The notes below the pieces were generated by a model. The model was not told the origin of the DNA. It worked only from the letters and a program-made list of their open reading frames with translations, and made no database searches. The translations under genes were made by a program, and so were the position numbers. DNA of 64,000 nt from an uncultured bacterium (GTDB lineage: Bacteria; Krumholzibacteriota; Krumholzibacteriia; Krumholzibacteriales; Krumholzibacteriaceae), in NCBI GenBank assembly GCA_963786935.1, contig CAWBAN010000001.1:513158-577157 (forward strand). The letters run 5' to 3'. Of this stretch, positions 1-64,000 are shown in pieces (positions within the stretch are counted from its first letter, which is position 1; each line of letters starts with the position of its first letter).

Positions 1-1
1 T

Positions 2-466
2 CCGGACGGCACGATCGAGGCGTTCACCTCGGCGGAGGCGTGGAAGGGGGATCTCTATCCGAGCTCGATCATCACGCCGCTCCCGTCTTCCGTGTGCGGG
101 AAGCTCGCCTGCGACAGAGCCGCCAACATGCTCTGGATCGGCACCTCGAACGGTCTCGCCCGATTCGACGTGACGCCGGCCGTCGAAGTGGCGGCGCCGC
201 TGTCGTCGATGATCCTCTACCCGAACCCCGTTCACATCTCGCGCGGCGACGCCGAGGTCAAGATATCGAAAATCTCGAATCCCGTTTCGATCCGCGTCTA
301 CACGATCGAGGGGGAGCTCGTGCACAGCGTCGACCGCGTCGTCGACGGCGGGCGGGCGTGGGATCTCCTCACGCTCAACGGATTCAAGGCGCGGTCCGGA
401 ATCTATATCGTGAAGGTGAGCGACGGTAGCTCGACCGAAAGCCGGAAGATCGCGATCATACGATGA
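2..466 (+). CDS. Secreted protein, 3' fragment (gene starts upstream of window) ending in a T9SS/FlgD-Ig-like C-terminal sorting domain
   Basis: Frame 2 is open from position 2 with no stop. The tail (ILYPNPVHI...IRVYTIEGELV...GIYIVKVSDGS) has the pattern of Por/T9SS C-terminal domains. The preceding NMLWIGTSNGLARFD resembles two-component-regulator propeller repeats. Confidence 0.5.
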   Translation, partial: PDGTIEAFTSAEAWKGDLYPSSIITPLPSSVCGKLACDRAANMLWIGTSNGLARFDVTPAVEVAAPLSSMILYPNPVHISRGDAEVKISKISNPVSIRVYTIEGELVHSVDRVVDGGRAWDLLTLNGFKARSGIYIVKVSDGSSTESRKIAIIR

Positions 467-1930
467 CCACGAGAGCACGCAGGAAAATCCTCATCGTCGG
501 AGCCGGCGAGGCCGCGCGCATGGTGGCCTCGGAGATCGCCGCGCATCGCGAGATCGGCGCCGACGTGATCGGATTTCTCGACGACAATCCCCGTCTCTCC
601 GGCCGGAAGATCCTCGGACGCCCCGTGCTCGGGAGGACGGTGGAGCTCGAGCGCATCGTGTCGCGCCGCGCCGTGGACGAGGTCATCATCGCGATCCCGA
701 GCGCCACGGGCTACTTCGTGCGATGCATGATCAAGCACTGCCGGAAGGCGGGGCTCCCGTTCAAGATCGTCCCCGGCGTCATGGAGATCCTCAAGGGGGA
801 CGTCCACATCGAGCAGATCAGGGACGTCAGGGTCGAGGATCTCATGGGACGGGAATCGGTCGATCTCGATCTCGAATCGGCGCGGAAGGCGCTCGCCGGC
901 AAGGCGGTGCTCGTCACGGGCGCGGGAGGCTCCATCGGGAGCGAGCTGTGCCGGCACATCGCGCGCGCGGCCCCGCGGCTCCTCATCCTGCTCGGGAGGG
1001 GGGGAGAACCGGATCTTCGACATCGAGGACGAGCTCCGGTCCTCCTATCCGCACATCGAGATTTCGTCCTTTATCAGCGATCTTCGAGACGCCGACCGGA
1101 CGATGCGCATCGTCCACGAGAGCGGGGCCGAGATCGTCTACCACGCGGCCGCGCACAAGCACGTCCATTACATGGAGCGGGATCCCGCCGAGGCGGTCGT
1201 CAACAACGTCGCGGGGAGCGTCAACCTCGTGCGCGCTGCCGAAGCGTGCGGCGTTTCCCGATTCGTGTTCATCTCGACGGACAAGGCAGCGAGCCCCCGG
1301 GGCGTCATGGGCGCGACGAAGCGTCTCATCGAGCTGTATCTGCGCTCCCGGTGCGCGGCCGGCGCTTCCTGCCGCTTCATCACGGTACGATTCGGCAACG
1401 TCATCGGGAGCACGGGGAGCGTCGTGCCGCTGTTTCTCAGGCAGATCCGGCGCGGCGGGCCCGTGACGGTGAGCGATCCGCGCGCGACCCGGTACTTCAT
1501 GACCGTGCGGGAAGCTGCCCTCCTCGTCATCAGGGCGTCGGTCCTCGGAAGAGGAGGGGAGACGTACATCCTCGACATGGGAGAGCCGCTCAATATCCTC
1601 GAAGTGGCGGAGGATCTCATCATCCTCGCCGGATACGAGCCGGAGACGGAGATCCCGATCGTCGTCACCGGACTGCGCGAAGGCGAGAAGCTCCACGAGC
1701 GGCTCGTCGCACGGGACGAGAAGCTCGAGCCGCTCGGCGAGGAGAAGATCCTCCTCGCCCGTCCGGCCGATCCGGTCCCCGACGGAATCGAGAAAGGGGT
1801 CGAACAGCTCATCGCGGTGGCGAGAAAAGGAAGGCAGGAGAAGGTGCTCCAGTGTCTCGCCGCGCTCGTCCCCGGATTCGGCGAGCCGGACGATGACCCG
1901 GACGGCCCGGACGCGGTACCTGCGCAATGA
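463..1930 (+). CDS. Polysaccharide biosynthesis protein, CapD/WbpM/PglF-like NAD-dependent nucleotide-sugar 4,6-dehydratase; reading frame interrupted by a +1 shift in a G-run near 994-1003
   Basis: The N-terminal part in frame 1 (KILIVGAGEAA...LVTGAGGSIGSELCRHI...LLILLGRG) continues in frame 2 (ENRIFDIEDEL...YHAAAHKHV...FISTDKAASP...GNVIGSTGSV). Together this is a typical CapD family sequence. The track splits it into ORFs 463..1896 and 1103..1930. Confidence 0.8.
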
Positions 1931-2896
1931 GGAGCCGGTGAAGGCGGATATCGAACATCGTCCCGATCGCGAGGAGCTCGACCGGTTCGTCGGCTCCATC
2001 CCCGGCGCGAACTTCTTCCATACGGCCGCGTGGCTCGACTCGCTCGAGGCGGCGTACGGCCGTTTCACGGCTCTGTGGCTCACCGCCCGCGAGGGGGAGC
2101 GCTCGCCGGCGTCATGCCGGCGGTGCGCATCGAGCGCGGACCGTTCTGGTCTCTCTGGTCGCTCCCGTTCGGGACGTACGGCGGACCGCTCGCGACGGAC
2201 GCGCGCGCGCGCGAGGCGCTCCTCGACCGGTTTTTCCGCCTCGCCGGCTCGCCGCGGTGCCTCGAGGCGGGAGCCGTTCTCTTCGGGGCCGAGCCGCCGG
2301 CGAGCCTTCCGCGGGGCCGCGCGATCGCCATGGAGGAATGCAGCCTTGTGTCGCTCGTGCACGGATTCGACGAGGTATGGAACAGGGGCTGGAGCGGCAA
2401 GCGCCGCCAGCTCGCGCGACGGGCGCTCGAAGCGGGCATCGCCGCGCGGAGCCTCGAAACGGAGGCGGAGGTGCGGATGTTCCACGCGATCTACGCGCGC
2501 GAGTCGCGCGCGTGGGGCGGTGTCCATCCGTATCCCGAGCGGCTCTTTCTCGAGCTCTTCGCCCGGCGCGGCGAGGGGGTCGTGTTCTGGGGCGCGTTCC
2601 TCGGCGAGGATCTCCTCGGCGGGCATATCGATTTCTATCGCGGCGAGATGGCGCAGGCGTGGCAGGGGGGGATGACGGAGCGGGCCCGCGGGTTCGAAAC
2701 GGGGACGATTCTCATCAAGAGCGCCATGGAAGAAGCCTGCCGGCGGGGCTGCCGCGTTTTCAACCTCGGGGCGAGCGGCGGGAACCGGGGCATTCTCTTT
2801 TTCAAGGAATCGCTCGGCGGACGCGAGCACCGCTACGCGATCGTCACGACGCGGAAGCGGTGGTGGGCGCTCGCGCGGGGAAGGAGCCCGACGTGA
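1893..2896 (+). CDS. FemAB-family (GNAT-fold) aminoacyl/acyl-transferase; frame interrupted near 2098-2103
   Basis: The N-terminus in frame 0 (EELDRFVGSIPGANFFHTAAWLDSLEAAYGRFTALWLTAREGER) matches the FemAB-family start. The rest in frame 2 (LAGVMPAVRIERGPFW...GGHIDFYRGEMAQAWQGGMTE...CRVFNLGASGGNRGILFFKESLGG) matches the FemAB/BioF2-like acetyltransferase C-half. Confidence 0.65.
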
Positions 2897-4413
2897 CCCG
2901 CTCGAAGATCGCCGAGAACACGATCTTTCTCACGGCGAGCGGCGCGGCGAGCGTCGTGTTCACGCTCGTTCAGCTCTCGATCCTGAGCCGCTTCCTCAGC
3001 GGAGACGACTTTGGGCTCTTCGTGACGCTCAGGGGATTCTCCCTCCTCCTCGGCGCCGCGATCCTTCTCGGTTTCCCGCAGGTCCTCGTGCGGTTCTTTC
3101 CCACGTACGAGGCGCGGGGCGAGCCTCGGCGCGCGATCGTCCTCTTCTTCCTCTCGAGCGCCGTCGTCGTCGCACTCGGCGCGGCGCTCTATTACACGGC
3201 GGGATTATGGGAGCGGCTCATGCCGCCCGGTCTCCACGGCCTCATCGCGTCGCGGTCGCTGCTGGCGTGGCTCGCGCTCTCCTCGGTGACGCTCGCCCTG
3301 AAGATGCTCCTCTACGGCGGATTCAGCGGATTCCGCGAGATGCGGCTCCAGATGCTCCTCGAGGTCGCGTATCTCGCGGTCTTCACCGCGTACATGGTCG
3401 TCGCGCGGGAGCGTCTGACCGTCGAGCTCCTCTTCGCGGCGATGTTCGCGCTCAACCTCGGCGTGTTCGCGGCGGGGATTCCCCTGCTCGTGAGGCGCTC
3501 GCGCTCGCGCGCCCGGCCGGCCGTCGCGGCGGCCGAGGGGGTTGTCGTGCCCACCTTCCTCTCGTACTGGGCCGGCTCCATCTGTCTCAGCGTCGTCGCG
3601 CTCGCGTTCACCGACGTCGACCGGTTCGTCATGTCCTCGGTGCTTCCGATGACGGCGATCTCGCTCTTTCACGTCGCCTCGCGCGTCGACGTTCTCCTGA
3701 AGCGGTTCCTCGGTCTCCCGATCCTCGCCGCGCAGCCGGAGATCACGCGGGTGTACGAGGAGGGGCGGTGGGGGGACATCGCGGGACGGATCGGGCTCTT
3801 CACGAAAGGGCTCGTCGCCGGAGCGCTCCTCTGCACGGCGCTCTTCGCCGTGATCGGCCGCGACGTGATCGTGCTGCTCTCGGGCGCCTCGTACGCCGCC
3901 TCGTACCGCATCCTGCTGATCCTGCTCCCGACCGTGCCGCTCGCCGCCGTGTCGGCGCCGCTCCTGGCGACCATGCGCTCGCTCCATTTCATGAAATGGG
4001 CGGTGCTCTGCGATTTCCTGTGGATGGCGGGATACTTCGGCACGTTCTTCCTCTTCGTCTCGGCGATGGGCGTCGAAGGCATGGCCGTCGCCCAGGTGCT
4101 CGCGTCGATCGTCCAGATGACGGCGGCGATTCTGCTCGCGAGGCGCGGCGGCTTCTTCGGCGGCGTCGGCTCGCGGAACGGCCGGCTCCTCGCCGTGCTC
4201 GCCGCGGTCACGGCGGCGGGCATGCTCGTGACGGCGCGCGTCCACCTGTACGCGTCGGTTGCGTTCGTCGCCGCCGCTCCCTTCGCCGCCCGCTTCATCA
4301 TCGCGCGGCTCGGCGTGTTCGAGCGGGAGGAGAAGGAGCAAATCATCGATCTCGTGAAAATCAGGACGGGAAGGAGGATCGCCGCGTGGATGCTCTCCGC
4401 GGCGGATCGCTGA
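2893..4413 (+). CDS. Wzx-like polysaccharide/O-unit flippase (MOP superfamily membrane protein)
   Basis: GTG at 2893 overlaps the upstream stop. The product is about 506 aa, highly hydrophobic, with about 12 predicted TM segments and the typical polysaccharide biosynthesis protein N-terminus (IAENTIFLTASGAASVVFTLVQLSILSRFL). The long ORF 2257..4413 in the track is an upstream open-frame extension. Confidence 0.75.
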   Translation: MTRSKIAENTIFLTASGAASVVFTLVQLSILSRFLSGDDFGLFVTLRGFSLLLGAAILLGFPQVLVRFFPTYEARGEPRRAIVLFFLSSAVVVALGAALYYTAGLWERLMPPGLHGLIASRSLLAWLALSSVTLALKMLLYGGFSGFREMRLQMLLEVAYLAVFTAYMVVARERLTVELLFAAMFALNLGVFAAGIPLLVRRSRSRARPAVAAAEGVVVPTFLSYWAGSICLSVVALAFTDVDRFVMSSVLPMTAISLFHVASRVDVLLKRFLGLPILAAQPEITRVYEEGRWGDIAGRIGLFTKGLVAGALLCTALFAVIGRDVIVLLSGASYAASYRILLILLPTVPLAAVSAPLLATMRSLHFMKWAVLCDFLWMAGYFGTFFLFVSAMGVEGMAVAQVLASIVQMTAAILLARRGGFFGGVGSRNGRLLAVLAAVTAAGMLVTARVHLYASVAFVAAAPFAARFIIARLGVFEREEKEQIIDLVKIRTGRRIAAWMLSAADR

Positions 4414-4416
4414 ACG

Positions 4417-5708
4417 TGCCGAGAATCCTCATGATCATCAATTTCTTTCCGCCCGCGGCGGGGGGCGGGGTGTACCGGCCCCTCTCCTTCGTGAAATACC
4501 TTTCCCGTTTCGGCTGGGACGTCACCGTCGTCACGCCGCGCCCCGGGGAGTTCTGGATCTCCGATCCGGAGCTCGAGCGGGAGATACCTCCCGGCGCGCG
4601 GGTCGTGCGGACCGGTTCCCTCTCGGGGCTTCGATTCCTGCGCTCGCTTCGCGGCGGCGCGGCGGCCGGATCCTCGCGCCGGTCCTCGAGCGGTTTCGCG
4701 GCGCTCAGGCGCCTCGGCGAATTCTTCCTCGTTCCCGACACCTACGTGGGCTGGGCGCCCTTCGCCGCGCGGGAGGCGGAGCGGCTCTGCCGCGAGGAGC
4801 GATTCGACGTCGTCTATTCGACGAGCCCGCCCGACAGCTCGCACCTCGCGGCGCGGCGCGCGGTCCGCGCGGCGGGAATCCCGTGGGTCGCCGACTGCAG
4901 GGATCCGTGGTTCAATCTCCGCCTGCGCCCGACGCCGACGCCGGTTCACCGGGCGCTCCACGAACGCCTCGAGCGCTCGGTTTCGCGCGCCGATCTCGTG
5001 CTCGTGACGACCGAGGCCCACGAACGCCTGCTCCGCGATCGGTATCCGTGGTGCAGGATCGAGCGCATTCCGAACGGATTCGACGAGGATGATTTCGCGG
5101 GAGAATCCGGCGCGCGGCCGCCCGCGGCCCCCTTCACGATCACGCACGGCGGGATGCTCACGCTCGGCCGCAGCACGCGGCCGTTCCTCGAGGGGCTCGC
5201 CGAATTCGCGCGGCGCGTTCCGGACGCGGCGGGCTCGGTCCGCGTCGTATTCATCGGACCGCGGGAGTCGGCGAACGAGGAGTGGGTGAAGCGATTCGGC
5301 CTCGAGGATTTCGTCTCGTTCGAGGACGCGATTCCGCACCGTTCGTGCGTCGCGCGCGAGACGAGGAGCCACGTGCTCCTCCTCATCAAGCACGACGACG
5401 AGCGATACCGGGGCCTCGTGCCGGGCAAGCTCTACGAGTACATCGGGGCGAAGCGTCCCATTCTCGCGGTCGGGCCGGAGGGGGAGGCTTCCCGCCTCGT
5501 GCGGGAGCTCCGGCGCGGAGAGACGCCCCGCATCGACCGGCCGGACGAGATCGCCGCGGCGATCGAGACGATGTACCGGCGCTGGCGCGACGGCACGCTC
5601 GAGCGCGCGTATCCGGTCGAAGACGTCCCGCGCTTCTCGCGGAGGGTCGAGGCGGAGCGGCTCGGCGGGCTGCTCGAGCGGCTGATCGGAGAGCGGGGGG
5701 CGCGATGA
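4417..5708 (+). CDS. Family 4 glycosyltransferase (GT4, GT-B fold)
   Basis: The N-terminus INFFPPAAGGGVYRPLSFVKYLSRFGWDVTVVT matches GT4. The C-half has the EX7E-like region (GKLYEYIGAKRPILAV). The gene lies inside the open frame 3207..5708 and starts at GTG 4417 or ATG 4429. Confidence 0.8.
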
Positions 5709-7225
5709 TTCGGAGCGATATCCGGAACGTGATCCTGGCCGCGGCGCTCTTCGCCGTGCTGCTCCTGCCGCTCCGGGACGCGATCGTCGACGACACGTAC
5801 ATTCACCTCCAGTACGCGACGAACCTCGCCGAGGCAGGGGAGCTGTCCTTCAACCGCGGGGAGCCGACGTACGGCGCCACGAGCCCGCTCTGGGTGGGGA
5901 TCCTCGCGCTGTCCGTGAAAGCGGGCGCCGATCCGCTCGTCGCGTGCCGGATTCTCGCCTGGCTCTTCGCCGTCGCCTCGATCGCGCTCGTCTACCGCAT
6001 CGCGTCGCGGGGTGAGGACGGCGCCTGGACGGCGGCGGCCGCCGCGTTCATACTCGCGGCGGAGGCGTGGTTCGTGCGATGGAGCGCCGTCGGCATGGAG
6101 ACCTCCTTCGCCGTGTTCATGACGCTCGTCGTCTTCGATCTCGCGCGCTGCGCGGCGCGGTCGGCGCGCCGTTCGGCGCTCCTCGGCGGGGCGCTCTTCC
6201 TCGCGGCGCTCTCGCGCCCCGAGGCGATCCTGCTCGTCCCGCTCGCGGCGTTCGCGCTGCTCTTCGCGCGGGGGACGCCGCGGCGATTCGCGTTTCTCCT
6301 CGTGTTCGTTCCGCTCTTCGCCGCGTGGCTCGTCGTGATCGAGCGGCACACGGGGACCATGTTTCCGCTCACCGCGGGAGCGAAGCAGGGCGCGATCGAT
6401 TTCTCCGCCGCGCTGTTCCGGCGCGCCGCGATTCCCGCGCGGATCATGGGGGCGACGCTCCTGCTCCCGTGGGCGGCTCTGCTCGCCGGCATCGCGGCGG
6501 GGCTGATCCGCCGCCGCTCGCTCGGCGCGTACCTCACGGAATCGGGGAGCCTGCGTGATGAGCCGGGAGCGCTCCTCATGCTGCTCTGGGCGTTCTCGCT
6601 CCCCGTCGCGTACGTCGCGCTCGATTTTCAGGTGCTCTCGCGGTATCTCGTGCCGGTCGTTCCGCCCGTGATCGTGCTCGGCCTCGCGGCGTGGCGGAAG
6701 CTCGTCGGCGCTCGGGCGGTGCGCGCCGGCGCGCGCCGGGCGGCGCTCGTCGCCTTCGCCGCGGTCGCCGTCGCGCAGAGCGTGCTCGTCTACGAGATCG
6801 CCGTCGTGCCGCCGACGCGCGCGTTCTCGGCGGCGCTCGAGACGACGCTCGCCGACATGGGGCGCTGGCTTGACCGGAACGCGCCACCGGACGCCCTCGT
6901 CGCCGCGCCCGATATCGGCGCCGTCGGGTATTACTCGCACCGCCGGATCCTCGACCTCGGCGGCCTCGTGACTCCCGAGATCAACCGCATGCGGCGCGGG
7001 ATCGACGTCGAGCGAATCATCGACGAGGGGATGTACCTCCGGTTCGGTCCGGATTACCTCGTCGACCGGCACCGGACGCCCGCGCGCTTCGCCGGACGGA
7101 TCATCGGCGGCGTCTCCTTCGAGCCGGTCATGCGGGGAGAGGCGCCCAATCTCGGCATCAGGAAGCCGGAGCCGGTGGTCTACGTGCTCTACCGGCTCGA
7201 GCGGGTCACGGAGGCGGGCGAATGA
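5705..7225 (+). CDS. GT-C fold membrane glycosyltransferase, ArnT/PMT-like (GT39/GT83 family)
   Basis: The N-terminus DDTYIHLQYATNLAEAGELSFNRGEPTYGATSPLW matches polyprenyl-phosphate-sugar-dependent glycosyltransferases. It is a multi-TM protein with a soluble C-terminal domain. ATG 5705 overlaps the upstream stop. Confidence 0.65.
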   Translation: MIRSDIRNVILAAALFAVLLLPLRDAIVDDTYIHLQYATNLAEAGELSFNRGEPTYGATSPLWVGILALSVKAGADPLVACRILAWLFAVASIALVYRIASRGEDGAWTAAAAAFILAAEAWFVRWSAVGMETSFAVFMTLVVFDLARCAARSARRSALLGGALFLAALSRPEAILLVPLAAFALLFARGTPRRFAFLLVFVPLFAAWLVVIERHTGTMFPLTAGAKQGAIDFSAALFRRAAIPARIMGATLLLPWAALLAGIAAGLIRRRSLGAYLTESGSLRDEPGALLMLLWAFSLPVAYVALDFQVLSRYLVPVVPPVIVLGLAAWRKLVGARAVRAGARRAALVAFAAVAVAQSVLVYEIAVVPPTRAFSAALETTLADMGRWLDRNAPPDALVAAPDIGAVGYYSHRRILDLGGLVTPEINRMRRGIDVERIIDEGMYLRFGPDYLVDRHRTPARFAGRIIGGVSFEPVMRGEAPNLGIRKPEPVVYVLYRLERVTEAGE

Positions 7226-8070
7226 CGGATACCCGCGGCACGAACGCCCGGCGGGGCGGGGGAGGAGCGGCAGCCGCCGAGCCCGTCATCCCGGCGGGGA
7301 TCCCCGCCGATCGGTTCCCCGACCTGCTGCGCAACTGGTTTCTCGGCTCCCGCGCGCGGTCTCACCTGAGCAGGAGGCGCTACCGTGAGATCACGGGCAT
7401 GCTTCGTGGAACGCCGCGCGGGCGCGCCCTCGACGCGGGGTGCGGGTGGGGATACAATCTCTTCCTCCTCGCGCGCGAGGGAATGGAGCCGTTCGGCATC
7501 GACATCGTGCAGAACGATTTTCTCGCGGCGAGAATGATCGCCGAAGCGAACGGCTACGAACCGCTGCTCGCCGGCGCGGACGTGAGCGCCCTCCCGTTCG
7601 CGGCTGACTCGTTCGCCGCGGTCGCCGCCGTCGAAACATTCGAGCACATCTTCGAGCCGGATCGCGCGGGCGCCGCCCGCGAAGCGTGGCGCGTGCTCGA
7701 GCCGGGAGGGGCGCTCGCGATCTCGACGCCGAACTACTACTCGATCGTCGAAACGGGAAAGCGCGTGATCGTCAGATGGGGCTTCCTCAAGCGTCTATTC
7801 CCGACGATGTGCTATCCGGCCGGAATCGTGAAGCGGGAGGATTACCATCCGTACCGCTATCACCGGCCCACGCCGCCCCGCGAGATCGTCAGGCTGTTCG
7901 AGGCGGCCGGATTCCGCGTCGAGCGTACGCGGACGATCATATTCATATGGAAGAACGTGCCCGATTTTCTCTTTCCGGTCGCGCGATTCTGCGAGTCGAT
8001 TCTCGAGCGCACGCCCCTCGTGAAGAACCTCGCCAGCACGCTCGTCGTGCTCGCGAGAAAGCCGTCCTGA
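7222..8070 (+). CDS. Class I SAM-dependent methyltransferase
   Basis: The SAM motif I LDAGCGWGYN and the Methyltransf_11-like spacing (ADSFAAVAAVETFEHIFEP...LEPGGALAIS) are present. ATGA start/stop overlap with the upstream gene. Confidence 0.8.
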   Translation: MTDTRGTNARRGGGGAAAAEPVIPAGIPADRFPDLLRNWFLGSRARSHLSRRRYREITGMLRGTPRGRALDAGCGWGYNLFLLAREGMEPFGIDIVQNDFLAARMIAEANGYEPLLAGADVSALPFAADSFAAVAAVETFEHIFEPDRAGAAREAWRVLEPGGALAISTPNYYSIVETGKRVIVRWGFLKRLFPTMCYPAGIVKREDYHPYRYHRPTPPREIVRLFEAAGFRVERTRTIIFIWKNVPDFLFPVARFCESILERTPLVKNLASTLVVLARKPS

Positions 8071-8097
8071 ATCCCGGGGAAGAAGTGGGGAAATCAT

Positions 8098-8127
8098 GTC
8101 GAGATGAACGCTCGACTGAATTTTTTT
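8098..8127 (+). terminator. Possible rho-independent terminator after the polysaccharide locus
   Basis: The stem GTCGAG/CTCGAC with a 7-nt loop is followed by TGAATTTTTTT. The stem is short. Confidence 0.35.
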
Positions 8128-8153
8128 CATTTCCCTGTGGGCATAGCAGCTAA

Positions 8154-8182
8154 CCCTATTTTTATTAATAAGTTATAAATTG
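8154..8182 (+). promoter_or_regulatory. AT-rich promoter-like motif CCCTATTTTTATTAATAAGTTATAAATTG (copy 1 of a repeated element)
   Basis: A strong AT island inside a ~70% GC genome. It contains TATAAAT. A near-identical motif occurs at 37474..37499. Confidence 0.4.
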
Positions 8183-8202
8183 CAGAAAAGAGTGTTCCCC
8201 GC

Positions 8203-8235
8203 GACTTTCCTATTGACATGGTGGGAGAAAGTGGG
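8203..8235 (+). promoter_or_regulatory. dcw promoter region: TTGACA hexamer followed by three direct GTGGG repeats at 10-bp spacing (MraZ operator)
   Basis: TTGACA is at 8203-8208. GTGGG is at 8211, 8221 and 8231, which is the same arrangement as the MraZ binding repeats of E. coli and Firmicutes. It lies about 95 bp upstream of mraZ. Confidence 0.6.
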
Positions 8236-8328
8236 TTAGTGTGGGACCACGCTTTACTTTTAAGCGCTCTCAGATGCAGGGATAGGCAGTAGGGCTCTCG
8301 AAATCACGGTCAAGGCAGCGGTCGAGAA

Positions 8329-8778
8329 ATGGCGGAGAAACCCAACAGAAAATTCATCGGCATGTTCCCCTGCACGCTCGACGCCAAGTCGCGGCTGACG
8401 ATTCCGTCGAAGTTCCGCGAGCTCGTTCCCGGCGAGGAGGGCTCCAAGATCCTCGTCATCAGCCGCGGCAAGGAGCGCTGCCTGTATCTGTTCACTCCCG
8501 ACTATTTCGACTGGATCATCGACCAGCTCGGGCTCCTGCCGCCGGGACCGCAGCAGCGGAACCTGATCCGGTATTACAGCAGCGAGTCGGAGCATCTCAA
8601 GGTCGACAAGGTCGGCCGGGTGCAGATGAGCGCGCGCCATCTCGAATCGTTCGGTCTCGCGAAGAACGTCGTCGTCGTCGGCGGCCTCACCCATATGGAA
8701 GTGTGGAAGCCCGAGGAGTACGAAAAGATCATGGAGTCCGCGGACGACGCGTATCACAACGGGGAATGGCAACTGTAG
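8329..8778 (+). CDS. mraZ: Transcriptional regulator MraZ
   Basis: Two MraZ/SpoVT-AbrB-like repeats are present (FPCTLDAKSRLTIPSKFRE ... VDKVGRVQMSARHLESFGL). The true start may be the internal ATG at 8362 (MFPCTLD). Confidence 0.9.
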   Translation: MAEKPNRKFIGMFPCTLDAKSRLTIPSKFRELVPGEEGSKILVISRGKERCLYLFTPDYFDWIIDQLGLLPPGPQQRNLIRYYSSESEHLKVDKVGRVQMSARHLESFGLAKNVVVVGGLTHMEVWKPEEYEKIMESADDAYHNGEWQL

Positions 8779-8790
8779 GACGGTGAGCGC

Positions 8791-9168
8791 ATGAAGATCT
8801 ACCGGAGCGACAAGGGAGGCATCGGGCTGTGGAAGCTCTCCGGAACGGTGGAGCGTGACGATGCCGTTATGCTGCTCAGCTCGCTCAGGGATTTGCGGGA
8901 ATCGAGCCGCGGGTGCTTCATCCTCGATTTTGAAAGGGTCAAGCACGTCGACTACCGCGCCTTCAACGTTCTCGAGGACGGCTACCCCGAGGGGGCCCGC
9001 GTGATCCTGAGCGGATTCAGCGATTACGTGCTCAATATCTTCGCGTTCGTGACGAGAGGGGGCGTGTTCCCCGTCTACACCGATTGGCGGAAGGCCCTCA
9101 GGCATCTCGTCGTCGAGCGCGGGAAGCTCGGCACCCCCATCCCCGCGGGCTCCGCGGGAAGCGAGTGA
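8791..9168 (+). CDS. STAS-domain protein (anti-sigma-factor-antagonist-like) inserted between mraZ and rsmH
   Basis: The pattern follows SpoIIAA-type STAS (ILDFERVKHVDYRAFNVL ... GARVILSGFSDYVLNIFAF ... FPVYTDWRKAL). The usual phosphorylatable Ser is replaced by YRAF. It is tightly spaced within the operon. Confidence 0.55.
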   Translation: MKIYRSDKGGIGLWKLSGTVERDDAVMLLSSLRDLRESSRGCFILDFERVKHVDYRAFNVLEDGYPEGARVILSGFSDYVLNIFAFVTRGGVFPVYTDWRKALRHLVVERGKLGTPIPAGSAGSE

Positions 9169-9176
9169 TATGAGGA

Positions 9177-10094
9177 ATGCCGGCGGAACGACATACACCG
9201 GTCATGGCGGAAGCGGCCGTCGATCTGCTCCTCGCGCGGAAATCGGGTCTCTTCGTGGACTGCACGGTCGGCACGGGCGGCCATACGGAGCTCATCCTGC
9301 AATCGGCGGACCCGTCGGCGGAGGTTCTGGGGATCGATCGCGACGCGGCGGCGCTCGAGGAGGCGCGCGTCCGGCTCGCCCCCTTCGGGGAGCGCGTGAC
9401 GCTCGTCTGCGCGAACTTCCGGGATATCGCAGGGTTGCTCGGCGCACGGAATGCGGACGGCTTTCTCCTCGATCTCGGGCTCTCGACCTACCAGCTCTCG
9501 GACGCGACGCGCGGATTCAGCTACCAATCGAACGGACCGCTCGACATGGCGATGGGGACGGACGGCCGCTCGGTCGCGGAATTCATCGCGTCGAGCGGGG
9601 AGCGAGAGATCGCCGCCGTGCTGCGCGAGTACGGGGAGGAGCGTCGCGCGCGCGGGATCGCGCGGGAGATCGTGCGGCTCAGGGACTCGCGCGGCATGGA
9701 GACGACCCTGCAGCTCCGCGAGGCGGTCGCGAAGGCCGCTCCGGCCCGCGACGTGAACGGCACGTGCTCGCGCGTGTTTCAGGCGCTGCGGATCTGGGCG
9801 AACGGGGAGCTCGAGAGCCTCTCGGCGTTCCTGCCGTCGGCCGTGGATCACGCGCGTCCCGGGGGCAGGCTCGTCGTCATCAGCTACCATTCGCTCGAGG
9901 ATCGAATCGTCAAGCGGTTCTTCAGGCAGGAGGCGCTCGGCTGCGTGTGTCCGAAGGATTTCCCGGAATGCCGGTGCGGAAAGCTCCCGCGTCTGGCGGT
10001 GCTCACGCGGTCGGCGTCGCGGCCGTCACCGGAAGAGATCGAACGAAATTCGCGGTCGCGGAGCGCGAGACTCCGCGCGGCAGAGAGGTTGTGA
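9177..10094 (+). CDS. rsmH: 16S rRNA (cytosine1402-N4)-methyltransferase RsmH (MraW)
   Basis: Full-length family match (FVDCTVGTGGHTELIL, FLLDLGLSTYQLSDATRGFSY, QALRIWANGELESL, ISYHSLEDRIVKRFF). Confidence 0.95.
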   Translation: MPAERHTPVMAEAAVDLLLARKSGLFVDCTVGTGGHTELILQSADPSAEVLGIDRDAAALEEARVRLAPFGERVTLVCANFRDIAGLLGARNADGFLLDLGLSTYQLSDATRGFSYQSNGPLDMAMGTDGRSVAEFIASSGEREIAAVLREYGEERRARGIAREIVRLRDSRGMETTLQLREAVAKAAPARDVNGTCSRVFQALRIWANGELESLSAFLPSAVDHARPGGRLVVISYHSLEDRIVKRFFRQEALGCVCPKDFPECRCGKLPRLAVLTRSASRPSPEEIERNSRSRSARLRAAERL

Positions 10095-10095
10095 G

Positions 10096-10521
10096 ATGAG
10101 CACGAACAGCGGATACGCCTCGGGATTTCACCTTCTCGTCAAGCGGGCGCTCGAGGGCAGGGTCACGCCCCTTACCTTTCTTCTCATCCTCGGATTCTTC
10201 TCGACGCTCGTCCTCTTCTACATTTCGCTGCACGTCTATTTTTTCAATATCTCGAACGACATAGCCGGCATGAGCGAGCGCGTCGACGCGCTCATGGACG
10301 CGAACGTGCGTCTCATGGCCTCCTACAACGTGCTCGCCTCGCCCGGCCGGATCATCCCGATGGCGCAGGATCTCGGATTGCGGGCGGGCTCGACCGACGA
10401 AGTCCATCGGCTCGCGCTCCGCATCGACGCCTCGTCCGACCGGGAGGAGCCGTCGTGGGCGCAGCTCAGGATGGATGAGTTGCTGGAGCTCGCACCCTTC
10501 CAGAAGCCGGGGACGAAATGA
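10096..10521 (+). CDS. ftsL: Cell division protein FtsL-like (small bitopic membrane protein)
   Basis: It sits between rsmH and ftsI. It has a single TM helix (LTFLLILGFFSTLVLFYISL) followed by a short periplasmic coiled-coil region. The ATGA overlap with ftsI supports the call. Confidence 0.6.
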   Translation: MSTNSGYASGFHLLVKRALEGRVTPLTFLLILGFFSTLVLFYISLHVYFFNISNDIAGMSERVDALMDANVRLMASYNVLASPGRIIPMAQDLGLRAGSTDEVHRLALRIDASSDREEPSWAQLRMDELLELAPFQKPGTK

Positions 10522-12659
10522 GCGAAATGTATCCGAGACGCCGCCTGCGCGCGCTGTCGATCGCCGTCACGCTCATCGTCGGCGTCCTCGCCTACCGGCT
10601 CGTCGACCTCCAGATCATCGATCACGAAAGGTACGTCACGAAGGCGAAGGGGCAGTGGTACCGCCGGCAGACGATCCCCGCCCGGCGGGGGAACATCTTC
10701 GACCGGAACGGATTCCCGCTCGCGGTGACGCACTGGACCTATACGATCGGCGTGACGCCGAAGCACTTCCCCGCGGACGACCGGACCGCGGTCGCCCGCC
10801 TCGCGCTCGCCTGTGATCTCTCCAAAAAGGAGCTGCGCCGCCGGCTCGGCCGGAACGACACCTACATTCTGCTCGGCAAGGATCGTCATTTGGACGAAGA
10901 GCAGGTGGCGCAGCTCTCCCGCCTCCCCGGCGTGCGCCTCGATCCCAATCACGACCGTATCTACCCGTACGACGCGATGCCCCCGCAGCTCGTGGGTGCG
11001 ATCCGCGCGGACGGAAAGGGCACGGCAGGCGTCGAGCTCGCGTTCCAGGACGTGCTCGCCGGCGAGGACGGATGGCTGCTCGAGAGCCAGCTCTCGGGTG
11101 ATCGCAAGGGATTCCAGCCGGTCAACGCCCCGGGGCGAAAGCCGCGCAACGGCACCGATCTCTACCTCACGATCGACACGCGGATACAGACGATCGTCGA
11201 CTTCGAGCTCGAGGCGGCGATCGAGCGCTACCGCGCCGCGGGGGGCGTGGCGCTCGTCGTCGAGCCGGCGACCGGAGACGTGCTCGCCATATCCGAGCAG
11301 CCGCGGCGCGAGGTGGCGCGCGACGGGTCCGCGGTCGACGGGTTCGCGCTCCAGTCGATCAACTGCATCTACGAGCCGGGCTCGACCTTCAAGCTCATCA
11401 CCGATTCCTACCTTCTCGAGGCGGGGAAGGTCGACCCGTACGACGCGTTCTTCGGCGAGAACGGGAAAGCGACTTTCGAGTTCGGGACCTTCCACGACGA
11501 TCACGAGTTCGGATGGCTCAGCTTCAAGGAATCATTCGTCTATTCGAGCAATATCTGCACGATCAAGGCGGCCCTCGCCGCGACCCCCGACGAATTCTAC
11601 CGGCACATTCTCCGGTTCGGATTCGGCGGGAGGACCGGCATCGAGCTCCCCGCCGAGTCCCGCGGGACGCTCCGCGAGCCGCGGCTCTGGTCGGATCGCT
11701 CGCTCGCGAGCATCGCCATCGGCCACGAGATCGGCGTCACGCCGATACAGATGGCGATGGCGTACGCGGCGCTCGCCAACGGCGGGAGCCTCCTCGCCCC
11801 GCGGATCGCGCTCGAGGCGCGGGACGCCCGGAACTCCGTCGTCCGCGCCTTTCCGGTCGCCGCGGTGCGGAAGGTGTTCTCGGAGCGCACGGCGGCCACG
11901 ATGCGCGATTTCTGCGAGGAGGTCGTGCTCAAGGGAACGGGCGTGAAGGCCGCGGTGAACGGTATCGCGGTGGCGGGGAAGACGGGAACGTCGCAAAAAG
12001 TCGTGAACGGCCGCTACGGGGACGAGAAATACGTCGTGAGCTTCATCGGCTTCGCGCCGGCACGGGATCCGCGGATCGTGTGCGTCGTCGTCCTCGACGA
12101 GCCGGTCTATCCGTATTACTGGGGCGCCGAATCGTCGGCCCCGCTGTTCGCGAAGATCGTCGAGGGCATCAACCTGTCGACCGATCTCTTCTGCGATCCC
12201 GACGGCGCGAACGTCGCCGTCGGCGGGAAATCGCGCGGTTCGAAGCGCGTGCCGAGCTTCCTCCGCCTCACGACGGACGAGGCGACGGATCTCGCCTCGG
12301 AATGCGGCCTCACCGTGAACTGTCCCGACGTCAAGGGAATCGTCTTCTCGCAGTCCCCCGATCCCGGCACGCTCGTCGGCCGGAAGGACGAGGTGAAGCT
12401 CATGGTCCGCGCGGCCGTGTCGAACGAGGCGTCGCCGCCGAGCGTTCCCGACGTCGCGGGGCTTTCGATCCGCGAGGCGCGGCGGCTGCTCCTCGCGTGC
12501 GGGCTCGACTGCGTCGTGCGCGGATTCGGCGTCGTCGAGCGGCAGGATCCGCCGGCGGGGACGATCATCTCCCGGCTCGGCAGGGTGCTGCTGATCTGCA
12601 ATCCGTTGAGCGAAGAGCCGGTCCGGGCGGCCGAGCGGGGGAACGGAGCGTCGGATTGA
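10518..12659 (+). CDS. ftsI: Peptidoglycan D,D-transpeptidase FtsI (PBP3) with two C-terminal PASTA domains
   Basis: An N-terminal TM segment, a PBP dimerisation domain and a transpeptidase domain with STFK (SXXK), SSN and KTGT motifs are all present. Two PASTA repeats follow at the C-terminus. Confidence 0.95.
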   Translation: MSEMYPRRRLRALSIAVTLIVGVLAYRLVDLQIIDHERYVTKAKGQWYRRQTIPARRGNIFDRNGFPLAVTHWTYTIGVTPKHFPADDRTAVARLALACDLSKKELRRRLGRNDTYILLGKDRHLDEEQVAQLSRLPGVRLDPNHDRIYPYDAMPPQLVGAIRADGKGTAGVELAFQDVLAGEDGWLLESQLSGDRKGFQPVNAPGRKPRNGTDLYLTIDTRIQTIVDFELEAAIERYRAAGGVALVVEPATGDVLAISEQPRREVARDGSAVDGFALQSINCIYEPGSTFKLITDSYLLEAGKVDPYDAFFGENGKATFEFGTFHDDHEFGWLSFKESFVYSSNICTIKAALAATPDEFYRHILRFGFGGRTGIELPAESRGTLREPRLWSDRSLASIAIGHEIGVTPIQMAMAYAALANGGSLLAPRIALEARDARNSVVRAFPVAAVRKVFSERTAATMRDFCEEVVLKGTGVKAAVNGIAVAGKTGTSQKVVNGRYGDEKYVVSFIGFAPARDPRIVCVVVLDEPVYPYYWGAESSAPLFAKIVEGINLSTDLFCDPDGANVAVGGKSRGSKRVPSFLRLTTDEATDLASECGLTVNCPDVKGIVFSQSPDPGTLVGRKDEVKLMVRAAVSNEASPPSVPDVAGLSIREARRLLLACGLDCVVRGFGVVERQDPPAGTIISRLGRVLLICNPLSEEPVRAAERGNGASD

Positions 12660-14140
12660 AGCTGTCGAGTCTCATCGAGGGGATCGGCCCGTCGAAGCGC
12701 GTCGCCTTCCGCGACGTCGAGGTGACGGGCATCTCGACCGACTCCCGCGCGCTCGATCCGGGGGATTGTTTCGTCGCGATCGCCGGCCACGCCGCGGACG
12801 GCCACGCCTTCGTCGCGGACGCCGTCCGGAGGGGGGCCTCGGCGCTCGTCGTCGAGATCCCGGTCGAAGCGGCCGTTCCCGCCGTCGTCGTGCGGAACTC
12901 CGCTCTCGCCGCCGCCCTCATGGCGAAGCGTTTCTACGGGGATCCCGCGTCCAGCCTCCGGCTCGCCGGCATCACGGGAACGAACGGAAAGACGTCGAGC
13001 GCTTTTCTGCTGCGCTCGATCATGAATATCGCGCACGGCCCGTGCGGCATGATCGGCACGATCGGGTACGGTGTCGGCGGCGAGCTCTCCTCGACGCGCA
13101 ATACGACGCCGGGCGCCGTCGATCTCTACCGCGTCATGGCGGATTTCCTGAATCGCGGATGCCGCTCGGCCGTCATGGAGGTGAGCTCCCACGCGGCGGA
13201 GCAGGGAAGAATCACGGGGCTCGAGTTCGACGTCGGCGCCTTCACGAACGTGACGCGCGATCACCTCGACTACCACGGCACGCTCGAGCGGTACGTCGAG
13301 GCGAAGGAGGCGTTCGTGCGCGCGCTCGCGGACTCCGGGCGGCGCAAGGGGCCGGGGACGTTCGCGTACAACGCCGACGATCCCGAGGTCGCGCGCGTCG
13401 CGAAGCGATTCGCGGGTCCGCGCGTTTCGTTCGGCGTCTCGTCCCGGGCGGACGTTCGCGCCGAAGGCGTCACGGCGAGCCTCAGGGGCACGAGCTTCGA
13501 CCTCGTCATCGGGCCGGATCGCACGCGCCTCGATCTCAAGCTTCTCGGGACGATCTCGGTGTACAACGCGCTCACCGCGGCCGCCTGCGCCCACGCGCTC
13601 GGCGTCGACGCGGGCTCCGTCAAGGCGGGACTCGAAGGCGTCGCGCAGGTGCCGGGGCGGTTCCAGGTCGTCTCCATCGGCCGGGGCCCCACGGCCGTCG
13701 TCGATTACGCGCACACGCCCGACGCACTCGAGAAGCTCCTCAATTTCTGCCGGGAGCTCAAGCCCCGGAAGATCGTGACCGTGTTCGGATGCGGCGGCGA
13801 CCGCGACCGCGGAAAACGGCCGATGATGGGAGGAATCGCCTCCCGCCTCAGCAATATCGTATTCGTCACCGACGACAATCCGCGCACCGAGGACCCGGAC
13901 CTGATCGTGAAAGAGATCATCGCCGGCGTCGGGACGGGCGCGGCGCCGGTCCACGTCGTGCGGGACCGGCGCTCGGCGATCCGCGCGGCCGTCGGGGCCG
14001 CCGAGGAGGGAGATCTCGTCGTCATCGCCGGGAAAGGGCACGAGAACGAGCAGATCGTGAAGGACGCCCGCGTGCCGTTCAACGACGCGCTCGAGGCCGA
14101 AGAGGCGCTCCGGACCCGGGAGGTGGATCATCAGGGCTGA
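12656..14140 (+). CDS. murE: UDP-N-acetylmuramoyl-L-alanyl-D-glutamate--2,6-diaminopimelate ligase MurE
   Basis: TTG at 12656 overlaps the ftsI stop. Mur ligase motifs GITGTNGKTS and DYAHTPDALEKLL are present. Track ORF 11513..14140 is an open-frame upstream extension in the same frame. Confidence 0.9.
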   Translation: MKLSSLIEGIGPSKRVAFRDVEVTGISTDSRALDPGDCFVAIAGHAADGHAFVADAVRRGASALVVEIPVEAAVPAVVVRNSALAAALMAKRFYGDPASSLRLAGITGTNGKTSSAFLLRSIMNIAHGPCGMIGTIGYGVGGELSSTRNTTPGAVDLYRVMADFLNRGCRSAVMEVSSHAAEQGRITGLEFDVGAFTNVTRDHLDYHGTLERYVEAKEAFVRALADSGRRKGPGTFAYNADDPEVARVAKRFAGPRVSFGVSSRADVRAEGVTASLRGTSFDLVIGPDRTRLDLKLLGTISVYNALTAAACAHALGVDAGSVKAGLEGVAQVPGRFQVVSIGRGPTAVVDYAHTPDALEKLLNFCRELKPRKIVTVFGCGGDRDRGKRPMMGGIASRLSNIVFVTDDNPRTEDPDLIVKEIIAGVGTGAAPVHVVRDRRSAIRAAVGAAEEGDLVVIAGKGHENEQIVKDARVPFNDALEAEEALRTREVDHQG

Positions 14141-14150
14141 ACTGCGATGG

Positions 14151-15539
14151 GTGGCCGAAGCGCTCGCCGCGGCGGGATACCGCGGCGGGGATCCGGGCGC
14201 AGGCGTGATCGAGGGGGTATCGATCGATACGAGGGAGGCGTGCGAGCGCCGTCTCTTCGTCGCCCTGAAGGGCGCCTCGTCGGACGGGCACGACTATCTC
14301 GGCGCGGCGGTCGAAAAGGGTGCCGCCGCGCTGCTCGTCTCCTCGAGCCGGAAAGCGGACGCCTCCCGCGTCGCCGGCGGCGTCCCCGTGTTCGGCGTGG
14401 CCGATACGCTGGCGGGCCTGCAGGCGCTCGCCGCGGCCTATCGATCGCTCGTGAATCCGCGCGTGATCGCCGTCACGGGGAGCTCGGGCAAGACGGGGAC
14501 GAAGGACCTGATCGCCGCGATCGTCTCGAAGCGGTTCGGCGTGCACGCGACGCCGGGAAACCTGAACAACCACATCGGTCTCCCGCTCACGATTCTCGGG
14601 ATGGAGGGAAGCGAGGAGATCTGCGTGACAGAGATGGGAGCCAATCACCGGAGAGAGATACAGACGCTCGCGGGCATCGCAAGGCCCGATATCGGCGTCG
14701 TGACGAACATCGGCCCGGCGCACCTCGAGCACTTCGGCTCGCTCAAGGGAGTGGCGGCCGCGAAGGCCGAGCTGCTCGAGGCGCTCCCCGCCGAGGGAAC
14801 GGCGGTGCTCCCCGCCGACGACGATTTCATCGAATTTCTCAAGGGGCGCACGGCGGCGCGCACCCTCACGTTCGGCTTCTCGGAAGGGGCCGACCGCCGG
14901 ATCACCGGCCTCGAGCGGCGCGAATCGGGCGGCTACCGGTTCCGGGTGGGGGATCTCGCGCTCGAGGTCGCCCGCCCCGGAAGGCATCACGTGCTCAACG
15001 CGGCCGCCGCGGCGGCGGTCGGCTCGATCGTCGGCGTCCCGGCCGGGGAAATCGCCGCCGCGATTCTCGCGGCTCCCGTGCACGAGGGGCGCGGCGCGCT
15101 CCTCGATCTCGCGGGAATCCTGTTTTGCGACGAGACCTACAACTCGAATCCGGCCTCGCTGCGGGCGGCGGTGGAGGCCTTCCTCGAGATTACGGCGAGC
15201 GGGCGGCGCTGGCTCGTGCTCGGCGACATGCTCGAGCTGGGAGCGTCGAGCGAGGACCTGCACCGCGAGGCGGGGATCTACTGCGGCAGGGCGAAGGTCG
15301 ACGGCATCTTCACGATCGGCGCCGAGACGGTCGCGCTCAACCGCGCGGCCGCCGAACAGCGGAAATCGCCGGAGCACATCACGCATTTTCTCGACGCGGC
15401 GAAGCTCGCCGCGTACCTGAACGAGCTCATCGCGCCGGGGGACGCCGTCCTCGTCAAGGGCTCGCGGGGCATGCATATGGAAACGGTCATCGAATCGATC
15501 GCACGGGCGCGCGGCACCGCGCCGCGGAGGGTTGACTGA
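14151..15539 (+). CDS. murF: UDP-N-acetylmuramoyl-tripeptide--D-alanyl-D-alanine ligase MurF
   Basis: GTG start. Motifs VTGSSGKTGTKD and NIGPAHLEHFGSL are present, and the protein is full length at about 460 aa. Confidence 0.9.
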   Translation: MAEALAAAGYRGGDPGAGVIEGVSIDTREACERRLFVALKGASSDGHDYLGAAVEKGAAALLVSSSRKADASRVAGGVPVFGVADTLAGLQALAAAYRSLVNPRVIAVTGSSGKTGTKDLIAAIVSKRFGVHATPGNLNNHIGLPLTILGMEGSEEICVTEMGANHRREIQTLAGIARPDIGVVTNIGPAHLEHFGSLKGVAAAKAELLEALPAEGTAVLPADDDFIEFLKGRTAARTLTFGFSEGADRRITGLERRESGGYRFRVGDLALEVARPGRHHVLNAAAAAAVGSIVGVPAGEIAAAILAAPVHEGRGALLDLAGILFCDETYNSNPASLRAAVEAFLEITASGRRWLVLGDMLELGASSEDLHREAGIYCGRAKVDGIFTIGAETVALNRAAAEQRKSPEHITHFLDAAKLAAYLNELIAPGDAVLVKGSRGMHMETVIESIARARGTAPRRVD

Positions 15540-16659
15540 TGCTGTACTGGCTCCTGTACCCGCTCCGCGAGCACTTCTTCGCGTTCAACGTGTTCCGCTA
15601 CATCACGTTCAGGGCCGCGTACGCCATGGTCACGGCGCTCCTGATCTGCTTCGTGTTCGGGCCGCTCCTCATCCGGGCGCTCCGGAAGCTCCAGATCGGC
15701 CAGCGCATCCGGAACGAGGCGCCGGACAGCCACCAGCGGAAGGAAGGAACACCGACGATGGGAGGCGTGCTCATCATCGCCGCGACCGTCGTGCCGACGC
15801 TCCTCTGGGGAAACCTCGCGAATCCCTACATCCAGGTGGCGCTCGTCGTCACGCTCTGGACCGGCCTCATCGGTTTCCTCGACGATTACCTGCGCGTCGT
15901 GAAGAAGACCGAGAAGGGGCTCGTCGGCCGCTACAAGCTCCTCGGACAGTTCGTGTTCGGCGCCGCCCTCGGCGTGTTCCTCTATATGCACCCGCTCGTT
16001 CGCGAGGGCGCGACCGAGAGCGCCGTGCCGTTCCTCAAGAACTACTCGATCGAGTGGGGGCTCCTGTACATCCCGTTCGTCATCTTCGTCATCATGGGGG
16101 CCTCCAACGCGGTGAATCTCACCGACGGGCTCGACGGGCTCGCCGCGGGGGCCTCGGCCTTCAGCTTCTTCGCCTTCGCGGCGCTCGCGTACATCAGCGG
16201 CCACCGGACGTTCGCCGGCTATCTCAACATCCCGTACATGCCGGGCTGCGGCGAGCTCACCGTGTACTGCCTGGCCATGGTCGGCGCGTCGCTCGGTTTC
16301 CTCTGGTACAACACGCACCCCGCCGCAGATCTTCATGGGGGATACGGGATCCCTCTCGCTCGGCGGGGCGCTCGGCACGGTGGCGGTGCTGCTCAAGCAG
16401 GAGCTCCTCCTCGTCATCATCGGCGGCATCTTCGTCGCCGAGGCGCTGTCCGTGATCCTGCAGGTCGGATCGTTCAAGCTGACGGGGAAGCGGATATTCA
16501 ACATGGCTCCCATCCACCACCATTTCGAGCTCAAGGGGTGGCGCGGAGAAAAAAGTGGTCGTGCGGTTCTGGATCATCGCGGCGCTGCTCGCGCTCTTGA
16601 GCATCAGCACGCTCGAAGCTGCAGTAGGGAGCCGCGGATGGCGGATGCGAAGCGTATGA
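15539..16659 (+). CDS. mraY: Phospho-N-acetylmuramoyl-pentapeptide transferase MraY; reading frame interrupted twice (near 16322 and near 16542)
   Basis: Frame 2 covers the gene as far as LWYNTHPA, frame 0 gives [17 protein letters not shown]...HHHFELKGW, and frame 1 gives the C-terminal [19 protein letters not shown]. Each junction is consistent with one extra nucleotide. Confidence 0.85.
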
Positions 16660-18006
16660 AACAGCACAACGAATACAGCGGAAAACGGGTGCTCGTCCTC
16701 GGCCTCGCGCGGAGCGGCGTCGCCGCGATGCGCCTCCTGCGCGATGCCGGCGCGACGGTAATCGGCGCCGACGAAAACGCCGCGGTGGAGATTCCGTCCG
16801 AGCTCGCGGGAGCGGATCTTCATCGCGGCGCATTTGACGACGCGCTCCTCGATCGCGTCGACGAGGTCGTCGTGAGCCCCGGCATCCCGATCGATCACCC
16901 GCTCATGCTCGCGGCGAGCGCGCGGGGCGTCTCGCTCGCGAGCGAGCTCGAGATCGCCGCCCGCTTCGCGCAGGGGCATCTCATCGGCGTAACGGGCTCG
17001 AACGGAAAATCGACGACGGTCACGATGATCGGCGAGCTGCTCAAAGCGGCGGGGCGCCGCGCCGTCGTCTGCGGCAACGTGGGGCTCCCGTTCTCGTCGG
17101 TCGCGCGCGATCTCGGCCCGGACGATTATTACGTGCTCGAGATATCGAGCTTCCAGCTCGAGACGATCTCGCGGTTTCATCCCGAAGTCGCCGGCATTCT
17201 CAATCTCACGCCGGATCATCTCGACCGCTATCACGACGTCGAGGATTACTACCGGTTCAAGGAGCGGATCGTCGAGAACTGCGGTCCGAACGACACGTTC
17301 TTCTACAACGCGCTCGATCGCCGGTGCGCGGCGGTCGCGCGCCGTTTCGCGGGCGCGATCGGTGCCGTTCTCGTCCGCCGGTCCCGTCGAGGCGGGCGTC
17401 TATCTCGACGAGGGCGGGCGGCTCGTTCGCGAGCGCGGCGGGGCCCGCGAGGCGTTCCTCGAGCGGGGCGAGCTCGGCGTCATCGGCGTGCACAACGTGG
17501 AAAACGCGTTGGCGGCGGTGGCGGCGCTCGCTCCCTTCGACGTGAGCGCGTCCGCCTGCCGGAAGGCCCTGTCCGAGTTCAGGGGGCTCCCGCACCGGAT
17601 GGAGCGGGTCGCGATCGTCCGCGGCGTGACGTACTACAACGATTCGAAGGGCACGAACGTCGAGGCGACGATGATGTCCCTCAAGGGGCTCGACCGCCCC
17701 GCGGTCCTCATCGCCGGCGGACACGACAAGGGAGGGGATTTCACGAAGCTCATCCCCGTGCTCGCCCGCGTGAGGGCGATCGTGACGATCGGCGAGGCCG
17801 CGCCGCTCATCGAGGAAGCGCTCGGATCGGTCGTGCCGATCGCGCGCGCGGCGACGATGCAGGACGCCGTCGAGACGGCGGCGCGCACCGCGCAGGAGGG
17901 GGACCTCGTGCTCCTGTCTCCGGCGTGCGCGAGCTTCGACATGTTCAGGAATTTCGAGCATCGGGGAGAGGTGTTCGCGGAATGCGTGAAAGCGCTGCAG
18001 AGATAG
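16638..18006 (+). CDS. murD: UDP-N-acetylmuramoylalanine--D-glutamate ligase MurD; reading frame interrupted near 17355-17362
   Basis: The N-half is in frame 0 ([29 protein letters not shown]). The C-half is in frame 1 ([38 protein letters not shown]). Confidence 0.85.
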
Positions 18007-19178
18007 CGGATTTCGCAAGCCGGGGCAGGTGCGATCTCAAGCTCGTGCTCGCGACGGTCGCGCTCGTCGTGCTCGGGCTCGTCATGATCGCCTCCGCCGG
18101 CCAGATGGTGAAGCTCCAGGGGGCGAGCGGACCGCATTTCCATTTCTTTTTCCGCCAGCTCACGCTCGCCGGCCTCGGCCTCCTCGGCATGGTCGCCGCG
18201 ATGAAGGTGCCGTACCGGCTCTACCAGAAGCACGCGCTCAAGCTGCTCGTCGCCGCGTTCGTGCTCCTCGCCGCGGTGCTCGCGGTCGGGACGAAGATCC
18301 GCGGATCGAGCCGCTCGATCTACATCGCGAATTTCGATTTCCAGCCGGTCGAGGCGGCGAAGATCGCCCTCGTGATCTTCCTCGCCGCGAAGATCTCCGA
18401 GTGGGGGGAGCGCGTCAGGGATTTCAAGCGGGGATTTCTTCCCCTCGCCGGGACCGGAACGGCGATGGCAGTCATGGTGGCGCTGCAGCCGAACATATCG
18501 AACGCCGTCCTCATCATGATGATCACGTTCGTCGTGCTCTTCGTCGCCGGGTGCCGGATCAAGCACCTCCTCATCTTCGGCGGCGCGCTGCTCGTCGCGG
18601 CGACGCCGGCGCTCCTGCAGGTGTCGAAGGTGATCACGAGATTCTCGACGTACCTGCGACCGCGGGAGGGGACCCCGGCGAATTTCCAGCTCGAGCAGTC
18701 GCTCATCGCGCTCGGATCGGGCTCGGTCTTCGGCGCGGGGCCGGGCAGGGGGCATCAGAAGTACCGCTTCCTCCCCGACGCGCACACCGACTTCATCTAT
18801 TCGATCATCGGAGAGGAGCTCGGTCTCATCGGGACGATGGCCGTGCTCCTCCTCTTCGTGCTCATTTTGCGGCGCGCGGTGCGGACGGCGCTCCGCGCTC
18901 CCGACTCGTTCGGGTACGTCCTCGCGCTCGGGACGGGGCTCCTCGTGTTCATGTCGGCGATCATCAATATCGCGATGGCGACCGGGGTCATCCCCACGGC
19001 GGGGCTGCCGCTGCCGTTCATCAGCTACGGCGGCTCCTCGCTCGTCGCCTCGCTCGCCGCCATCGGCATCATCGCGAACGTCTCGTACGAGGGCAGGGAG
19101 CGCGCCGGGGGCACCGGGCTGTTCGGCCTGCGCCGGGGAACGAAGAATGTGTTCGCGAAGCGCGTCGAGCGCGCGTAG
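17982..19178 (+). CDS. ftsW: SEDS-family peptidoglycan glycosyltransferase FtsW
   Basis: ATG 17982 overlaps the murD end. The protein has about 10 TM segments and the FtsW/RodA signature ([29 protein letters not shown]). Confidence 0.9.
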
Positions 19179-19197
19179 CGGGGGAAAGGAAGCGGCA

Positions 19198-20295
19198 ATG
19201 AGAATCGTCTTCGCGGCGGGTGGAACGGGAGGGCACATCCTCCCCGCGCTGTCCGTCGCGGACGAGCTCCGCGCGCGCTCGCGAGGCCTCGAGGCGCTCT
19301 TCATCGGCACTCGCTCCGGGCTCGAGAGCAGGCTCGTGCCGGCCGGGGGCTACGAGATCCGCTTCATCTCGGCGAAAGGGGTGCGGGGAAAGGGGGCGGC
19401 GGCGCGGCTCCGCGGCGCCGCGGGTATCGCCGTCGGATTCTTCCAGTCGCTCGCGCTCCTCGGCCGTTTCAAGCCGGACGTCGTGTACGGATCGGGCGGC
19501 TACGCGAGCGCGGCGGTCGTGCTGGCCGCATCGTGTCTCCGGAAGAGAATCGTGATCCAGGAGCAGAACTCGATACCGGGGCTCACGAACCGGCTGCTCG
19601 CGCGGCACGCGCGGAAGATATACCTCGGATTCGAGAACGCCGCGGCGTATTTCAAGAAGCATCCGGGGCTCGTCGTGACGGGGAATCCGCTGCGCGCTTC
19701 GATTCTCGTCCTCGGACGGTCCGATGCGCGCGCCGATTTCGGCATCGAGGGGGAAGGCCCCCTGCTCCTCGTCTTCGGGGGGAGCCAGGGTGCGCGCACC
19801 CTCAATCGCGCGGCGGCCGAGTATCTCCTCGCGCGGCCGAACGTGCGGGGAATCGTCCAGACCGGAGAGCAGGATTTCCCGTGGGTGCGGGAGCGGCTCG
19901 CCGGGGTCTCGAGCCGCGTCTGCGCGCGGCCGTACCTCGAGGCCATGGATCGCGCGTACGCGGCCGCGACGGTCTGTCTCGCGCGCGCCGGGGCGCTGAC
20001 GGTGTCCGAGCTCGCGGCGGCGGCGGTTCCGGCGATTCTCGTTCCGTATCCGCACGCCGCGGACGACCATCAGTCGTACAACGCGTCGCATCTCGCCGAC
20101 GCGGGCGGGGCGATCGTGCTGCGTGACGCCGACCTGAACGCGGATTCGCTCGCGGCGGCGCTCGATCCGCTGCTGGCGGATCCGGCGAGGCTCGCCGCGA
20201 TGCGGCGCGCGCTCGAACGCGCCGCGCGGAAGGACGCCGTGAAAACGATCGCCGCCGACGTGCTCGCGCTCGCCGCGGCCGGGAGGAAATCGTGA
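19198..20295 (+). CDS. murG: Undecaprenyldiphospho-muramoylpentapeptide beta-N-acetylglucosaminyltransferase MurG
   Basis: The N-terminus MRIVFAAGGTGGHILPAL, GSGGYAS, and the C-terminus AELAAAAVPAILVPYPHAADDHQSYNA all match MurG. Confidence 0.9.
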   Translation: MRIVFAAGGTGGHILPALSVADELRARSRGLEALFIGTRSGLESRLVPAGGYEIRFISAKGVRGKGAAARLRGAAGIAVGFFQSLALLGRFKPDVVYGSGGYASAAVVLAASCLRKRIVIQEQNSIPGLTNRLLARHARKIYLGFENAAAYFKKHPGLVVTGNPLRASILVLGRSDARADFGIEGEGPLLLVFGGSQGARTLNRAAAEYLLARPNVRGIVQTGEQDFPWVRERLAGVSSRVCARPYLEAMDRAYAAATVCLARAGALTVSELAAAAVPAILVPYPHAADDHQSYNASHLADAGGAIVLRDADLNADSLAAALDPLLADPARLAAMRRALERAARKDAVKTIAADVLALAAAGRKS

Positions 20296-21731
20296 ACAAG
20301 AATATCGGACGCCCCGCGGGGCGCGGGAGCAAACGGCGGGGGAGCGGCATGCTCGGAAAGACGAAGCACATTCATTTCGTCGGAATCGGGGGCGTCGGCA
20401 TGAGCGGCATCGCCGAGCTCCTGCTCAATCTCGGATTCACGGTGAGCGGCTCCGATCTCGACACGAGCCCCACGACGGAGCGGCTCGCTTCCCGCGGGGC
20501 GAAGATACGGATCGGTCACGCCGCGAAGAACGTCTCCGGATGCGACGTCGTCGTCGTCTCCTCGGCGATCGCCGAGAGCAATCCCGAGGTCGCCGCCGCC
20601 CGCGCGAAGGGGATCCCCGTCATCCCGCGCGCGTCGATGCTCGGCGAGCTCATGAGATTCCGTACGGGGATCGCGGTCGCGGGCGCCCACGGCAAAACGA
20701 CCACGACGTCGCTCGTCGGCGCGGTGCTGCAGGAAGCGGGCTGCGATCCGACGATCGTCGTCGGCGGTCGCGTGAAGAGCCTCAAGACGAACGTCCGGCT
20801 CGGCCAGGGGGAGCTCCTCGTGGCGGAGGCGGACGAGAGCGACGGGAGCTTCGTGCACCTGACGCCGGTGTTCGCCGTCATCACCAACATCGACGCCGAG
20901 CATCTCGATTTCTACGGCAGCCTCGACCGGATCTACGACGCATTCGTGCGGTTCGCGCGCTCCATACCGTTCTACGGCGCGATCATCTGCTGCAGCGACG
21001 ATCCGAAGGTGAAAACGATCCTTCCCCGCATCGATCGCCGCATCGTGACGTACGGATTCGACGCCGGGGCCGACGTCCGCGGCGAGCTCCTCGAATCGGG
21101 ACCGGCGGGCAGCCGGTTCTCGTACACGGTGCGGGGGAAACGCCGCGGGACGCTCCACCTGCGCGTTCCCGGCATCCATAACGCCCTCAACGCACTCAGC
21201 GTGTGCGCGCTCGCCGAGGAGATCGATATCGCGCCCCGTCATCTCCGGAAAGCGTTCGCCGCCTTCGAGGGGGTGGCGCGCCGGTTCGAGATCAAGGGGG
21301 AGCGCGGCGGCGTCCTCTTCGTCGACGACTACGGTCACCATCCGACCGAGATCGCCGCGACGGTGCGCACGGCGCGAGACGCCTTCAAGCGGCGGATCGT
21401 CGTCGTGTTTCAACCGCACCGCTACTCGCGCACGCGCGATCTTCACGAGAAATTCGGCGGCGCGTTTCGCGACGCCGACGAGGTGTTCGTCACCGAGATT
21501 TATCCGGCCGGGGAGCGGCCGATCAAGGGTATCACCGGGGAGCTCATCTACCACGCCGTGATGCGCGAGGGCAAGCCCCGGGTCAGCTACGTGCCCGCGT
21601 GGAACGACCTGAAGGCCACCGTGCGGGAGAGCGTTCGCCGGGGGGACGTGGTCATCACCCTCGGCGCGGGGAACATCTACAAGCTCGGCGAGGAGCTTCT
21701 CGCTGAAAAGGAAACGGTGAAAACGCGATGA
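20292..21731 (+). CDS. murC: UDP-N-acetylmuramate--L-alanine ligase MurC
   Basis: Motifs HIHFVGIGGVGMSGIA, GAHGKTTTTSL and DDYGHHPTEI are present. GTGA overlap with murG. Confidence 0.95.
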   Translation: MNKNIGRPAGRGSKRRGSGMLGKTKHIHFVGIGGVGMSGIAELLLNLGFTVSGSDLDTSPTTERLASRGAKIRIGHAAKNVSGCDVVVVSSAIAESNPEVAAARAKGIPVIPRASMLGELMRFRTGIAVAGAHGKTTTTSLVGAVLQEAGCDPTIVVGGRVKSLKTNVRLGQGELLVAEADESDGSFVHLTPVFAVITNIDAEHLDFYGSLDRIYDAFVRFARSIPFYGAIICCSDDPKVKTILPRIDRRIVTYGFDAGADVRGELLESGPAGSRFSYTVRGKRRGTLHLRVPGIHNALNALSVCALAEEIDIAPRHLRKAFAAFEGVARRFEIKGERGGVLFVDDYGHHPTEIAATVRTARDAFKRRIVVVFQPHRYSRTRDLHEKFGGAFRDADEVFVTEIYPAGERPIKGITGELIYHAVMREGKPRVSYVPAWNDLKATVRESVRRGDVVITLGAGNIYKLGEELLAEKETVKTR

Positions 21732-22477
21732 GATACTGGGACACCGCCGAAACGCCCGCGCGGGAGACGCGCGAAAGACGCCGCATCTCCCGGAAATGGC
21801 TCCTCGTTCCCGCGGCCGTCGTCGCGGCCGCAGGGGCGGTCGCGCTCTGGTCGGGGATCTTCATCATCACGAACGTGCAGTTCTTCGGCGGGGGCTCGAT
21901 TCCGCAGGAATCCCTGAAGCGGATCCGGGCGGGCATCGTCGGGAAGAACCTCGTGACGGTCTCCTTCGCCGAAGCCCGCGCGAAACTCCTCGAGTTTCCC
22001 GAGGTGCGCGACGCAGAGTTCAGCCGCCGCCCCCGGCACGGCGTCGAGTGCCGCATCTCGAAGCGCGAGCCGGTCGCGCTGCTCGTCGCGGGAGACATTC
22101 TCGAAGTCGACGCCGAGGGAGTGATCATCCCGCGCCGGGCGGGCGCCGGGGATATCGATCTTCCCGTCATCACGGGCATCCCCCCGCGGGAGATCGCCGA
22201 GCGCTCGGAATCGCCGGGCGTCGGGCGCGCGGTCGAGATTCTCGCGCTCCTGAAGAAGCTCGGTCTCTCGCCGGCGAAGCAGCTGAGCGAAATACACGTG
22301 GCCGGGGAGGACGTCGACCTCGTCTGGATGGGGACGGGGACCCTCGTGAAGCTCGGCCGCGAGGAGTACGCGAGCAGGATACGCAAGCTGCAGACCGTAG
22401 TCGGAATTATGAAGGACGGCGATCGGATCCCGCGGGTCATCGACCTGCGGTTCGACCGCCAGGTGGTTGTCCGCTGA
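21728..22477 (+). CDS. ftsQ: Cell division protein FtsQ (POTRA domain)
   Basis: The position between murC and ftsA, an N-terminal TM segment and a POTRA-like region (ITNVQFFGGGSIPQESLKR...LVTVSFAEARAKLLEFPEVRDAEFSRR) support the call. Confidence 0.75.
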   Translation: MRYWDTAETPARETRERRRISRKWLLVPAAVVAAAGAVALWSGIFIITNVQFFGGGSIPQESLKRIRAGIVGKNLVTVSFAEARAKLLEFPEVRDAEFSRRPRHGVECRISKREPVALLVAGDILEVDAEGVIIPRRAGAGDIDLPVITGIPPREIAERSESPGVGRAVEILALLKKLGLSPAKQLSEIHVAGEDVDLVWMGTGTLVKLGREEYASRIRKLQTVVGIMKDGDRIPRVIDLRFDRQVVVR

Positions 22478-22506
22478 CCGCATGGAAGCGAGGTGAGACC
22501 CGAACT

Positions 22507-23730
22507 ATGTCCTCCGATTTCGTAGTTGGTCTCGATATCGGCACGACGAAGGTGGCCGTTCTCATCGGGGAGTTCACGTCCGAGGGGGAGACGCGCATCG
22601 TCGGCGCCGGATCGGCGCGCGCCGAGGGAATCAAGAAGGGCGTCGTCGTCAACATGGACGAGGCCGCCGACTGCGTCCGCGCGGCGGTGGCGAAGGCGGA
22701 GCGGATGGCGGGCGTCGAAATCCGCGGCGTCTGCGCCGCGATCTCGGGTCCGCACATCCGGAGCTTCAACAGCCGCGGCGTCGTCGCGATCCCGGCGGCG
22801 CGGCGCGAGGTGACCGAGCGCGACGTCGAGAAGGTCACCGGGGCGGCCCGCAGCATCACGCTCCCGTTCGACCGCGAGATCCTGCACTCGATGGCGCAGG
22901 ATTTCGTCGTCGACAATCAGGCGGGAATCCGCGATCCGGTCGGCATGTCGGGCACGCGGCTCGAGGCCGAGGTGCATATCGTCACGGCGCTCGGCATGTC
23001 GGTCGAGAATACGGTCAAGGTTTCGAAGAAGGTCGGGCTCGAGATCGTGGACCTGGTCTTCGATCCGTTCGCGGCGGCGCGGGCGGTGCTCACGAGGGAC
23101 GAGATGAACCTCGGATGCCTCCTCGTCGACGTCGGCGGAGGGGTCACGAACTACGCGCTCTATCACGGCGGCACGGTTCGCGCGAGCGGCGTCGTGGCGG
23201 CGGGAGGGGTCAACGTGACGAACGATCTCGCCGTGGGGCTTCGGACGAACGGCCCCGTCGCCGAGGATCTCAAGATCGACCACGGCGTGGCGCTCGCCTC
23301 CCTCGTGAACGACGAGGAGACGATCATGGTCCCGGGCATCGGGGAGCGGGAGTCGCGCGAGGTCCGCACGCAGATCCTCGCGGCCATTATCGAGCCGCGG
23401 ACCGAGGAGATCTTCACGATGGTGAAGAAGGCGGTGGCGAACGACCCGTTCTACCGCCTCCTCGGCGCCGGCATCGTCCTCTCGGGCGGAGGCTCGCGGC
23501 TCCGGGGGATGAACGGGGTGGCCGAAGAGGTCTTCGACCTGCCGGTCAGGATCGGCAAGGCGTCGAACCTCATGGGGCTTTCCGAGCTCGTCGACTCGGC
23601 CGAGTGGACGACCGGCATCGGGCTCCTGCTTCACGGACGCGACCGGATCGCGGCGCGCGGCGGGGACGGCGCCGTCGACCGGGTCAAAACGATGATTCAC
23701 CGATTGAAGAGAATCGCGAGTTTGTACTGA
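22507..23730 (+). CDS. ftsA: Cell division protein FtsA (actin-like ATPase)
   Basis: The N-terminus VGLDIGTTKVAVLIGE, LVDVGGGVTNYALY and GIVLSGGGSRLRGM match FtsA. Track ORF 21796..23730 is the open upstream extension of the same frame. Confidence 0.95.
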   Translation: MSSDFVVGLDIGTTKVAVLIGEFTSEGETRIVGAGSARAEGIKKGVVVNMDEAADCVRAAVAKAERMAGVEIRGVCAAISGPHIRSFNSRGVVAIPAARREVTERDVEKVTGAARSITLPFDREILHSMAQDFVVDNQAGIRDPVGMSGTRLEAEVHIVTALGMSVENTVKVSKKVGLEIVDLVFDPFAAARAVLTRDEMNLGCLLVDVGGGVTNYALYHGGTVRASGVVAAGGVNVTNDLAVGLRTNGPVAEDLKIDHGVALASLVNDEETIMVPGIGERESREVRTQILAAIIEPRTEEIFTMVKKAVANDPFYRLLGAGIVLSGGGSRLRGMNGVAEEVFDLPVRIGKASNLMGLSELVDSAEWTTGIGLLLHGRDRIAARGGDGAVDRVKTMIHRLKRIASLY

Positions 23731-23747
23731 AACGGAAGGGGGAACGT

Positions 23748-24941
23748 ATGCGGTTTGAATTCGACGACATCGACGAGCTGGCGCGACTCAAGGTGGTCGG
23801 CGTCGGCGGCGCGGGCGGAAACGCGTTGAACCGGATGGTCGAGTCCGAGCTCATGGGCATCGAGTTCATCGCGGTGAACACCGACGTCCAGGTGCTCGAG
23901 CTTTCGAAGGCGCACAAGCGCATCCAGATCGGGAACCGCTCGACGAAGGGGCTCGGCTCCGGCGGGAATCCCGAGGTCGGACGCCGCGCCGCCGAAGAGG
24001 ACGCCGATCTCGTCGGCGAGGCGCTCGCCGGCGCCGACATGGTGTTCGTGACCGCCGGCATGGGGGGCGGCACGGGAACGGGAGCGGGACCGCTCGTGGC
24101 GCGCCTCGCGCGCGAGCAGGGCGCGCTCACCGTCGGCATCGTCACGCGCCCGTTCACCTTCGAGGGGAAGCGCCGGCACCGCCAGGCGCTCGAGGGGATC
24201 ATGGCCCTCAAGCAGGAGGTCGACACCCTCATCATCATCCAGAACGACAAGCTCCTCTCGATCGTGGGCAAGGACACGCCGCTCACCGAGGCCTTCTCCA
24301 TGGCGGACGAGGTGCTCCTGCATGCGACGAAGGGCATTTCCGACCTTATTCTCACGCCGGGGCTCATAAATCTTGACTTCGCGGACGTTCGCTCCATAAT
24401 GAGCGGCATGGGCGATGCCCTCATGGGAACGGGGATGTCGAAGGGGGAGAACAGGGCGGTCCAGGCGGCTCAGATGGCGATCCGGAGCCCGCTGCTCGAC
24501 GACGTGTCGATCAAGGGCGCGAAGGGCGTGCTCGTCAACATCACCGGCGGCGACACGATGACGCTCCACGAGATCTCCCAGGCGACCTCGGTGATCAGCC
24601 AGGAGGCGGGGGAGGACGCGAACGTGATCTTCGGCGCCGTGGTGAACAAGGGCGCTTCGGACGACATCCAGGTGACCGTCATCGCGACCGGCTTCGAGCC
24701 GCGCGAGCGGGAGATCATGCCGGTCCGCGAACCGGAAATCGCGGTGGTCCGCGAGCCGGAGATGGCGGCCGCGCCGCGGGCTCCCGAGATCATCGACATC
24801 AGGGATCTCGAGGAGGAGCCCACGCCGGTGGAGATCGACAATCTCGCGCGCACGGGGGTCGGTTTGAACGCGGTGAACTTCGGGATCTGTCACGAGCTCA
24901 ATCTCGATATCCCGACGTTCCTGCGCAAGCAGCTCGATTGA
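23748..24941 (+). CDS. ftsZ: Cell division GTPase FtsZ
   Basis: The tubulin signature GGGTGTG is present, along with VGVGGAGGNALNRM and NLDFADVRSIM. It lies inside open frame 23115..24941. Confidence 0.97.
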   Translation: MRFEFDDIDELARLKVVGVGGAGGNALNRMVESELMGIEFIAVNTDVQVLELSKAHKRIQIGNRSTKGLGSGGNPEVGRRAAEEDADLVGEALAGADMVFVTAGMGGGTGTGAGPLVARLAREQGALTVGIVTRPFTFEGKRRHRQALEGIMALKQEVDTLIIIQNDKLLSIVGKDTPLTEAFSMADEVLLHATKGISDLILTPGLINLDFADVRSIMSGMGDALMGTGMSKGENRAVQAAQMAIRSPLLDDVSIKGAKGVLVNITGGDTMTLHEISQATSVISQEAGEDANVIFGAVVNKGASDDIQVTVIATGFEPREREIMPVREPEIAVVREPEMAAAPRAPEIIDIRDLEEEPTPVEIDNLARTGVGLNAVNFGICHELNLDIPTFLRKQLD

Positions 24942-24956
24942 TCGAGGGAGCGGCGC

Positions 24957-26596
24957 GTGTCCCTGTGGGGAAAAATTTTCGGGATCAACAAGAACCCCGA
25001 GTATGAGCTCGGGATCAAGCTCTACAACGAGGGCAAGTACGAGCTCGCCGTCGCCGAGCTCGAGAAGGCGATTCCGAAGGCGGGCAAGGCCGATCCGTTC
25101 TACGCGCTCGGGATGTTCTACGCCGCCGAGTCGCACGCCCACATCGGCACGGCGAAGTATCTCGCGGGCGCTCCCGAAGAGGCGCTCGTCCATTTCCAGA
25201 AGGCGGTCGAGGAGAATCCGACCTATCCGGACGTGTTCTACCGGATGGGCGTGATCCATCACCGCCTCGGGCGTCTCGACGAGTCGGTCTCGAGCCTCCG
25301 CGCGGCGGTCGAGCTCAATCCGAACTACTTCGAGGCCATCTGCTATCTCGGGATCGTTCTCCACGAGAGGGGCGAGAAGGACGAGGCCGACGCCGTGTTC
25401 AAGCGGGCGCTCGCGATCGGCGCGGAAGGCCCCAATCCGATCAGCAAGTTCCTCAGCGAGCACCTCGCCGGGTGCGAGACGTGCATTCCCCCGCTCGCCT
25501 CGCTCAAGCAGCTCATGAGGAGCGACACCGAGTTCGACGACGCCGTCAACGAGGGGATCGAGGCGTACAACACGGGCAACTTCGAATCGGCCGCGCATTC
25601 GTTCGCGGCGGCGCTCGCGATCCATCCCGATTACGCCGATCTCCGGTTCAAGCTCGCGCTGGCGTTTCTCCGCACGGGAGATCACGGCGACGCGAAGCGG
25701 GAGCTCGAAGCGGCGCTCCGGATCAATCCGGAGTACATGGAAGCCTACTTCTACCTCGGTATCACGAACCTCGATCAGAAGCTCTACCGCGAGGCGATCG
25801 CGCACTTCGAGAAGGCCGCCTCCCTCAAGCCCGAGTACGCGGATCTCCAGTGCTATCTCGGCGCGACCTATTTTTACCTCGGAGAGCTCGACCGGGCGCG
25901 CGCGGCGCTCGAGAAGTCGCTCGCCCTCTCGCCGGGATACGCGAAGGCCCGCTACTATTACGGGCTCCTGCTCTACGCGCTCAACGACCGCAAGCGCGCC
26001 ATCGAATATCTCTCGGACGCGACGAAGCACGAGGAGCGCAAGAGCGCCGTCGATCTCAGCTTCGCCCTCGTGCACCTGCGCGAGGGAAATCTCGAGCAGG
26101 CGATGACCGTTCTCAAGGACATCCTCGACGCGGGGGGGAGAGCGCCGACGTGCTCTACTTCCTCGGCGAATGCTACCTCCGCACGGAGAGGCCGGCTGAT
26201 GCCGAGCGGTTTTTCAGGCGCGCCCTCGAGATCAATCCCCGCTTCCTCCGGGCGAAGGAGAAACTCGCGCACATCATGATCGGCAAGGGCGACTACGAGG
26301 CGGCCGAGAAGATCCTCGATCAGCCGGGCGCCGGCTTCGCCGATCTCATCAAGATTCTCGGGGACATCAAGTTTTACCGGGGAGACCTCGCCGCCGCGGA
26401 GCGGCTCTACCGCGAAAGCCTCGGCGTGAACGCGGAGTACAGCGAGGCGGGCCTCTCGCTCGCCCTGACCCTGCGGAACGAGGGGCGGGAAGAGGAGGCG
26501 GAAGCCCTCCTCAAGAAGATCATCGAGCACGATCCCGAGAACGTCATCGCGCGCAGTCTCTTCGGACGCGGGCCTCTCGACCTCGAGCCGCGCTGA
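24957..26596 (+). CDS. TPR-repeat protein immediately downstream of ftsZ; frame interrupted in a G7 run near 26125
   Basis: Multiple TPR units run through frame 0. The sequence continues in frame 2 (ESADVLYFLGECYLRTERPADAERFFRRALEINPRF...) with further TPR units. Confidence 0.7.
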
Positions 26597-26663
26597 GCCG
26601 GGGGTCGGTTTGCATCGAGCGCACCGGAACAATCCTCGCGAAAAGCTCCTCGAAAAAGAAACG

Positions 26664-28211
26664 ATGCTCGAGCGATTCCCCGCTCCCGCCCGAGGCGCGC
26701 GGCGCATCGTCGCGGCCTACCCGGCGCCTTATCGTGTCGGCGTCTCGAACCTCGGATTCCATTTTCTGTACGATGGACTGCGTCGTTCATCTAAGATGCA
26801 TATTGAAAGATTGTTATCAGATACATCTCCCGTAACGCTTGAATCAGGATCCCATCCCGCGGCAAGCGCCGCGCTTCTGTTTTCAGTCTCCTATGAGGAG
26901 GATTACATCAATATCGCCCGGATGCTGCGCGAGGCGGATATCCATCCCTTGCGCGAACGGCGGGACCGGGGGCCGCTCGTCGTGGTCGGCGGCGCGGCGG
27001 CGAGCGCCAATCCGGCGCCGCTCGTGGTGATCGCCGACGCGATCGCCCTCGGCGAGGGGGAGGAGACGCTCGAGGGGATCGTCCGCGTCCTCGAGGAAGC
27101 CGAGCAGTACGAGGTCGCCCACCGGGAATCGAGGGAGCGGGGCGCGCTCCTCGACGCCCTTTCGAAAATACCCGGGATGCTCGTGCCCGGATATTCGCGG
27201 ATGCCGGTGAGCTTCAACGAGCCCTCCTCGATCTCTCGATTCCCGCGGTCCGTCGTGGTCACTCCCGAGAGCGCATTCCCGGATACCATGCTCGTCGAGT
27301 CGGGGCGCGGATGCCCGGGCGTCTGCGGCTTCTGTCTCGCGACGTCGCTCTACCGGCCGGCGCGGTTCATGCCGCTCGCCGCGTTCGCGGAGCTCGTCGA
27401 TGGGCTCCACCCCGCGGTGAAAAAGATCGGGCTCGTCGGCACGGCCGTCGCCGCGAATCCGGACTTCGTCGCGATCGTGAGGCTCCTCGTCTCGAAAGGC
27501 ATCGCCGTCTCGTTCAGCTCGCTCCGCGCCGAGGATCTCGACGACGAGAAGATCGCGCTCATCGGGCGGATCGGCACGGCGAGCGCGAGCCTCGCCCCCG
27601 AGTCGGGGAGCGAGCGCGCCCGCTTCGCGCTCGGCAAGCGCGTGCCGGACGAGGTCTATTTCGCCGCCGCCGCCGGGCTCCGCGCTGCCGGCGTGAAGCA
27701 TTTCACCCTTTACCTTCTCATCGGCGGACCGGGGGACGACGCCGGCGCGCTCGCCGAGACGGAGACGTTCGTGAAACGCTTCAAGGCGGCGATCGGCGGC
27801 CGGGGCTTCTCCGTGCACGTGAATCCGCTCGTCCCGAAGGCCTGGACGCCGCTCCAGTTTCGGGCGATGCCGCGGGAGCGCGAGCTCGAGGAGCGCCAGC
27901 GTACCGTCGAGAAGGCGCTCAGGAAGCTCGGCGTCGCCGTACAGGCGAAATCCGTCCGCTCGGCCCTCAGGCAGGCGCTCTTATCGACGGGGGACGAGCG
28001 GGTCGGCCGGGCGATCGTTCATCACGTCGAGGACGGGCTTTCGTGGAAACGCGCGCTTGAGGAGGCCGGCGTCAACATGGAATTTCCGCACGAAAAGAAG
28101 GGACCCGAGACCTCATTCCCGTGGGATGCGATCTCGGGTCCTGTGCGCCGCGGAACGCTCTTCAAACGCTTCGAGGCGATGGAGCGGGGCGGATCCGCGG
28201 GGTCCGCGTGA
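26664..28211 (+). CDS. Radical SAM protein with an N-terminal B12-binding-like domain
   Basis: The CxxxCxxC cluster is present in ESGRGCPGVCGFC. The rest has radical SAM core spacing. Confidence 0.8.
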   Translation: MLERFPAPARGARRIVAAYPAPYRVGVSNLGFHFLYDGLRRSSKMHIERLLSDTSPVTLESGSHPAASAALLFSVSYEEDYINIARMLREADIHPLRERRDRGPLVVVGGAAASANPAPLVVIADAIALGEGEETLEGIVRVLEEAEQYEVAHRESRERGALLDALSKIPGMLVPGYSRMPVSFNEPSSISRFPRSVVVTPESAFPDTMLVESGRGCPGVCGFCLATSLYRPARFMPLAAFAELVDGLHPAVKKIGLVGTAVAANPDFVAIVRLLVSKGIAVSFSSLRAEDLDDEKIALIGRIGTASASLAPESGSERARFALGKRVPDEVYFAAAAGLRAAGVKHFTLYLLIGGPGDDAGALAETETFVKRFKAAIGGRGFSVHVNPLVPKAWTPLQFRAMPRERELEERQRTVEKALRKLGVAVQAKSVRSALRQALLSTGDERVGRAIVHHVEDGLSWKRALEEAGVNMEFPHEKKGPETSFPWDAISGPVRRGTLFKRFEAMERGGSAGSA

Positions 28212-28221
28212 GACGGCGCGA

Positions 28222-28410
28222 TCAGACCTTCTTGACGGCGCCGCCCTTGATGCAGCGCGTGCAGACGTACGCCCGCTGCGGCTCGCCCTTGATCTCGATG
28301 CGGATCTTTTGCAGGTTGGGAAGCCACCGGCGCTTGGACAGGTTGTGCGCATGGCTGATGCTGTGTCCGGAGCCCGGCTTTTTCCCGCATATGGCGCATT
28401 GCTTCGACAT
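28222..28410 (-). CDS. rpmB: 50S ribosomal protein L28
   Basis: MSKQCAICGKKPGSGHSISHAHNLSKRRWLPNLQ...CTRCIK matches L28 over the full length, including the zinc-binding cysteines. A sigma70-like TTGCCA-N15-TATAAAT lies upstream on the minus strand. Confidence 0.9.
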   Translation of the reverse strand: MSKQCAICGKKPGSGHSISHAHNLSKRRWLPNLQKIRIEIKGEPQRAYVCTRCIKGGAVKKV

Positions 28411-28479
28411 CTGGTATCCTCCTGATAGCCGTAGAGTCCGTACAATTTATAATAAAGCGAAGGGCTTGGCAAGCTAAAT

Positions 28480-30576
28480 ATGGACAGCAGGGATCGACGC
28501 GGAGGGCCGCTGCAGGACAGCAGCCAGTTCATCAAGGGGGTGGGACCGGCCCGGCAGGTGCTCCTCGAGCGCCTCGGCATCAAGACGGTCGAGGACCTCG
28601 TATCCCATTTTCCCCGGGCCTATTACGACCGGCGGGACCTCATGCCGGTCGGGAAGCTCCCCTTCGGCGCCCCGACGACCTTCGTCGCCACGATTCTCGC
28701 CGTCTCGACGAGGCGGGCCCGCAAGGGCCGCCATATCTTCACCGTCGCCGTCGGCGACGAGACAGGGGTCGTGAGCCTCGTTTTCTTCAATCAGCCCTAC
28801 CTCGAAAAATACTTCAAGCAGGGGGAGCGCGTCGTCGTGAGCGGCGAGATGGCCCTCTATCGCGATCAGCGGCAGATGATCTCCCCCGAGTACGAGATCA
28901 TCGGGGGGGAGCTCTCGGAATCGCTCCTTCACGCGGGGAGGATCGTCCCCGTCTATCCGCTCACCGCGGGCATCTCGCAGCGGATGATGCGGAAGATCGT
29001 GGCCGCCGCGTGCGAGAAATACGGCGGCTTCGTCGGCGAGAATCTCTCCGACGCGCTCCGCGCGGCTTTCGACGTGCCGCCGCGGGCCGAGGCGATCCGC
29101 CAGATCCATTACCCCGACTCGTACGAGGCGCTCGAGCGAGCGCGCCGGCGGTTCAAGATCGAAGAGGTCTTTTTCCTGCACCTCCTCATCAAGGAGCGGC
29201 GCACGAGCCTCACGCGGAGGAAGCGGCGGCCGCCGGTCGAGGCGCCGCATCCGCTCCTCGATCGGTTCCTCGGAGGGCTCCCCTTCGCGCTCACCGGCGC
29301 GCAGCGGCGCGTGCTCGACGAGATCCGCGGCGACGTCGAGAAGGGGGGGCTCAACCGGCTCCTCCAGGGGGAGGTCGGCTCGGGGAAGACGGTCGTGGCC
29401 CTCGCCGCGACGATGCTCGCCCTCGGGAAGGGCTATCAGGCGGCCCTCATGGCGCCGACGGAGATCCTCGCGCTCCAGCACCACGAGCGCGCCCGCGCCC
29501 TGTGCGAGGGGCTCGACCTGCGCGTCGAGCTCCTCATCGGCTCGACGCCGCGGGCCGACAAGCAGCGCATCCAGGAGCAGGTGCGGTCCGGCGGCGTGGA
29601 CCTCGTGATCGGGACGCACGCGCTCATCCAGGAGAGCATCTCGTTCAAGCAGCTCGGGCTCGCCGTCATCGACGAGCAGCACCGGTTCGGCGTGCGGCAG
29701 CGGGCGGTCTTCGGGCAGGGGGATCTCGTTCCGCATTTCCTCGTCATGACGGCGACGCCGATTCCGCGGAGCCTCGCCCAGACGGTCTACGGCGATCTCG
29801 ATCTTTCGATCATCGACGAGCTTCCCGGCGGCAAGCGGTTCGTGCGGACGCTGATCGTCCCCGCCGACGGCCGCGAGGGCGTCTACGAGGAGATCCGCTC
29901 CGCGTTCAGGGCGGGGCGTCAGGCGTTCATCCTCTACCCGCTCGTGCAGGAGAGCGAGGGGAGCGATTTCCTCGCGGCCACGGAGGAGTTCGAGCGCCTC
30001 CAGCGCGAAGATTTCTCCGAGTTCCCCCTCGGCCTCCTCCACGGGCGCATGAGCTTCGAGGAGAAGGGGAAGGCGATCGCGCTCTTCAGGCGCGGCGAAA
30101 TCCTCGGCCTCGTGACGACGACCGTCATCGAGGTCGGCGTCGACATCCCGAACGCCTCGATTCTCCTCGTGAACAATCCGGAGCGGTTCGGGCTCGCGCA
30201 GCTCCACCAGCTCCGCGGACGCGTGGGCCGCGGCGGAAACGAAGGCGCGTGCTTCCTGCAGCTCAGCGGCGAGATCGGCGCCGCGGCCCGGGAGCGTCTC
30301 GCGTTCTTCGCCTCGCACGACGACGGCTTCGCGGTCGCCGAGGAGGACCTGCGGCTCCGGGGGCCCGGGGAGATCTGGGGGCACCGGCAGTCGGGGTACC
30401 CGCATTTCAGGCTCGTCAATCCGCTGAGCGATCACGACCTCGTGCAGCTCTCGTGGGAAGAGAGCGAGCGGCTCCTCGAACGGGATCCGGGGCTCACGCG
30501 GGCCGAGAACAGGGAGCTCGCGGCCTATTTCGAGCGATCGTACAAACCGAGAATGGAGCTCGCCGATATCGGATGA
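28480..30576 (+). CDS. recG: ATP-dependent DNA helicase RecG
   Basis: The wedge/OB N-domain is present. Helicase motifs include GEVGSGKT (Walker A), DEQHRFGV and a QLHQLRGRVGRG motif VI. It is full length at 698 aa. Confidence 0.95.
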   Translation: MDSRDRRGGPLQDSSQFIKGVGPARQVLLERLGIKTVEDLVSHFPRAYYDRRDLMPVGKLPFGAPTTFVATILAVSTRRARKGRHIFTVAVGDETGVVSLVFFNQPYLEKYFKQGERVVVSGEMALYRDQRQMISPEYEIIGGELSESLLHAGRIVPVYPLTAGISQRMMRKIVAAACEKYGGFVGENLSDALRAAFDVPPRAEAIRQIHYPDSYEALERARRRFKIEEVFFLHLLIKERRTSLTRRKRRPPVEAPHPLLDRFLGGLPFALTGAQRRVLDEIRGDVEKGGLNRLLQGEVGSGKTVVALAATMLALGKGYQAALMAPTEILALQHHERARALCEGLDLRVELLIGSTPRADKQRIQEQVRSGGVDLVIGTHALIQESISFKQLGLAVIDEQHRFGVRQRAVFGQGDLVPHFLVMTATPIPRSLAQTVYGDLDLSIIDELPGGKRFVRTLIVPADGREGVYEEIRSAFRAGRQAFILYPLVQESEGSDFLAATEEFERLQREDFSEFPLGLLHGRMSFEEKGKAIALFRRGEILGLVTTTVIEVGVDIPNASILLVNNPERFGLAQLHQLRGRVGRGGNEGACFLQLSGEIGAAARERLAFFASHDDGFAVAEEDLRLRGPGEIWGHRQSGYPHFRLVNPLSDHDLVQLSWEESERLLERDPGLTRAENRELAAYFERSYKPRMELADIG

Positions 30577-30646
30577 GCGGCGGCGCACCGGCGGGGTGCA
30601 TGAGACCTCGCCGGGTCCGCCGCAACCGGGGCGAAGGAGGCGGTCG

Positions 30647-31195
30647 ATGATTTCGAGACGGGAAGCGCTCGACCTCGTGAACGCGAATCTCACGAAGAAG
30701 AATCTCGTCAAGCACACGCTCGCCGTCGAAGCGATCATGCGCGCGATGGCCAAGCGATTCGGCGAGAGCGAGGAGCTCTGGGGGCTCGCCGGCCTCCTGC
30801 ACGATCTCGACTACGAGCGAACCGCGGACGATCCCGCGCGCCACGGGCGCCTCACGGTCGAGATGCTCGAGGGCGTCGACGTTCCCGCGGAGGTCAAGGA
30901 CGCGATCCTCGTCCACGCGGGGCACCGCCCGCGCAACTCTTCTCTGGACAAGGCGATATGCTGTGTCGATCCCGTAACTGGCTTAATAGTTGCATCGGCC
31001 CTCATGCATCCCTCGAAGCGCGTCGCCGGGCTGGCCCCGGACTTCGTGGGAAAGCGTTTCAAGGAAAAGCGGTTCGCGGCGGGCGCAAACCGCGAAGCGA
31101 TTGCAAACGTGAGCGAGCTGGGTCTCGAATTGCACGAGTTCTTCTCCGTTTCGATCGAGGCGATGATCGGCATCTCCAGGGAGCTGGAGCTTTAG
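30647..31195 (+). CDS. HD-domain phosphohydrolase
   Basis: The H...HD...D metal motif (HTLAVEAIMRA...GLLHDLDYER...VHAGH) is typical of HD/HDIG hydrolases. Confidence 0.75.
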   Translation: MISRREALDLVNANLTKKNLVKHTLAVEAIMRAMAKRFGESEELWGLAGLLHDLDYERTADDPARHGRLTVEMLEGVDVPAEVKDAILVHAGHRPRNSSLDKAICCVDPVTGLIVASALMHPSKRVAGLAPDFVGKRFKEKRFAAGANREAIANVSELGLELHEFFSVSIEAMIGISRELEL

Positions 31196-31237
31196 AAACG
31201 GGGCCCGGTGGGGGACATCAGCCGGAGGATCAAAGCG

Positions 31238-31807
31238 ATGATCGTCACTTGCGATGGATGCAGCACCAAGTATCTTCTCGACGACGCGAAGGTGCCCGAG
31301 AGGGGAATCCGCGTGAGGTGTCCGAAGTGCCGCTACGTCTGGCGGCTCATGCCGGTCGCGGACAAGTCGATGTTCGAGATCTCCGCGAGCGCGTTCTCCG
31401 ACACGGCGCCGGTCGCGGAGACCCCGAAAGGGGAGTGGGATTCGCTCGAGCGCTCGCTCTCGGCGCTCGCGGGGCGCATGGCGCCGCGCGAGGAAGACGT
31501 CGTCATCGACGAGGAACGCCCGGCCGCGGCGGCTCCGCCGAAGGCCGCGGAGGATCCCGAGGCGCGGCGATTCAAGGAGCGCTCAAAAAGATTGGCGCGC
31601 GTCTTCGTCAGTGATATTCTCGTATACAACAAGGACAAGCGGGACAAGGGGCTCGCCAGCGGCGATCTCATGACGGTCCTCGGTCCCGAGATCAAGAAGG
31701 CGTGGGAGGCCTACAAGGAGAAGATCGGCCCCAGCGTCGTCGAATCGAACGATTATTTCCGCGAGGCGTTGAACGATATTCTGGCCGACGGGCAGAAAGT
31801 ATTCTGA
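31238..31807 (+). CDS. Zinc-ribbon (MJ0042-type CxxC...CxxC) domain protein with uncharacterised C-terminal domain
   Basis: The N-terminus is MIVTCDGCSTKYLLDD...RVRCPKCRYVW. A Pro/Ala-rich linker and a conserved-looking C-terminal domain follow. Confidence 0.55.
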   Translation: MIVTCDGCSTKYLLDDAKVPERGIRVRCPKCRYVWRLMPVADKSMFEISASAFSDTAPVAETPKGEWDSLERSLSALAGRMAPREEDVVIDEERPAAAAPPKAAEDPEARRFKERSKRLARVFVSDILVYNKDKRDKGLASGDLMTVLGPEIKKAWEAYKEKIGPSVVESNDYFREALNDILADGQKVF

Positions 31808-31810
31808 GTC

Positions 31811-32644
31811 GTGAATGGCGATAGAATCGCTCTCGATATCCTGAATCTCAACCCGCCGCTGCGCGACGAATTTTTCGCCGCGGCGAAGCTCCCGGACGAG
31901 GTGTCGATCAGGGAATTCGACACGTTCGCCCGGTTCATAAAGGGCATCAAGGCCGATTCCGACTACCGCTCCAATCTGCTCATCTTTCTTCCGCCCAAGA
32001 AATTCGATCCCAAGAAGGCGCGCCTCGTGCGCATCGCGCGCCTCGAGGCGCCCCTCTACGTCGTCGCGCGGGAGTGCGGCGAGAAGGACTATCTCACGTA
32101 TCTCGCCGTCGGCGTCAACGCGGTGATGCAGCCGCCGTTCGGCAAGGGGGACGTGCAGCAGGCCCTGAACGGCCGTTCGCACGATCAGATTCCCTTCCCG
32201 CGGAGCGCCGACGTCATCAAGGAGGGGCAGGTGCGCCTCGATTTCCTCATCCCGAGCAAGCTCTCGCGCATCCTCGGCGTGAACCGGCTCGTCTCCTTTC
32301 TCGCCGACGAGTTCGGTTTCCCTCCCGAGGACAGCAAGGTCAACCTGCCGCTCGTCATGGACGAGGCACTGAGCAACGCGATCGTGCACGGGAACAGGAA
32401 CCGCGAAGACCGCAAGGTCCACGTGCGCATCTACGTCAGCTCGCACCGCTTTTTCGTGCAGGTGGAGGACGAGGGGGAGGGATTCCAGCCGGACGAGACG
32501 ATCGATCCGAAACGGGGGGAGAACCTCGTGAAGCCGTCCGGCCGCGGAATCTATCTCATGCGGGAGCTCATGGACCGGGTCGCCTTCAAGGAAGGCGGGC
32601 GCCTGGTCGAAATGGAGAAGATCAATCCCTTCTCGCGCGCCTAG
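31811..32644 (+). CDS. Anti-sigma-factor-like serine kinase (RsbW/SpoIIAB-type HATPase_c) fused to a degenerate receiver-like N-domain
   Basis: The C-half LVMDEALSNAIVHGNRNREDRKVHVRIYVSSHRFFVQVEDEGEGF...SGRGIYLMRELMDRVAF is the GHKL N-box/G-box arrangement of partner-switching kinases. The N-domain has a receiver-like layout but no obvious phospho-Asp. Confidence 0.65.
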   Translation: MNGDRIALDILNLNPPLRDEFFAAAKLPDEVSIREFDTFARFIKGIKADSDYRSNLLIFLPPKKFDPKKARLVRIARLEAPLYVVARECGEKDYLTYLAVGVNAVMQPPFGKGDVQQALNGRSHDQIPFPRSADVIKEGQVRLDFLIPSKLSRILGVNRLVSFLADEFGFPPEDSKVNLPLVMDEALSNAIVHGNRNREDRKVHVRIYVSSHRFFVQVEDEGEGFQPDETIDPKRGENLVKPSGRGIYLMRELMDRVAFKEGGRLVEMEKINPFSRA

Positions 32645-33114
32645 CTCTGGGCGTCCCCCCATTTTTCGCGAGCGATCTTGTCGAGGAGCTTGTCGATCTG
32701 GCCGCGGACGCGCTCGTCCTGGTCGGGCTCGAACAGCACCTTCTTGACCCTGCCCTGCTCGTCCTTCTGGACGTAGCGGAGCGCCTTGATGTGCTCGAGG
32801 GGAATGAGGATGTCCTTGCTCACGCGGACGTCGATGGGGGATCCGTCGAGGTTTGCGTCCGGGTGGTTGAACGGGTGCATCCCGACGCCCCATCCGTGCA
32901 CGAGCATGCTGCAGACGATCGCGCGGAAGGTGTTCTGTTTCTGAACGGTGTCGAGCTCGAACGTGCCCTGGAATTTCTCCATCATGCCGTCGACGACCGG
33001 CGTGAGCTTCTTGACCACGTCGTCCTTGGGCTCCGTGTTGAGCAGCCGGTTGAAGATCTCTTTCAGTATTCTTTCGGTGATCTGCATCGTGAACCCCCGA
33101 TCGTGGTTATCCAA
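32641..33114 (-). CDS. Hypothetical protein
   Basis: A 157-codon ORF convergent with the kinase gene, with overlapping stops. The true start may be the ATG at 33087. No family recognised. Confidence 0.4.
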   Translation of the reverse strand: MDNHDRGFTMQITERILKEIFNRLLNTEPKDDVVKKLTPVVDGMMEKFQGTFELDTVQKQNTFRAIVCSMLVHGWGVGMHPFNHPDANLDGSPIDVRVSKDILIPLEHIKALRYVQKDEQGRVKKVLFEPDQDERVRGQIDKLLDKIAREKWGDAQS

Positions 33115-34319
33115 AGAATTCCTGCGGATGCAAGAAAAAGACCAAGGACGAGAAGAAGCGTGCTTTTCCCCGTAAAACCCGCGAGCCAGGTGAAGAGGAA
33201 GGAGGAGACGATGAAGAAGCTTTTCGCGATGATCTCGCGGAACGCGAAGACGCGGCCGCGGACCGATTCGGCGATGTCGCGCTGGAGCTCCGATTCCGCG
33301 ATGACGATAAGGGGGGCGGCCGCCGCGCCGCCGATGAACGCGCCGATCACGATCGCCGCGAGCCCGTGACCGAGGGCGATCGCCAGCGTCGCCGGCGCGA
33401 AGAGGGCGAAGAACGCCGCCTCGAAGCGCTCCTTCGATTTCGTGCCGAGCTCGAGGCGGCTCGAGACGAACGAGCCGAAACCCATCCCGACGCCGAGCGA
33501 GAGGCCCGCCGCGCTGAGGGGGAGTGAGCTCCCCGGCCGGGAGATCGCCTTGATCATCGGCAGCGCGAGCACCGAGAAGCCACCGCCCGCCACGTAGAGC
33601 AGGCTCTGGACGCCGAGCGGCCGCATCACGGCCGGCGTGTTCCGGATCGCCCGGGCGCCTTCGAGGATCGCCTGGCGGAGATCGGGGTGGTACGTCCGCG
33701 CCCGCGGGCCGGGAGCGCGGTTACGCATGCCGTGCAGCGCGATGCCGAGGAGGAGGATCGACGAGACGAGGTAGCTCGCGCCGTCGAGGTAAAAGCACGC
33801 CGACCACGAGAAGAAATCGTAGATGATCCCGCCGCCGAGAAAGCCGCCGATGACGCCGGCGATCCCCGCCGCCCAGAGGATCGAGTTCACCTGGAGGAGC
33901 TGCTCGCGCGAAACGAGCTCCGGGATGAGCGCCGATTTCGCCGGGAGGAAGAAGAGGTTCCCGGTCGCGATGAGGAACACGATCGCCATGACGGGGAAGA
34001 AATCGCCGGTCCGCGTGAAGAGAACGGGAATCGCGCACGCGAGGGCGGCGCGGCAGAGATCGGTGACGACGAGGATCCACCGCTTGTCGAGCCGGTCGAC
34101 GAGCGCGCCGATGAGGGGCGCGAGCAGAAAGAGCGGCAGCGTCATGGCCAGATAGAGCTGCGAGAGCGTCATCGACGGATTGCTGGAGAAGTTGTTGATG
34201 ATCGCCATCAGCGAGAAGTTGTTGAGCCGGTCGCCGAACAGGGAGACGGTCTGGGCGGCCCAGAACATCGTGAAGAAGACGATGGGAAGCTCTTTGCGCG
34301 CCGTTTCGTTCACGGGCAC
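33063..34319 (-). CDS. MFS transporter
   Basis: About 12 TM helices. The MFS-like N-terminus is LFGDRLNNFSLMAII...ALVDRLDKRWILVVTDLCRAA. GTG 34319 overlaps the GT4 stop by 8 nt. Track ORF 33063..35516 is an open-frame extension. Confidence 0.75.
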   Translation of the reverse strand: MPVNETARKELPIVFFTMFWAAQTVSLFGDRLNNFSLMAIINNFSSNPSMTLSQLYLAMTLPLFLLAPLIGALVDRLDKRWILVVTDLCRAALACAIPVLFTRTGDFFPVMAIVFLIATGNLFFLPAKSALIPELVSREQLLQVNSILWAAGIAGVIGGFLGGGIIYDFFSWSACFYLDGASYLVSSILLLGIALHGMRNRAPGPRARTYHPDLRQAILEGARAIRNTPAVMRPLGVQSLLYVAGGGFSVLALPMIKAISRPGSSLPLSAAGLSLGVGMGFGSFVSSRLELGTKSKERFEAAFFALFAPATLAIALGHGLAAIVIGAFIGGAAAAPLIVIAESELQRDIAESVRGRVFAFREIIAKSFFIVSSFLFTWLAGFTGKSTLLLVLGLFLASAGILWITTIGGSRCRSPKEY

Positions 34320-35479
34320 GCCCCCGTGAAGTCGAGTGCGTCCCGATCGCGCGCCGCGCGGCCTCCCGCGCGGGCGCCGAGATACACCGATTCGAGCCGC
34401 CGGGCGACGATCGGCCAGTCGTAGCGGAGCGCCTGCTCGCGGCCGGCAGCCCCGATCGCGCGCCGCCGCCCCTCGTCCCGGGCGAGCGAGACGATCGCGC
34501 GCGCGAGCGCCTCGGGATTCCGCGGTGGGACGAGGATCCCCTCGCGGCCGTCGTTCACGATCGTGCGGTAGCCGGGGATATCGGACGCCGCGATCGCCAC
34601 GCCCGAGGCCATCGCCTCGAGGAGCACGATCCCGAAGCTCTCCTGCCCGGTCGCCGGGGAGCAGAAGACGTCGGCGGTCGAGTAGTAGCGGGGGAGATCC
34701 TCGGGGGAAACCCGTCCGATCCACTCGAGCTTCGCCCCGCGCAGGTCGGCCGGGCGCGGGCAGAGGCCGGCGCGGAGCCCCTTTTCCCCGACGATCAGGA
34801 ATCGCACGTTCCCGGCGAGCTCCCGCGCGACGAGCGGAATCGCCCGGAGGAGGCAGGAGACGCCCTTGCGCGGATCCATTCTCCCGACGAAGAGCACGTT
34901 GAACCGGCCGTCGCGTAATTCGGGGATCGGCGCGATCCCGGGCCGGAAGCGCCCGCAGTCGATGCCGTTCGGAACGAGCTCGTAGTCGCCGGGGAAGTAT
35001 TTGCTCACGAACGTCCGGGCCGCCTCCGATACCGCGATGCGGCGGTCGAGCCGGCGGGCCTTGGGCTCGAGGTAGCGCCGGAGGAGCCAGTAGAAGAAAT
35101 TGCGGTCGGCGGCCGCATGGAACGTGCCGACGACGGTCTGCGAGGGGAGCGCCGCTTCGAGGGCGAAGAGGGGGAGCGTGGGGACGAGCGGGCAGTGCGC
35201 GTGCACGACGTCGAAGCGCTCGCGCTCGAAGATGCGGCGAAGCCCGCCGCGGAGCCCGGCGCCGACCGTCATGTTGACCCATGCGCCGTTCACGGGGACG
35301 AGCACGTTGCGTCCGATCCGGATGACGCCGGCCTCGGGAGGTTCCGTCCCCGTGTAGCGAGTCGTGACGATCGTGACGTCGTGGCCGAGCCGCCGGAGCT
35401 CCCTCGCCGAGTAGTGGGCCACCTCGGTCACGCCGCCGGGCCGCGGATAGTACGATTGCGTCACGATGCCGATCTTCAC
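34310..35479 (-). CDS. GT4 glycosyltransferase (PimA/MshA-like)
   Basis: The N-terminus MKIGIVTQSYYPRPGGVTEVAHYSARELRRLGHDVTIVT matches GT4. The C-terminus has EX7E (FGIVLLEAMASGVAIAASDIPG). Confidence 0.85.
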   Translation of the reverse strand: MKIGIVTQSYYPRPGGVTEVAHYSARELRRLGHDVTIVTTRYTGTEPPEAGVIRIGRNVLVPVNGAWVNMTVGAGLRGGLRRIFERERFDVVHAHCPLVPTLPLFALEAALPSQTVVGTFHAAADRNFFYWLLRRYLEPKARRLDRRIAVSEAARTFVSKYFPGDYELVPNGIDCGRFRPGIAPIPELRDGRFNVLFVGRMDPRKGVSCLLRAIPLVARELAGNVRFLIVGEKGLRAGLCPRPADLRGAKLEWIGRVSPEDLPRYYSTADVFCSPATGQESFGIVLLEAMASGVAIAASDIPGYRTIVNDGREGILVPPRNPEALARAIVSLARDEGRRRAIGAAGREQALRYDWPIVARRLESVYLGARAGGRAARDRDALDFTGACP

Positions 35480-35482
35480 GGA

Positions 35483-36343
35483 TCAATCTCCCCAGATGCG
35501 TCTGAACATGCACCACTGATCGGCGTTGGCTCCGATGAAGCGTTCGACCGCTCCGTACATCCTCGCGAGCGCCTCCCGCTCGGATCCGGCCTCGATCTCC
35601 CCGGCGCTCATGATATGCTCGATGTGCAGCCGGTGCGCCGTGTTTCCCACGCGGCGGCAGTATCCCCCGAGAATGGGCGCTCCCGACGCGCGCGCGAGCC
35701 TCGCGGGGCCGTCGGGCAGGCGGGCGCTCCGGCCGAAGAAGGGCAGGTCGACGCCCCCCGTGTAGATATTGCCGTCGACGAGAAGGATGATGACGCCGTT
35801 CGCGGCGAGCGCCTTGAGCAGCTTCCGGTATGAATCATCCGGGCCGATCACGTCGATGCCGCGCCTTTTCTTCGCTTCCTTGACCGCGCCTGTGAGAAAC
35901 CTGTTCATTTGCACCCCCGCGACCACGTGGAGCCGGTATCCGAGGGCCTGCAGGCAGCGGGCGCCGAGCTCCCAGCTCCCCGTATGCACCGAGACGACGA
36001 TGGCCCCTTTCCCGCCGGCGATCGCCGCATCGAGCGCTGCGCGTCCCTCGAGATCGCACCACCCGAGAATGGTGTCGTCGTCCCAGGCGAGAGAGGCGAA
36101 CATCTCGATGAGGTTCGTTGCATGAAGCCTGAAGACGCCGAAAACCCGCTCGTCCGTCGGCGAAAGCCCCGCAGCCGCCAAGTTCTCCGCGACATTACCC
36201 CGCTTCGAGCGCGAGATCGCGTAATCGAATCCGGCGCAGAGCCCGGCGATGCCGTTCCTCATGGAGGCGGGGACGGCGCTCGCCAGAGATGCAATCAACC
36301 TAAAGGTCAGCTTTCCAATATCTTCCACGATTTTGGCGAGCAT
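35483..36343 (-). CDS. Lysophospholipid/lipid-A-type acyltransferase (HtrB/LpxL/PatA-like, LPLAT superfamily)
   Basis: The HX4D-type region VHTGSWELG and the later DGNIYTGGVDLPFFGRSARLPDGPARLA match the Lip_A_acyltrans pattern. It lies directly upstream of GT4 with a 3-nt gap. Confidence 0.8.
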   Translation of the reverse strand: MLAKIVEDIGKLTFRLIASLASAVPASMRNGIAGLCAGFDYAISRSKRGNVAENLAAAGLSPTDERVFGVFRLHATNLIEMFASLAWDDDTILGWCDLEGRAALDAAIAGGKGAIVVSVHTGSWELGARCLQALGYRLHVVAGVQMNRFLTGAVKEAKKRRGIDVIGPDDSYRKLLKALAANGVIILLVDGNIYTGGVDLPFFGRSARLPDGPARLARASGAPILGGYCRRVGNTAHRLHIEHIMSAGEIEAGSEREALARMYGAVERFIGANADQWCMFRRIWGD

Positions 36344-36417
36344 ACGGTGCGCGAAACAAATCTGTCAAGCTCCATGAATCGGCGGGAACGCTCGTCTCCC
36401 GGCGCCGCCGCGCGCCG

Positions 36418-36433
36418 TGGCACGGTTCTGGCT
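36418..36433 (+). promoter_or_regulatory. Candidate sigma54 (-24/-12) promoter TGGCACGgttcTGGCT
   Basis: GG and GC lie at the canonical 10-bp spacing, but the -12 element is TGGC rather than TTGC. It sits about 35 nt upstream of the 36469 start, with an AAGGGGGA ribosome-binding site in between. Confidence 0.35.
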
Positions 36434-36468
36434 CATTCCGACTCCGGCGTCTCAAAGGGGGATTTGCA

Positions 36469-36879
36469 TTGCAACTTTCGAGTGAAACAACCCTTTTCAT
36501 GCAAAAAGCGATCTATTACGTGACCAAGCCGATCGCCGCCCGCGGGATGCTCGAGCTCACCGATCGATGCCTGTATTTCCAGGTGTTCCCCTTCGACGCT
36601 TCGTTCGGGATCAAGAACGTCTCGATCGATGTCGTCGCTATCAACGACGTGACCATCGAGGTGGGAGACCTGCATCCGAGAATCTGCGTCTTTGCCGACC
36701 GCAAGTACGAGTTCGTGCTTTCGAAAGGGCAGCAGCTGTACGACCGGTTGAAGGAGCTTCGACGCGATCCCCTGCGGCAGGGCTTCGGCGCGGCGAAGCG
36801 GGACGAACGCCCCTGCGCATGCGGGCAGCCGGTCCAGAGCGGCTTTCGATTCTGCCCCTGGTGCGGCGCGAAGCTCTAG
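36469..36879 (+). CDS. Hypothetical protein with bacterial PH/GRAM-like N-domain and C-terminal zinc ribbon
   Basis: TTG start with a good RBS; an internal ATG lies at 36499. A C-terminal CxC...CxxC cluster is present. The N-part resembles small PH-like membrane-proximal domains. Confidence 0.5.
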   Translation: MQLSSETTLFMQKAIYYVTKPIAARGMLELTDRCLYFQVFPFDASFGIKNVSIDVVAINDVTIEVGDLHPRICVFADRKYEFVLSKGQQLYDRLKELRRDPLRQGFGAAKRDERPCACGQPVQSGFRFCPWCGAKL

Positions 36880-36992
36880 AGGACGACCGCGTATTTTTTC
36901 CATTGTGAAGGCGCCTTCCATCTGTTAAATTCCATCAGGAGTTGAACCGATCCTCAAGGCTGGGATTCCGAGAGATATCAGAGGAGGTATCG

Positions 36993-37343
36993 ATGTTCCG
37001 GGTCGGTGTTTGTGCGTTGGCAATGCTTCTGTTATCGATGTTCTTCGGTTGCAGTGACGAAACGACGGATACTGAACCGACCGGAGTGGAGGTAGCCTTT
37101 CCGAGCTGCCTGACGTTCAACGTGGTAGTTTTCATCGACGGCAATTACGTCGGATCGTACTCGAGCGAGCGGTCCTGGTTCATCGACATTGCGGCGGGCA
37201 CGCATCATCTCGAAGCCCATTCCAATCTCTCCGTCGTCGAGGATAACACGGGATTTTGCTGGGATGAGACGTTCAGCGTCGCCGACGGCAGCACGACGCT
37301 GCTCAGTCTCCCCTGCGATACCGCCGCCTGCCCCGCGGAGTAG
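36993..37343 (+). CDS. Small lipoprotein, hypothetical
   Basis: AGGAGG RBS, a signal peptide and a lipobox-like MFFGC are present. GC content is about 57%, below the surrounding level. Confidence 0.5.
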   Translation: MFRVGVCALAMLLLSMFFGCSDETTDTEPTGVEVAFPSCLTFNVVVFIDGNYVGSYSSERSWFIDIAAGTHHLEAHSNLSVVEDNTGFCWDETFSVADGSTTLLSLPCDTAACPAE

Positions 37344-37401
37344 AGATGCCGCGCCGCCGGGAATGAGGCGGATTCGACAGCGGCTGCGTTGCACTTTTCA
37401 C

Positions 37402-37436
37402 GGGCCCTCTCTCAATACCGGAGAGGGCCTTTTCCA
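37402..37436 (+). terminator. Rho-independent terminator
   Basis: A 9-bp GC-rich stem GGCCCTCTC/GAGAGGGCC with a 9-nt loop is followed by TTTTCC. Confidence 0.6.
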
Positions 37437-37473
37437 TGAGTGTCTCCCGGAACGCCGCGATATCTCCCAACCA

Positions 37474-37499
37474 CCCTATTCTTAATAAGTTAAAAAATG
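37474..37499 (+). promoter_or_regulatory. AT-rich motif CCCTATTCTTAATAAGTTAAAAAATG (copy 2 of the element at 8154)
   Basis: It matches the mraZ-upstream motif closely (CCCTATT..TTAATAAGTTAwAAAwTG). It lies just upstream of the sigma54-like site. Confidence 0.4.
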
Positions 37500-37516
37500 T
37501 AATCGAATGTTGACGG

Positions 37517-37532
37517 TGGCATGGTCCTTGCG
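37517..37532 (+). promoter_or_regulatory. Candidate sigma54 promoter TGGCATGgtccTTGCG
   Basis: It matches TGGCACG-N4-TTGCW at 14 of 16 positions with exact GG/GC spacing. It sits about 155 nt upstream of the mglA-like start. Confidence 0.5.
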
Positions 37533-37688
37533 CTCGTTCCGAAGTGCCGGGGTGGGCGCTTCGCAGCGTCACGGCAGGGTCAGCACCCCCAGATCGAGCA
37601 TCGAGGAATCTGCTCCAGAACACGGCTTCCGTGCGCGCGCATCGGGTGAGCAGCATTCCCACCCCGGCGCAGATTGAAAGGGAGTGAT

Positions 37689-38789
37689 ATGGCAGTCTTC
37701 AATTACGCCGGCGGAGAGATAAACGCGAAGATCGTCTATTACGGCCCCGGTCTCAGCGGCAAGACGACGAATCTCGAATTCATCTATTCGAAGCTTCCCC
37801 GCGAGAACAAGGGCAAAATGGTCTCGATGAAGACGCGGACCGACCGCACCCTCTTCTTCGATTTCCTGCCGATCGATATCGGCGAGATCAACGGGATGAA
37901 GGTGCGCTTCCTTCTGTACACGGTGCCCGGCCAGGTGTATTACAACGCCACGCGCAAGCTCGTGCTCAAGGGAGTGGACGCAGTCGTGTTCGTCGCGGAT
38001 TCGGCCCCCGACCGCATGCAGGAAAACAAGGAAGCCATCCAGAATCTCGAAGACAACCTGAACGATCTCGGCTTGACCCTGAAGACGATTCCGTGGGTGA
38101 TCCAGTACAACAAGCGCGATCTGCCCAACCGGATCGAGCGCGAGATGATGGACCAGGAGCTCAATACCGACGCCGTGCCGAGCTTCGAAGCGGTCGCGAG
38201 CAAGGGGGGCGGCGTGTATGAGACGTTCGCCGGAATCGCGAAGCTCGTTTTCAAGAACATGCAGGAAGAGCTGAAGGATCCCGAGCGGAAGCGCGAGGCG
38301 CGCGAGCCGCGCAGCCGGGAGCGCCTCAACATCGAGGTCGTCGCGAAAGGCTCCGTGAAGACCGAAGCGGCGACGGGCGGGGACGACTACCGGAATTGCG
38401 CGGGGAAGAAGGAAGAGGAACCCGCTTCCGTTTCCGAGTTCGTCGACAGCGTGCTGAAGGACCGCGTCGATCCGCAGAGCATCGATCTCGGCGCGACGCG
38501 TGAGGGATACGAGGAATACGGCCATCTCGTCGATCTGAACGGCGCCGACGCGAAGGAGCCGGGGGCTTCCCCGCAGGCGACGAAGCCGGGGGAGATTCTC
38601 TCCGATTCCGTCGAGAAGCTCAAGGCGAAGGTCGCGCTGCAGGAGGCCGAGGAGCCTCCGAAGACGGAGCCCCGGCCGCGCCTCGACGTGGTCGAGGAGA
38701 AGCTGATCCGGGTTCCCGTGCGTCTCTCGAAAGAGGAGATGGCGAAAGAGATCCGTCTGAACATCATCATCGATATCGCCGTCGATTGA
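37689..38789 (+). CDS. mglA: MglA-family Ras-like GTPase with ~175-aa charged, low-complexity C-terminal extension
   Basis: The G-domain (about aa 1-190) aligns closely with Myxococcus MglA: EINAKIVYYGPGLSGKTTNL (P-loop), TRTDRTLFFDFLP (switch I), LYTVPGQVYY (switch II) and IQYNKRDLP (NKxD). The Glu/Lys/Pro-rich tail (38270..38789) is in the same frame. Confidence 0.85.
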   Translation: MAVFNYAGGEINAKIVYYGPGLSGKTTNLEFIYSKLPRENKGKMVSMKTRTDRTLFFDFLPIDIGEINGMKVRFLLYTVPGQVYYNATRKLVLKGVDAVVFVADSAPDRMQENKEAIQNLEDNLNDLGLTLKTIPWVIQYNKRDLPNRIEREMMDQELNTDAVPSFEAVASKGGGVYETFAGIAKLVFKNMQEELKDPERKREAREPRSRERLNIEVVAKGSVKTEAATGGDDYRNCAGKKEEEPASVSEFVDSVLKDRVDPQSIDLGATREGYEEYGHLVDLNGADAKEPGASPQATKPGEILSDSVEKLKAKVALQEAEEPPKTEPRPRLDVVEEKLIRVPVRLSKEEMAKEIRLNIIIDIAVD

Positions 38790-38899
38790 ACGCGCGAAAA
38801 GACTTGACCCGATACGAGACGGGGTGTGAAAATCGGAACCGGAGCGCTCGACAGGCTCCGGTTTTTCGATTATATTTGCGTTATAGAGGGGGAGCCGCC

Positions 38900-39268
38900 A
38901 TGGCGAAGATATTGATCGTCGACGACGAAGTCAACGTGAGGAAGCTCTACAGCGAAGAGCTTCGGAGCGAAGGGTACCTTACCGTCTCGGCGGCCACCGT
39001 CGCGGAGGCGATCGAGTCGGTGGAGAAGGAGGAGCCTGATCTCGTCATTCTCGATATCAAGCTCGGCGAGGAGAGCGGCATCGACGCCCTCATGAAGATC
39101 GCCAAGCAGCGCAAGCGGCTGCCGGTGATCCTGAACTCCGCGTACTCGGTCTACAAGGACAATTTTCAGACGTGGGCGGCGGACGCGTATATCGTGAAAT
39201 CGGTCGATCTCACGCCGCTGAAGGAAAAGATACGGGATCTTTTGACGACACGGAGGACGCAGGCGTGA
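38900..39268 (+). CDS. Single-domain CheY-like response regulator
   Basis: Receiver pattern: KILIVDDE, phospho-acceptor DLVILDIKL, T/S in LNSAYS and K in YIVKS. It lies inside track ORF 38786..39268. Confidence 0.85.
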   Translation: MAKILIVDDEVNVRKLYSEELRSEGYLTVSAATVAEAIESVEKEEPDLVILDIKLGEESGIDALMKIAKQRKRLPVILNSAYSVYKDNFQTWAADAYIVKSVDLTPLKEKIRDLLTTRRTQA

Positions 39269-39714
39269 TGATGATGATGATGAAAAGAGCGTGCGTTGCA
39301 TCGATGATTATCGCGTTCGCATCGGTCGCGGCGCTCGCGCAGACCGGGAGCGCGCCGACGCGCCAGAGCGTGTTCTCGGATTATCTGAATCCGCAGACGG
39401 GGGCGTCGTTCCTCCGCGTGCCCGGTCTGAGCTTCTCGTCTTCGGCGGGATTCTCGTATTTTTCCGGGGGCGGCGGGGATTCGTTCGGCATGGGCTACTA
39501 CATGGGGCATTTCGGCCTCAAGCTCTCGAGCTCGATCAGCCTCAACTGGGACGTCGGCGTCGGTTCGGTCATGCGAAGCACGAGCGAATACAACCAGCCG
39601 CAGTTCTTCATTCCGAACATGGACCTCACGTACCGGCCGAGCGACAACTTCATGCTACGGATCGAGTATCATCAGAGCCCGTACACCGGCGTCTCCCGGG
39701 CCTTCGGGCGATGA
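39268..39714 (+). CDS. Small secreted Gly/Ser-rich protein (signal peptide), function unknown
   Basis: GTG then (ATG)5 at 39265-39282. The start overlaps the RR stop. A signal peptide is followed by a mature region rich in Gly, Ser, Tyr and Phe. Confidence 0.5.
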   Translation: MMMMMKRACVASMIIAFASVAALAQTGSAPTRQSVFSDYLNPQTGASFLRVPGLSFSSSAGFSYFSGGGGDSFGMGYYMGHFGLKLSSSISLNWDVGVGSVMRSTSEYNQPQFFIPNMDLTYRPSDNFMLRIEYHQSPYTGVSRAFGR

Positions 39715-39818
39715 CGATCGGCGCCCGGCGAGCCACAACATGCTGGGCCGAGAAAATCTTGACATCCAAGATATAGTGCTATAGCCTTGCGGAAAAGCTG
39801 CATCGTTGGGCGTTTCCA

Positions 39819-40988
39819 GTGCGGAGGTTTGCGGTGCTTCGCTGGGATAGACTGATCGATATCGCCCGCGGCGAGGGCGCGGAGGAGAGCAGGGAGATCG
39901 TCCGTCTGACGCGGAAATACGAGGCGGGCGAGGCGCAGCCCGAAGAGATCCTCGAGCTCGCCGGGCATCTGCTCAAGGGCCGGAATCCGAAGAAGGGGGA
40001 AAAGGCGATCATGGAGCTGATCGAGTCCCCCGATCTCGACGAGGCGCTCCTCGAAGAGGCGTGCGAGCTCCTCGAGCAGGTCGGCAGCTACGAGCTCGCG
40101 CTCGGGGGCTACGGCAGGGTGCGCGAGCGCGACCCCGGCAAGGCCCTTCCGCTCTACCGCATGGGGCGGCTCCTCGAGATGCAGGGGAGGCTCGACGAGG
40201 CGATCGCGCTCCACCGGCAGGCGATCGCGGTCGAACGCGACAATCCCGAGTGCTACTACCGCCTCGGCGTCGCGCATACGAAGAATCACCAGTACGAGGA
40301 GGCCGAGGAACAGTACCGCAAGGCGATCGACATCGATCCGACGCATTCGAAGTCGTACACGAACCTCGGCTACATTCTCGATCTCCAGGGCAAGCGCGAG
40401 TCGGCGCTGCTCCAGTTCCGCAAGGCGGTACAGCACAATCCGAAGAACGCGGAGGCGCATTTCAATCTCGGCGCCCTGTACGGCGAGGAGGGTGATCGGG
40501 ACCAAGCGATCAAGGAGTTCCGCATCGGTCTCGAGCTCGACACGGCGAGCATCGAGGGGCATTACAACCTCGGCCTCGCCCTCATGAACGAGGGGCGCCT
40601 CGACGACGCGGAGGAGGAGTTCAAGCGCATTCTCAAGATGGAGCACGACAACGTGAACGCGCTCTTCTACCTCGGATTTCTCTATTACCGGAAAGGCGTG
40701 TACGGGAAGGCGCTCAAGCACCTGCAGCACGCCTCGCGCCTCAATCCGGGGAACTCCACGATCCTCTATTACGTGGGCGAGTGCTTCAACAAGCTCGAGC
40801 AGCCCTCGAAGGCGCTCGAGTACTACAAGAAGGTCACGGAGATCAACCCGACCGATTCGAAGGTCTATTTCAGCCTCGGCGTGATCTACGAGAAGCAGGA
40901 CGACAAGCGGAAGGCCCGTGAATACTACAAGCTCGCCGCCCTCAAGGCGCAGGACGAGGCGCCCGGAGGAACGCGGGTCGTCGAATGA
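39819..40988 (+). CDS. TPR-repeat protein
   Basis: About 8 canonical TPR units (e.g. AEAHFNLGALYGEEGDRDQAIKEFRIGLELD). ATGA overlap with the downstream gene. Confidence 0.75.
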   Translation: MRRFAVLRWDRLIDIARGEGAEESREIVRLTRKYEAGEAQPEEILELAGHLLKGRNPKKGEKAIMELIESPDLDEALLEEACELLEQVGSYELALGGYGRVRERDPGKALPLYRMGRLLEMQGRLDEAIALHRQAIAVERDNPECYYRLGVAHTKNHQYEEAEEQYRKAIDIDPTHSKSYTNLGYILDLQGKRESALLQFRKAVQHNPKNAEAHFNLGALYGEEGDRDQAIKEFRIGLELDTASIEGHYNLGLALMNEGRLDDAEEEFKRILKMEHDNVNALFYLGFLYYRKGVYGKALKHLQHASRLNPGNSTILYYVGECFNKLEQPSKALEYYKKVTEINPTDSKVYFSLGVIYEKQDDKRKAREYYKLAALKAQDEAPGGTRVVE

Positions 40989-42550
40989 AGTCGCTTGCAT
41001 CGATGAAGAGAGCCATTGGCGCGGCGGCCATTCTCGCTGGCGTACATTGCATGGCGCCGGCCGTCCGCGCTGAAACCATTCCTCCCGACAGCTGGGCGTA
41101 CGGGGCGCTGCGGGCCTTCGAGGTGAGCGGGCTCGTGAGACTCGAATCGACGCTCCCGTACACCTATATGCAATGCGAAGCCTATACTCGTGAGATCCTC
41201 GCGAACGTGGATGCGCGCGGCGTTGCGCTCGGTCCGCGGCACGCGTTTCTTCTCGAGCGCCTCGCGAAGCAGTTCGTCGGAATGCGCGATCGTCCCGAGG
41301 ACCGGTGGAGCAAGCCGGTGTACACGGTGCGCGAGGATGAGCGCTTCGCGGCACTCGACGCGAGCGTCGGCGGTTCGGTCGAGAGGAAGCCCGACGGGGA
41401 TTCATGGGAAGCGTTCGGGCTCGCCGTTCCGGGCATCCTCGTGGGATTGGGGCACGGCGTCACGATGGAGACGAGCTACCGGCTCGTGATGGGGCCGGAG
41501 CAGGGAAGCAACGCGCACCTGGAAAAGCCCGACGCGCGGCTGCGGAGCTACCACGGCCTGACGGGGGAGTTCGAGCGGGGGCTCATCGACGCGGGCGGCG
41601 ACTGGTGGCAGGTGCGCGCGGGCAGGGAATACATGCAGTGGGGAAGCGGTCCGCGCGAGGGTCTCACGCTCTCGAGCGCCGGGGGATCGCTCGACCACGT
41701 CGGCGCCCGCTTCACGCTCGGGCGTTTCGCGCTCAGCACGTTCCAGGCGGTTCTCAGCTCCGAGCCGGAGAGACGCTTCGCGGGGCATCGCCTGACCGCC
41801 GCGCTGCCGAACGGTATCGATGTCGGCATCGGGGAGACCGTGGTTTATGCGGGGAATATGGATTGGAAGTATCTGACGCCCCTTGGCTTCTTCTACGCCC
41901 ATCAGTACAACGAAGGAACCAACGCGGATAACATTCTCTGGACGCTCGATTGCAAGGTGCCGCTTCGTCCGGGCCTGCTGCTCTCCGGGGAGTTTCTCAT
42001 CGACGACATTCAGTACGAGCGCGACGAGAATGCCGGTCCGGACCGGCTCGGCCTCACGGTCGCGGCGGAAGCGCTCTTCATGGTGGCGGGGAGGGATCTC
42101 GAGGTCGCCGCCGGATACACCTTCATCGACGCGTACACGTACGGTCATTCGGGGGGATCGCAGTACGTCGCCGGCGACGGCGACACGGAGATGAATCCGC
42201 TCCTCGGCGCTTCGATGGGGCCCGACGCGGACCGGAGCTTCATCACGGGAACGCTCGGTCTGAGCGCGCGGACCGCGTTCACGATCGAGGGGGGCGGCAC
42301 GAGATACGGCGCGTTGAGCACGCTGTTCCACGCGGCGCTGCCCGATTGGGCCCCCGGCATGGACAGCGATCTTCCGTTCCCGAGCCCGCCGGTCCTGTAC
42401 GTGAAGTATCTCCTGGCGAGCCTTCGCTATGATCTGAATCACGGATCGTACGTTTCGGCCGGCGCGTGGATGCGGCAGCTCGATCGGGACGCCGACGATG
42501 TCCACACGAGCGGGAGCTACGGCTGGTTCGAGGTCGTTCTGGATCTCTGA
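40985..42550 (+). CDS. Wzi-family outer-membrane protein (capsule/surface-polysaccharide anchoring lectin-porin)
   Basis: The signal peptide is followed by DSWAYGALRAFEVSGLV...TLPYTYMQCEAYTREIL, which matches the Wzi N-helical motif. The internal YMQWGSGPREGLTLS resembles Wzi QWWGPGYEGSLI. A beta-barrel-like alternation runs to a C-terminal aromatic residue. Confidence 0.65.
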   Translation: MKSLASMKRAIGAAAILAGVHCMAPAVRAETIPPDSWAYGALRAFEVSGLVRLESTLPYTYMQCEAYTREILANVDARGVALGPRHAFLLERLAKQFVGMRDRPEDRWSKPVYTVREDERFAALDASVGGSVERKPDGDSWEAFGLAVPGILVGLGHGVTMETSYRLVMGPEQGSNAHLEKPDARLRSYHGLTGEFERGLIDAGGDWWQVRAGREYMQWGSGPREGLTLSSAGGSLDHVGARFTLGRFALSTFQAVLSSEPERRFAGHRLTAALPNGIDVGIGETVVYAGNMDWKYLTPLGFFYAHQYNEGTNADNILWTLDCKVPLRPGLLLSGEFLIDDIQYERDENAGPDRLGLTVAAEALFMVAGRDLEVAAGYTFIDAYTYGHSGGSQYVAGDGDTEMNPLLGASMGPDADRSFITGTLGLSARTAFTIEGGGTRYGALSTLFHAALPDWAPGMDSDLPFPSPPVLYVKYLLASLRYDLNHGSYVSAGAWMRQLDRDADDVHTSGSYGWFEVVLDL

Positions 42551-43371
42551 TGCGAAAAATCCTGAGCCTCATAATCGTGATGCGTCCGCACAACGTCGCG
42601 GCGGCGCTCCTCTCCGTGGCCGTCGGTTTCGCCATGACCGGCTCGACGCGCTGGCCGTGGCTCGTCTTCGCCGCGGCCGCGTTCGCCACGGCGGCGGGCA
42701 ACACGATCAACGATATCTACGACGTCGATATCGACCGGGTCAACAAGCCGCGGCGGCCCCTCGCCGCGGGGGCGCTGGGCACGACCGCCGCGATCGGGCT
42801 CTACGCCTTCTTCTTCGCCGCGGCGGTGTTTCTCATGCTGTTTCTTCCGGGAGAAGCCGCCGTGTGGATCGGCGTGTGGATCGTGCTGCTCCACATCTAC
42901 AGCTGGCGGCTCAAGCGGATGTACCTCGCGGGGAACGTCCTCGTCTCCGCCGTGGCGGGTTCCGGATTTCTCCTCGGCGCGCACATCGGGGGAAACGTCG
43001 CGGCGGGGGCCGTTCCCGCGGCGTTCACGTTCTTCTTCGTCATGGGGCGCGAGATCGTGAAGGACACGGACGACATCGAGGGAGACCGGATCTGCGGGGC
43101 GAGAACCTTCCCGATCGTTTCGGGGCGCCGCGCGGCGCTCACGACGGCGCTCGCGATCTTTCTCGCGCTGTGCGTCGCGTTTCCGGTGCCGGCCTTCATC
43201 GGGATGTACGGACGAGCCTATGCGCTCATCATGATGCTCAGCGTGGTGCCGATTCTCTTGGTTTCGATAGGGATCATTCTCGGGGGGCGGTCGCTCGGGG
43301 TCGTGAGCACGCTCCTGAAGATCGGGATGTTCTTCGGCTGCATCGCGTTCTATTTCGGGCCGCGGCGATGA
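42550..43371 (+). CDS. UbiA-family polyprenyl transferase (MenA/UbiA/DGGGPS/DPPR-synthase-like)
   Basis: The Asp-rich motifs NDIYDVDIDRVNKPRRPLA and DTDDIEGDRICGARTFP are present across about 8 TM helices. TGATG overlap with the upstream gene. Confidence 0.8.
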   Translation: MRKILSLIIVMRPHNVAAALLSVAVGFAMTGSTRWPWLVFAAAAFATAAGNTINDIYDVDIDRVNKPRRPLAAGALGTTAAIGLYAFFFAAAVFLMLFLPGEAAVWIGVWIVLLHIYSWRLKRMYLAGNVLVSAVAGSGFLLGAHIGGNVAAGAVPAAFTFFFVMGREIVKDTDDIEGDRICGARTFPIVSGRRAALTTALAIFLALCVAFPVPAFIGMYGRAYALIMMLSVVPILLVSIGIILGGRSLGVVSTLLKIGMFFGCIAFYFGPRR

Positions 43372-43399
43372 AGCGGGCCGCGAAGGGAGACGGGCCGTC

Positions 43400-44224
43400 G
43401 TGAGCATGAGTATGTGGATCGTCGTTCTCCTCGCCGTCGTGCAGGGGCTCACCGAGTTTTTCCCGGTGAGCTCCTCGGGGCACCTCGTCATTTTCGAGGC
43501 GCTTCTCGGCACGCGGGCCGGAAACGGCCAGAGCGGGCTCATGTTCGAAATAGCGGTGCACCTCGGGACGCTGGGCGCCGTGATCATATTCTACCGGGCG
43601 AAGGTTCTTCGCCTCTGCCGCGCGCTCTTCGCTCCGATTTTCGGGGGCGGCGGATACGCCGCCTATCGAAACGAGCTGCGCTACATCGGCCTCATCGTCC
43701 TCGGATCGATGCCGGCGGGGCTCGTCGGCGTTCTCTTTCACGAAGACGTGGAGAAGACGTTCGAATCGCCGAGCATCTCGGCGATCCTGCTCGTCGCCAC
43801 GGGAATCTATCTCCTGATGACGAAGCTGCGCGCCGTGCGGGGGAGACTCGGATGGCAGTCGGCCCTCATCATCGGCGTGGCCCAAGCGATCGCGATCCTT
43901 CCGGGCTGTTCCCGGAGCGGCTGGACGATCGCGACGGGATTGCTCATCGGCGTCGGTTTCGCCGAAGCGGCCGAGTTCTCGTTTCTCCTCTCGATCCCCG
44001 CGATCCTCGGGGCGCTCGCGCTGACGCTCGCGAAGGAGCCCGGCGTGCTGAACGCCGGATCGATCGCGCCGCTGGCGATCGGCGCTGCAGCGGCGTTTTT
44101 CGCGGGGCTCATCGCCCTCAAGCTCCTCATCGGGATTCTGACGAGAGGGGGGTTTCACCGGTTCGCCTATTACCTGCTGCCGGTGGGGATCGCGGCGTTC
44201 GTCTATTTCAGGCTTCGGGTTTGA
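43400..44224 (+). CDS. uppP: Undecaprenyl-diphosphatase UppP (BacA)
   Basis: VVLLAVVQGLTEFFPVSSSGHLVI and PGCSRSGWTIATGLLIG are the BacA signatures, across about 8 TM segments. Confidence 0.9.
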   Translation: MSMSMWIVVLLAVVQGLTEFFPVSSSGHLVIFEALLGTRAGNGQSGLMFEIAVHLGTLGAVIIFYRAKVLRLCRALFAPIFGGGGYAAYRNELRYIGLIVLGSMPAGLVGVLFHEDVEKTFESPSISAILLVATGIYLLMTKLRAVRGRLGWQSALIIGVAQAIAILPGCSRSGWTIATGLLIGVGFAEAAEFSFLLSIPAILGALALTLAKEPGVLNAGSIAPLAIGAAAAFFAGLIALKLLIGILTRGGFHRFAYYLLPVGIAAFVYFRLRV

Positions 44225-44289
44225 GCGGGCGGAATCGGCTCGTCCTGCCGCCCTTGACTTCACCCGTGTCCTCACGTAGGCTCTGCGCC

Positions 44290-45075
44290 ATGGGCGCGCG
44301 TGACGACTCCCGCGGTAACTCCCGAAATGACGCCGGCGGCGAAGAAGTGTCGTTCGGCTACCGGCGCGTCAGCGCCGCCGAAAAGAGGCGGCTCGTCGGC
44401 GGACAATTCGATCCGATTGCGCGCAGGTATGACCTCGCCGACGCGATTCTGAGCTTCGGGCTGCATTTCCGCTGGAAGCGATGGGGGATCGAACGGCTTG
44501 CCCTGAAGAAGGGGGAGTACGTACTCGATGTCTGCGGCGGGACCGGCGATTTCGCGCTGCTCGCCGCCCCCCGCGTCGCGCCTCCGGGACACGCGTTCAT
44601 CTACGACTTCAACCGGGCGATGATGCGCGCCGGCCGCGCCACGGTGAAGCGTTCCCGCTTCGCCGGCAGCATTACTTTCGTCGAGGGAGATGCGGAACGT
44701 CTGAGCTTTCCCAACGGCGTTTTCGACGCGGTCACGGTGGGATTCGGCATCCGGAACCTCGTTCATCTCGATCGGGGATTGAGCGAGATGCATCGGGTCC
44801 TCAGGCCGGGGGGACGGCTCATGATTCTCGAATTCTCTCTCCCCGTCCACGGGTGGCTCCGCCGCCTCTACGATGTCTATTCGTTCAAAGTGATGCCTCT
44901 GGGAGCGAAGATCATCTGCGGCACCGCGGAGCCATTCCGGTATCTCGCCGAATCGATCAGGGTCTTCGATCCGCCCGAGCGGGTGATCGAACGGCTGAAG
45001 AACGCCGGATTCACCGATATCCGTTGTCAGCCGCTCACCGGCGGCATCGCGGTCGTGTATCTCGCCCGGAGGTAA
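44290..45075 (+). CDS. ubiE: UbiE/MenG-family C-methyltransferase (demethylmenaquinone/ubiquinone methyltransferase-like)
   Basis: VLDVCGGTGDFALL, FVEGDAERLSFPNGVFDAVTVGFGIRNLVHL and VLRPGGRLMILEFS match UbiE. It lies inside open frame 43414..45075. Confidence 0.8.
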   Translation: MGARDDSRGNSRNDAGGEEVSFGYRRVSAAEKRRLVGGQFDPIARRYDLADAILSFGLHFRWKRWGIERLALKKGEYVLDVCGGTGDFALLAAPRVAPPGHAFIYDFNRAMMRAGRATVKRSRFAGSITFVEGDAERLSFPNGVFDAVTVGFGIRNLVHLDRGLSEMHRVLRPGGRLMILEFSLPVHGWLRRLYDVYSFKVMPLGAKIICGTAEPFRYLAESIRVFDPPERVIERLKNAGFTDIRCQPLTGGIAVVYLARR

Positions 45076-45081
45076 AGCGAT

Positions 45082-46977
45082 ATGAAGAGACCGATGATCT
45101 CGAAAGAGGCCGGACAGATCGCATCTCATTGCCGGCATTATGCGATGTGCAAGATCGATTATCTGGGAACCGGGCTCTGTCCGACCGGTCCCGAGCGGCA
45201 TTTCGTCGCCTACTATCCGCAGGGACGGATGGATATCTGCGACGCTCTGGCCGGCGAGTCGATCCCCGTGACCGAAGGGCTTCTCGATATCGTCGACACC
45301 TGCACGCTCTGCGGAATCTGCGACAGGCAATGCCATTTCTATACCGGCATGAGGCCGATGACCGTGATGCGGGCCCTCAAGGATTACGTGGCGGCCTGGC
45401 GCGCGGAAGGGGGCAGGGGGACGGCGATTCTCGAGGATGAGGTTTTGAAGGAATTGCGGAAGATCGTCGGCCGGGAATGGGCCACGAACGATCCGGCGAT
45501 CCTCGTGACCTATGCGAATGACCCGTTCCCGCTCGCGGGCCCGCGGATGCCCCGCTATGTGGCGCTGCCGGGTTCCCGCGCAGACGTCGAATCGATCGTC
45601 GCGCTGGCGAACGAATGCGGGCTGCCGTTTGCCGTCCGGGGGAACGGCGGGAGCGTCTTCGGCTTCGTCTTCACCGACGGCATCGTCCTCGACATGAACA
45701 GAATGCGGAAGCTCGTGATCGATCCCGACAACTGGAGCGCCGAGGTGGAGCCGGGAGTGACCTCCTTCGATCTGCAGCGGGAAGCGTACCGGCTCGGCCT
45801 CCGGGTGAACGCCGCGGAGCCTGCCGCCACGGTGTGCGGCAATATCGTCTGCACGGGCACATTTTCCACGTGGTCGAACGTCTACGGGACCGCGGCGGAC
45901 AATGTTCTGGACATGGAGTTCGTCGACAGATCGGGCCGGGCCTTTCACCTGAACGACAAGAGCGTCGCGAACCATTTCGCATTCGAGCGAGACGTCCTGC
46001 CGTCTCCCGGAATCTGCACGCGGGGCCTCGTCAAGCTTCATCCCGTGACCGACGACGAGGAAGGGGTTCTCATTCCGTTTGCGGACTTCGACGGGGCCGC
46101 GCAGTTGGCGAGGAACCTGGGGCAGAGGCGGATCGGCCTCGCCGTGGCGGTCCTCGGGGCGCATTACATCGCGAATTTCATGTGTCCGTCGAAGGAGCTC
46201 GCGGCCCGGCTCAAGCGGAGCCTCTCCGAAGTGCTCGGCTGCGAGTACCTGGTCCTCGCCGTGGGCGACCGCGACGCTCGTGACGCGATCCGGCGAATGG
46301 CCGTCGCGGTGATCGATCAGCCCCTTTTCCGGATGCTGATGCTCGGGCTTCCGAGGCTCCTCGATCCGAGATGGGTCGATCTCATCCGCCAGTACGAGGG
46401 AACGATGCGTCCCTACGAGCTCCTCTGCAAACGGGAGATGCGGCCGCTTCTCGATGCGGTGCTCGAACCGTCGGCCGGAACGATCGCGGAGGCGGTGGAC
46501 GAGGACCTGCGGAGCTTCTACGCCGCGCTCTACGAGCGTCCCGAGATGACCGATATGGTTTGGCTCAACATGTTCCGGATCGTCAGCGCGCGCATGTCGA
46601 GGGAGAAGCATATGCTCGCGTTTCTCGTGTACGTTCCGCTCGATCATATCGACGTCATCAAAAGCATCATTGGGGGATTCAGGAGAATCGCCGACGCCGA
46701 GGGCCTCGACAACGACTACGGCTTTCTCACGCCGATGGATTTCGGGAAGCGAGCCATTCTCGAGTACGATTACTACATCGACCAAACCGACCGGGCCGAT
46801 GCGCAACGAATCGCGCGGGTCATGGCGAAGATCGAACCATGGCTGGACGATCTGGCGGCAGGGACCAAAGGCGTCCAGTGGCTGAAATACGTCTTCTCCC
46901 AGGGATGTTCGCGGAAGGAGAATTTTCTCTACGAAACCTTCGGGCCGCCTCTGAACGGGGAGAAGGCGCCGCGATGA
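45082..46977 (+). CDS. Fe-S cluster (CxxCxxCxxxC) plus FAD-binding PCMH-type (FAD_binding_4) oxidoreductase, unusual fusion
   Basis: The N-terminal 90 aa is Cys-rich (CRHYAMC...GLCP...CTLCGICDRQCHF, a ferredoxin-like motif). An FAD-binding domain follows (ADVESIVALANECGLPFAVRGNGGSVFGF). The C-terminal 300 aa are unassigned. Confidence 0.7.
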   Translation: MKRPMISKEAGQIASHCRHYAMCKIDYLGTGLCPTGPERHFVAYYPQGRMDICDALAGESIPVTEGLLDIVDTCTLCGICDRQCHFYTGMRPMTVMRALKDYVAAWRAEGGRGTAILEDEVLKELRKIVGREWATNDPAILVTYANDPFPLAGPRMPRYVALPGSRADVESIVALANECGLPFAVRGNGGSVFGFVFTDGIVLDMNRMRKLVIDPDNWSAEVEPGVTSFDLQREAYRLGLRVNAAEPAATVCGNIVCTGTFSTWSNVYGTAADNVLDMEFVDRSGRAFHLNDKSVANHFAFERDVLPSPGICTRGLVKLHPVTDDEEGVLIPFADFDGAAQLARNLGQRRIGLAVAVLGAHYIANFMCPSKELAARLKRSLSEVLGCEYLVLAVGDRDARDAIRRMAVAVIDQPLFRMLMLGLPRLLDPRWVDLIRQYEGTMRPYELLCKREMRPLLDAVLEPSAGTIAEAVDEDLRSFYAALYERPEMTDMVWLNMFRIVSARMSREKHMLAFLVYVPLDHIDVIKSIIGGFRRIADAEGLDNDYGFLTPMDFGKRAILEYDYYIDQTDRADAQRIARVMAKIEPWLDDLAAGTKGVQWLKYVFSQGCSRKENFLYETFGPPLNGEKAPR

Positions 46978-48212
46978 GAGCCTCCGGCGAGGAGCTGCGG
47001 CGGGCGCGGACGGGGCGGAAGGGGCGGATCCTGCTCACGGGCGGGACCGGCTTTCTCGGAAGCCATTTGGCCGCCGAGCTTCTCAGGTCCGGAAATGAAA
47101 TCTCGTTGCTCGTCCGGCCGCTCAAGCAGCAACGGGCCGGTGAGAGGGTTGCGAGGATTCTCGACTGGTTCGGAATCGGATCCGAGCTCAGGAGAAACCT
47201 CGAGATCCTCGAAGGAACGATCGAAGCACCGGAGTTTGGATTGGCCGGCCGGGTCCTCTGGGATTGCCTCGAGAATACGAGGGAGGTGATCCACTGCGCT
47301 TCCAACACCGGTTTCGCCGAGAGAAAGAGGCCCGAGGTGGAGGCCGCCAATATCGGAGGGCTCCGCAACGTTCTCGATTTCGCTTCGAGGAGCGGGTGCG
47401 TCTTCTTCCATCATATCAGCACGGCCTATGTAGCGGGGAGGCGCGAGGGGCTCTGCCGGGAAGAGCTCACGGATACGGACGACTTCACGAACGTTTATGA
47501 AGAGACCAAGGCCCGCGGCGAACGGCTGGTCGAGGACCGATGCCGCGCCGCCGGCATTCGCCTGAACATCTATCGTCCGTCGATCGTGTACGGCGACTCG
47601 AGGACGGGACGGAGCCTCCTGTTCAACGCCTTGTACTATCCCGTGAAAACGACCGTCTTCCTCAAGGACCTGTATGAGGCCGACATCCTGAGGCGCGGCG
47701 GCCGCAAGGCCGCGATGGTGGGCGTGCGGCGGAACGGCGACGGGAGCATCTATTTGCCCATCCGTCTCGAAGCGGAGGGCGCGGAGGGAATCAACCTCAT
47801 ACCGGTCGATCATTTTGTCGCGGCGTTTACGGCCATCAGAGAAGAAAGCCTGGACGGAGGGATTTTCCATATCGTCAACGCCGGGCAGACGACGATGAAA
47901 GATCTCATCGATTATACTCAAAGGCTTTTCAATATCCGTGGCATCGAGCCTTGCATGCCGGATCATCTCGGATCCGGGCCGAGGAACGCGCTTGAGGTTC
48001 TCTTCGACGGCTACATCGAAGCCTATGGGCCCTACATGCGTGATAAGCGTACGTTTGCCATGGACAATGCGCGAGGCATTCTGGCCGGGAAGGGGATCGC
48101 CTGTCCGGAGTTCGATTTCGAGATCTTCAGCCGGTGCATGAATTACGCCGTTGAGGTGGGCTGGGGCGCCCGGCTGTTCGGGGGGTGCATGAGCGATGCC
48201 GGTAAGCGATGA
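46973..48212 (+). CDS. Thioester-reductase-domain NAD(P)-dependent reductase (fatty acyl-CoA/ACP reductase-like, extended SDR)
   Basis: ILLTGGTGFLGSHLAAELL (Rossmann), ...HCASNTGF...ANIGGLRNVLDFA...HHISTAYVAG and a YEETK catalytic dyad match the TD/NAD_binding_4 family. ATGA overlap with the oxidase gene. Confidence 0.75.
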
Positions 48213-48540
48213 TTATCTCCAATTCGTTCTCGACCAGCTCGCGGGCTTGAACGGGGTGTCCGCTCGGAGGATGTTCGGCGGCGCCGGGCTCTATCGCGAG
48301 GGGATAATGTTCGGTCTCATCGCGGACGACAGGGCGTATCTGCGCGTCGATGATTCGAACCGCGCGTCTTTCGAGGATGCCGGATCCGAACCGTTCCATC
48401 CCTACGGCGCGAAAGCGACGATGCCGTACTACGAAGTTCCCGTCGACGTGCTCGAGGATTCGGGAGATCTCTGCGCATGGGCCCACAAAGCTCTCGCGGC
48501 GGCGGTGCGGGGACATCGGGCTTCACCGCGGCGGAAGTAG
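48196..48540 (+). CDS. TfoX N-terminal-domain-like protein
   Basis: RRMFGGAGLYREGIMFGLIADDRAYLRVDD follows the TfoX_N pattern. The start overlaps the reductase end by 17 nt. Confidence 0.55.
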   Translation: MPVSDDYLQFVLDQLAGLNGVSARRMFGGAGLYREGIMFGLIADDRAYLRVDDSNRASFEDAGSEPFHPYGAKATMPYYEVPVDVLEDSGDLCAWAHKALAAAVRGHRASPRRK

Positions 48541-48570
48541 CCGCGCCGTCGGCCGCGACCGCCGGGATCC

Positions 48571-50454
48571 TCAGGGCGAGCTCTCGAGCCGCTTGAGCAT
48601 TTCGGTGAGCTGCGGCTCTCCCGGGACTTCCACGAGCGCCTTCTTGACCCAGCTGATCGCTTCGTCGCGGTCGCCCTCCGCCATCGCCGCGCGCGCGAGC
48701 AGCCTGCACGCGAGCGCCCGTTCCATCGGCCGGTCGGCCGCGCTCGCCTCGCGGTAGAGCCGCTTCGCCTCCTCGCGGCGTCCGAGGCGGTCGAGCGCCA
48801 TGCCGTACTCCGCGGCGAGGAGCGGGAAGCGCGGGGAGCGCGCGTACGCCCGGGAGAACGCGTCGGCGGCTTCCTGCATCCGTCCCCGCTGCCGGAGGAT
48901 CCGCGCGTAGCTCACGATCGCCTCGACCTTGTCCGGATCGAGCCGGTACGCCTGCTCGAACTCCTCCTGCGCCCGCGCCTCGTCGCCGCGCTCCGCGTAG
49001 TGCTTTCCGAGAAACGAGTGTATCGCGGCGTCGCTCAGCGGCGCGAGCGGCCTGCCCGAGACGAGGAAGAAGAGCGCGACGGCGAGCGCCGCGGCGGCGC
49101 CGAGACGTTTCAGGCGCCTCAGCGAGAGCTCCCGCGCGCTCCAGACGATGAAATAGGCGGCGAGGAGGATGAGGAGCGGCGTCGCCGGGAGCCGGTAGCG
49201 CGCGATGACGAAGAACGCGACGACCGAAACGACCGCGCACGCGAGAAAGAGGGCCGTGGCGCTCCGGTTCCTCCCGCCGCGCATCATGACGATGAATCCG
49301 CATACGGCGAGCGGCGCGATCACCGAGAAGGGCAGGAAGAGAAACCTGAGGACGCCGCAGGTCTTCATGCAGAAGATGACGTTCGGAATGTCGGGGACGT
49401 CGACGTTGAAGTACAGCACCAGTTTCTTCCCGATCAGCGCGAGCCACTTCGCGGGGTGCCGCGCGATATGCTTGATCGTCTCGCGGAAGTAGTACTCGGA
49501 CACCTCCGCCTGCGTCATGGATCTCCCCGTCTCGGCCTCGGCTTTCGTGCGCGAGTCCTCCGCGATCGACGTCATGCCCGTGCGCACGTCGACGGGAGGC
49601 TGGAATGCGCCGCTCGCGCCCGGCCCGTTCCCGATGTAGAAGTTGAATCCTCCGTGGGCGGTCACGGGGACGAAGCGGCCGGTCGCCCTCGCGTTGTAGA
49701 CGATCGGGGGGGCGAGGAACAGCGCGGCGCCGGCGACGAGCGCGCCGGCGGGGAGCAGCCATCGGCGGCCGCTCCGGCGCCTCGCGAAAAGCCATACCGG
49801 AAGTGCGGCGATCAGGAGGAGGAAGAGATTGGGTCTTCCGAGCGCGCCGGTCCCGACGAGGGCGCCGAGAACGAGCCCCGAGACCCCGGGGGGCACCCGG
49901 CGGCTCCCGAGCATCACGGGGCGCTCTCCCCGCAGGTCGCCGTCGAGCGCGAGCGCGAGCGCGAACGAGGCCGTGAACAGGAATATCTCGAGCGTCGAAG
50001 CGAGCAGCATGCCCTCGTACAGGACGAACGGCATGTAGAGGACGGCGAGCGCCGCGGCAACGAGCCCCACGGCCTCTCCGTGCCGTTTCCCCTTCCACGC
50101 GCCGGGGGCGAACCGGCGCCCGAGGAGATAGACGAGCGCGACGGTGAAGAGCCCGATCGCGGCCTGAACGAGACGCGCGGGGAGAAGCCCTGCGCCGAAG
50201 AGCTTGAAGAGCACGACGAGAAACGCCGGGTAGAGCGGATTGAAGGTCAAGGCGCCCGCCGGCGGCGCGCCCCCGCCCGCGATGTCGCGGGCAACGTCGA
50301 AATAGAGCTGCGAATCGAGCGAGAGGGAGCCGCCGAGCTCGTTCCGCCCGAGCTGCACGAGGAAGATCGCCCGCGTGACGGCCGCCACGACAAGAATCGC
50401 GGCGAGAATCGCCGCCGCCGGGACCGCCCCTTTCCGCTGATTCTTTCTGTTCAT
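48571..50454 (-). CDS. GT-C membrane glycosyltransferase (ArnT/PMT-like, GT39/83) with C-terminal TPR repeats
   Basis: An N-terminal region of about 11 TM segments has an ArnT-like loop. The C-terminal 170 aa are TPR units (AERGDEARAQEEFEQAYRLDP...). GGAGG RBS. Confidence 0.7.
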   Translation of the reverse strand: MNRKNQRKGAVPAAAILAAILVVAAVTRAIFLVQLGRNELGGSLSLDSQLYFDVARDIAGGGAPPAGALTFNPLYPAFLVVLFKLFGAGLLPARLVQAAIGLFTVALVYLLGRRFAPGAWKGKRHGEAVGLVAAALAVLYMPFVLYEGMLLASTLEIFLFTASFALALALDGDLRGERPVMLGSRRVPPGVSGLVLGALVGTGALGRPNLFLLLIAALPVWLFARRRSGRRWLLPAGALVAGAALFLAPPIVYNARATGRFVPVTAHGGFNFYIGNGPGASGAFQPPVDVRTGMTSIAEDSRTKAEAETGRSMTQAEVSEYYFRETIKHIARHPAKWLALIGKKLVLYFNVDVPDIPNVIFCMKTCGVLRFLFLPFSVIAPLAVCGFIVMMRGGRNRSATALFLACAVVSVVAFFVIARYRLPATPLLILLAAYFIVWSARELSLRRLKRLGAAAALAVALFFLVSGRPLAPLSDAAIHSFLGKHYAERGDEARAQEEFEQAYRLDPDKVEAIVSYARILRQRGRMQEAADAFSRAYARSPRFPLLAAEYGMALDRLGRREEAKRLYREASAADRPMERALACRLLARAAMAEGDRDEAISWVKKALVEVPGEPQLTEMLKRLESSP

Positions 50455-50468
50455 ACGCCTCCGGCGAC

Positions 50469-50476
50469 ATTATAAT
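50469..50476. promoter_or_regulatory. Palindromic ATTATAAT -10-like element in divergent intergenic region
   Basis: A perfect TATAAT reads on both strands, which is rare in this GC-rich sequence. It lies between divergent genes at 50454 (-) and 50555 (+). Confidence 0.3.
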
Positions 50477-50554
50477 GCAGGGAGGGTTCCGTACCGCAAG
50501 CATTACTCGATTCCGGCCGTCGCCTTCCGCGCCGGCCGCGCGATTCGGGGGGGC

Positions 50555-51952
50555 ATGGTCGCCACATCGGGCCCGATCGATTCGTTCGCCTCGCGGCTGC
50601 GCTACCGCGCCGGCTACGAGGAGCGGTGCGTCCGCACGCTCGAGACGGCGATCGGCTCGACGCGGGCGTACGGGGCGTGGCGCGCGCTCGATCCGGGGCC
50701 GCCGGCCGGGGTTTTCGCGCGCCTCGCCGCGCTCCCCGCGCTGACGAAGGAGGATCTTCGCGCCCACGGCCCCGCGGGATTCGTCCCCGGCGGCCGCGAT
50801 CTCGAGGCGGCGCTCGCCGCCGGCGAGGTCGAGCTCGTCAAAACGAGCGGCTCGACGGGGGATCGGGTCGTCAACGCGTGGCATCAGCCGTGGTGGGACG
50901 CCTCGGAAGCCGCCTCGTGGCGTCTCAACGCCCGCGTGCGCGACGCGGCCGTCGGGGAGCATCCCGAGGCGATCCTCACGAGCCCCTGGTGCACCGGCGT
51001 CCCCTGCGAGGACGAGTACCTCGCGATGCACCAGCGCACGCTCGGGAGGTTCCTCTACCTCAGCGAGCGCTCCGATCCGAGCGCGTGGGACGAGTCGCTC
51101 ATGGATCGCATGATCGTCGAGCTCAACGAGTTCAAGCCGGTCGTCATCGAGGCAAATCCGTCCTTCCTCGCGCGGCTCTCGCGCCATATCGTGAAGCGGG
51201 GGCTCCGCGCGCACGCCCCGGCGACCATCATCCTCACCTACGAGAATCCGTCGATCCTCCATCATCGCCAGATCCGCGCGGCGTTCGACGCGCCGGTCGC
51301 CAGCTCGTACGGATCGACCGAGACCGCGTACGTGTTCATGGAATGCGAAGCGGGCCGCATGCATCAGGTCGCGGAGAGCTGCCATGTCGATTTCCTGCCG
51401 TTCGCGCCGGAGCACGGCGGACCGGACATCGGACGCATCCTCGTCACGACCTTCGAGAATCCCTGGCGCGCGCTCCTCCGCTTCGACGTCGGCGACGTCG
51501 TCCGGCTCGACGGACGCGGGCCGTGCCCGTGCGGCCGCGACGAGGGGCTCACCCTCGCCTCGATCGAGGGGCGCACGATCGGCATCACGCTGACGCCGGA
51601 AGGGGGAGCGGTGACGCAGGGCGCCGTCGACCGGACCCTCGGCGCCGTGGAGGGGCTCGTCGAGTACCAGCTCGCGCAGACCGGGCCCGAGGCGTTTCTC
51701 CTGCGTTTCGTGAGCGATGAAGCGGCGCCGGCCGGCGTCGGACGCGCGGCCCGGGAAGCGCTCGCCGCGCTGTACGGCGGCCGCGCGGTCATCACGCCGG
51801 AGCGGGTCGACGCGATTCGGCCCGATCCGCCGGGAAAATACAAGCTCGCCAAACGGCACGAGCCGCTCGACCACGACGCGCTGCTCGACGAACGGTTCGC
51901 CCCGCGGCGCGTCGGGGGAACGTCCGGATCCAGCGAGGAGGCACGCTCATGA
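50555..51952 (+). CDS. Adenylate-forming enzyme of the phenylacetate-CoA ligase / CapK / coenzyme-F390-synthetase family
   Basis: The AMP-binding core is VKTSGSTGDRVVNAW and the later SSYGSTETAYVFMECEAGRMH. The size and layout match PaaK-like ligases found in capsule loci. Confidence 0.75.
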   Translation: MVATSGPIDSFASRLRYRAGYEERCVRTLETAIGSTRAYGAWRALDPGPPAGVFARLAALPALTKEDLRAHGPAGFVPGGRDLEAALAAGEVELVKTSGSTGDRVVNAWHQPWWDASEAASWRLNARVRDAAVGEHPEAILTSPWCTGVPCEDEYLAMHQRTLGRFLYLSERSDPSAWDESLMDRMIVELNEFKPVVIEANPSFLARLSRHIVKRGLRAHAPATIILTYENPSILHHRQIRAAFDAPVASSYGSTETAYVFMECEAGRMHQVAESCHVDFLPFAPEHGGPDIGRILVTTFENPWRALLRFDVGDVVRLDGRGPCPCGRDEGLTLASIEGRTIGITLTPEGGAVTQGAVDRTLGAVEGLVEYQLAQTGPEAFLLRFVSDEAAPAGVGRAAREALAALYGGRAVITPERVDAIRPDPPGKYKLAKRHEPLDHDALLDERFAPRRVGGTSGSSEEARS

Positions 51953-52665
51953 GCACCGGGGGAGTTCCCGCTCCCATATATCTGATCGCAGGGGATCCCG
52001 GCTCGCGCCGGGCGATGAAGGATCCTCTCATCTGTCGGGCGCTCGCGAGCTGCCGGGTCGCCGATCCCTCGATCGCCTATATCGGCGCGGCGAGCGGAGA
52101 CGACAAATCGTTTTTCACGATGCTCGCGCGGCTCATGGTCGCCTGCGGGGCGGGGGCGGTCGAGCTCGCGCCGCTCGCCGGCCGGCGCGTCAAGCTCGAG
52201 CGGACGCGCTCGATCCTCGAGCGGGCCGATATGGTATTCATCAGCGGCGGCGACGTGGAGGAGGGCATGAGCGTGATCGGGGAGCGCGGGATGCTGCCCG
52301 CGCTCGCCGAGCTGTACCGGGGCGGAAAACCATTCTTCGGGCTCTCGGCGGGAAGCATCATGCTCGCGCGCCAATGGATCGTCTGGGAGGACCCTTCCGA
52401 CGACTCGACGGCGAGCGCGATCCCGTGCCTCGGATTCGCGCCGGTCCTCTGCGACACGCACGCCGAGGAGGACGATTGGGAGGAGCTCCGCGCCCTGCTC
52501 CTGATCTCTCCCGAGGGAACCGCCGGATACGGCATACCGGCGGGGGGCGGGCTCCTCGTCCGTCCCGGCGGGGAGATCGAGGCGCTCGGCAAGCCGGCGA
52601 GCCGCTTCGCGAAGCTCGACCGTATGGTGAAACGCCGTCCGGACCTCGGGCCCGATGAACGATGA
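51949..52665 (+). CDS. Peptidase S51 family (dipeptidase E / cyanophycinase-like, class I GATase-like fold)
   Basis: IAYIGAASGDD, FISGGDVEEGMSV and the nucleophile motif FFGLSAGSIMLA are present. ATGA overlap with the ligase gene. Confidence 0.75.
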   Translation: MSTGGVPAPIYLIAGDPGSRRAMKDPLICRALASCRVADPSIAYIGAASGDDKSFFTMLARLMVACGAGAVELAPLAGRRVKLERTRSILERADMVFISGGDVEEGMSVIGERGMLPALAELYRGGKPFFGLSAGSIMLARQWIVWEDPSDDSTASAIPCLGFAPVLCDTHAEEDDWEELRALLLISPEGTAGYGIPAGGGLLVRPGGEIEALGKPASRFAKLDRMVKRRPDLGPDER

Positions 52666-52747
52666 ATTTCGCGAATCGCCCGCAAAACTCTTTCCGGGGC
52701 GCATTCCGCCGGGGTATAATCCGGCGGGCGTCTTCAGGGGAGGTCTC

Positions 52748-54106
52748 ATGGGAGCGATCGTTCGGGGGCCGCGTCGATGCGCGGTCTTGTTTGCGATGAT
52801 GATGACGCTCTGGTTCCTCGTTCCGCGCGGCGGGGCCGCGGCGGGGCTCGGGGGGACGGAGCCGGGAGCGAAGGCGGATGCGGCCATGGATGGAATCGCG
52901 GAGAAATTCGTGAGGCTCGCCCTCGCCGTCGGCGAGCACGATCCGGTCTACGTCGACGCCTATTTCGGGCCCGCGGCGTGGCGGGAGCAGGCGAAGGCGG
53001 AGAAGATCGCGCTCGCGGAGATCAGGACCGCCGCGGCTCCGCTCATCGCGGAGCTCGAACGGATGGACGCGAGCGGCATGGATGAGCCGCTCCGCCTGCG
53101 GCGCGAGTTTCTCGTGAAGCAGCTCGAGTCGCTCGTGGGACGCGTGATCGTGCTCGAGGGCACGAAGCTCTCCTTCGACGAGGAATCGATGGCGCTTTTC
53201 GACGCCGTCGCCCCGATCGCCGACGAACGGCGTTTCGAAGCGGCGCTCGCCCGGATCGACTCGCTCCTCCCTCCCGGCGAGGGGACGCTCGTCGACCGGC
53301 TCGAGCGATTCAAGAAAGAGCTCGTCATACCGGCGGACCGGCTCGACGCCGTGTTCGTCGCGGCGATCGCCGAGGCCCGCCGGCGAACGAGGGAGCACAT
53401 TCCCCTCCCCGATGACGAATCGTTCACCGTCGAGTACGTGAAGGGCGCGCCGTGGAGCGCGTACAACTGGTATCAGGGCGGGAACCGCAGCGTGATCCAG
53501 ATCAACACCGATTTCCCGACCTACATCGACGCGCCGCTGGGTCTCGCCTGCCACGAGGGGTATCCGGGTCATCACGTGCAGAACGTCCTGTTCGAGCAGG
53601 GGCTCGTGGAGGACCGCGGGTGGATCGAGTTCGCCGTCTCCCCGCTCTTCAGCCCGATCTCTCCGATCAACGAAGGCAGCGCGAATTTCGGAATCGAGAC
53701 CGCGTTTCCCGGCGATTCGCGGCGCGTGTTCGAGCGCGACGTGCTGTTTCCGCTCGCCGGCGTCGACACGGCCGCGGCGGACGCCTACTTCGAGATTCGG
53801 AAGCTGATGCGGGAGCTGGACAGCGCGGACAACGAGGCCGCGCGCCGGTATCTCGACGGGAAGATCAACGCGGAAGAGGCCGCGCAGTATCTATCGACCT
53901 ACGCGCTCATGTCCCCCGAGCGGGCCCGGAGACTCGTGACGTTCTTCGACCGGTACCGGAGCTACATCATCACCTACAACGTCGGCTACGATCTCGTGAA
54001 GAGCTACATAGAAAAGCGCGGGGGCACGGCGGATCGTCCGGAGAAGCGGTGGGAAGAATACCGGGCGCTCATTTCCCTCCCACGCGTTCCGTCGCAGCTG
54101 CACTAA
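52748..54106 (+). CDS. DUF885-family putative metallopeptidase (HExxPGHH motif), secreted
   Basis: A signal-peptide-like MMMTLWFLVPRGGAAAG is present, along with the conserved ACHEGYPGHHVQ. The start is ambiguous: 52748 or the ATGs near 52793. Confidence 0.6.
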   Translation: MGAIVRGPRRCAVLFAMMMTLWFLVPRGGAAAGLGGTEPGAKADAAMDGIAEKFVRLALAVGEHDPVYVDAYFGPAAWREQAKAEKIALAEIRTAAAPLIAELERMDASGMDEPLRLRREFLVKQLESLVGRVIVLEGTKLSFDEESMALFDAVAPIADERRFEAALARIDSLLPPGEGTLVDRLERFKKELVIPADRLDAVFVAAIAEARRRTREHIPLPDDESFTVEYVKGAPWSAYNWYQGGNRSVIQINTDFPTYIDAPLGLACHEGYPGHHVQNVLFEQGLVEDRGWIEFAVSPLFSPISPINEGSANFGIETAFPGDSRRVFERDVLFPLAGVDTAAADAYFEIRKLMRELDSADNEAARRYLDGKINAEEAAQYLSTYALMSPERARRLVTFFDRYRSYIITYNVGYDLVKSYIEKRGGTADRPEKRWEEYRALISLPRVPSQLH

Positions 54107-54119
54107 GGAGGCCTCGTTC

Positions 54120-55082
54120 ATGATCAAGGAAATCGCCGCCCGGAATCTCGATCCCGAGCGGTTCGTCGCGGAGAAGATCGAGGAGATCCGGTCGACGGTC
54201 TCGGACGGGACCGCGATCAACGCCCTGTCGGGCGGGGTCGATTCCTCGACGGTCACGATGCTCGGGCACCGCGCCCTCGGGAAGAAGCTCAGGACGGTGT
54301 TTGTGGAGAACGGCCTCATGCGGGAGGGGGAGCCGGAACGGGTCCGCGGACTCTTCGAGAAGCTCGGCGTCGCCGTCGAGATCGTCGACGCGCGCGCGGA
54401 GTTCTTCGGGGCCCTCAAGGGGATCACGGATCCCGAGGAGAAACGCGAAGCGATCACGCAGACGTTCTACAAGAAGGTGTTCGGGCGCCTCGTGCGCGAG
54501 AGCGGCGCGAAACACCTGCTCCAGGGCACGATCCTCACCGACGTCGACGAAACCGTCGCCGGCATCAAGCGCCAGCACAACGTATTCGAGCAGCTCGGCA
54601 TCGATCCCCAGGAGGCGTTCGGCTACCGGATCATCGAGCCGCTCATCCAGCTCCGCAAGGACGGCGTGCGGATCGTCGGCAAGACGCTGGGCCTCCCGTC
54701 CGAGCTGTTCCAGCGCATTCCGTTCCCCGGGCCGGCGCTCTCGGCGCGTGTGCTCGGGGAGGTGACCCCCGAACGGGTCGAAACGGTGCGGAAGGCCACC
54801 GTGATCGTCGAGCGGCTGCTCTCGGGCACGAAGGCGTTCCAGTACCTGGCGATCCTCCACGAGGACCGCGTGACCGGCATGCGCGGGGGGAAGCGCGATT
54901 TCGGCATGCAGATCGAAATTCGTTGCTGGGATAGCCTCGACGCACGGATCGCGACGCCGACGAGGCTCCCGTTCGAAACGCTCGACACCCTCGCCGACGA
55001 GATCATCAAGAAGGTGCCGGGCGTCGTGAGCGTCACGTACAACATCGCGACGAAGCCGCCGTCGACGATCGAGGCGGTTTGA
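54120..55082 (+). CDS. GMP synthase PP-loop ATP-pyrophosphatase subunit (GuaA C-terminal half / subunit B-type), stand-alone
   Basis: The PP-loop SGGVDSS, QGTILTDVDET and the C-terminal GMP_synt_C dimerisation pattern (IIEPLIQLRKDGVRIVGKTLGLPSELFQRIPFPGPALSARVLGEVT) are present. No glutamine amidotransferase domain is encoded in-frame or adjacent. Confidence 0.8.
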   Translation: MIKEIAARNLDPERFVAEKIEEIRSTVSDGTAINALSGGVDSSTVTMLGHRALGKKLRTVFVENGLMREGEPERVRGLFEKLGVAVEIVDARAEFFGALKGITDPEEKREAITQTFYKKVFGRLVRESGAKHLLQGTILTDVDETVAGIKRQHNVFEQLGIDPQEAFGYRIIEPLIQLRKDGVRIVGKTLGLPSELFQRIPFPGPALSARVLGEVTPERVETVRKATVIVERLLSGTKAFQYLAILHEDRVTGMRGGKRDFGMQIEIRCWDSLDARIATPTRLPFETLDTLADEIIKKVPGVVSVTYNIATKPPSTIEAV

Positions 55083-55116
55083 TCGCGCGGCGGTTCGACG
55101 AGAGGAGGCGGTGCCG

Positions 55117-55440
55117 ATGGCATTCACCCATCATGAACTGAAGGAGAAGACGCTGGCCGAGCTGAAGGAGATCGCCGCGGGCCTGCAGGACGAAGCGGTC
55201 AAGGGATACAGCCAGATGAACAAAGAGCATCTGGTGAAGCAGCTCTGCATGGCGCTCAAGATCGACATCCACGAGCATCACACGGCGAAGATACCGGAAA
55301 AGACCGGCATCAAGGCCGAGATCAAGGCGCTGAAGCGGGAGCGGGACAAGCTCATGGGCTCCCACGATCACGAGCGGCTCGGCGCGATTCGCGTGAAGAT
55401 CGCACGCCTGAAGCACCGGCTGAGAAAAGCGGCCGTTTGA
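55117..55440 (+). CDS. Hypothetical small protein with Rho-N/SAP-like N-terminal motif
   Basis: LKEKTLAELKEIAAGL resembles Rho_N/SAP helix-hairpin motifs. The rest is Lys/His-rich. Confidence 0.4.
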   Translation: MAFTHHELKEKTLAELKEIAAGLQDEAVKGYSQMNKEHLVKQLCMALKIDIHEHHTAKIPEKTGIKAEIKALKRERDKLMGSHDHERLGAIRVKIARLKHRLRKAAV

Positions 55441-55517
55441 TTGCGGATTGACCGTTTCTTTTCAATGTGTTAGCTTGTTGTGTCTTTTTTGCGGCATTCT
55501 GCTGAAAAGGAGCGGTC

Positions 55518-58238
55518 TTGCCCGAGCTGGAAAAAGTATACAATCCCGTCGACGTCGAACGGAAATGGACGGCCGTCTGGCGCGAACGCCGGGCGTTCAC
55601 TCCGGACGCGAAGTCGCCGGAGCCGCCGTTCACCATCGTTCTCCCGCCCCCCAACATCACCGGTTCGCTCACGGTCGGGCACGCCCTCGGCACGACCGTG
55701 CAGGACCTCCTCTGCCGCTGGAAGCGGATGAAGGGATTCAACGTCCTGTGGCTCGCCGGGATGGACCACGCCGGCATCGCGACGCAGAAGGTCGTCGAGC
55801 GCGCGCTCCTCGAACGGGGCGTGACGAAGGACGCCCTCGGCCGCGAGAAGTTCCTCGATGAGTGCTGGGCGTGGAAGGAGAAATACCACGACAAGATCGT
55901 CGAGCAGCTCGGGGCGCTCGGCGCCTCGCTCGACTGGTCGCGCGAGACGTTCACGCTCGATCCGGGGGTCTCGCGGGCGGTCCGCGAGGTGTTCGTGCGG
56001 CTGTATCGCAAGGGGCTCATCTACCGCGACCGCTACATCGTCAACTGGTGCCCCGCGTGCGGCACGGCAATCTCGGATGAAGAGGTCGATTTCGTCGAGA
56101 CGCACGGGAAGCTCTACTACATCGCCTATCCCTTCGCCGGCGGCGGGGGAGAGCTCGTCGTCGGCACGACGCGCCCCGAGACGATGCTCGGGGACGTCGC
56201 CGTCGCGATGAATCCCGCGGACAAGCGCGCCGAGGCGCTGCGGGGGAAGATGCTCGAGCTCCCGCTCACGGAGCGCGCGATCCCGGTCATCTTCGACGAG
56301 GCGGTGGATCCCGCCTTCGGCACCGGCTGCCTGAAGGTGACCCCGGCCCACGACGCCACCGATTTTCTCATCGGCCTCAGGCACCGGCTCGATCCGGTCG
56401 TCGTCATCGACCGCGCGGGACGGATGACCGCCGAGGCGGGACGCTTCGCGGGGCTCGACCGGCGCGAGGCGCGCGCGCAGGTGCTCTCGGCGCTGGAGGA
56501 GCGGGGCCTCCTTCGGAAGATAGACGACTACGATCACGCGATCGGGCACCACGACCGCTGCGGGACCGCGATCGAGCCGTACATCTCGCGGCAATGGTTT
56601 CTCCGGATGCGGACGCTCGCCGCGCCCGGCATCGAGGCGGCGAAGCGCGGAGCGGTGACCTTCACGCCGGACCGGTGGGGGAACATCTACCTTTCGTGGA
56701 TGGAGAATATCAGGGACTGGTGCATCTCTCGGCAGCTCTGGTGGGGGCACCGGATCCCCGTCTGGTACTGCGTCGGCTGCGACGAGACGATCGTCGCCGT
56801 GGAAACGCCGGCGGTTTGCCCGAAGTGCGGCGGCACCGCGCTCGCGCAGGACGAGGACGTTCTCGACACGTGGTTCTCGTCATGGCTCTGGACGTTTTCG
56901 CCGATGGGCTGGCCCGACAAAACGGCCGACCTCGAGACCTTCCATCCGACGAGCGTGCTCGTCACGGGAGGGGACATCATCTTCTTCTGGGTCGCGCGAA
57001 TGATCATGGCGTCGCTCGAGTTCATGGGCGAGATCCCCTTCTCGACGGTCTATATCACCGGCATCGTCCGGGACACGAGGGGGCGCAAGATGAGCAAGTC
57101 GCTCGGCAACTCCCCCGATCCGATCGATATCATCGGCCGCTCGGGCGCCGACGCCTTCAGGTTCACCCTCATGATGCTCTCGCCGCCGGGGCAGGATATC
57201 ATGTTCGACGAATCGAAGGTCGACGTGGGCAAGCATTTCGCGAACAAGGTATGGAACGCCGCGCGGTTCGTTCTCGGCCGGGAGGCCGGCGCCGATCGCG
57301 AGGGGGCGGACGCCCCCGGCGCGGGCGCGTCCCGCGCGGGAAGCGCCGAGACGCCGGCCGCGCTCCACGAGGCGGTTTTCGGCGCCGCGGCGGACGCGGA
57401 CGCCGCGTACGGCTGGGAGGATCGCTGGATCGTGAGCCGGCTCGCGAAACGTGCCGCCGAGCTCGATGGGCATATCGACGCGTACCGGTTCGACGAGGCC
57501 TCCCGCACCCTCTACGATTTCTTCTGGCACGAGTACTGCGACTGGTATCTCGAGCTCTCCAAGGCCGCCGTCCGTCAGGGCGGGGCGCGGGCGCGGGGCG
57601 CCGCCGTCGCGGCCCGGTCCGTCCTCGGAGCGTCGATGATCCTCCTCCATCCGATGATGCCGTTCGTCACGGAGGAGATATGGAGCTTGCTGGCGCCGGG
57701 GAGCGGCATGCTCGCGGGGCATCGATTCCCCGGCGCTCCGGCGCGCTCGCTCGACGAGGGGCTCGAGGCGGACGTCGATTTCTTCAGGGAGATCGTGGCT
57801 GCGATCAGGAATCTCCGCCAGAGCTTCAACATCCCGCCGGGGAAGCCGGTGAGCGTCGTCCTCAACTGCGAGAAGGGGCGCGGCATCCCGGCGCGCCTCG
57901 AGCGGTTCCGCGAGCAGATCGGGCTTCTCGCGAAGGCGGGCGATCTCACGATCGCCGACGGCGCGGCGCGGCCGCCCGGATCGGTCGCCGCGGGGCTCTC
58001 CGCGATCGAGATCTACCTGCCTCTGGCGGGGGTCGTGGACATCGAAGCGGAGAAAAAAAGGCTCGGCAAGGATCTCGAGAAGGTCACGCGCGAGTGCGAA
58101 AAGGTCGAGGGGCGTCTCAAAGACGGGCGTTTCACGGAAAAAGCGCCGCCGGACGTTGTCGAACAGGAGAGAAACCGCTACAATGAGATGTCGGACCGGA
58201 AGCGGCGCATAGCCCGAATCCTGGAGGACCTGGGGTGA
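55518..58238 (+). CDS. valS: Valine--tRNA ligase
   Basis: TTG start with an AAGGAG RBS. HIGH is present as [19 protein letters not shown] as KMSKSLGN, and the C-terminal coiled coil is present. It is full length at 906 aa. The anticodon-binding region carries an Ala/Gly/Asp-rich insert. Confidence 0.97.
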
Positions 58239-59179
58239 ACGAAGAGAACAAGGAGCCGATGGACCAGTCGGCCGGCGAGCACGGGGCGGGATCGCCGGCG
58301 CCGCCGGCCGGGGACGACGCGGCGCCGCGGCCCGAGGACCGGGAGGCCGGCGCATCGGGCGCTCAGAGCGCGTCCCTCAAGGGGGAGGAAACCGTCGGCG
58401 AGATCCTGCTGGCGGGGCGCGAGCGGCTCGGGCAAACGCTCGAGTACATGAGCCAGGAGACGAAGATTCCGAAGCAGACCCTCCAGTATCTCGAGACCGA
58501 CAACTACGAGGCGCTCCCCGCGAAGGTGTACGCGAAGAGCTTCCTCCGCGCGTACGCGTCCGCGCTCGATCTCGACATCCAGCACATTCTGAACAAGTAC
58601 GAGGTTCAAACCGGGCAGACGCACCGCAGCAAGGGGGATCACTGGGAGATCGAGACGGAGATCGTCGAGGAGAAGCTGCGGTCCCCGAATCTGCTGCGGC
58701 GCTACGTGATTCCGGCGGTCATCGTGGTCGCGCTCGTCGTGCTCGTCGTGAAGCTCGCGGGGAGGAAGGAAGAGAAGGCGGAGCCTCCCCGTCCGGTCGA
58801 TCTCAAGGAGCAGCTGCTCGAATCGAAGACCGCCGCCGCGGAGCCGGCCGCGAGTCAGAGCGAGCCGGCGGAGGCGCTGCTCGAGCCGATGGAGCTCAAC
58901 ATCGTCGCCAATCCGACCGACAGCTGCTGGTTCGAGCTCATGACCGTATCCGTCGTGGAGCAGCAGCCGGAGACCACCATCAGCCGGTTCACCCTGCCGC
59001 CCGGCCGCGCGCGGGCGTTTCAGGCGACGGAGGAATTCTACTTCATGAAGGTCGGCAACGCGGGGGGCTTCGTCATGGAATTGAACGGCTCCAAGCTTCC
59101 CACGCTCGGCAGAAAAGGCAAGGTCATCACCAACTACCGGATCACGCGCGAGAACCTTCCCCGCGGAAAGAAAGACTAG
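58235..59179 (+). CDS. rodZ: RodZ-like cytoskeleton-associated protein (XRE-type HTH, TM helix, C-terminal DUF4115-like domain)
   Basis: The HTH is [34 protein letters not shown] single TM segment [15 protein letters not shown] and a C-terminal beta-domain ending NGSKLP follow. Confidence 0.65.
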
Positions 59180-59199
59180 CGTCGCGCGCGGGTGCGTCC

Positions 59200-61230
59200 A
59201 TGTCCCTGTTCACGCTCACATCGCAGCACCGGCCGACCGGGGATCAGCCCGAGGCGATCGCGGGCCTCGTCGCGAACGTCGAGGCGGGGAAAAGATTCCA
59301 GACGCTCCTCGGCGTGACGGGCTCGGGGAAGACCTTCACGATCGCGAACGCGATCGCGCGGCTCGGCATGCCGGCGCTCATCATCTCCCACAACAAGACG
59401 CTCGCCGCGCAGCTCTACGGGGAGATGAGGGGCCTGTTTCCCGCGAACGCCGTCGAATATTTCATCAGCTATTACGACTACTACCAGCCCGAGGCGTTCA
59501 TTCCCTCGACCGACACCTATATCGAGAAAGACGCGTCGATCAACGAGGATATCGACCGGCTCCGGCTCCACGCGACCGGTTCGCTCCTCACCCGGCGCGA
59601 CGTGATCGTCGTCGCGAGCGTGTCGTGCATCTACGGCCTCGGTTCTCCCGAGGAGTTCGGGAAGCTCAGCTTCACCGTTTCGCAGGGGGAGCGCGTCGGC
59701 CGCGACGAGGTGCTGCGTCGGCTCGTGCAGATCCGGTATTCGCGCAACGATATCGATTTCGCGCGCGGCACCTTCCGCGTGCGCGGCGACACGATCGAGC
59801 TCTGGCCGGCGTATCTGGAGGAGGCGGTTCGCATCGAGCTGTTCGATGACGTGATCGAGCGGATCTCCTTCATTCATCCCGTCTCGGGGGAAGCGCTGCG
59901 CCGCGCAGACGCCGCGGCCGTGTTCCCCTCGTCCCATTTCGTGACGTCGGGGGAGAATCTCGAACACGCGATCGAATCGATCGAGAAGGAGCTCGTCGGC
60001 CGTCTCGGGGAGCTGCGCGCCCAGGGGAAGGACTTCGAGGCGAAGCGGCTCGAGACGAGGACGCGCTACGACATCGAGATGCTCGGGGAGATGGGGTACT
60101 GTCCCGGCATCGAGAACTACTCGCGGCATTTCTCGGAGCGGCTGCCCGGCGAGCGCCCGGCGACGCTCATCGACTACTTCCGCGACGATTACCTCGTCGT
60201 CATCGACGAGTCGCACGTGACTATTCCGCAGATCCGCGGCATGTACGAGGGAGACCGGAGCAGGAAGCGGACGCTCGTCGAGCACGGCTTCAGGCTGCCG
60301 TCGGCGCTCGACAACCGGCCGCTCACGTACGCCGAATTCGAGGCGCTCGTCCGGCGCGTGATCTTCGTGTCGGCGACGCCGGGAGATTTCGAGCTCGAAC
60401 GCTCCGGGGGCGAGGTCGTCGAGCAGATCGTGCGCCCCACGGGGCTCATCGATCCCGTCACCGAAGTGCGTCCCGTCGCGGGACAGATCGACGATCTCCT
60501 CGGCGAGATCCGCGCGCGCGTGGCCAAGCGCGAGCGCGTGCTCGTGACGACGCTCACGAAACGCATGGCCGAGGATCTCACGTCGTACCTCTCGGGGCTC
60601 GGCGTGCGCGTGCGGTACCTGCACAGCGACATCCACGCGCTCGACCGGATCGGGATACTCCGCGACCTGCGCTTCGGCGAGTTCGACGTGCTCGTCGGTA
60701 TCAACCTGCTCCGCGAAGGGCTCGATCTGCCCGAGGTGTCCCTCGTGGCGGTGCTGGACGCGGACAAGGAGGGATTCCTCCGGTCGCGGACATCCCTGAT
60801 CCAAACGGCGGGGCGCGCCGCGCGAAACATCGAGGGAACGGTCATCTTTTACGCCGACACGGTCACCGGCTCCATGGCGCGGGCCATCGAGGAGACGAAC
60901 CGGCGCCGCGAGAAGCAGATCGAATACAACCGGAAGCACGGCATCACGCCGCGGTCGATCGTCAAATCGGTCGAAGAGGTGATGCTCTCGACCTCGCTCA
61001 TCGACGCGAGACGGAGCCGCGAGAAGGAGCAGGAGCTCGCCGCCGAGCTCTTCGTCCCTGCGGGGGAGGACGACGCCGCCATGCTCGCGCGCCTCGAAGC
61101 GGAGATGTGGAAGGAAGCGGAAGCGATGCATTTCGAGAAGGCGGCGAGCATTAGGGATCGCGTCGAGGAAATCAGGATGAACATGACCGGGAGGAACAAA
61201 CGTGGAAGAGCGGGAAAAACGGCTCGATGA
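59200..61230 (+). CDS. uvrB: Excinuclease ABC subunit B
   Basis: Walker A GVTGSGKT, the beta-hairpin region [13 protein letters not shown], and the C-terminal UVR domain are present. Full length. Confidence 0.97.
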
Positions 61231-62056
61231 GCTCGTGAGGGCCGCGCTCGCGGAGGATGCGGCGCGAAAGGACGCGACGTCGAAACTTCTCGTCGACGCG
61301 GAGCGGATCGGGGACGCCGTCGTGCGCGCGGGGGAGCGGGGCGTCGTATCGGGACACGCGGCGTCGGAGGCGACCTTCCGGATGCTCGATCCGTCGATCG
61401 CCTATTCCGCGACGGCGCTCGACGGCGCGCGCGTGCAGCCGGGGACCGTCGTCGCCCGCGTCTACGGACACGTGCGCGCGATTCTGTCCGCCGAGCGGAC
61501 CGCCCTCAATTTTCTCCAGCACTGTTCGGGGATCGCCACCCTCGCCGCCGCCTTCGCGGAGCGCGTGCGGGGAACGGGCGTCGTGATCCTCGACACGAGG
61601 AAGACGACACCGGGGCTGCGGGGCCTCGAGAAGGCGGCCGTCGTCCACGGCGGGGGGCGGAATCACCGGGCGGACCTCGCCGCGATGATTCTCGTCAAGG
61701 AGAACCACATCGCCGCGGCGGGGGGGCTCGCCGGGGCCCTTGCGAAGCTCGGGATCGCGCGTCTTCGGGACGCCGAGATCGAGGTTCGCTCGCTCGAGGA
61801 GCTCCGCATGCTGAAGGACGCGCCGCCGAAGCGGATCATGCTCGACAACTTCGAGCCGGCGCTCGTCCGCGAGGCGGTCGCGGAGATCAAAGGCTGGGTT
61901 GTCGTGCCGGAGATCGAGGTCTCGGGCGGGGTGAACCTCGACAACGTCGCCGCCTACGCGGTCCCGGGGGTCGATTTCATCTCGATCGGCGCGCTCACGA
62001 ACCGCGCGCCGGCGCTCGACATGAGTCTCGATCTCGAAGGAGTCGACCGGACGTGA
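61202..62056 (+). CDS. nadC: Nicotinate-nucleotide (quinolinate) phosphoribosyltransferase NadC
   Basis: GTG start overlapping the uvrB end. [40 protein letters not shown] and MLDNF are present. Confidence 0.9.
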
Positions 62057-62877
62057 AGCGGCGGAGCGGCGATACGGGGGCGAGGGGCGCGGCGGAGCTG
62101 CATCCGGCCCGTCTCCTCGGGCTCTGCGCGACGAAGCGCCTCGCGCGGAGAATCGTCCTCTACGACTCGATCGGGTCGACGAACGACGCCGCCATGGCCG
62201 CCGCGGCGCAGGGCGCCGAAGGGGGCATGCTCTTCGTCGCCGACGAGCAGACGTCGGGCAAGGGGAGGAAGGGACGCGCGTGGATCTCCGCGAAGGGCGC
62301 GAGCCTCACCTTCTCGCTTCTCCTCAGGCCCGCCCCGCGCACGGACGGGCTCACCGCGCTCTTCGCCCTCGCCGTCGTCAGGGCGCTCGACGGCTTTGTC
62401 GGGGGACTCGCCGTCAAATGGCCGAACGACATATTCTTCGGCGGGAAGAAGCTCGGCGGCATTCTCGCCGAATCGAAGGACGACGCGGCCGTCATCGGGC
62501 TCGGCCTCGACGTCAACGAGACGTCCGGGGATTTCCCCGCGGACATCGCGTCCGAGGCGGTCTCGATGCGCATCGCCGGCGGTCGTCCCTTCGACCGGGG
62601 GATCGTGCTCTGCCGTATCCTCGAGGCCTTCGAGGCGCTCTACGATCCGTTTCTCGAGGCGGGTTTCGCCCCGTTCCGCGGGGAGCTCGAGCGCCGGCTC
62701 CTCTATGTCGGGGCGCCGGTGATCGTGGAGAGCGGCGGGGAATCGATCGAGGGCACGATGCTCGGCATCACGGACGACGCTCGCGTGCGCCTCGACGCCG
62801 GCGGCGCGCGGCGGATTCTCTCATCGGGCGATCTCACCCTGCGGGGAGGTTCTCGTGACACGGATTCTCGCGCTTGA
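62053..62877 (+). CDS. birA: Biotin--[acetyl-CoA-carboxylase] ligase BirA (group I, no N-terminal HTH)
   Basis: The biotin-binding motif GKGRKGRAW and KWPNDIFFGGKKLGGILAE are present. Confidence 0.85.
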   Translation: MKRRSGDTGARGAAELHPARLLGLCATKRLARRIVLYDSIGSTNDAAMAAAAQGAEGGMLFVADEQTSGKGRKGRAWISAKGASLTFSLLLRPAPRTDGLTALFALAVVRALDGFVGGLAVKWPNDIFFGGKKLGGILAESKDDAAVIGLGLDVNETSGDFPADIASEAVSMRIAGGRPFDRGIVLCRILEAFEALYDPFLEAGFAPFRGELERRLLYVGAPVIVESGGESIEGTMLGITDDARVRLDAGGARRILSSGDLTLRGGSRDTDSRA

Positions 62878-63679
62878 CCGGGGAAACGATTCGCTCAAGG
62901 CCGCGCTCTTCGATTCGGGGACGATCGTCGCGAGGTGGCGGGAGCGCGGCGCGCGTCCCGAGGATTCGCTCCGCGGGATCGTCCGCGAGATTGCCTCCGG
63001 CGCGGCCCGCGCGGACGGCGGGCGGCTCGGGCGGAAGGATCGCGCCGGCCTGCGCGATACCCTCGCCGGCAGCGTGATCGTTCACAGCGTCGTTTTTTGC
63101 AGCGTCGATCCCCGGTGGACGGAGCGGATCGTGCGCGCGCTCGAGCGCCTCGGCGCGAGCCGCGTTCTCGAGGTGAGCGCGCGGATCGACTTCCCGTTCG
63201 ACCTTCTCGTGGATCGTCCCTCGAAAACCGGCCCGGACCGCCTCGCCGCCGCGGCAGGGGTCGCCGCGGCGGGGGAGCGGGAAGCGATCATCGTGGACGC
63301 GGGGACCGCGATAACGGTGGATGTGCTCTCGAAGAAGGGATTCCTCGGCGGCGCCATTTTCCCGGGAACGGCCCTCCTGTACCGGGCGCTGCATGAAGGC
63401 ACGGCGGCGCTCCCGCTCGTGTCCGAACGCGGCGGAGCCGTCCGCGCGCCGGGACGCAATACGAGGGAGGCGATCGTCGCCGGCGTCGAGGGAGGAACGG
63501 CGGGCGCCGTGAAAGAGCTCGTGGCGCGGTCCCGGGCCCGCGTTTCGAAGCGCGCCCGCGTCTGGGTGACGGGAGGAGGGGGCGCCGGGCTCTCGAAGCG
63601 CCTCGGAAAAGGCGTGCGGTACGAGCCGGATCTCGTGCTCCGCGGGCTCAAGTATCTCTTCGATCTCAACTGCGGCTGA
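62855..63679 (+). CDS. coaX: Type III pantothenate kinase CoaX
   Basis: GTG start overlapping the birA end. ILALDRGNDSLKAALF, IIVDAGTAITVDV and the ASKHA fold pattern are present. Confidence 0.85.
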   Translation: MTRILALDRGNDSLKAALFDSGTIVARWRERGARPEDSLRGIVREIASGAARADGGRLGRKDRAGLRDTLAGSVIVHSVVFCSVDPRWTERIVRALERLGASRVLEVSARIDFPFDLLVDRPSKTGPDRLAAAAGVAAAGEREAIIVDAGTAITVDVLSKKGFLGGAIFPGTALLYRALHEGTAALPLVSERGGAVRAPGRNTREAIVAGVEGGTAGAVKELVARSRARVSKRARVWVTGGGGAGLSKRLGKGVRYEPDLVLRGLKYLFDLNCG

Positions 63680-63690
63680 AAAATTCTTCT

Positions 63691-63719
63691 TGCGTTCTTG
63701 CCCGTTCGGGATTATATAT
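63691..63719 (+). promoter_or_regulatory. Sigma70-like promoter TTGCGT-N17-TATATA upstream of groES
   Basis: Hexamer spacing of 17 bp. It lies immediately upstream of the CIRCE element. Confidence 0.45.
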
Positions 63720-63726
63720 CTCTGCA

Positions 63727-63753
63727 AGTAGCAGTCTTCATACTAGAGTGCTA
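63727..63753 (+). promoter_or_regulatory. CIRCE inverted repeat (HrcA operator): GTAGCAGTC-N9-GAGTGCTAA
   Basis: It matches TTAGCACTC-N9-GAGTGCTAA with a perfect right arm and two mismatches in the left arm. It lies about 35 nt upstream of groES. Confidence 0.75.
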
Positions 63754-63788
63754 ACCCGGTTAAATCAAAGAAGAAAGGGGGAAAAGTC

Positions 63789-64000
63789 ATGAAGATTACG
63801 CCTCTCGGCGACAGGGTCATGGTCAAGCCCCTGGACCTCAAGGAGGTCAAGAAGGGCGGGATCATAATTCCCGACACGGCAAAGGAAAAGCCCATGGAGG
63901 GCGAGATCATCGCGGTCGGCAAGGGCCGCATCAACGAAACCACCGGCGAGCGCATCGCGCCCGAGGTCAAGAAGGGCGACAAGGTGCTCTACGGAAAGTA
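63789..64000 (+). CDS. groES: Co-chaperonin GroES (5' part; continues beyond window end)
   Basis: [47 protein letters not shown]... matches GroES. No stop occurs before the window edge. Confidence 0.9.

What the first reader, a model, noticed from the sequence alone, without database searches (positions are those of the whole stretch)
45082..48212. Unusual Fe-S + FAD_binding_4 oxidase translationally coupled to a thioester-reductase-domain reductase: candidate ether-lipid or polyprenyl-phospho-sugar pathway
The 631-aa oxidase joins an N-terminal ferredoxin-like Cys cluster (CxxCxxCxxxC plus a second CxnCxnCP) to a PCMH FAD domain. I do not recognise this architecture from characterised enzymes.

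It overlaps (ATGA) a stand-alone TD/NAD_binding_4 reductase of the fatty-acyl reductase type. Two analogies are worth testing.

(a) AGPS-like FAD enzyme plus fatty-acyl reductase: alkyl-ether lipid synthesis, as in myxobacteria and eukaryotes.

(b) DprE1-like FAD oxidase plus DprE2-like reductase epimerising a polyprenyl-P-sugar. The upstream UbiA transferase (DPPR-synthase-like) and the phosphatase UppP would make and trim the substrate. The two GT-C glycosyltransferases in the window would consume the product.
Basis: inference. Interest (0 to 1): 0.65.

Follow-up and report, generated by a model that had tools for sequence, protein, structure and literature searches.

The report
Orphan Fe-S flavoprotein plus thioester-reductase module
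Two overlapping genes encode an uncharacterised iron-sulfur flavoenzyme and a thioester-reductase-type partner that always occur together in anaerobic sediment bacteria, usually beside a menaquinone-type methyltransferase; they probably tailor a lipid or quinone without oxygen, but the substrate is unknown.

Summary
A 631-aa protein (45082-46977) joins an N-terminal 7-Cys ferredoxin-like domain to a PCMH/VAO FAD domain. Its stop overlaps (ATGA) the start of a 412-aa thioester-reductase-type SDR (46974-48212).

The pair is not peculiar to this genome. In 57 of 57 related loci with enough flank, from at least seven phylum-level lineages, the SDR follows the oxidase. A MenG/UbiE-family C-methyltransferase lies within 5 kb in 39 of 57, on either side of the pair.

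The window's UbiA and UppP are never conserved (0 of 57). The 'GT-C' next to UbiA is a secreted protein with no transmembrane segments.

The AGPS/FAR reading survives only as an analogy. The cap domain matches no family by sequence, the whole protein has no conserved His, and the strictly conserved Fe-S relay implies net electron transfer.

More distant paralogues sit beside other thioester reductases (LuxC, HMG-CoA reductase) and ACP, ACAD, HGD/BcrAD, B12-radical-SAM and MMPL genes. Others sit near MenA-like genes.

Best guess: NADPH-dependent reduction of an acyl thioester, then an O2-independent flavin/Fe-S redox step on the product. It is an orphan family, and the substrate is unresolved.

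The parts
45082..46977 (+). Fe-S flavoprotein ('OX'), 631 aa: a new family within the VAO/PCMH superfamily
   Evidence: ORF. FAD_binding_4, E 3.6e-27. AF2 model, pLDDT 91. Whole VAO fold by Foldseek, but no subfamily stands out. More than 1165 homologous 90% clusters. At most 79 clusters at 50% identity with E<=1e-30.
45082..45411 (+). N-terminal helical 7-Cys ferredoxin-like domain (residues 1-110): C17, C23, D26, C33(P), C74, C77, C80, C84
   Evidence: Seven Cys and D26 are conserved in 94-97 of 98 sequences. Weak Fer4_8 and DsrK matches. A 4+3 Cys count like SdhB, suggesting [4Fe-4S] + [3Fe-4S] or an Asp-ligated cluster, is inference.
45436..46122 (+). FAD-binding PCMH domain (residues ~119-347)
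   Evidence: The family profile matches PDB chains only over positions 119-347. Scores: LDHD/GlcD 96 bits, vanillyl-alcohol dehydrogenase 83, AGPS 76. GGS stands where 6-HDNO/BBE carry the covalent His.
46123..46941 (+). Divergent cap/substrate domain (residues ~348-620)
   Evidence: No Pfam, NCBIfam or PDB sequence match. Conserved R499, R504, R507, E561, Y562, D563, Y565, Y617. No conserved His.
46974..48212 (+). NADPH-type thioester-reductase-like extended SDR, 412 aa, start overlapping the OX stop (ATGA)
   Evidence: NAD_binding_4, E 1.8e-41. PRK07201 119 bits and TIGR01746 107 bits. Invariant TGGTGFLGS, T150, Y175, K179, R48. Foldseek best hits: MxaA R domain 1.6e-20, then PKS TR and NRPS T-R. 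Adjacent to OX in 57 of 57 loci.
44290..45075 (+). MenG/UbiE/Coq5-family C-methyltransferase, 261 aa, 6 nt upstream of OX; frequent third member of the module
   Evidence: Ubie_methyltran, E 4.5e-58. TIGR01934 213.7 bits, cutoff 158; MpqE and UbiE equivalogs below their cutoffs. Coq5 is the only PDB hit. Within 5 kb of OX in 39 of 57 loci: upstream in Aminicenantes, downstream of the SDR in Desulfobacterota.
42550..43371 (+). UbiA-family prenyltransferase (DGGGP-synthase-like); neighbour only in this lineage
   Evidence: UbiA, E 1.7e-36. PRK12882 177 bits, below cutoff 296. 0 of 57 related loci carry it.
43412..44224 (+). BacA/UppP undecaprenyl-diphosphatase; neighbour only in this lineage
   Evidence: BacA, E 8e-69. 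0 of 57 related loci carry it.
40985..42550 (+). Secreted 521-aa protein without family match. Not a GT-C, and not part of the conserved module
   Evidence: No Pfam or NCBIfam hit. Signal peptide, no TM segment. No homologue in related loci.
48196..48540 (+). TfoX_N-domain protein overlapping the SDR end by 17 nt; seen only in this genome's contigs
   Evidence: Precomputed Pfam on L001. No NCBIfam hit. Found only in L001, which is this genome.

Best explanation
The two genes are the invariant core of an orphan, self-contained redox module that works without O2 on a hydrophobic, thioester-activated substrate.

Step 1 (inferred from fold, motifs and gene displacement). The SDR uses NADPH to reduce an acyl thioester (acyl-ACP or acyl-CoA) to the aldehyde, and perhaps on to the alcohol, as terminal R domains and fatty-acyl reductases do.

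Step 2 (inferred). The Fe-S flavoprotein performs a two-electron step at FAD on that aldehyde or alcohol, or on its adduct. The electrons enter or leave through two N-terminal Fe-S clusters: four Cys plus three Cys with an invariant Asp. The partner would be a ferredoxin-like carrier or the quinone pool, so no O2 is needed.

Step 3 (in about 70% of loci). A MenG/UbiE-type methyltransferase adds a C-methyl group.

The product is most likely a membrane lipid or a lipoquinone derivative. The exact substrate is not established.

What is shown: the architecture, the conserved motifs, the obligatory gene pairing and the contexts of the paralogues. What is inferred: every catalytic step.
For: 1. Obligatory pairing. 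The SDR is adjacent to OX in 57 of 57 loci with enough flank. These come from Aminicenantes, Vicinamibacterales, Krumholzibacteria, Desulfobacterota, Nitrospirota, NC10 and Chloroflexota. In the window the two are translationally coupled. Fusion-like fragments also exist.

2. The SDR is a thioester reductase by fold. Foldseek gives MxaA R domain 1.6e-20, with 405 alignment columns for the 412-aa query. PKS TR and NRPS T-R hits rank above sugar epimerases. Sequence hits include PRK07201 and TIGR01746. The T/Y/K triad and the Gly motif are invariant.

3. Non-homologous displacement. OX paralogues at 27-30% identity sit next to other thioester reductases. HMG-CoA reductase is directly upstream in L084. 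LuxC is in the same cluster in L086.

4. Lipid-type company of the paralogues. These include ACP, ACAD, KS, AMP-ligase, HGD-D/BcrAD, B12-radical SAM, MMPL exporters and LolA-like TP_0789 proteins. A 40%-identical OX-SDR pair is followed by an MMPL gene.

5. Redox enzyme. Seven Cys and D26 are conserved in 94-97 of 98 sequences. The protein has the full VAO fold. There is no covalent-FAD His.

6. Self-contained module. No other family recurs among 96 flanking ORFs.
Against: - No substrate-defining gene (carrier protein, ligase, acyltransferase, glycerol-phosphate enzyme) is conserved next to the clade that contains the window's genes.
- The only frequent third gene is a quinone-type C-methyltransferase. 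That points to an aromatic quinol rather than an acyl chain.
- MenA-like prenyltransferases lie within 2-3.5 kb of two other OX clades.
- The lipid-cluster evidence comes from paralogues at only 23-45% identity, which may have a different substrate.
- A thioester reduction followed by a flavin oxidation of the resulting alcohol would be futile. The chemistry of step 2 is therefore undefined.
- No electron partner is encoded nearby.
Confidence: 0.45

Rival explanations
1. Anaerobic ether-lipid synthesis, the reader's analogy (a). The SDR acts like FAR and supplies a fatty aldehyde or alcohol. The flavoprotein makes or reduces the ether linkage, either AGPS-like or by MurB-like reduction of a hemiacetal or vinyl ether. 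The product would be an alkylglycerol lipid.
For: - NAD_binding_4 plus FAD_binding_4 is the FAR + AGPS pair of families.
- AGPS is among the structural and profile hits.
- OX paralogues are clustered with HGD-D + BcrAD_BadFG proteins. Those are the Pfam families of PlsA/Ger ether-lipid enzymes (PMC13274423).
- One such cluster also holds LuxC, and all hold B12-radical SAM genes.
- MMPL lipid exporters are present in two contexts.
- Host phyla include known or suspected ether-lipid producers (general knowledge).
Against: - AGPS membership fails. There is no FAD-oxidase_C match, no conserved His or HHH loop, and AGPS is not the closest relative.
- AGPS chemistry is redox-neutral, so the invariant Fe-S relay is unexplained.
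- No DHAP or glycerol-phosphate acyltransferase, and no PlsA-like gene, lies near the window's clade.
- The HGD-D proteins of the paralogue clusters score best against 2-hydroxyisocaproyl-CoA dehydratase.
- The MenG-like methyltransferase has no role in this scheme.
- The family is not mentioned in the ether-lipid papers that were read.
Confidence: 0.2
2. Tailoring or biosynthesis of a prenylated naphtho- or benzoquinol. The flavoprotein acts like p-cresol or 4-ethylphenol methylhydroxylase, through a quinone methide on a quinol substituent, with the Fe-S domain replacing the cytochrome subunit. The SDR interconverts the resulting alcohol and carbonyl, or reduces DHNA-CoA. The MT is the ring C-methylase. 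The product would be a modified menaquinone, for example a hydroxy-, oxo- or extra-methyl-MK.
For: - The MT passes the TIGR01934 MenG/UbiE cutoff in the window (213.7 against 158) and in two Desulfobacterota loci (204 and 218). Its only PDB relative is Coq5.
- The MT stays linked through a change in gene order.
- Module-linked MTs are 46-62% identical to the window's MT across phyla, but the window's MT is only 31% identical to another UbiE-like gene.
- MenA-type UbiA genes lie near two other OX clades, one of them above the TIGR00751 cutoff.
- A UbiD gene is adjacent in L084.
- Eugenol and vanillyl-alcohol oxidases, 4-ethylphenol oxidase and PCMH are among the best Foldseek hits.
- Conserved Tyr and Arg residues occur in the cap domain.
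- OX is highly conserved across phyla (52-70% identity), as is typical of cofactor pathways.
Against: - The SDR has a thioester-reductase fold. It is not the classical short SDR of alkylphenol pathways.
- The MT is absent near OX in 18 of 57 loci.
- The MenA genes are 2-3.5 kb away with unrelated or opposite-strand genes between, so the proximity could be chance.
- The 4-phenol-oxidase catalytic residues and a covalent FAD link could not be mapped. No conserved His is present.
- No such modified quinone is known to me from these taxa.
- The module is rare: about 300 of 185,579 species genomes, a lower bound. It is therefore not a core step of MK synthesis.
Confidence: 0.2
3. An Fe-S-dependent D-2-hydroxyacid or 2-hydroxyacyl dehydrogenase: a GlcD/LDHD-like enzyme with a built-in GlcF-like Fe-S module, working with a reductase on 2-hydroxy or 2-oxo acyl compounds.
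For: - The best sequence-profile matches of the FAD domain are LDHD, glycolate oxidase and LctD (96-81 bits).
- LDHD is the top Foldseek hit.
- Paralogues sit beside 2-hydroxyacyl-CoA-dehydratase-like HGD-D/BcrAD proteins, with HadB the best NCBIfam hit, and beside ETF genes.
- Three conserved Arg residues could bind a carboxylate or CoA.
Against: - No FAD-oxidase_C match.
- No conserved His, although LDHD and D2HGDH use a His/His/Glu metal site (general knowledge).
- No transporter, regulator or catabolic gene is conserved nearby.
- The obligatory thioester reductase and the SAM-dependent methyltransferase do not fit a catabolic dehydrogenase.
Confidence: 0.08
4. BfaB/BfaA-like branch formation. 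The MT methylenates a C=C of an acyl or isoprenoid chain, and the FAD enzyme reduces the exomethylene to a methyl branch.
For: - A methyltransferase overlapping an 'FAD-binding oxidoreductase' makes 10-methyl fatty acids in actinomycetes (PMC5660069; PMC7791843).
- MT and OX are 6 nt apart here, and they overlap in L003.
- MurB-type C=C reduction occurs within this superfamily (general knowledge).
Against: - The MT is of the UbiE/Coq5 type, not the Cfa/CMAS type.
- Desulfobacteraceae make 10-methylpalmitate with tmpBA, a Cfa-like MT plus a GGR-like reductase.
- The invariant partner of OX is the SDR, not the MT.
Confidence: 0.05
5. DprE1/DprE2-like epimerisation of a polyprenyl-phospho-sugar, fed by UbiA and UppP and consumed by GT-C enzymes.
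For: - FAD_binding_4 oxidase plus NAD(P) reductase is the DprE1/E2 logic.
- UbiA and UppP are in the same apparent operon in this one genome.
Against: - UbiA and UppP are in 0 of 57 related loci.
- No GT or UbiA family recurs in the flanks.
- The UbiA is DGGGPS-like, not DPPR-synthase-like: 177 bits against 31-36 bits.
- The OX C-domain lacks the lactone-oxidase/DprE1 domain.
- The SDR is a thioester-reductase fold.
- The supposed GT-C next to UbiA has no TM helices.
Confidence: 0.02

Closest known systems
VAO/PCMH flavoprotein superfamily: D-lactate dehydrogenase/GlcD, vanillyl-alcohol and eugenol oxidases, p-cresol methylhydroxylase, AGPS
   Same: Complete two-domain VAO fold in a confident model: pLDDT 91, Foldseek E 1e-19 to 1e-16, TM about 0.48-0.50 normalised to the query. 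The FAD-binding domain is recognisable by sequence.
   Different: - An N-terminal 110-residue 7-Cys Fe-S domain that was not covered by any sequence match to a solved structure.
- A cap domain without sequence similarity to FAD-oxidase_C, BBE or ALO domains.
- No conserved His: no LDHD-type metal site, no AGPS HHH loop, no covalent FAD His.
- No subfamily is clearly closest.
GlcD-GlcF fusions, YdiJ and Fe-S D-lactate dehydrogenases (FAD_binding_4 + FAD-oxidase_C + C-terminal Fer4_8/CCG)
   Same: A PCMH FAD domain is combined in one polypeptide with ferredoxin-like clusters for O2-independent electron transfer. YdiJ and DsrK give weak NCBIfam hits.
   Different: The Fe-S domain is N-terminal, has seven rather than eight Cys plus an invariant Asp, and has no CCG domains. 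The YdiJ match covers the FAD domain only (29 bits against a cutoff of 1350).
Terminal thioester-reductase (R/TD) domains of PKS/NRPS (MxaA, CpkC-type), CAR R domains and fatty acyl-CoA reductases
   Same: Same extended-SDR fold over the full length, the same T/Y/K triad and the same Gly-rich motif.
   Different: The protein stands alone, with no carrier protein or adenylation domain in the conserved neighbourhood. It is below the TIGR01746 cutoff (107 against 213). It has four invariant Cys (C108, C142, C161, C377) of unknown role.
FAR + AGPS ether-lipid pair of eukaryotes and myxobacteria
   Same: The same two Pfam families work as a pair.
   Different: AGPS-defining features are absent. Fe-S clusters are present. 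No acyl-DHAP-forming enzyme is found, and a quinone-type methyltransferase is the third gene.
'Ladderane-like' lipid gene clusters of non-anammox anaerobes (ACP, KS, B12-radical SAM), function unknown
   Same: Paralogues of the flavoprotein are embedded in such clusters. One L091 radical SAM gene scores 77 bits against TIGR04072, 'lipid biosynthesis B12-binding/radical SAM protein', below its cutoff of 360 (PMC9902471).
   Different: The window's clade has none of these genes nearby. Only OX, the SDR and usually the MT are present.

Membership tests
VAO/PCMH FAD-linked oxidoreductase superfamily | PCMH-type FAD-binding domain plus a cap domain forming the VAO fold | tested here: met
   PF01565, 95 bits against a cutoff of 26.4. 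AF2 pLDDT 91. Foldseek probability 1.00 to many members over 500-570 alignment columns.
AGPS (alkyl-DHAP synthase) | FAD-oxidase_C-type cap with catalytic Tyr and the His-His-His loop; closest relatives are AGPS | tested here: not met
   No PF02913 hit. AGPS scores 76 bits on the FAD domain only, below LDHD at 96. No His is conserved at 93% or more anywhere in 98 sequences. The identity of the AGPS catalytic residues is from general knowledge.
AGPS (alkyl-DHAP synthase) | Exchange of an acyl group for a fatty alcohol on acyl-DHAP | not testable with these tools
   Needs an enzyme assay. No DHAP acyltransferase is conserved nearby.
DprE1 (decaprenyl-P-ribose 2'-oxidase) | FAD_binding_4 plus ALO/lactone-oxidase-type C-domain; genomic link to DPPR synthase (UbiA) and arabinosyl GT-C enzymes | tested here: not met
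   The lactone-oxidase models hit only the FAD domain, at 24 and 14 bits against cutoffs of 397 and 292. UbiA is in 0 of 57 loci. The window's UbiA scores 31-36 bits on DPPR-synthase models.
DprE2 (classical SDR keto-reductase) | Short-chain adh_short fold of about 250 aa | tested here: not met
   412-aa extended SDR. NAD_binding_4 and Epimerase profiles match, with no adh_short hit. R-domain fold. The DprE2 fold class is from general knowledge.
GlcD/LDHD/D2HGDH 2-hydroxyacid dehydrogenases | FAD-oxidase_C domain with a His/His/Glu metal site | tested here: not met
   GlcD models score 40 and 31 bits against cutoffs of 568 and 897, on the FAD domain only. No PF02913 hit. No conserved His.
4-phenol-oxidising VAO subfamily (VAO, EUGO, PCMH) | Tyr-Tyr-Arg phenolate-binding triad and (usually) covalent 8-alpha-His/Tyr-FAD | tested here: inconclusive
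   These enzymes are among the top Foldseek hits. Conserved Y562, Y565, Y617, R499, R504 and R507 exist. No residue-level structural alignment was available, and there is no conserved His.
BBE/6-HDNO-type covalent flavoproteins | His in the R-S-G-G-H motif that links covalently to FAD | tested here: not met
   The 6-HDNO 'SGGHN' aligns with 'NGGSV' in the query. That column is never His in 21 homologues.
Thioester-reductase (R/TD) / fatty-acyl reductase extended SDRs | TGxxGxxG NAD(P) motif, catalytic Thr/Tyr/Lys, R-domain C-terminal subdomain | tested here: met
   T22-G-G-T-G-F-L-G-S30, T150, Y175 and K179 are invariant. Full-length Foldseek match to MxaA, PKS TR and NRPS T-R. It remains below the TIGR01746 cutoff, 107 against 213.
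Thioester-reductase (R/TD) / fatty-acyl reductase extended SDRs | Reduction of an acyl thioester | not testable with these tools
   Needs an assay. The support is indirect: OX paralogues sit beside LuxC and HMG-CoA reductase.
MenG/UbiE/Coq5 quinone C-methyltransferases (neighbouring gene) | Full-length match to the family profile above the curated cutoff | tested here: met
   TIGR01934, 213.7 bits against 158.35. PF01209, 197 bits, covering profile positions 7-231 of 233. All equivalog-level models (UbiE, MenG, MpqE) are below their cutoffs, so the exact substrate is open.
2x[4Fe-4S] ferredoxin-type domain (Fer4_8) | Two CxxCxxCxxxCP motifs (eight Cys) | tested here: inconclusive
   One canonical motif (C74-C84) plus C17-x5-C23-x9-C33-P makes seven Cys with an invariant D26. 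Fer4_8 scores 15 bits, below its cutoff of 27. Cluster type needs EPR or Mössbauer spectroscopy.

The most novel reading that the evidence does not exclude
The OX-SDR pair, with its paralogues in HGD/BcrAD, LuxC and B12-radical-SAM clusters, is a previously unrecognised O2-independent route. It would convert acyl thioesters, via aldehydes, into alkyl (ether-linked and/or methyl-branched) membrane lipids in Aminicenantes, Acidobacteriota and Desulfobacterota. If so, it would be a genetic handle on the orphan bacterial alkylglycerol-ether and brGDGT-type lipids of anoxic sediments.
Probability: 0.15. Interest if true: 0.85.

Novelty: new variant of a known kind. Interest (0 to 1): 0.55.

Why it matters
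The flavoprotein is 52-70% identical to the window's copy across at least seven phylum-level lineages of uncultured or poorly studied anaerobes. Source databases name it only 'hypothetical' or 'FAD-binding protein'. Its partner is invariant.

An orphan this well conserved usually marks a missing piece of core lipid or cofactor chemistry. Both leading readings touch open questions:
- how anaerobes make saturated ether or branched membrane lipids that are used as palaeoclimate proxies;
- whether anaerobes modify menaquinone by O2-independent, PCMH-like chemistry.

The module is small (two or three soluble proteins) and is present in at least one cultured strain, so it can be tested directly.

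Tried and rejected
1. 10-methyl fatty-acid synthesis. I considered this because Desulfotignum and NC10 are hosts. I rejected it because Desulfobacteraceae use tmpBA, a Cfa-like MT plus a GGR-like reductase, and the MT here is UbiE-type.

2. Methyl-plastoquinone pathway. MpqE is the top NCBIfam hit of the MT. The mpq cluster described in that paper contains no FAD_binding_4 or SDR gene.

3. A fourth conserved gene. Clustering of all ORFs within about -7 to +9 kb in 80 loci, followed by Pfam scans of 96 and then 10 flanking ORFs, found nothing recurrent. The 306-aa ORF called upstream in L003 looks like a high-GC shadow ORF.

5. Plasmid collection. It held only FAD-domain-level hits.

6. Metagenome scan with a 40%-identical paralogue. 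It gave one usable locus (L098), where OX is divergent from a classical SDR and an aldo-keto reductase.

7. Literature. Searches for this architecture in ether-lipid, brGDGT, menaquinone and chlorobiumquinone papers found no description.

8. Operon signals and RNAs. Promoter and terminator scans were not above shuffled expectation. No Rfam family or tRNA was found in the window.

9. Source organism. The window's organism could not be named from cluster look-ups.

Full report
**Observation**

ORF 45082-46977 (+, 631 aa) and ORF 46974-48212 (+, 412 aa) are present. A GC3/GC2 coding filter picked them out. The oxidase stop TGA (46975-46977) overlaps the reductase ATG (46974-46976), giving ATGA. 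A GGAGG precedes the oxidase start.

Pfam finds FAD_binding_4 in the oxidase (residues 157-290, E 3.6e-27). It finds only a sub-threshold Fer4_8 match at residues 71-91. The reductase matches NAD_binding_4 (E 1.8e-41). NCBIfam has no equivalog for either protein. The oxidase touches GlcD, YdiJ, BagG and lactone-oxidase models only through its FAD domain and far below their cutoffs. The reductase scores best on PRK07201 (119 bits) and on the thioester-reductase domain TIGR01746 (107 bits, cutoff 213).

**Anatomy of the oxidase**

An alignment of 21 homologues down to 23% identity, and one of 98 sequences, show the same Cys pattern: C17-x5-C23-x2-D26-x6-C33-P and C74-xx-C77-xx-C80-xxx-C84. All seven Cys and D26 are present in 94-97 of 98 sequences. 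Seven Cys in a 4+3 arrangement recall the [4Fe-4S]/[3Fe-4S] pair of SdhB. An Asp-ligated second cubane is the alternative. Both readings are inference.

The AlphaFold model is confident (pLDDT 91, pTM 0.91). Foldseek against the PDB returns the whole VAO fold. No subfamily stands out. LDHD, eugenol and vanillyl-alcohol oxidases, 4-ethylphenol oxidase, PCMH and AGPS all fall at E 1e-19 to 1e-16, with TM about 0.48 and 15-18% identity.

A family profile matches PDB sequences only over positions 119-347: LDHD 96 bits, vanillyl-alcohol dehydrogenase 83, LctD 81, AGPS 76. The cap domain (about residues 348-620) has no sequence relative. No His is conserved anywhere in the protein. The conserved residues of the cap are R499, R504, R507, E561, Y562, D563, Y565 and Y617. 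The position of the covalent His of 6-HDNO/BBE is Ser here.

The protein is therefore a new family within the VAO/PCMH superfamily. Its Fe-S relay argues for net electron transfer.

**Anatomy of the reductase**

TGGTGFLGS, S149-T150, Y175-xxx-K179 and R48 are invariant in 11 homologues from several phyla. Its model has pLDDT 75. It matches the myxalamid terminal R domain best (E 1.6e-20, 405 alignment columns for the 412-aa query). A Streptomyces PKS thioreductase and NRPS T-R didomains follow. Sugar epimerases, CAR R domains and a plant FAR rank lower.

**How widespread, and what travels with it**

- The oxidase has more than 1165 homologous 90% clusters, many of them about 617 aa and 67-70% identical.
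- At 50% clustering, 79 representatives reach E<=1e-30. Of the listed ones, 17 were full-length or nearly so (aligned).
- A scan of 185,579 species genomes found 297 loci, which is a lower bound. They come from Aminicenantes, Vicinamibacterales, Krumholzibacteria, Desulfobacterota, Nitrospirota, NC10, Chloroflexota and Deferrimicrobium. The Desulfobacterota include Desulfotignum, Desulfonatronovibrio, Desulfobulbus alkaliphilus DSM 24258, Syntrophobacteraceae and Syntrophorhabdus.
- Of 57 loci with enough flank, the SDR is adjacent in 57.
- A UbiE-like methyltransferase lies within 5 kb in 39 of those 57. It is upstream of OX in Aminicenantes and downstream of the SDR in Desulfobacterota.
- Homologues of the window's UbiA and UppP are present in none.
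- ORF clustering and Pfam scans of 96 and then 10 flanking ORFs found no other recurrent family.
- Fragments that join OX to NAD_binding_4, or a UbiE domain to the OX N-terminus, exist. They may be frameshift artefacts.

**The methyltransferase**

It matches Ubie_methyltran over the whole profile (E 4.5e-58). It passes the TIGR01934 MenG/UbiE subfamily cutoff (213.7 against 158). It stays below all equivalog cutoffs, and MpqE scores highest. The same holds for module-linked copies in Desulfobulbus and Desulfotignum. Coq5 is its only PDB relative. Module-linked copies are 46-62% identical to the window's copy across phyla. The window's copy is only 31% identical to another UbiE-like gene in locus L094.

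**The window-specific neighbours**

On the plus strand, with short gaps or overlaps, the order is:
1. TPR protein
2. secreted 521-aa protein
3. UbiA
4. UppP
5. MT
6. OX
7. SDR
8. TfoX_N protein

. The UbiA is DGGGP-synthase-like (177 bits) rather than DPPR-synthase-like (31-36 bits). The 521-aa protein has a signal peptide and no TM helix, so it is not a GT-C. The minus-strand 627-aa protein has about 11 TM segments plus TPR repeats. None of these neighbours is conserved with the pair.

**Contexts of distant paralogues**

| Locus | Identity to the window's OX | Neighbouring genes |
|---|---|---|
| L084 | 27% | AMP-ligase, ACAD, KS, ACP, HMG-CoA reductase, OX, UbiD, MMPL, TP_0789-like, ETF alpha/beta |
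| L086 | 30% (Spirochaetales) | LuxC, HGD-D, BcrAD, HGD-D, OX, two B12-radical SAM |
| L085 | 23% | HGD-D, BcrAD, OX, four radical SAM genes (three with a B12-binding domain) |
| L091 | 27% (Aminicenantes, 9.1 Mb contig) | HGD-D, BcrAD, OX, four radical SAM genes with B12-binding domains (one cut by the locus end), PPTase |
| L092 | 45% | TP_0789-like, OX, ACAD, ACP, two HGD-D, B12-radical SAM genes |
| L093 | 40% | aminotransferase, OX, NAD_binding_4 SDR, MMPL, LuxI/LuxR |
| L088, L094 | 36% | MenA-type UbiA 2.5-2.6 kb away (107.8 bits on TIGR00751, cutoff 102.15) |
| L089, L090 | 38% | MenA-like UbiA 1.2 kb away |
| L098 | 31% to paralogue P0125, not to the window's OX | classical SDR and aldo-keto reductase, divergent from OX |

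Two themes emerge.
- Three non-homologous thioester reductases (TR-SDR, LuxC, HMG-CoA reductase) accompany OX, together with acyl-carrier and lipid-export genes.
- Quinone-type enzymes (UbiE, MenA, UbiD) also accompany OX.

**Interpretation**

The best-supported statement is that OX and the SDR act consecutively on a thioester-activated hydrophobic substrate. The SDR reduces the thioester. The flavoprotein then carries out an O2-independent two-electron step, wired through its Fe-S clusters. A quinone-type C-methyltransferase is often added. I give this general mechanism 0.45.

Within or beside it, I rate the more specific readings as follows:
- an ether-lipid (FAR/AGPS-like or vinyl-ether-reducing) role, about 0.2;
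- a prenylquinol-tailoring (PCMH-like) role, about 0.2;
- a 2-hydroxyacid dehydrogenase role, about 0.08;
- a BfaAB-like branch-forming role, about 0.05;
- the DprE1/E2 reading, about 0.02.

AGPS, DprE1, DprE2, GlcD/LDHD and BBE membership each fail at least one defining feature that was tested. Membership in the VAO superfamily, the R-domain SDRs and the MenG/UbiE subfamily is met.

**Comparison with the literature**

Known bacterial ether-lipid routes are elbB-E/ElbD, Agps and PlsA/Ger (PMC13274423; PMC13159169). None of these papers mentions this family. 10-methyl fatty acids are made by bfaAB or tmpBA. The methyl-plastoquinone pathway has no such enzymes. 'Ladderane-like' clusters of unknown function in non-anammox anaerobes probably correspond to the paralogue clusters seen here.

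**Limits**

- No coordinates or residue-level structural alignments were available.
- Two fold libraries were offline.
- Whole genomes could not be queried. It is therefore unknown whether the linked MT is the only MenG copy, or whether carriers share men, mqn or plsA genes.
- The source organism of the window could not be named.
- All catalytic steps are inferred.

Noticed in passing
L085:542-10451; L086:529-11068; L091:5574-17875; L092:303-9881: A recurrent cluster type. HGD-D plus BcrAD_BadFG proteins (2-hydroxyacyl-CoA-dehydratase / benzoyl-CoA-reductase / PlsA-like families) sit beside an OX paralogue and two to four B12-binding radical SAM genes. LuxC, ACP, ACAD or a PPTase are variably present. 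Hosts include Aminicenantes (9.1 Mb contig CP070627.1) and Spirochaetales. It looks like an uncharacterised 'ladderane-like' or branched/ether lipid gene cluster.
   Followed up: partly
L084:2130-16322: A cluster of AMP-ligase, ACAD, KS, ACP, class-I-like HMG-CoA reductase, OX paralogue, UbiD (VdcC-like), MMPL, LolA-like TP_0789 protein and ETF alpha/beta. It could be a lipid or olefin pathway, or a modified mevalonate-type pathway with its own electron-transfer flavoprotein.
   Followed up: partly
L093:4907-14434: A 40%-identical OX-SDR pair is flanked by a class I/II aminotransferase and an MMPL/sterol-sensing exporter. A LuxI/LuxR pair lies next to it. The product may be an exported lipid, or an aldehyde-derived amine, under quorum control.
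   Followed up: no
window 46974-48212: The SDR has four invariant Cys (C108, C142, C161, C377) and two nearly invariant ones (C190, C388). This is unusual for R domains. Possible roles are a metal or disulfide site, or a contact with the Fe-S flavoprotein.
   Followed up: no
window 40985-42550: A 521-aa secreted protein with no Pfam or NCBIfam match. Its stop overlaps the UbiA start. It may be an outer-membrane beta-barrel (C-terminal ...WFEVVLDL). It is not a GT-C.
   Followed up: partly
window 48571-50454 (-): A 627-aa protein with about 11 predicted TM segments followed by TPR repeats, and no glycosyltransferase profile hit.
   Followed up: partly
L037:12251-13588; L034:10759-12060: In two Desulfobacterota loci the OX-SDR-MT genes are followed, directly in L037 and one gene later in L034, by ORFs that fall in the same sequence cluster. 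The L037 copy is a membrane ferric-reductase/NOX-type flavocytochrome (Ferric_reduct + FAD_binding_8 + NAD_binding_1). It is a possible electron partner.
   Followed up: no
window 10518-24941: The upstream part of the window is a division/cell-wall (dcw) cluster: FtsI-type PBP with PASTA domains, Mur ligases and FtsZ. ORF 16335-19178 (947 aa) carries both MurD-like and FtsW domains in one reading frame. This is either a fusion or two genes read through by the mechanical ORF caller.
   Followed up: no
window 37674-39268: A 371-aa protein with an Arf-family small-GTPase domain, overlapping a response-regulator receiver gene. It lies upstream of the TPR gene that heads the apparent operon.
   Followed up: no
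L003:8309-9229: The 306-aa gene called upstream of the MT on this ENA contig translates to an Arg/Ala/Gly/Asp-rich sequence without family hits. It is probably a shadow ORF of a minus-strand gene.
   Followed up: partly
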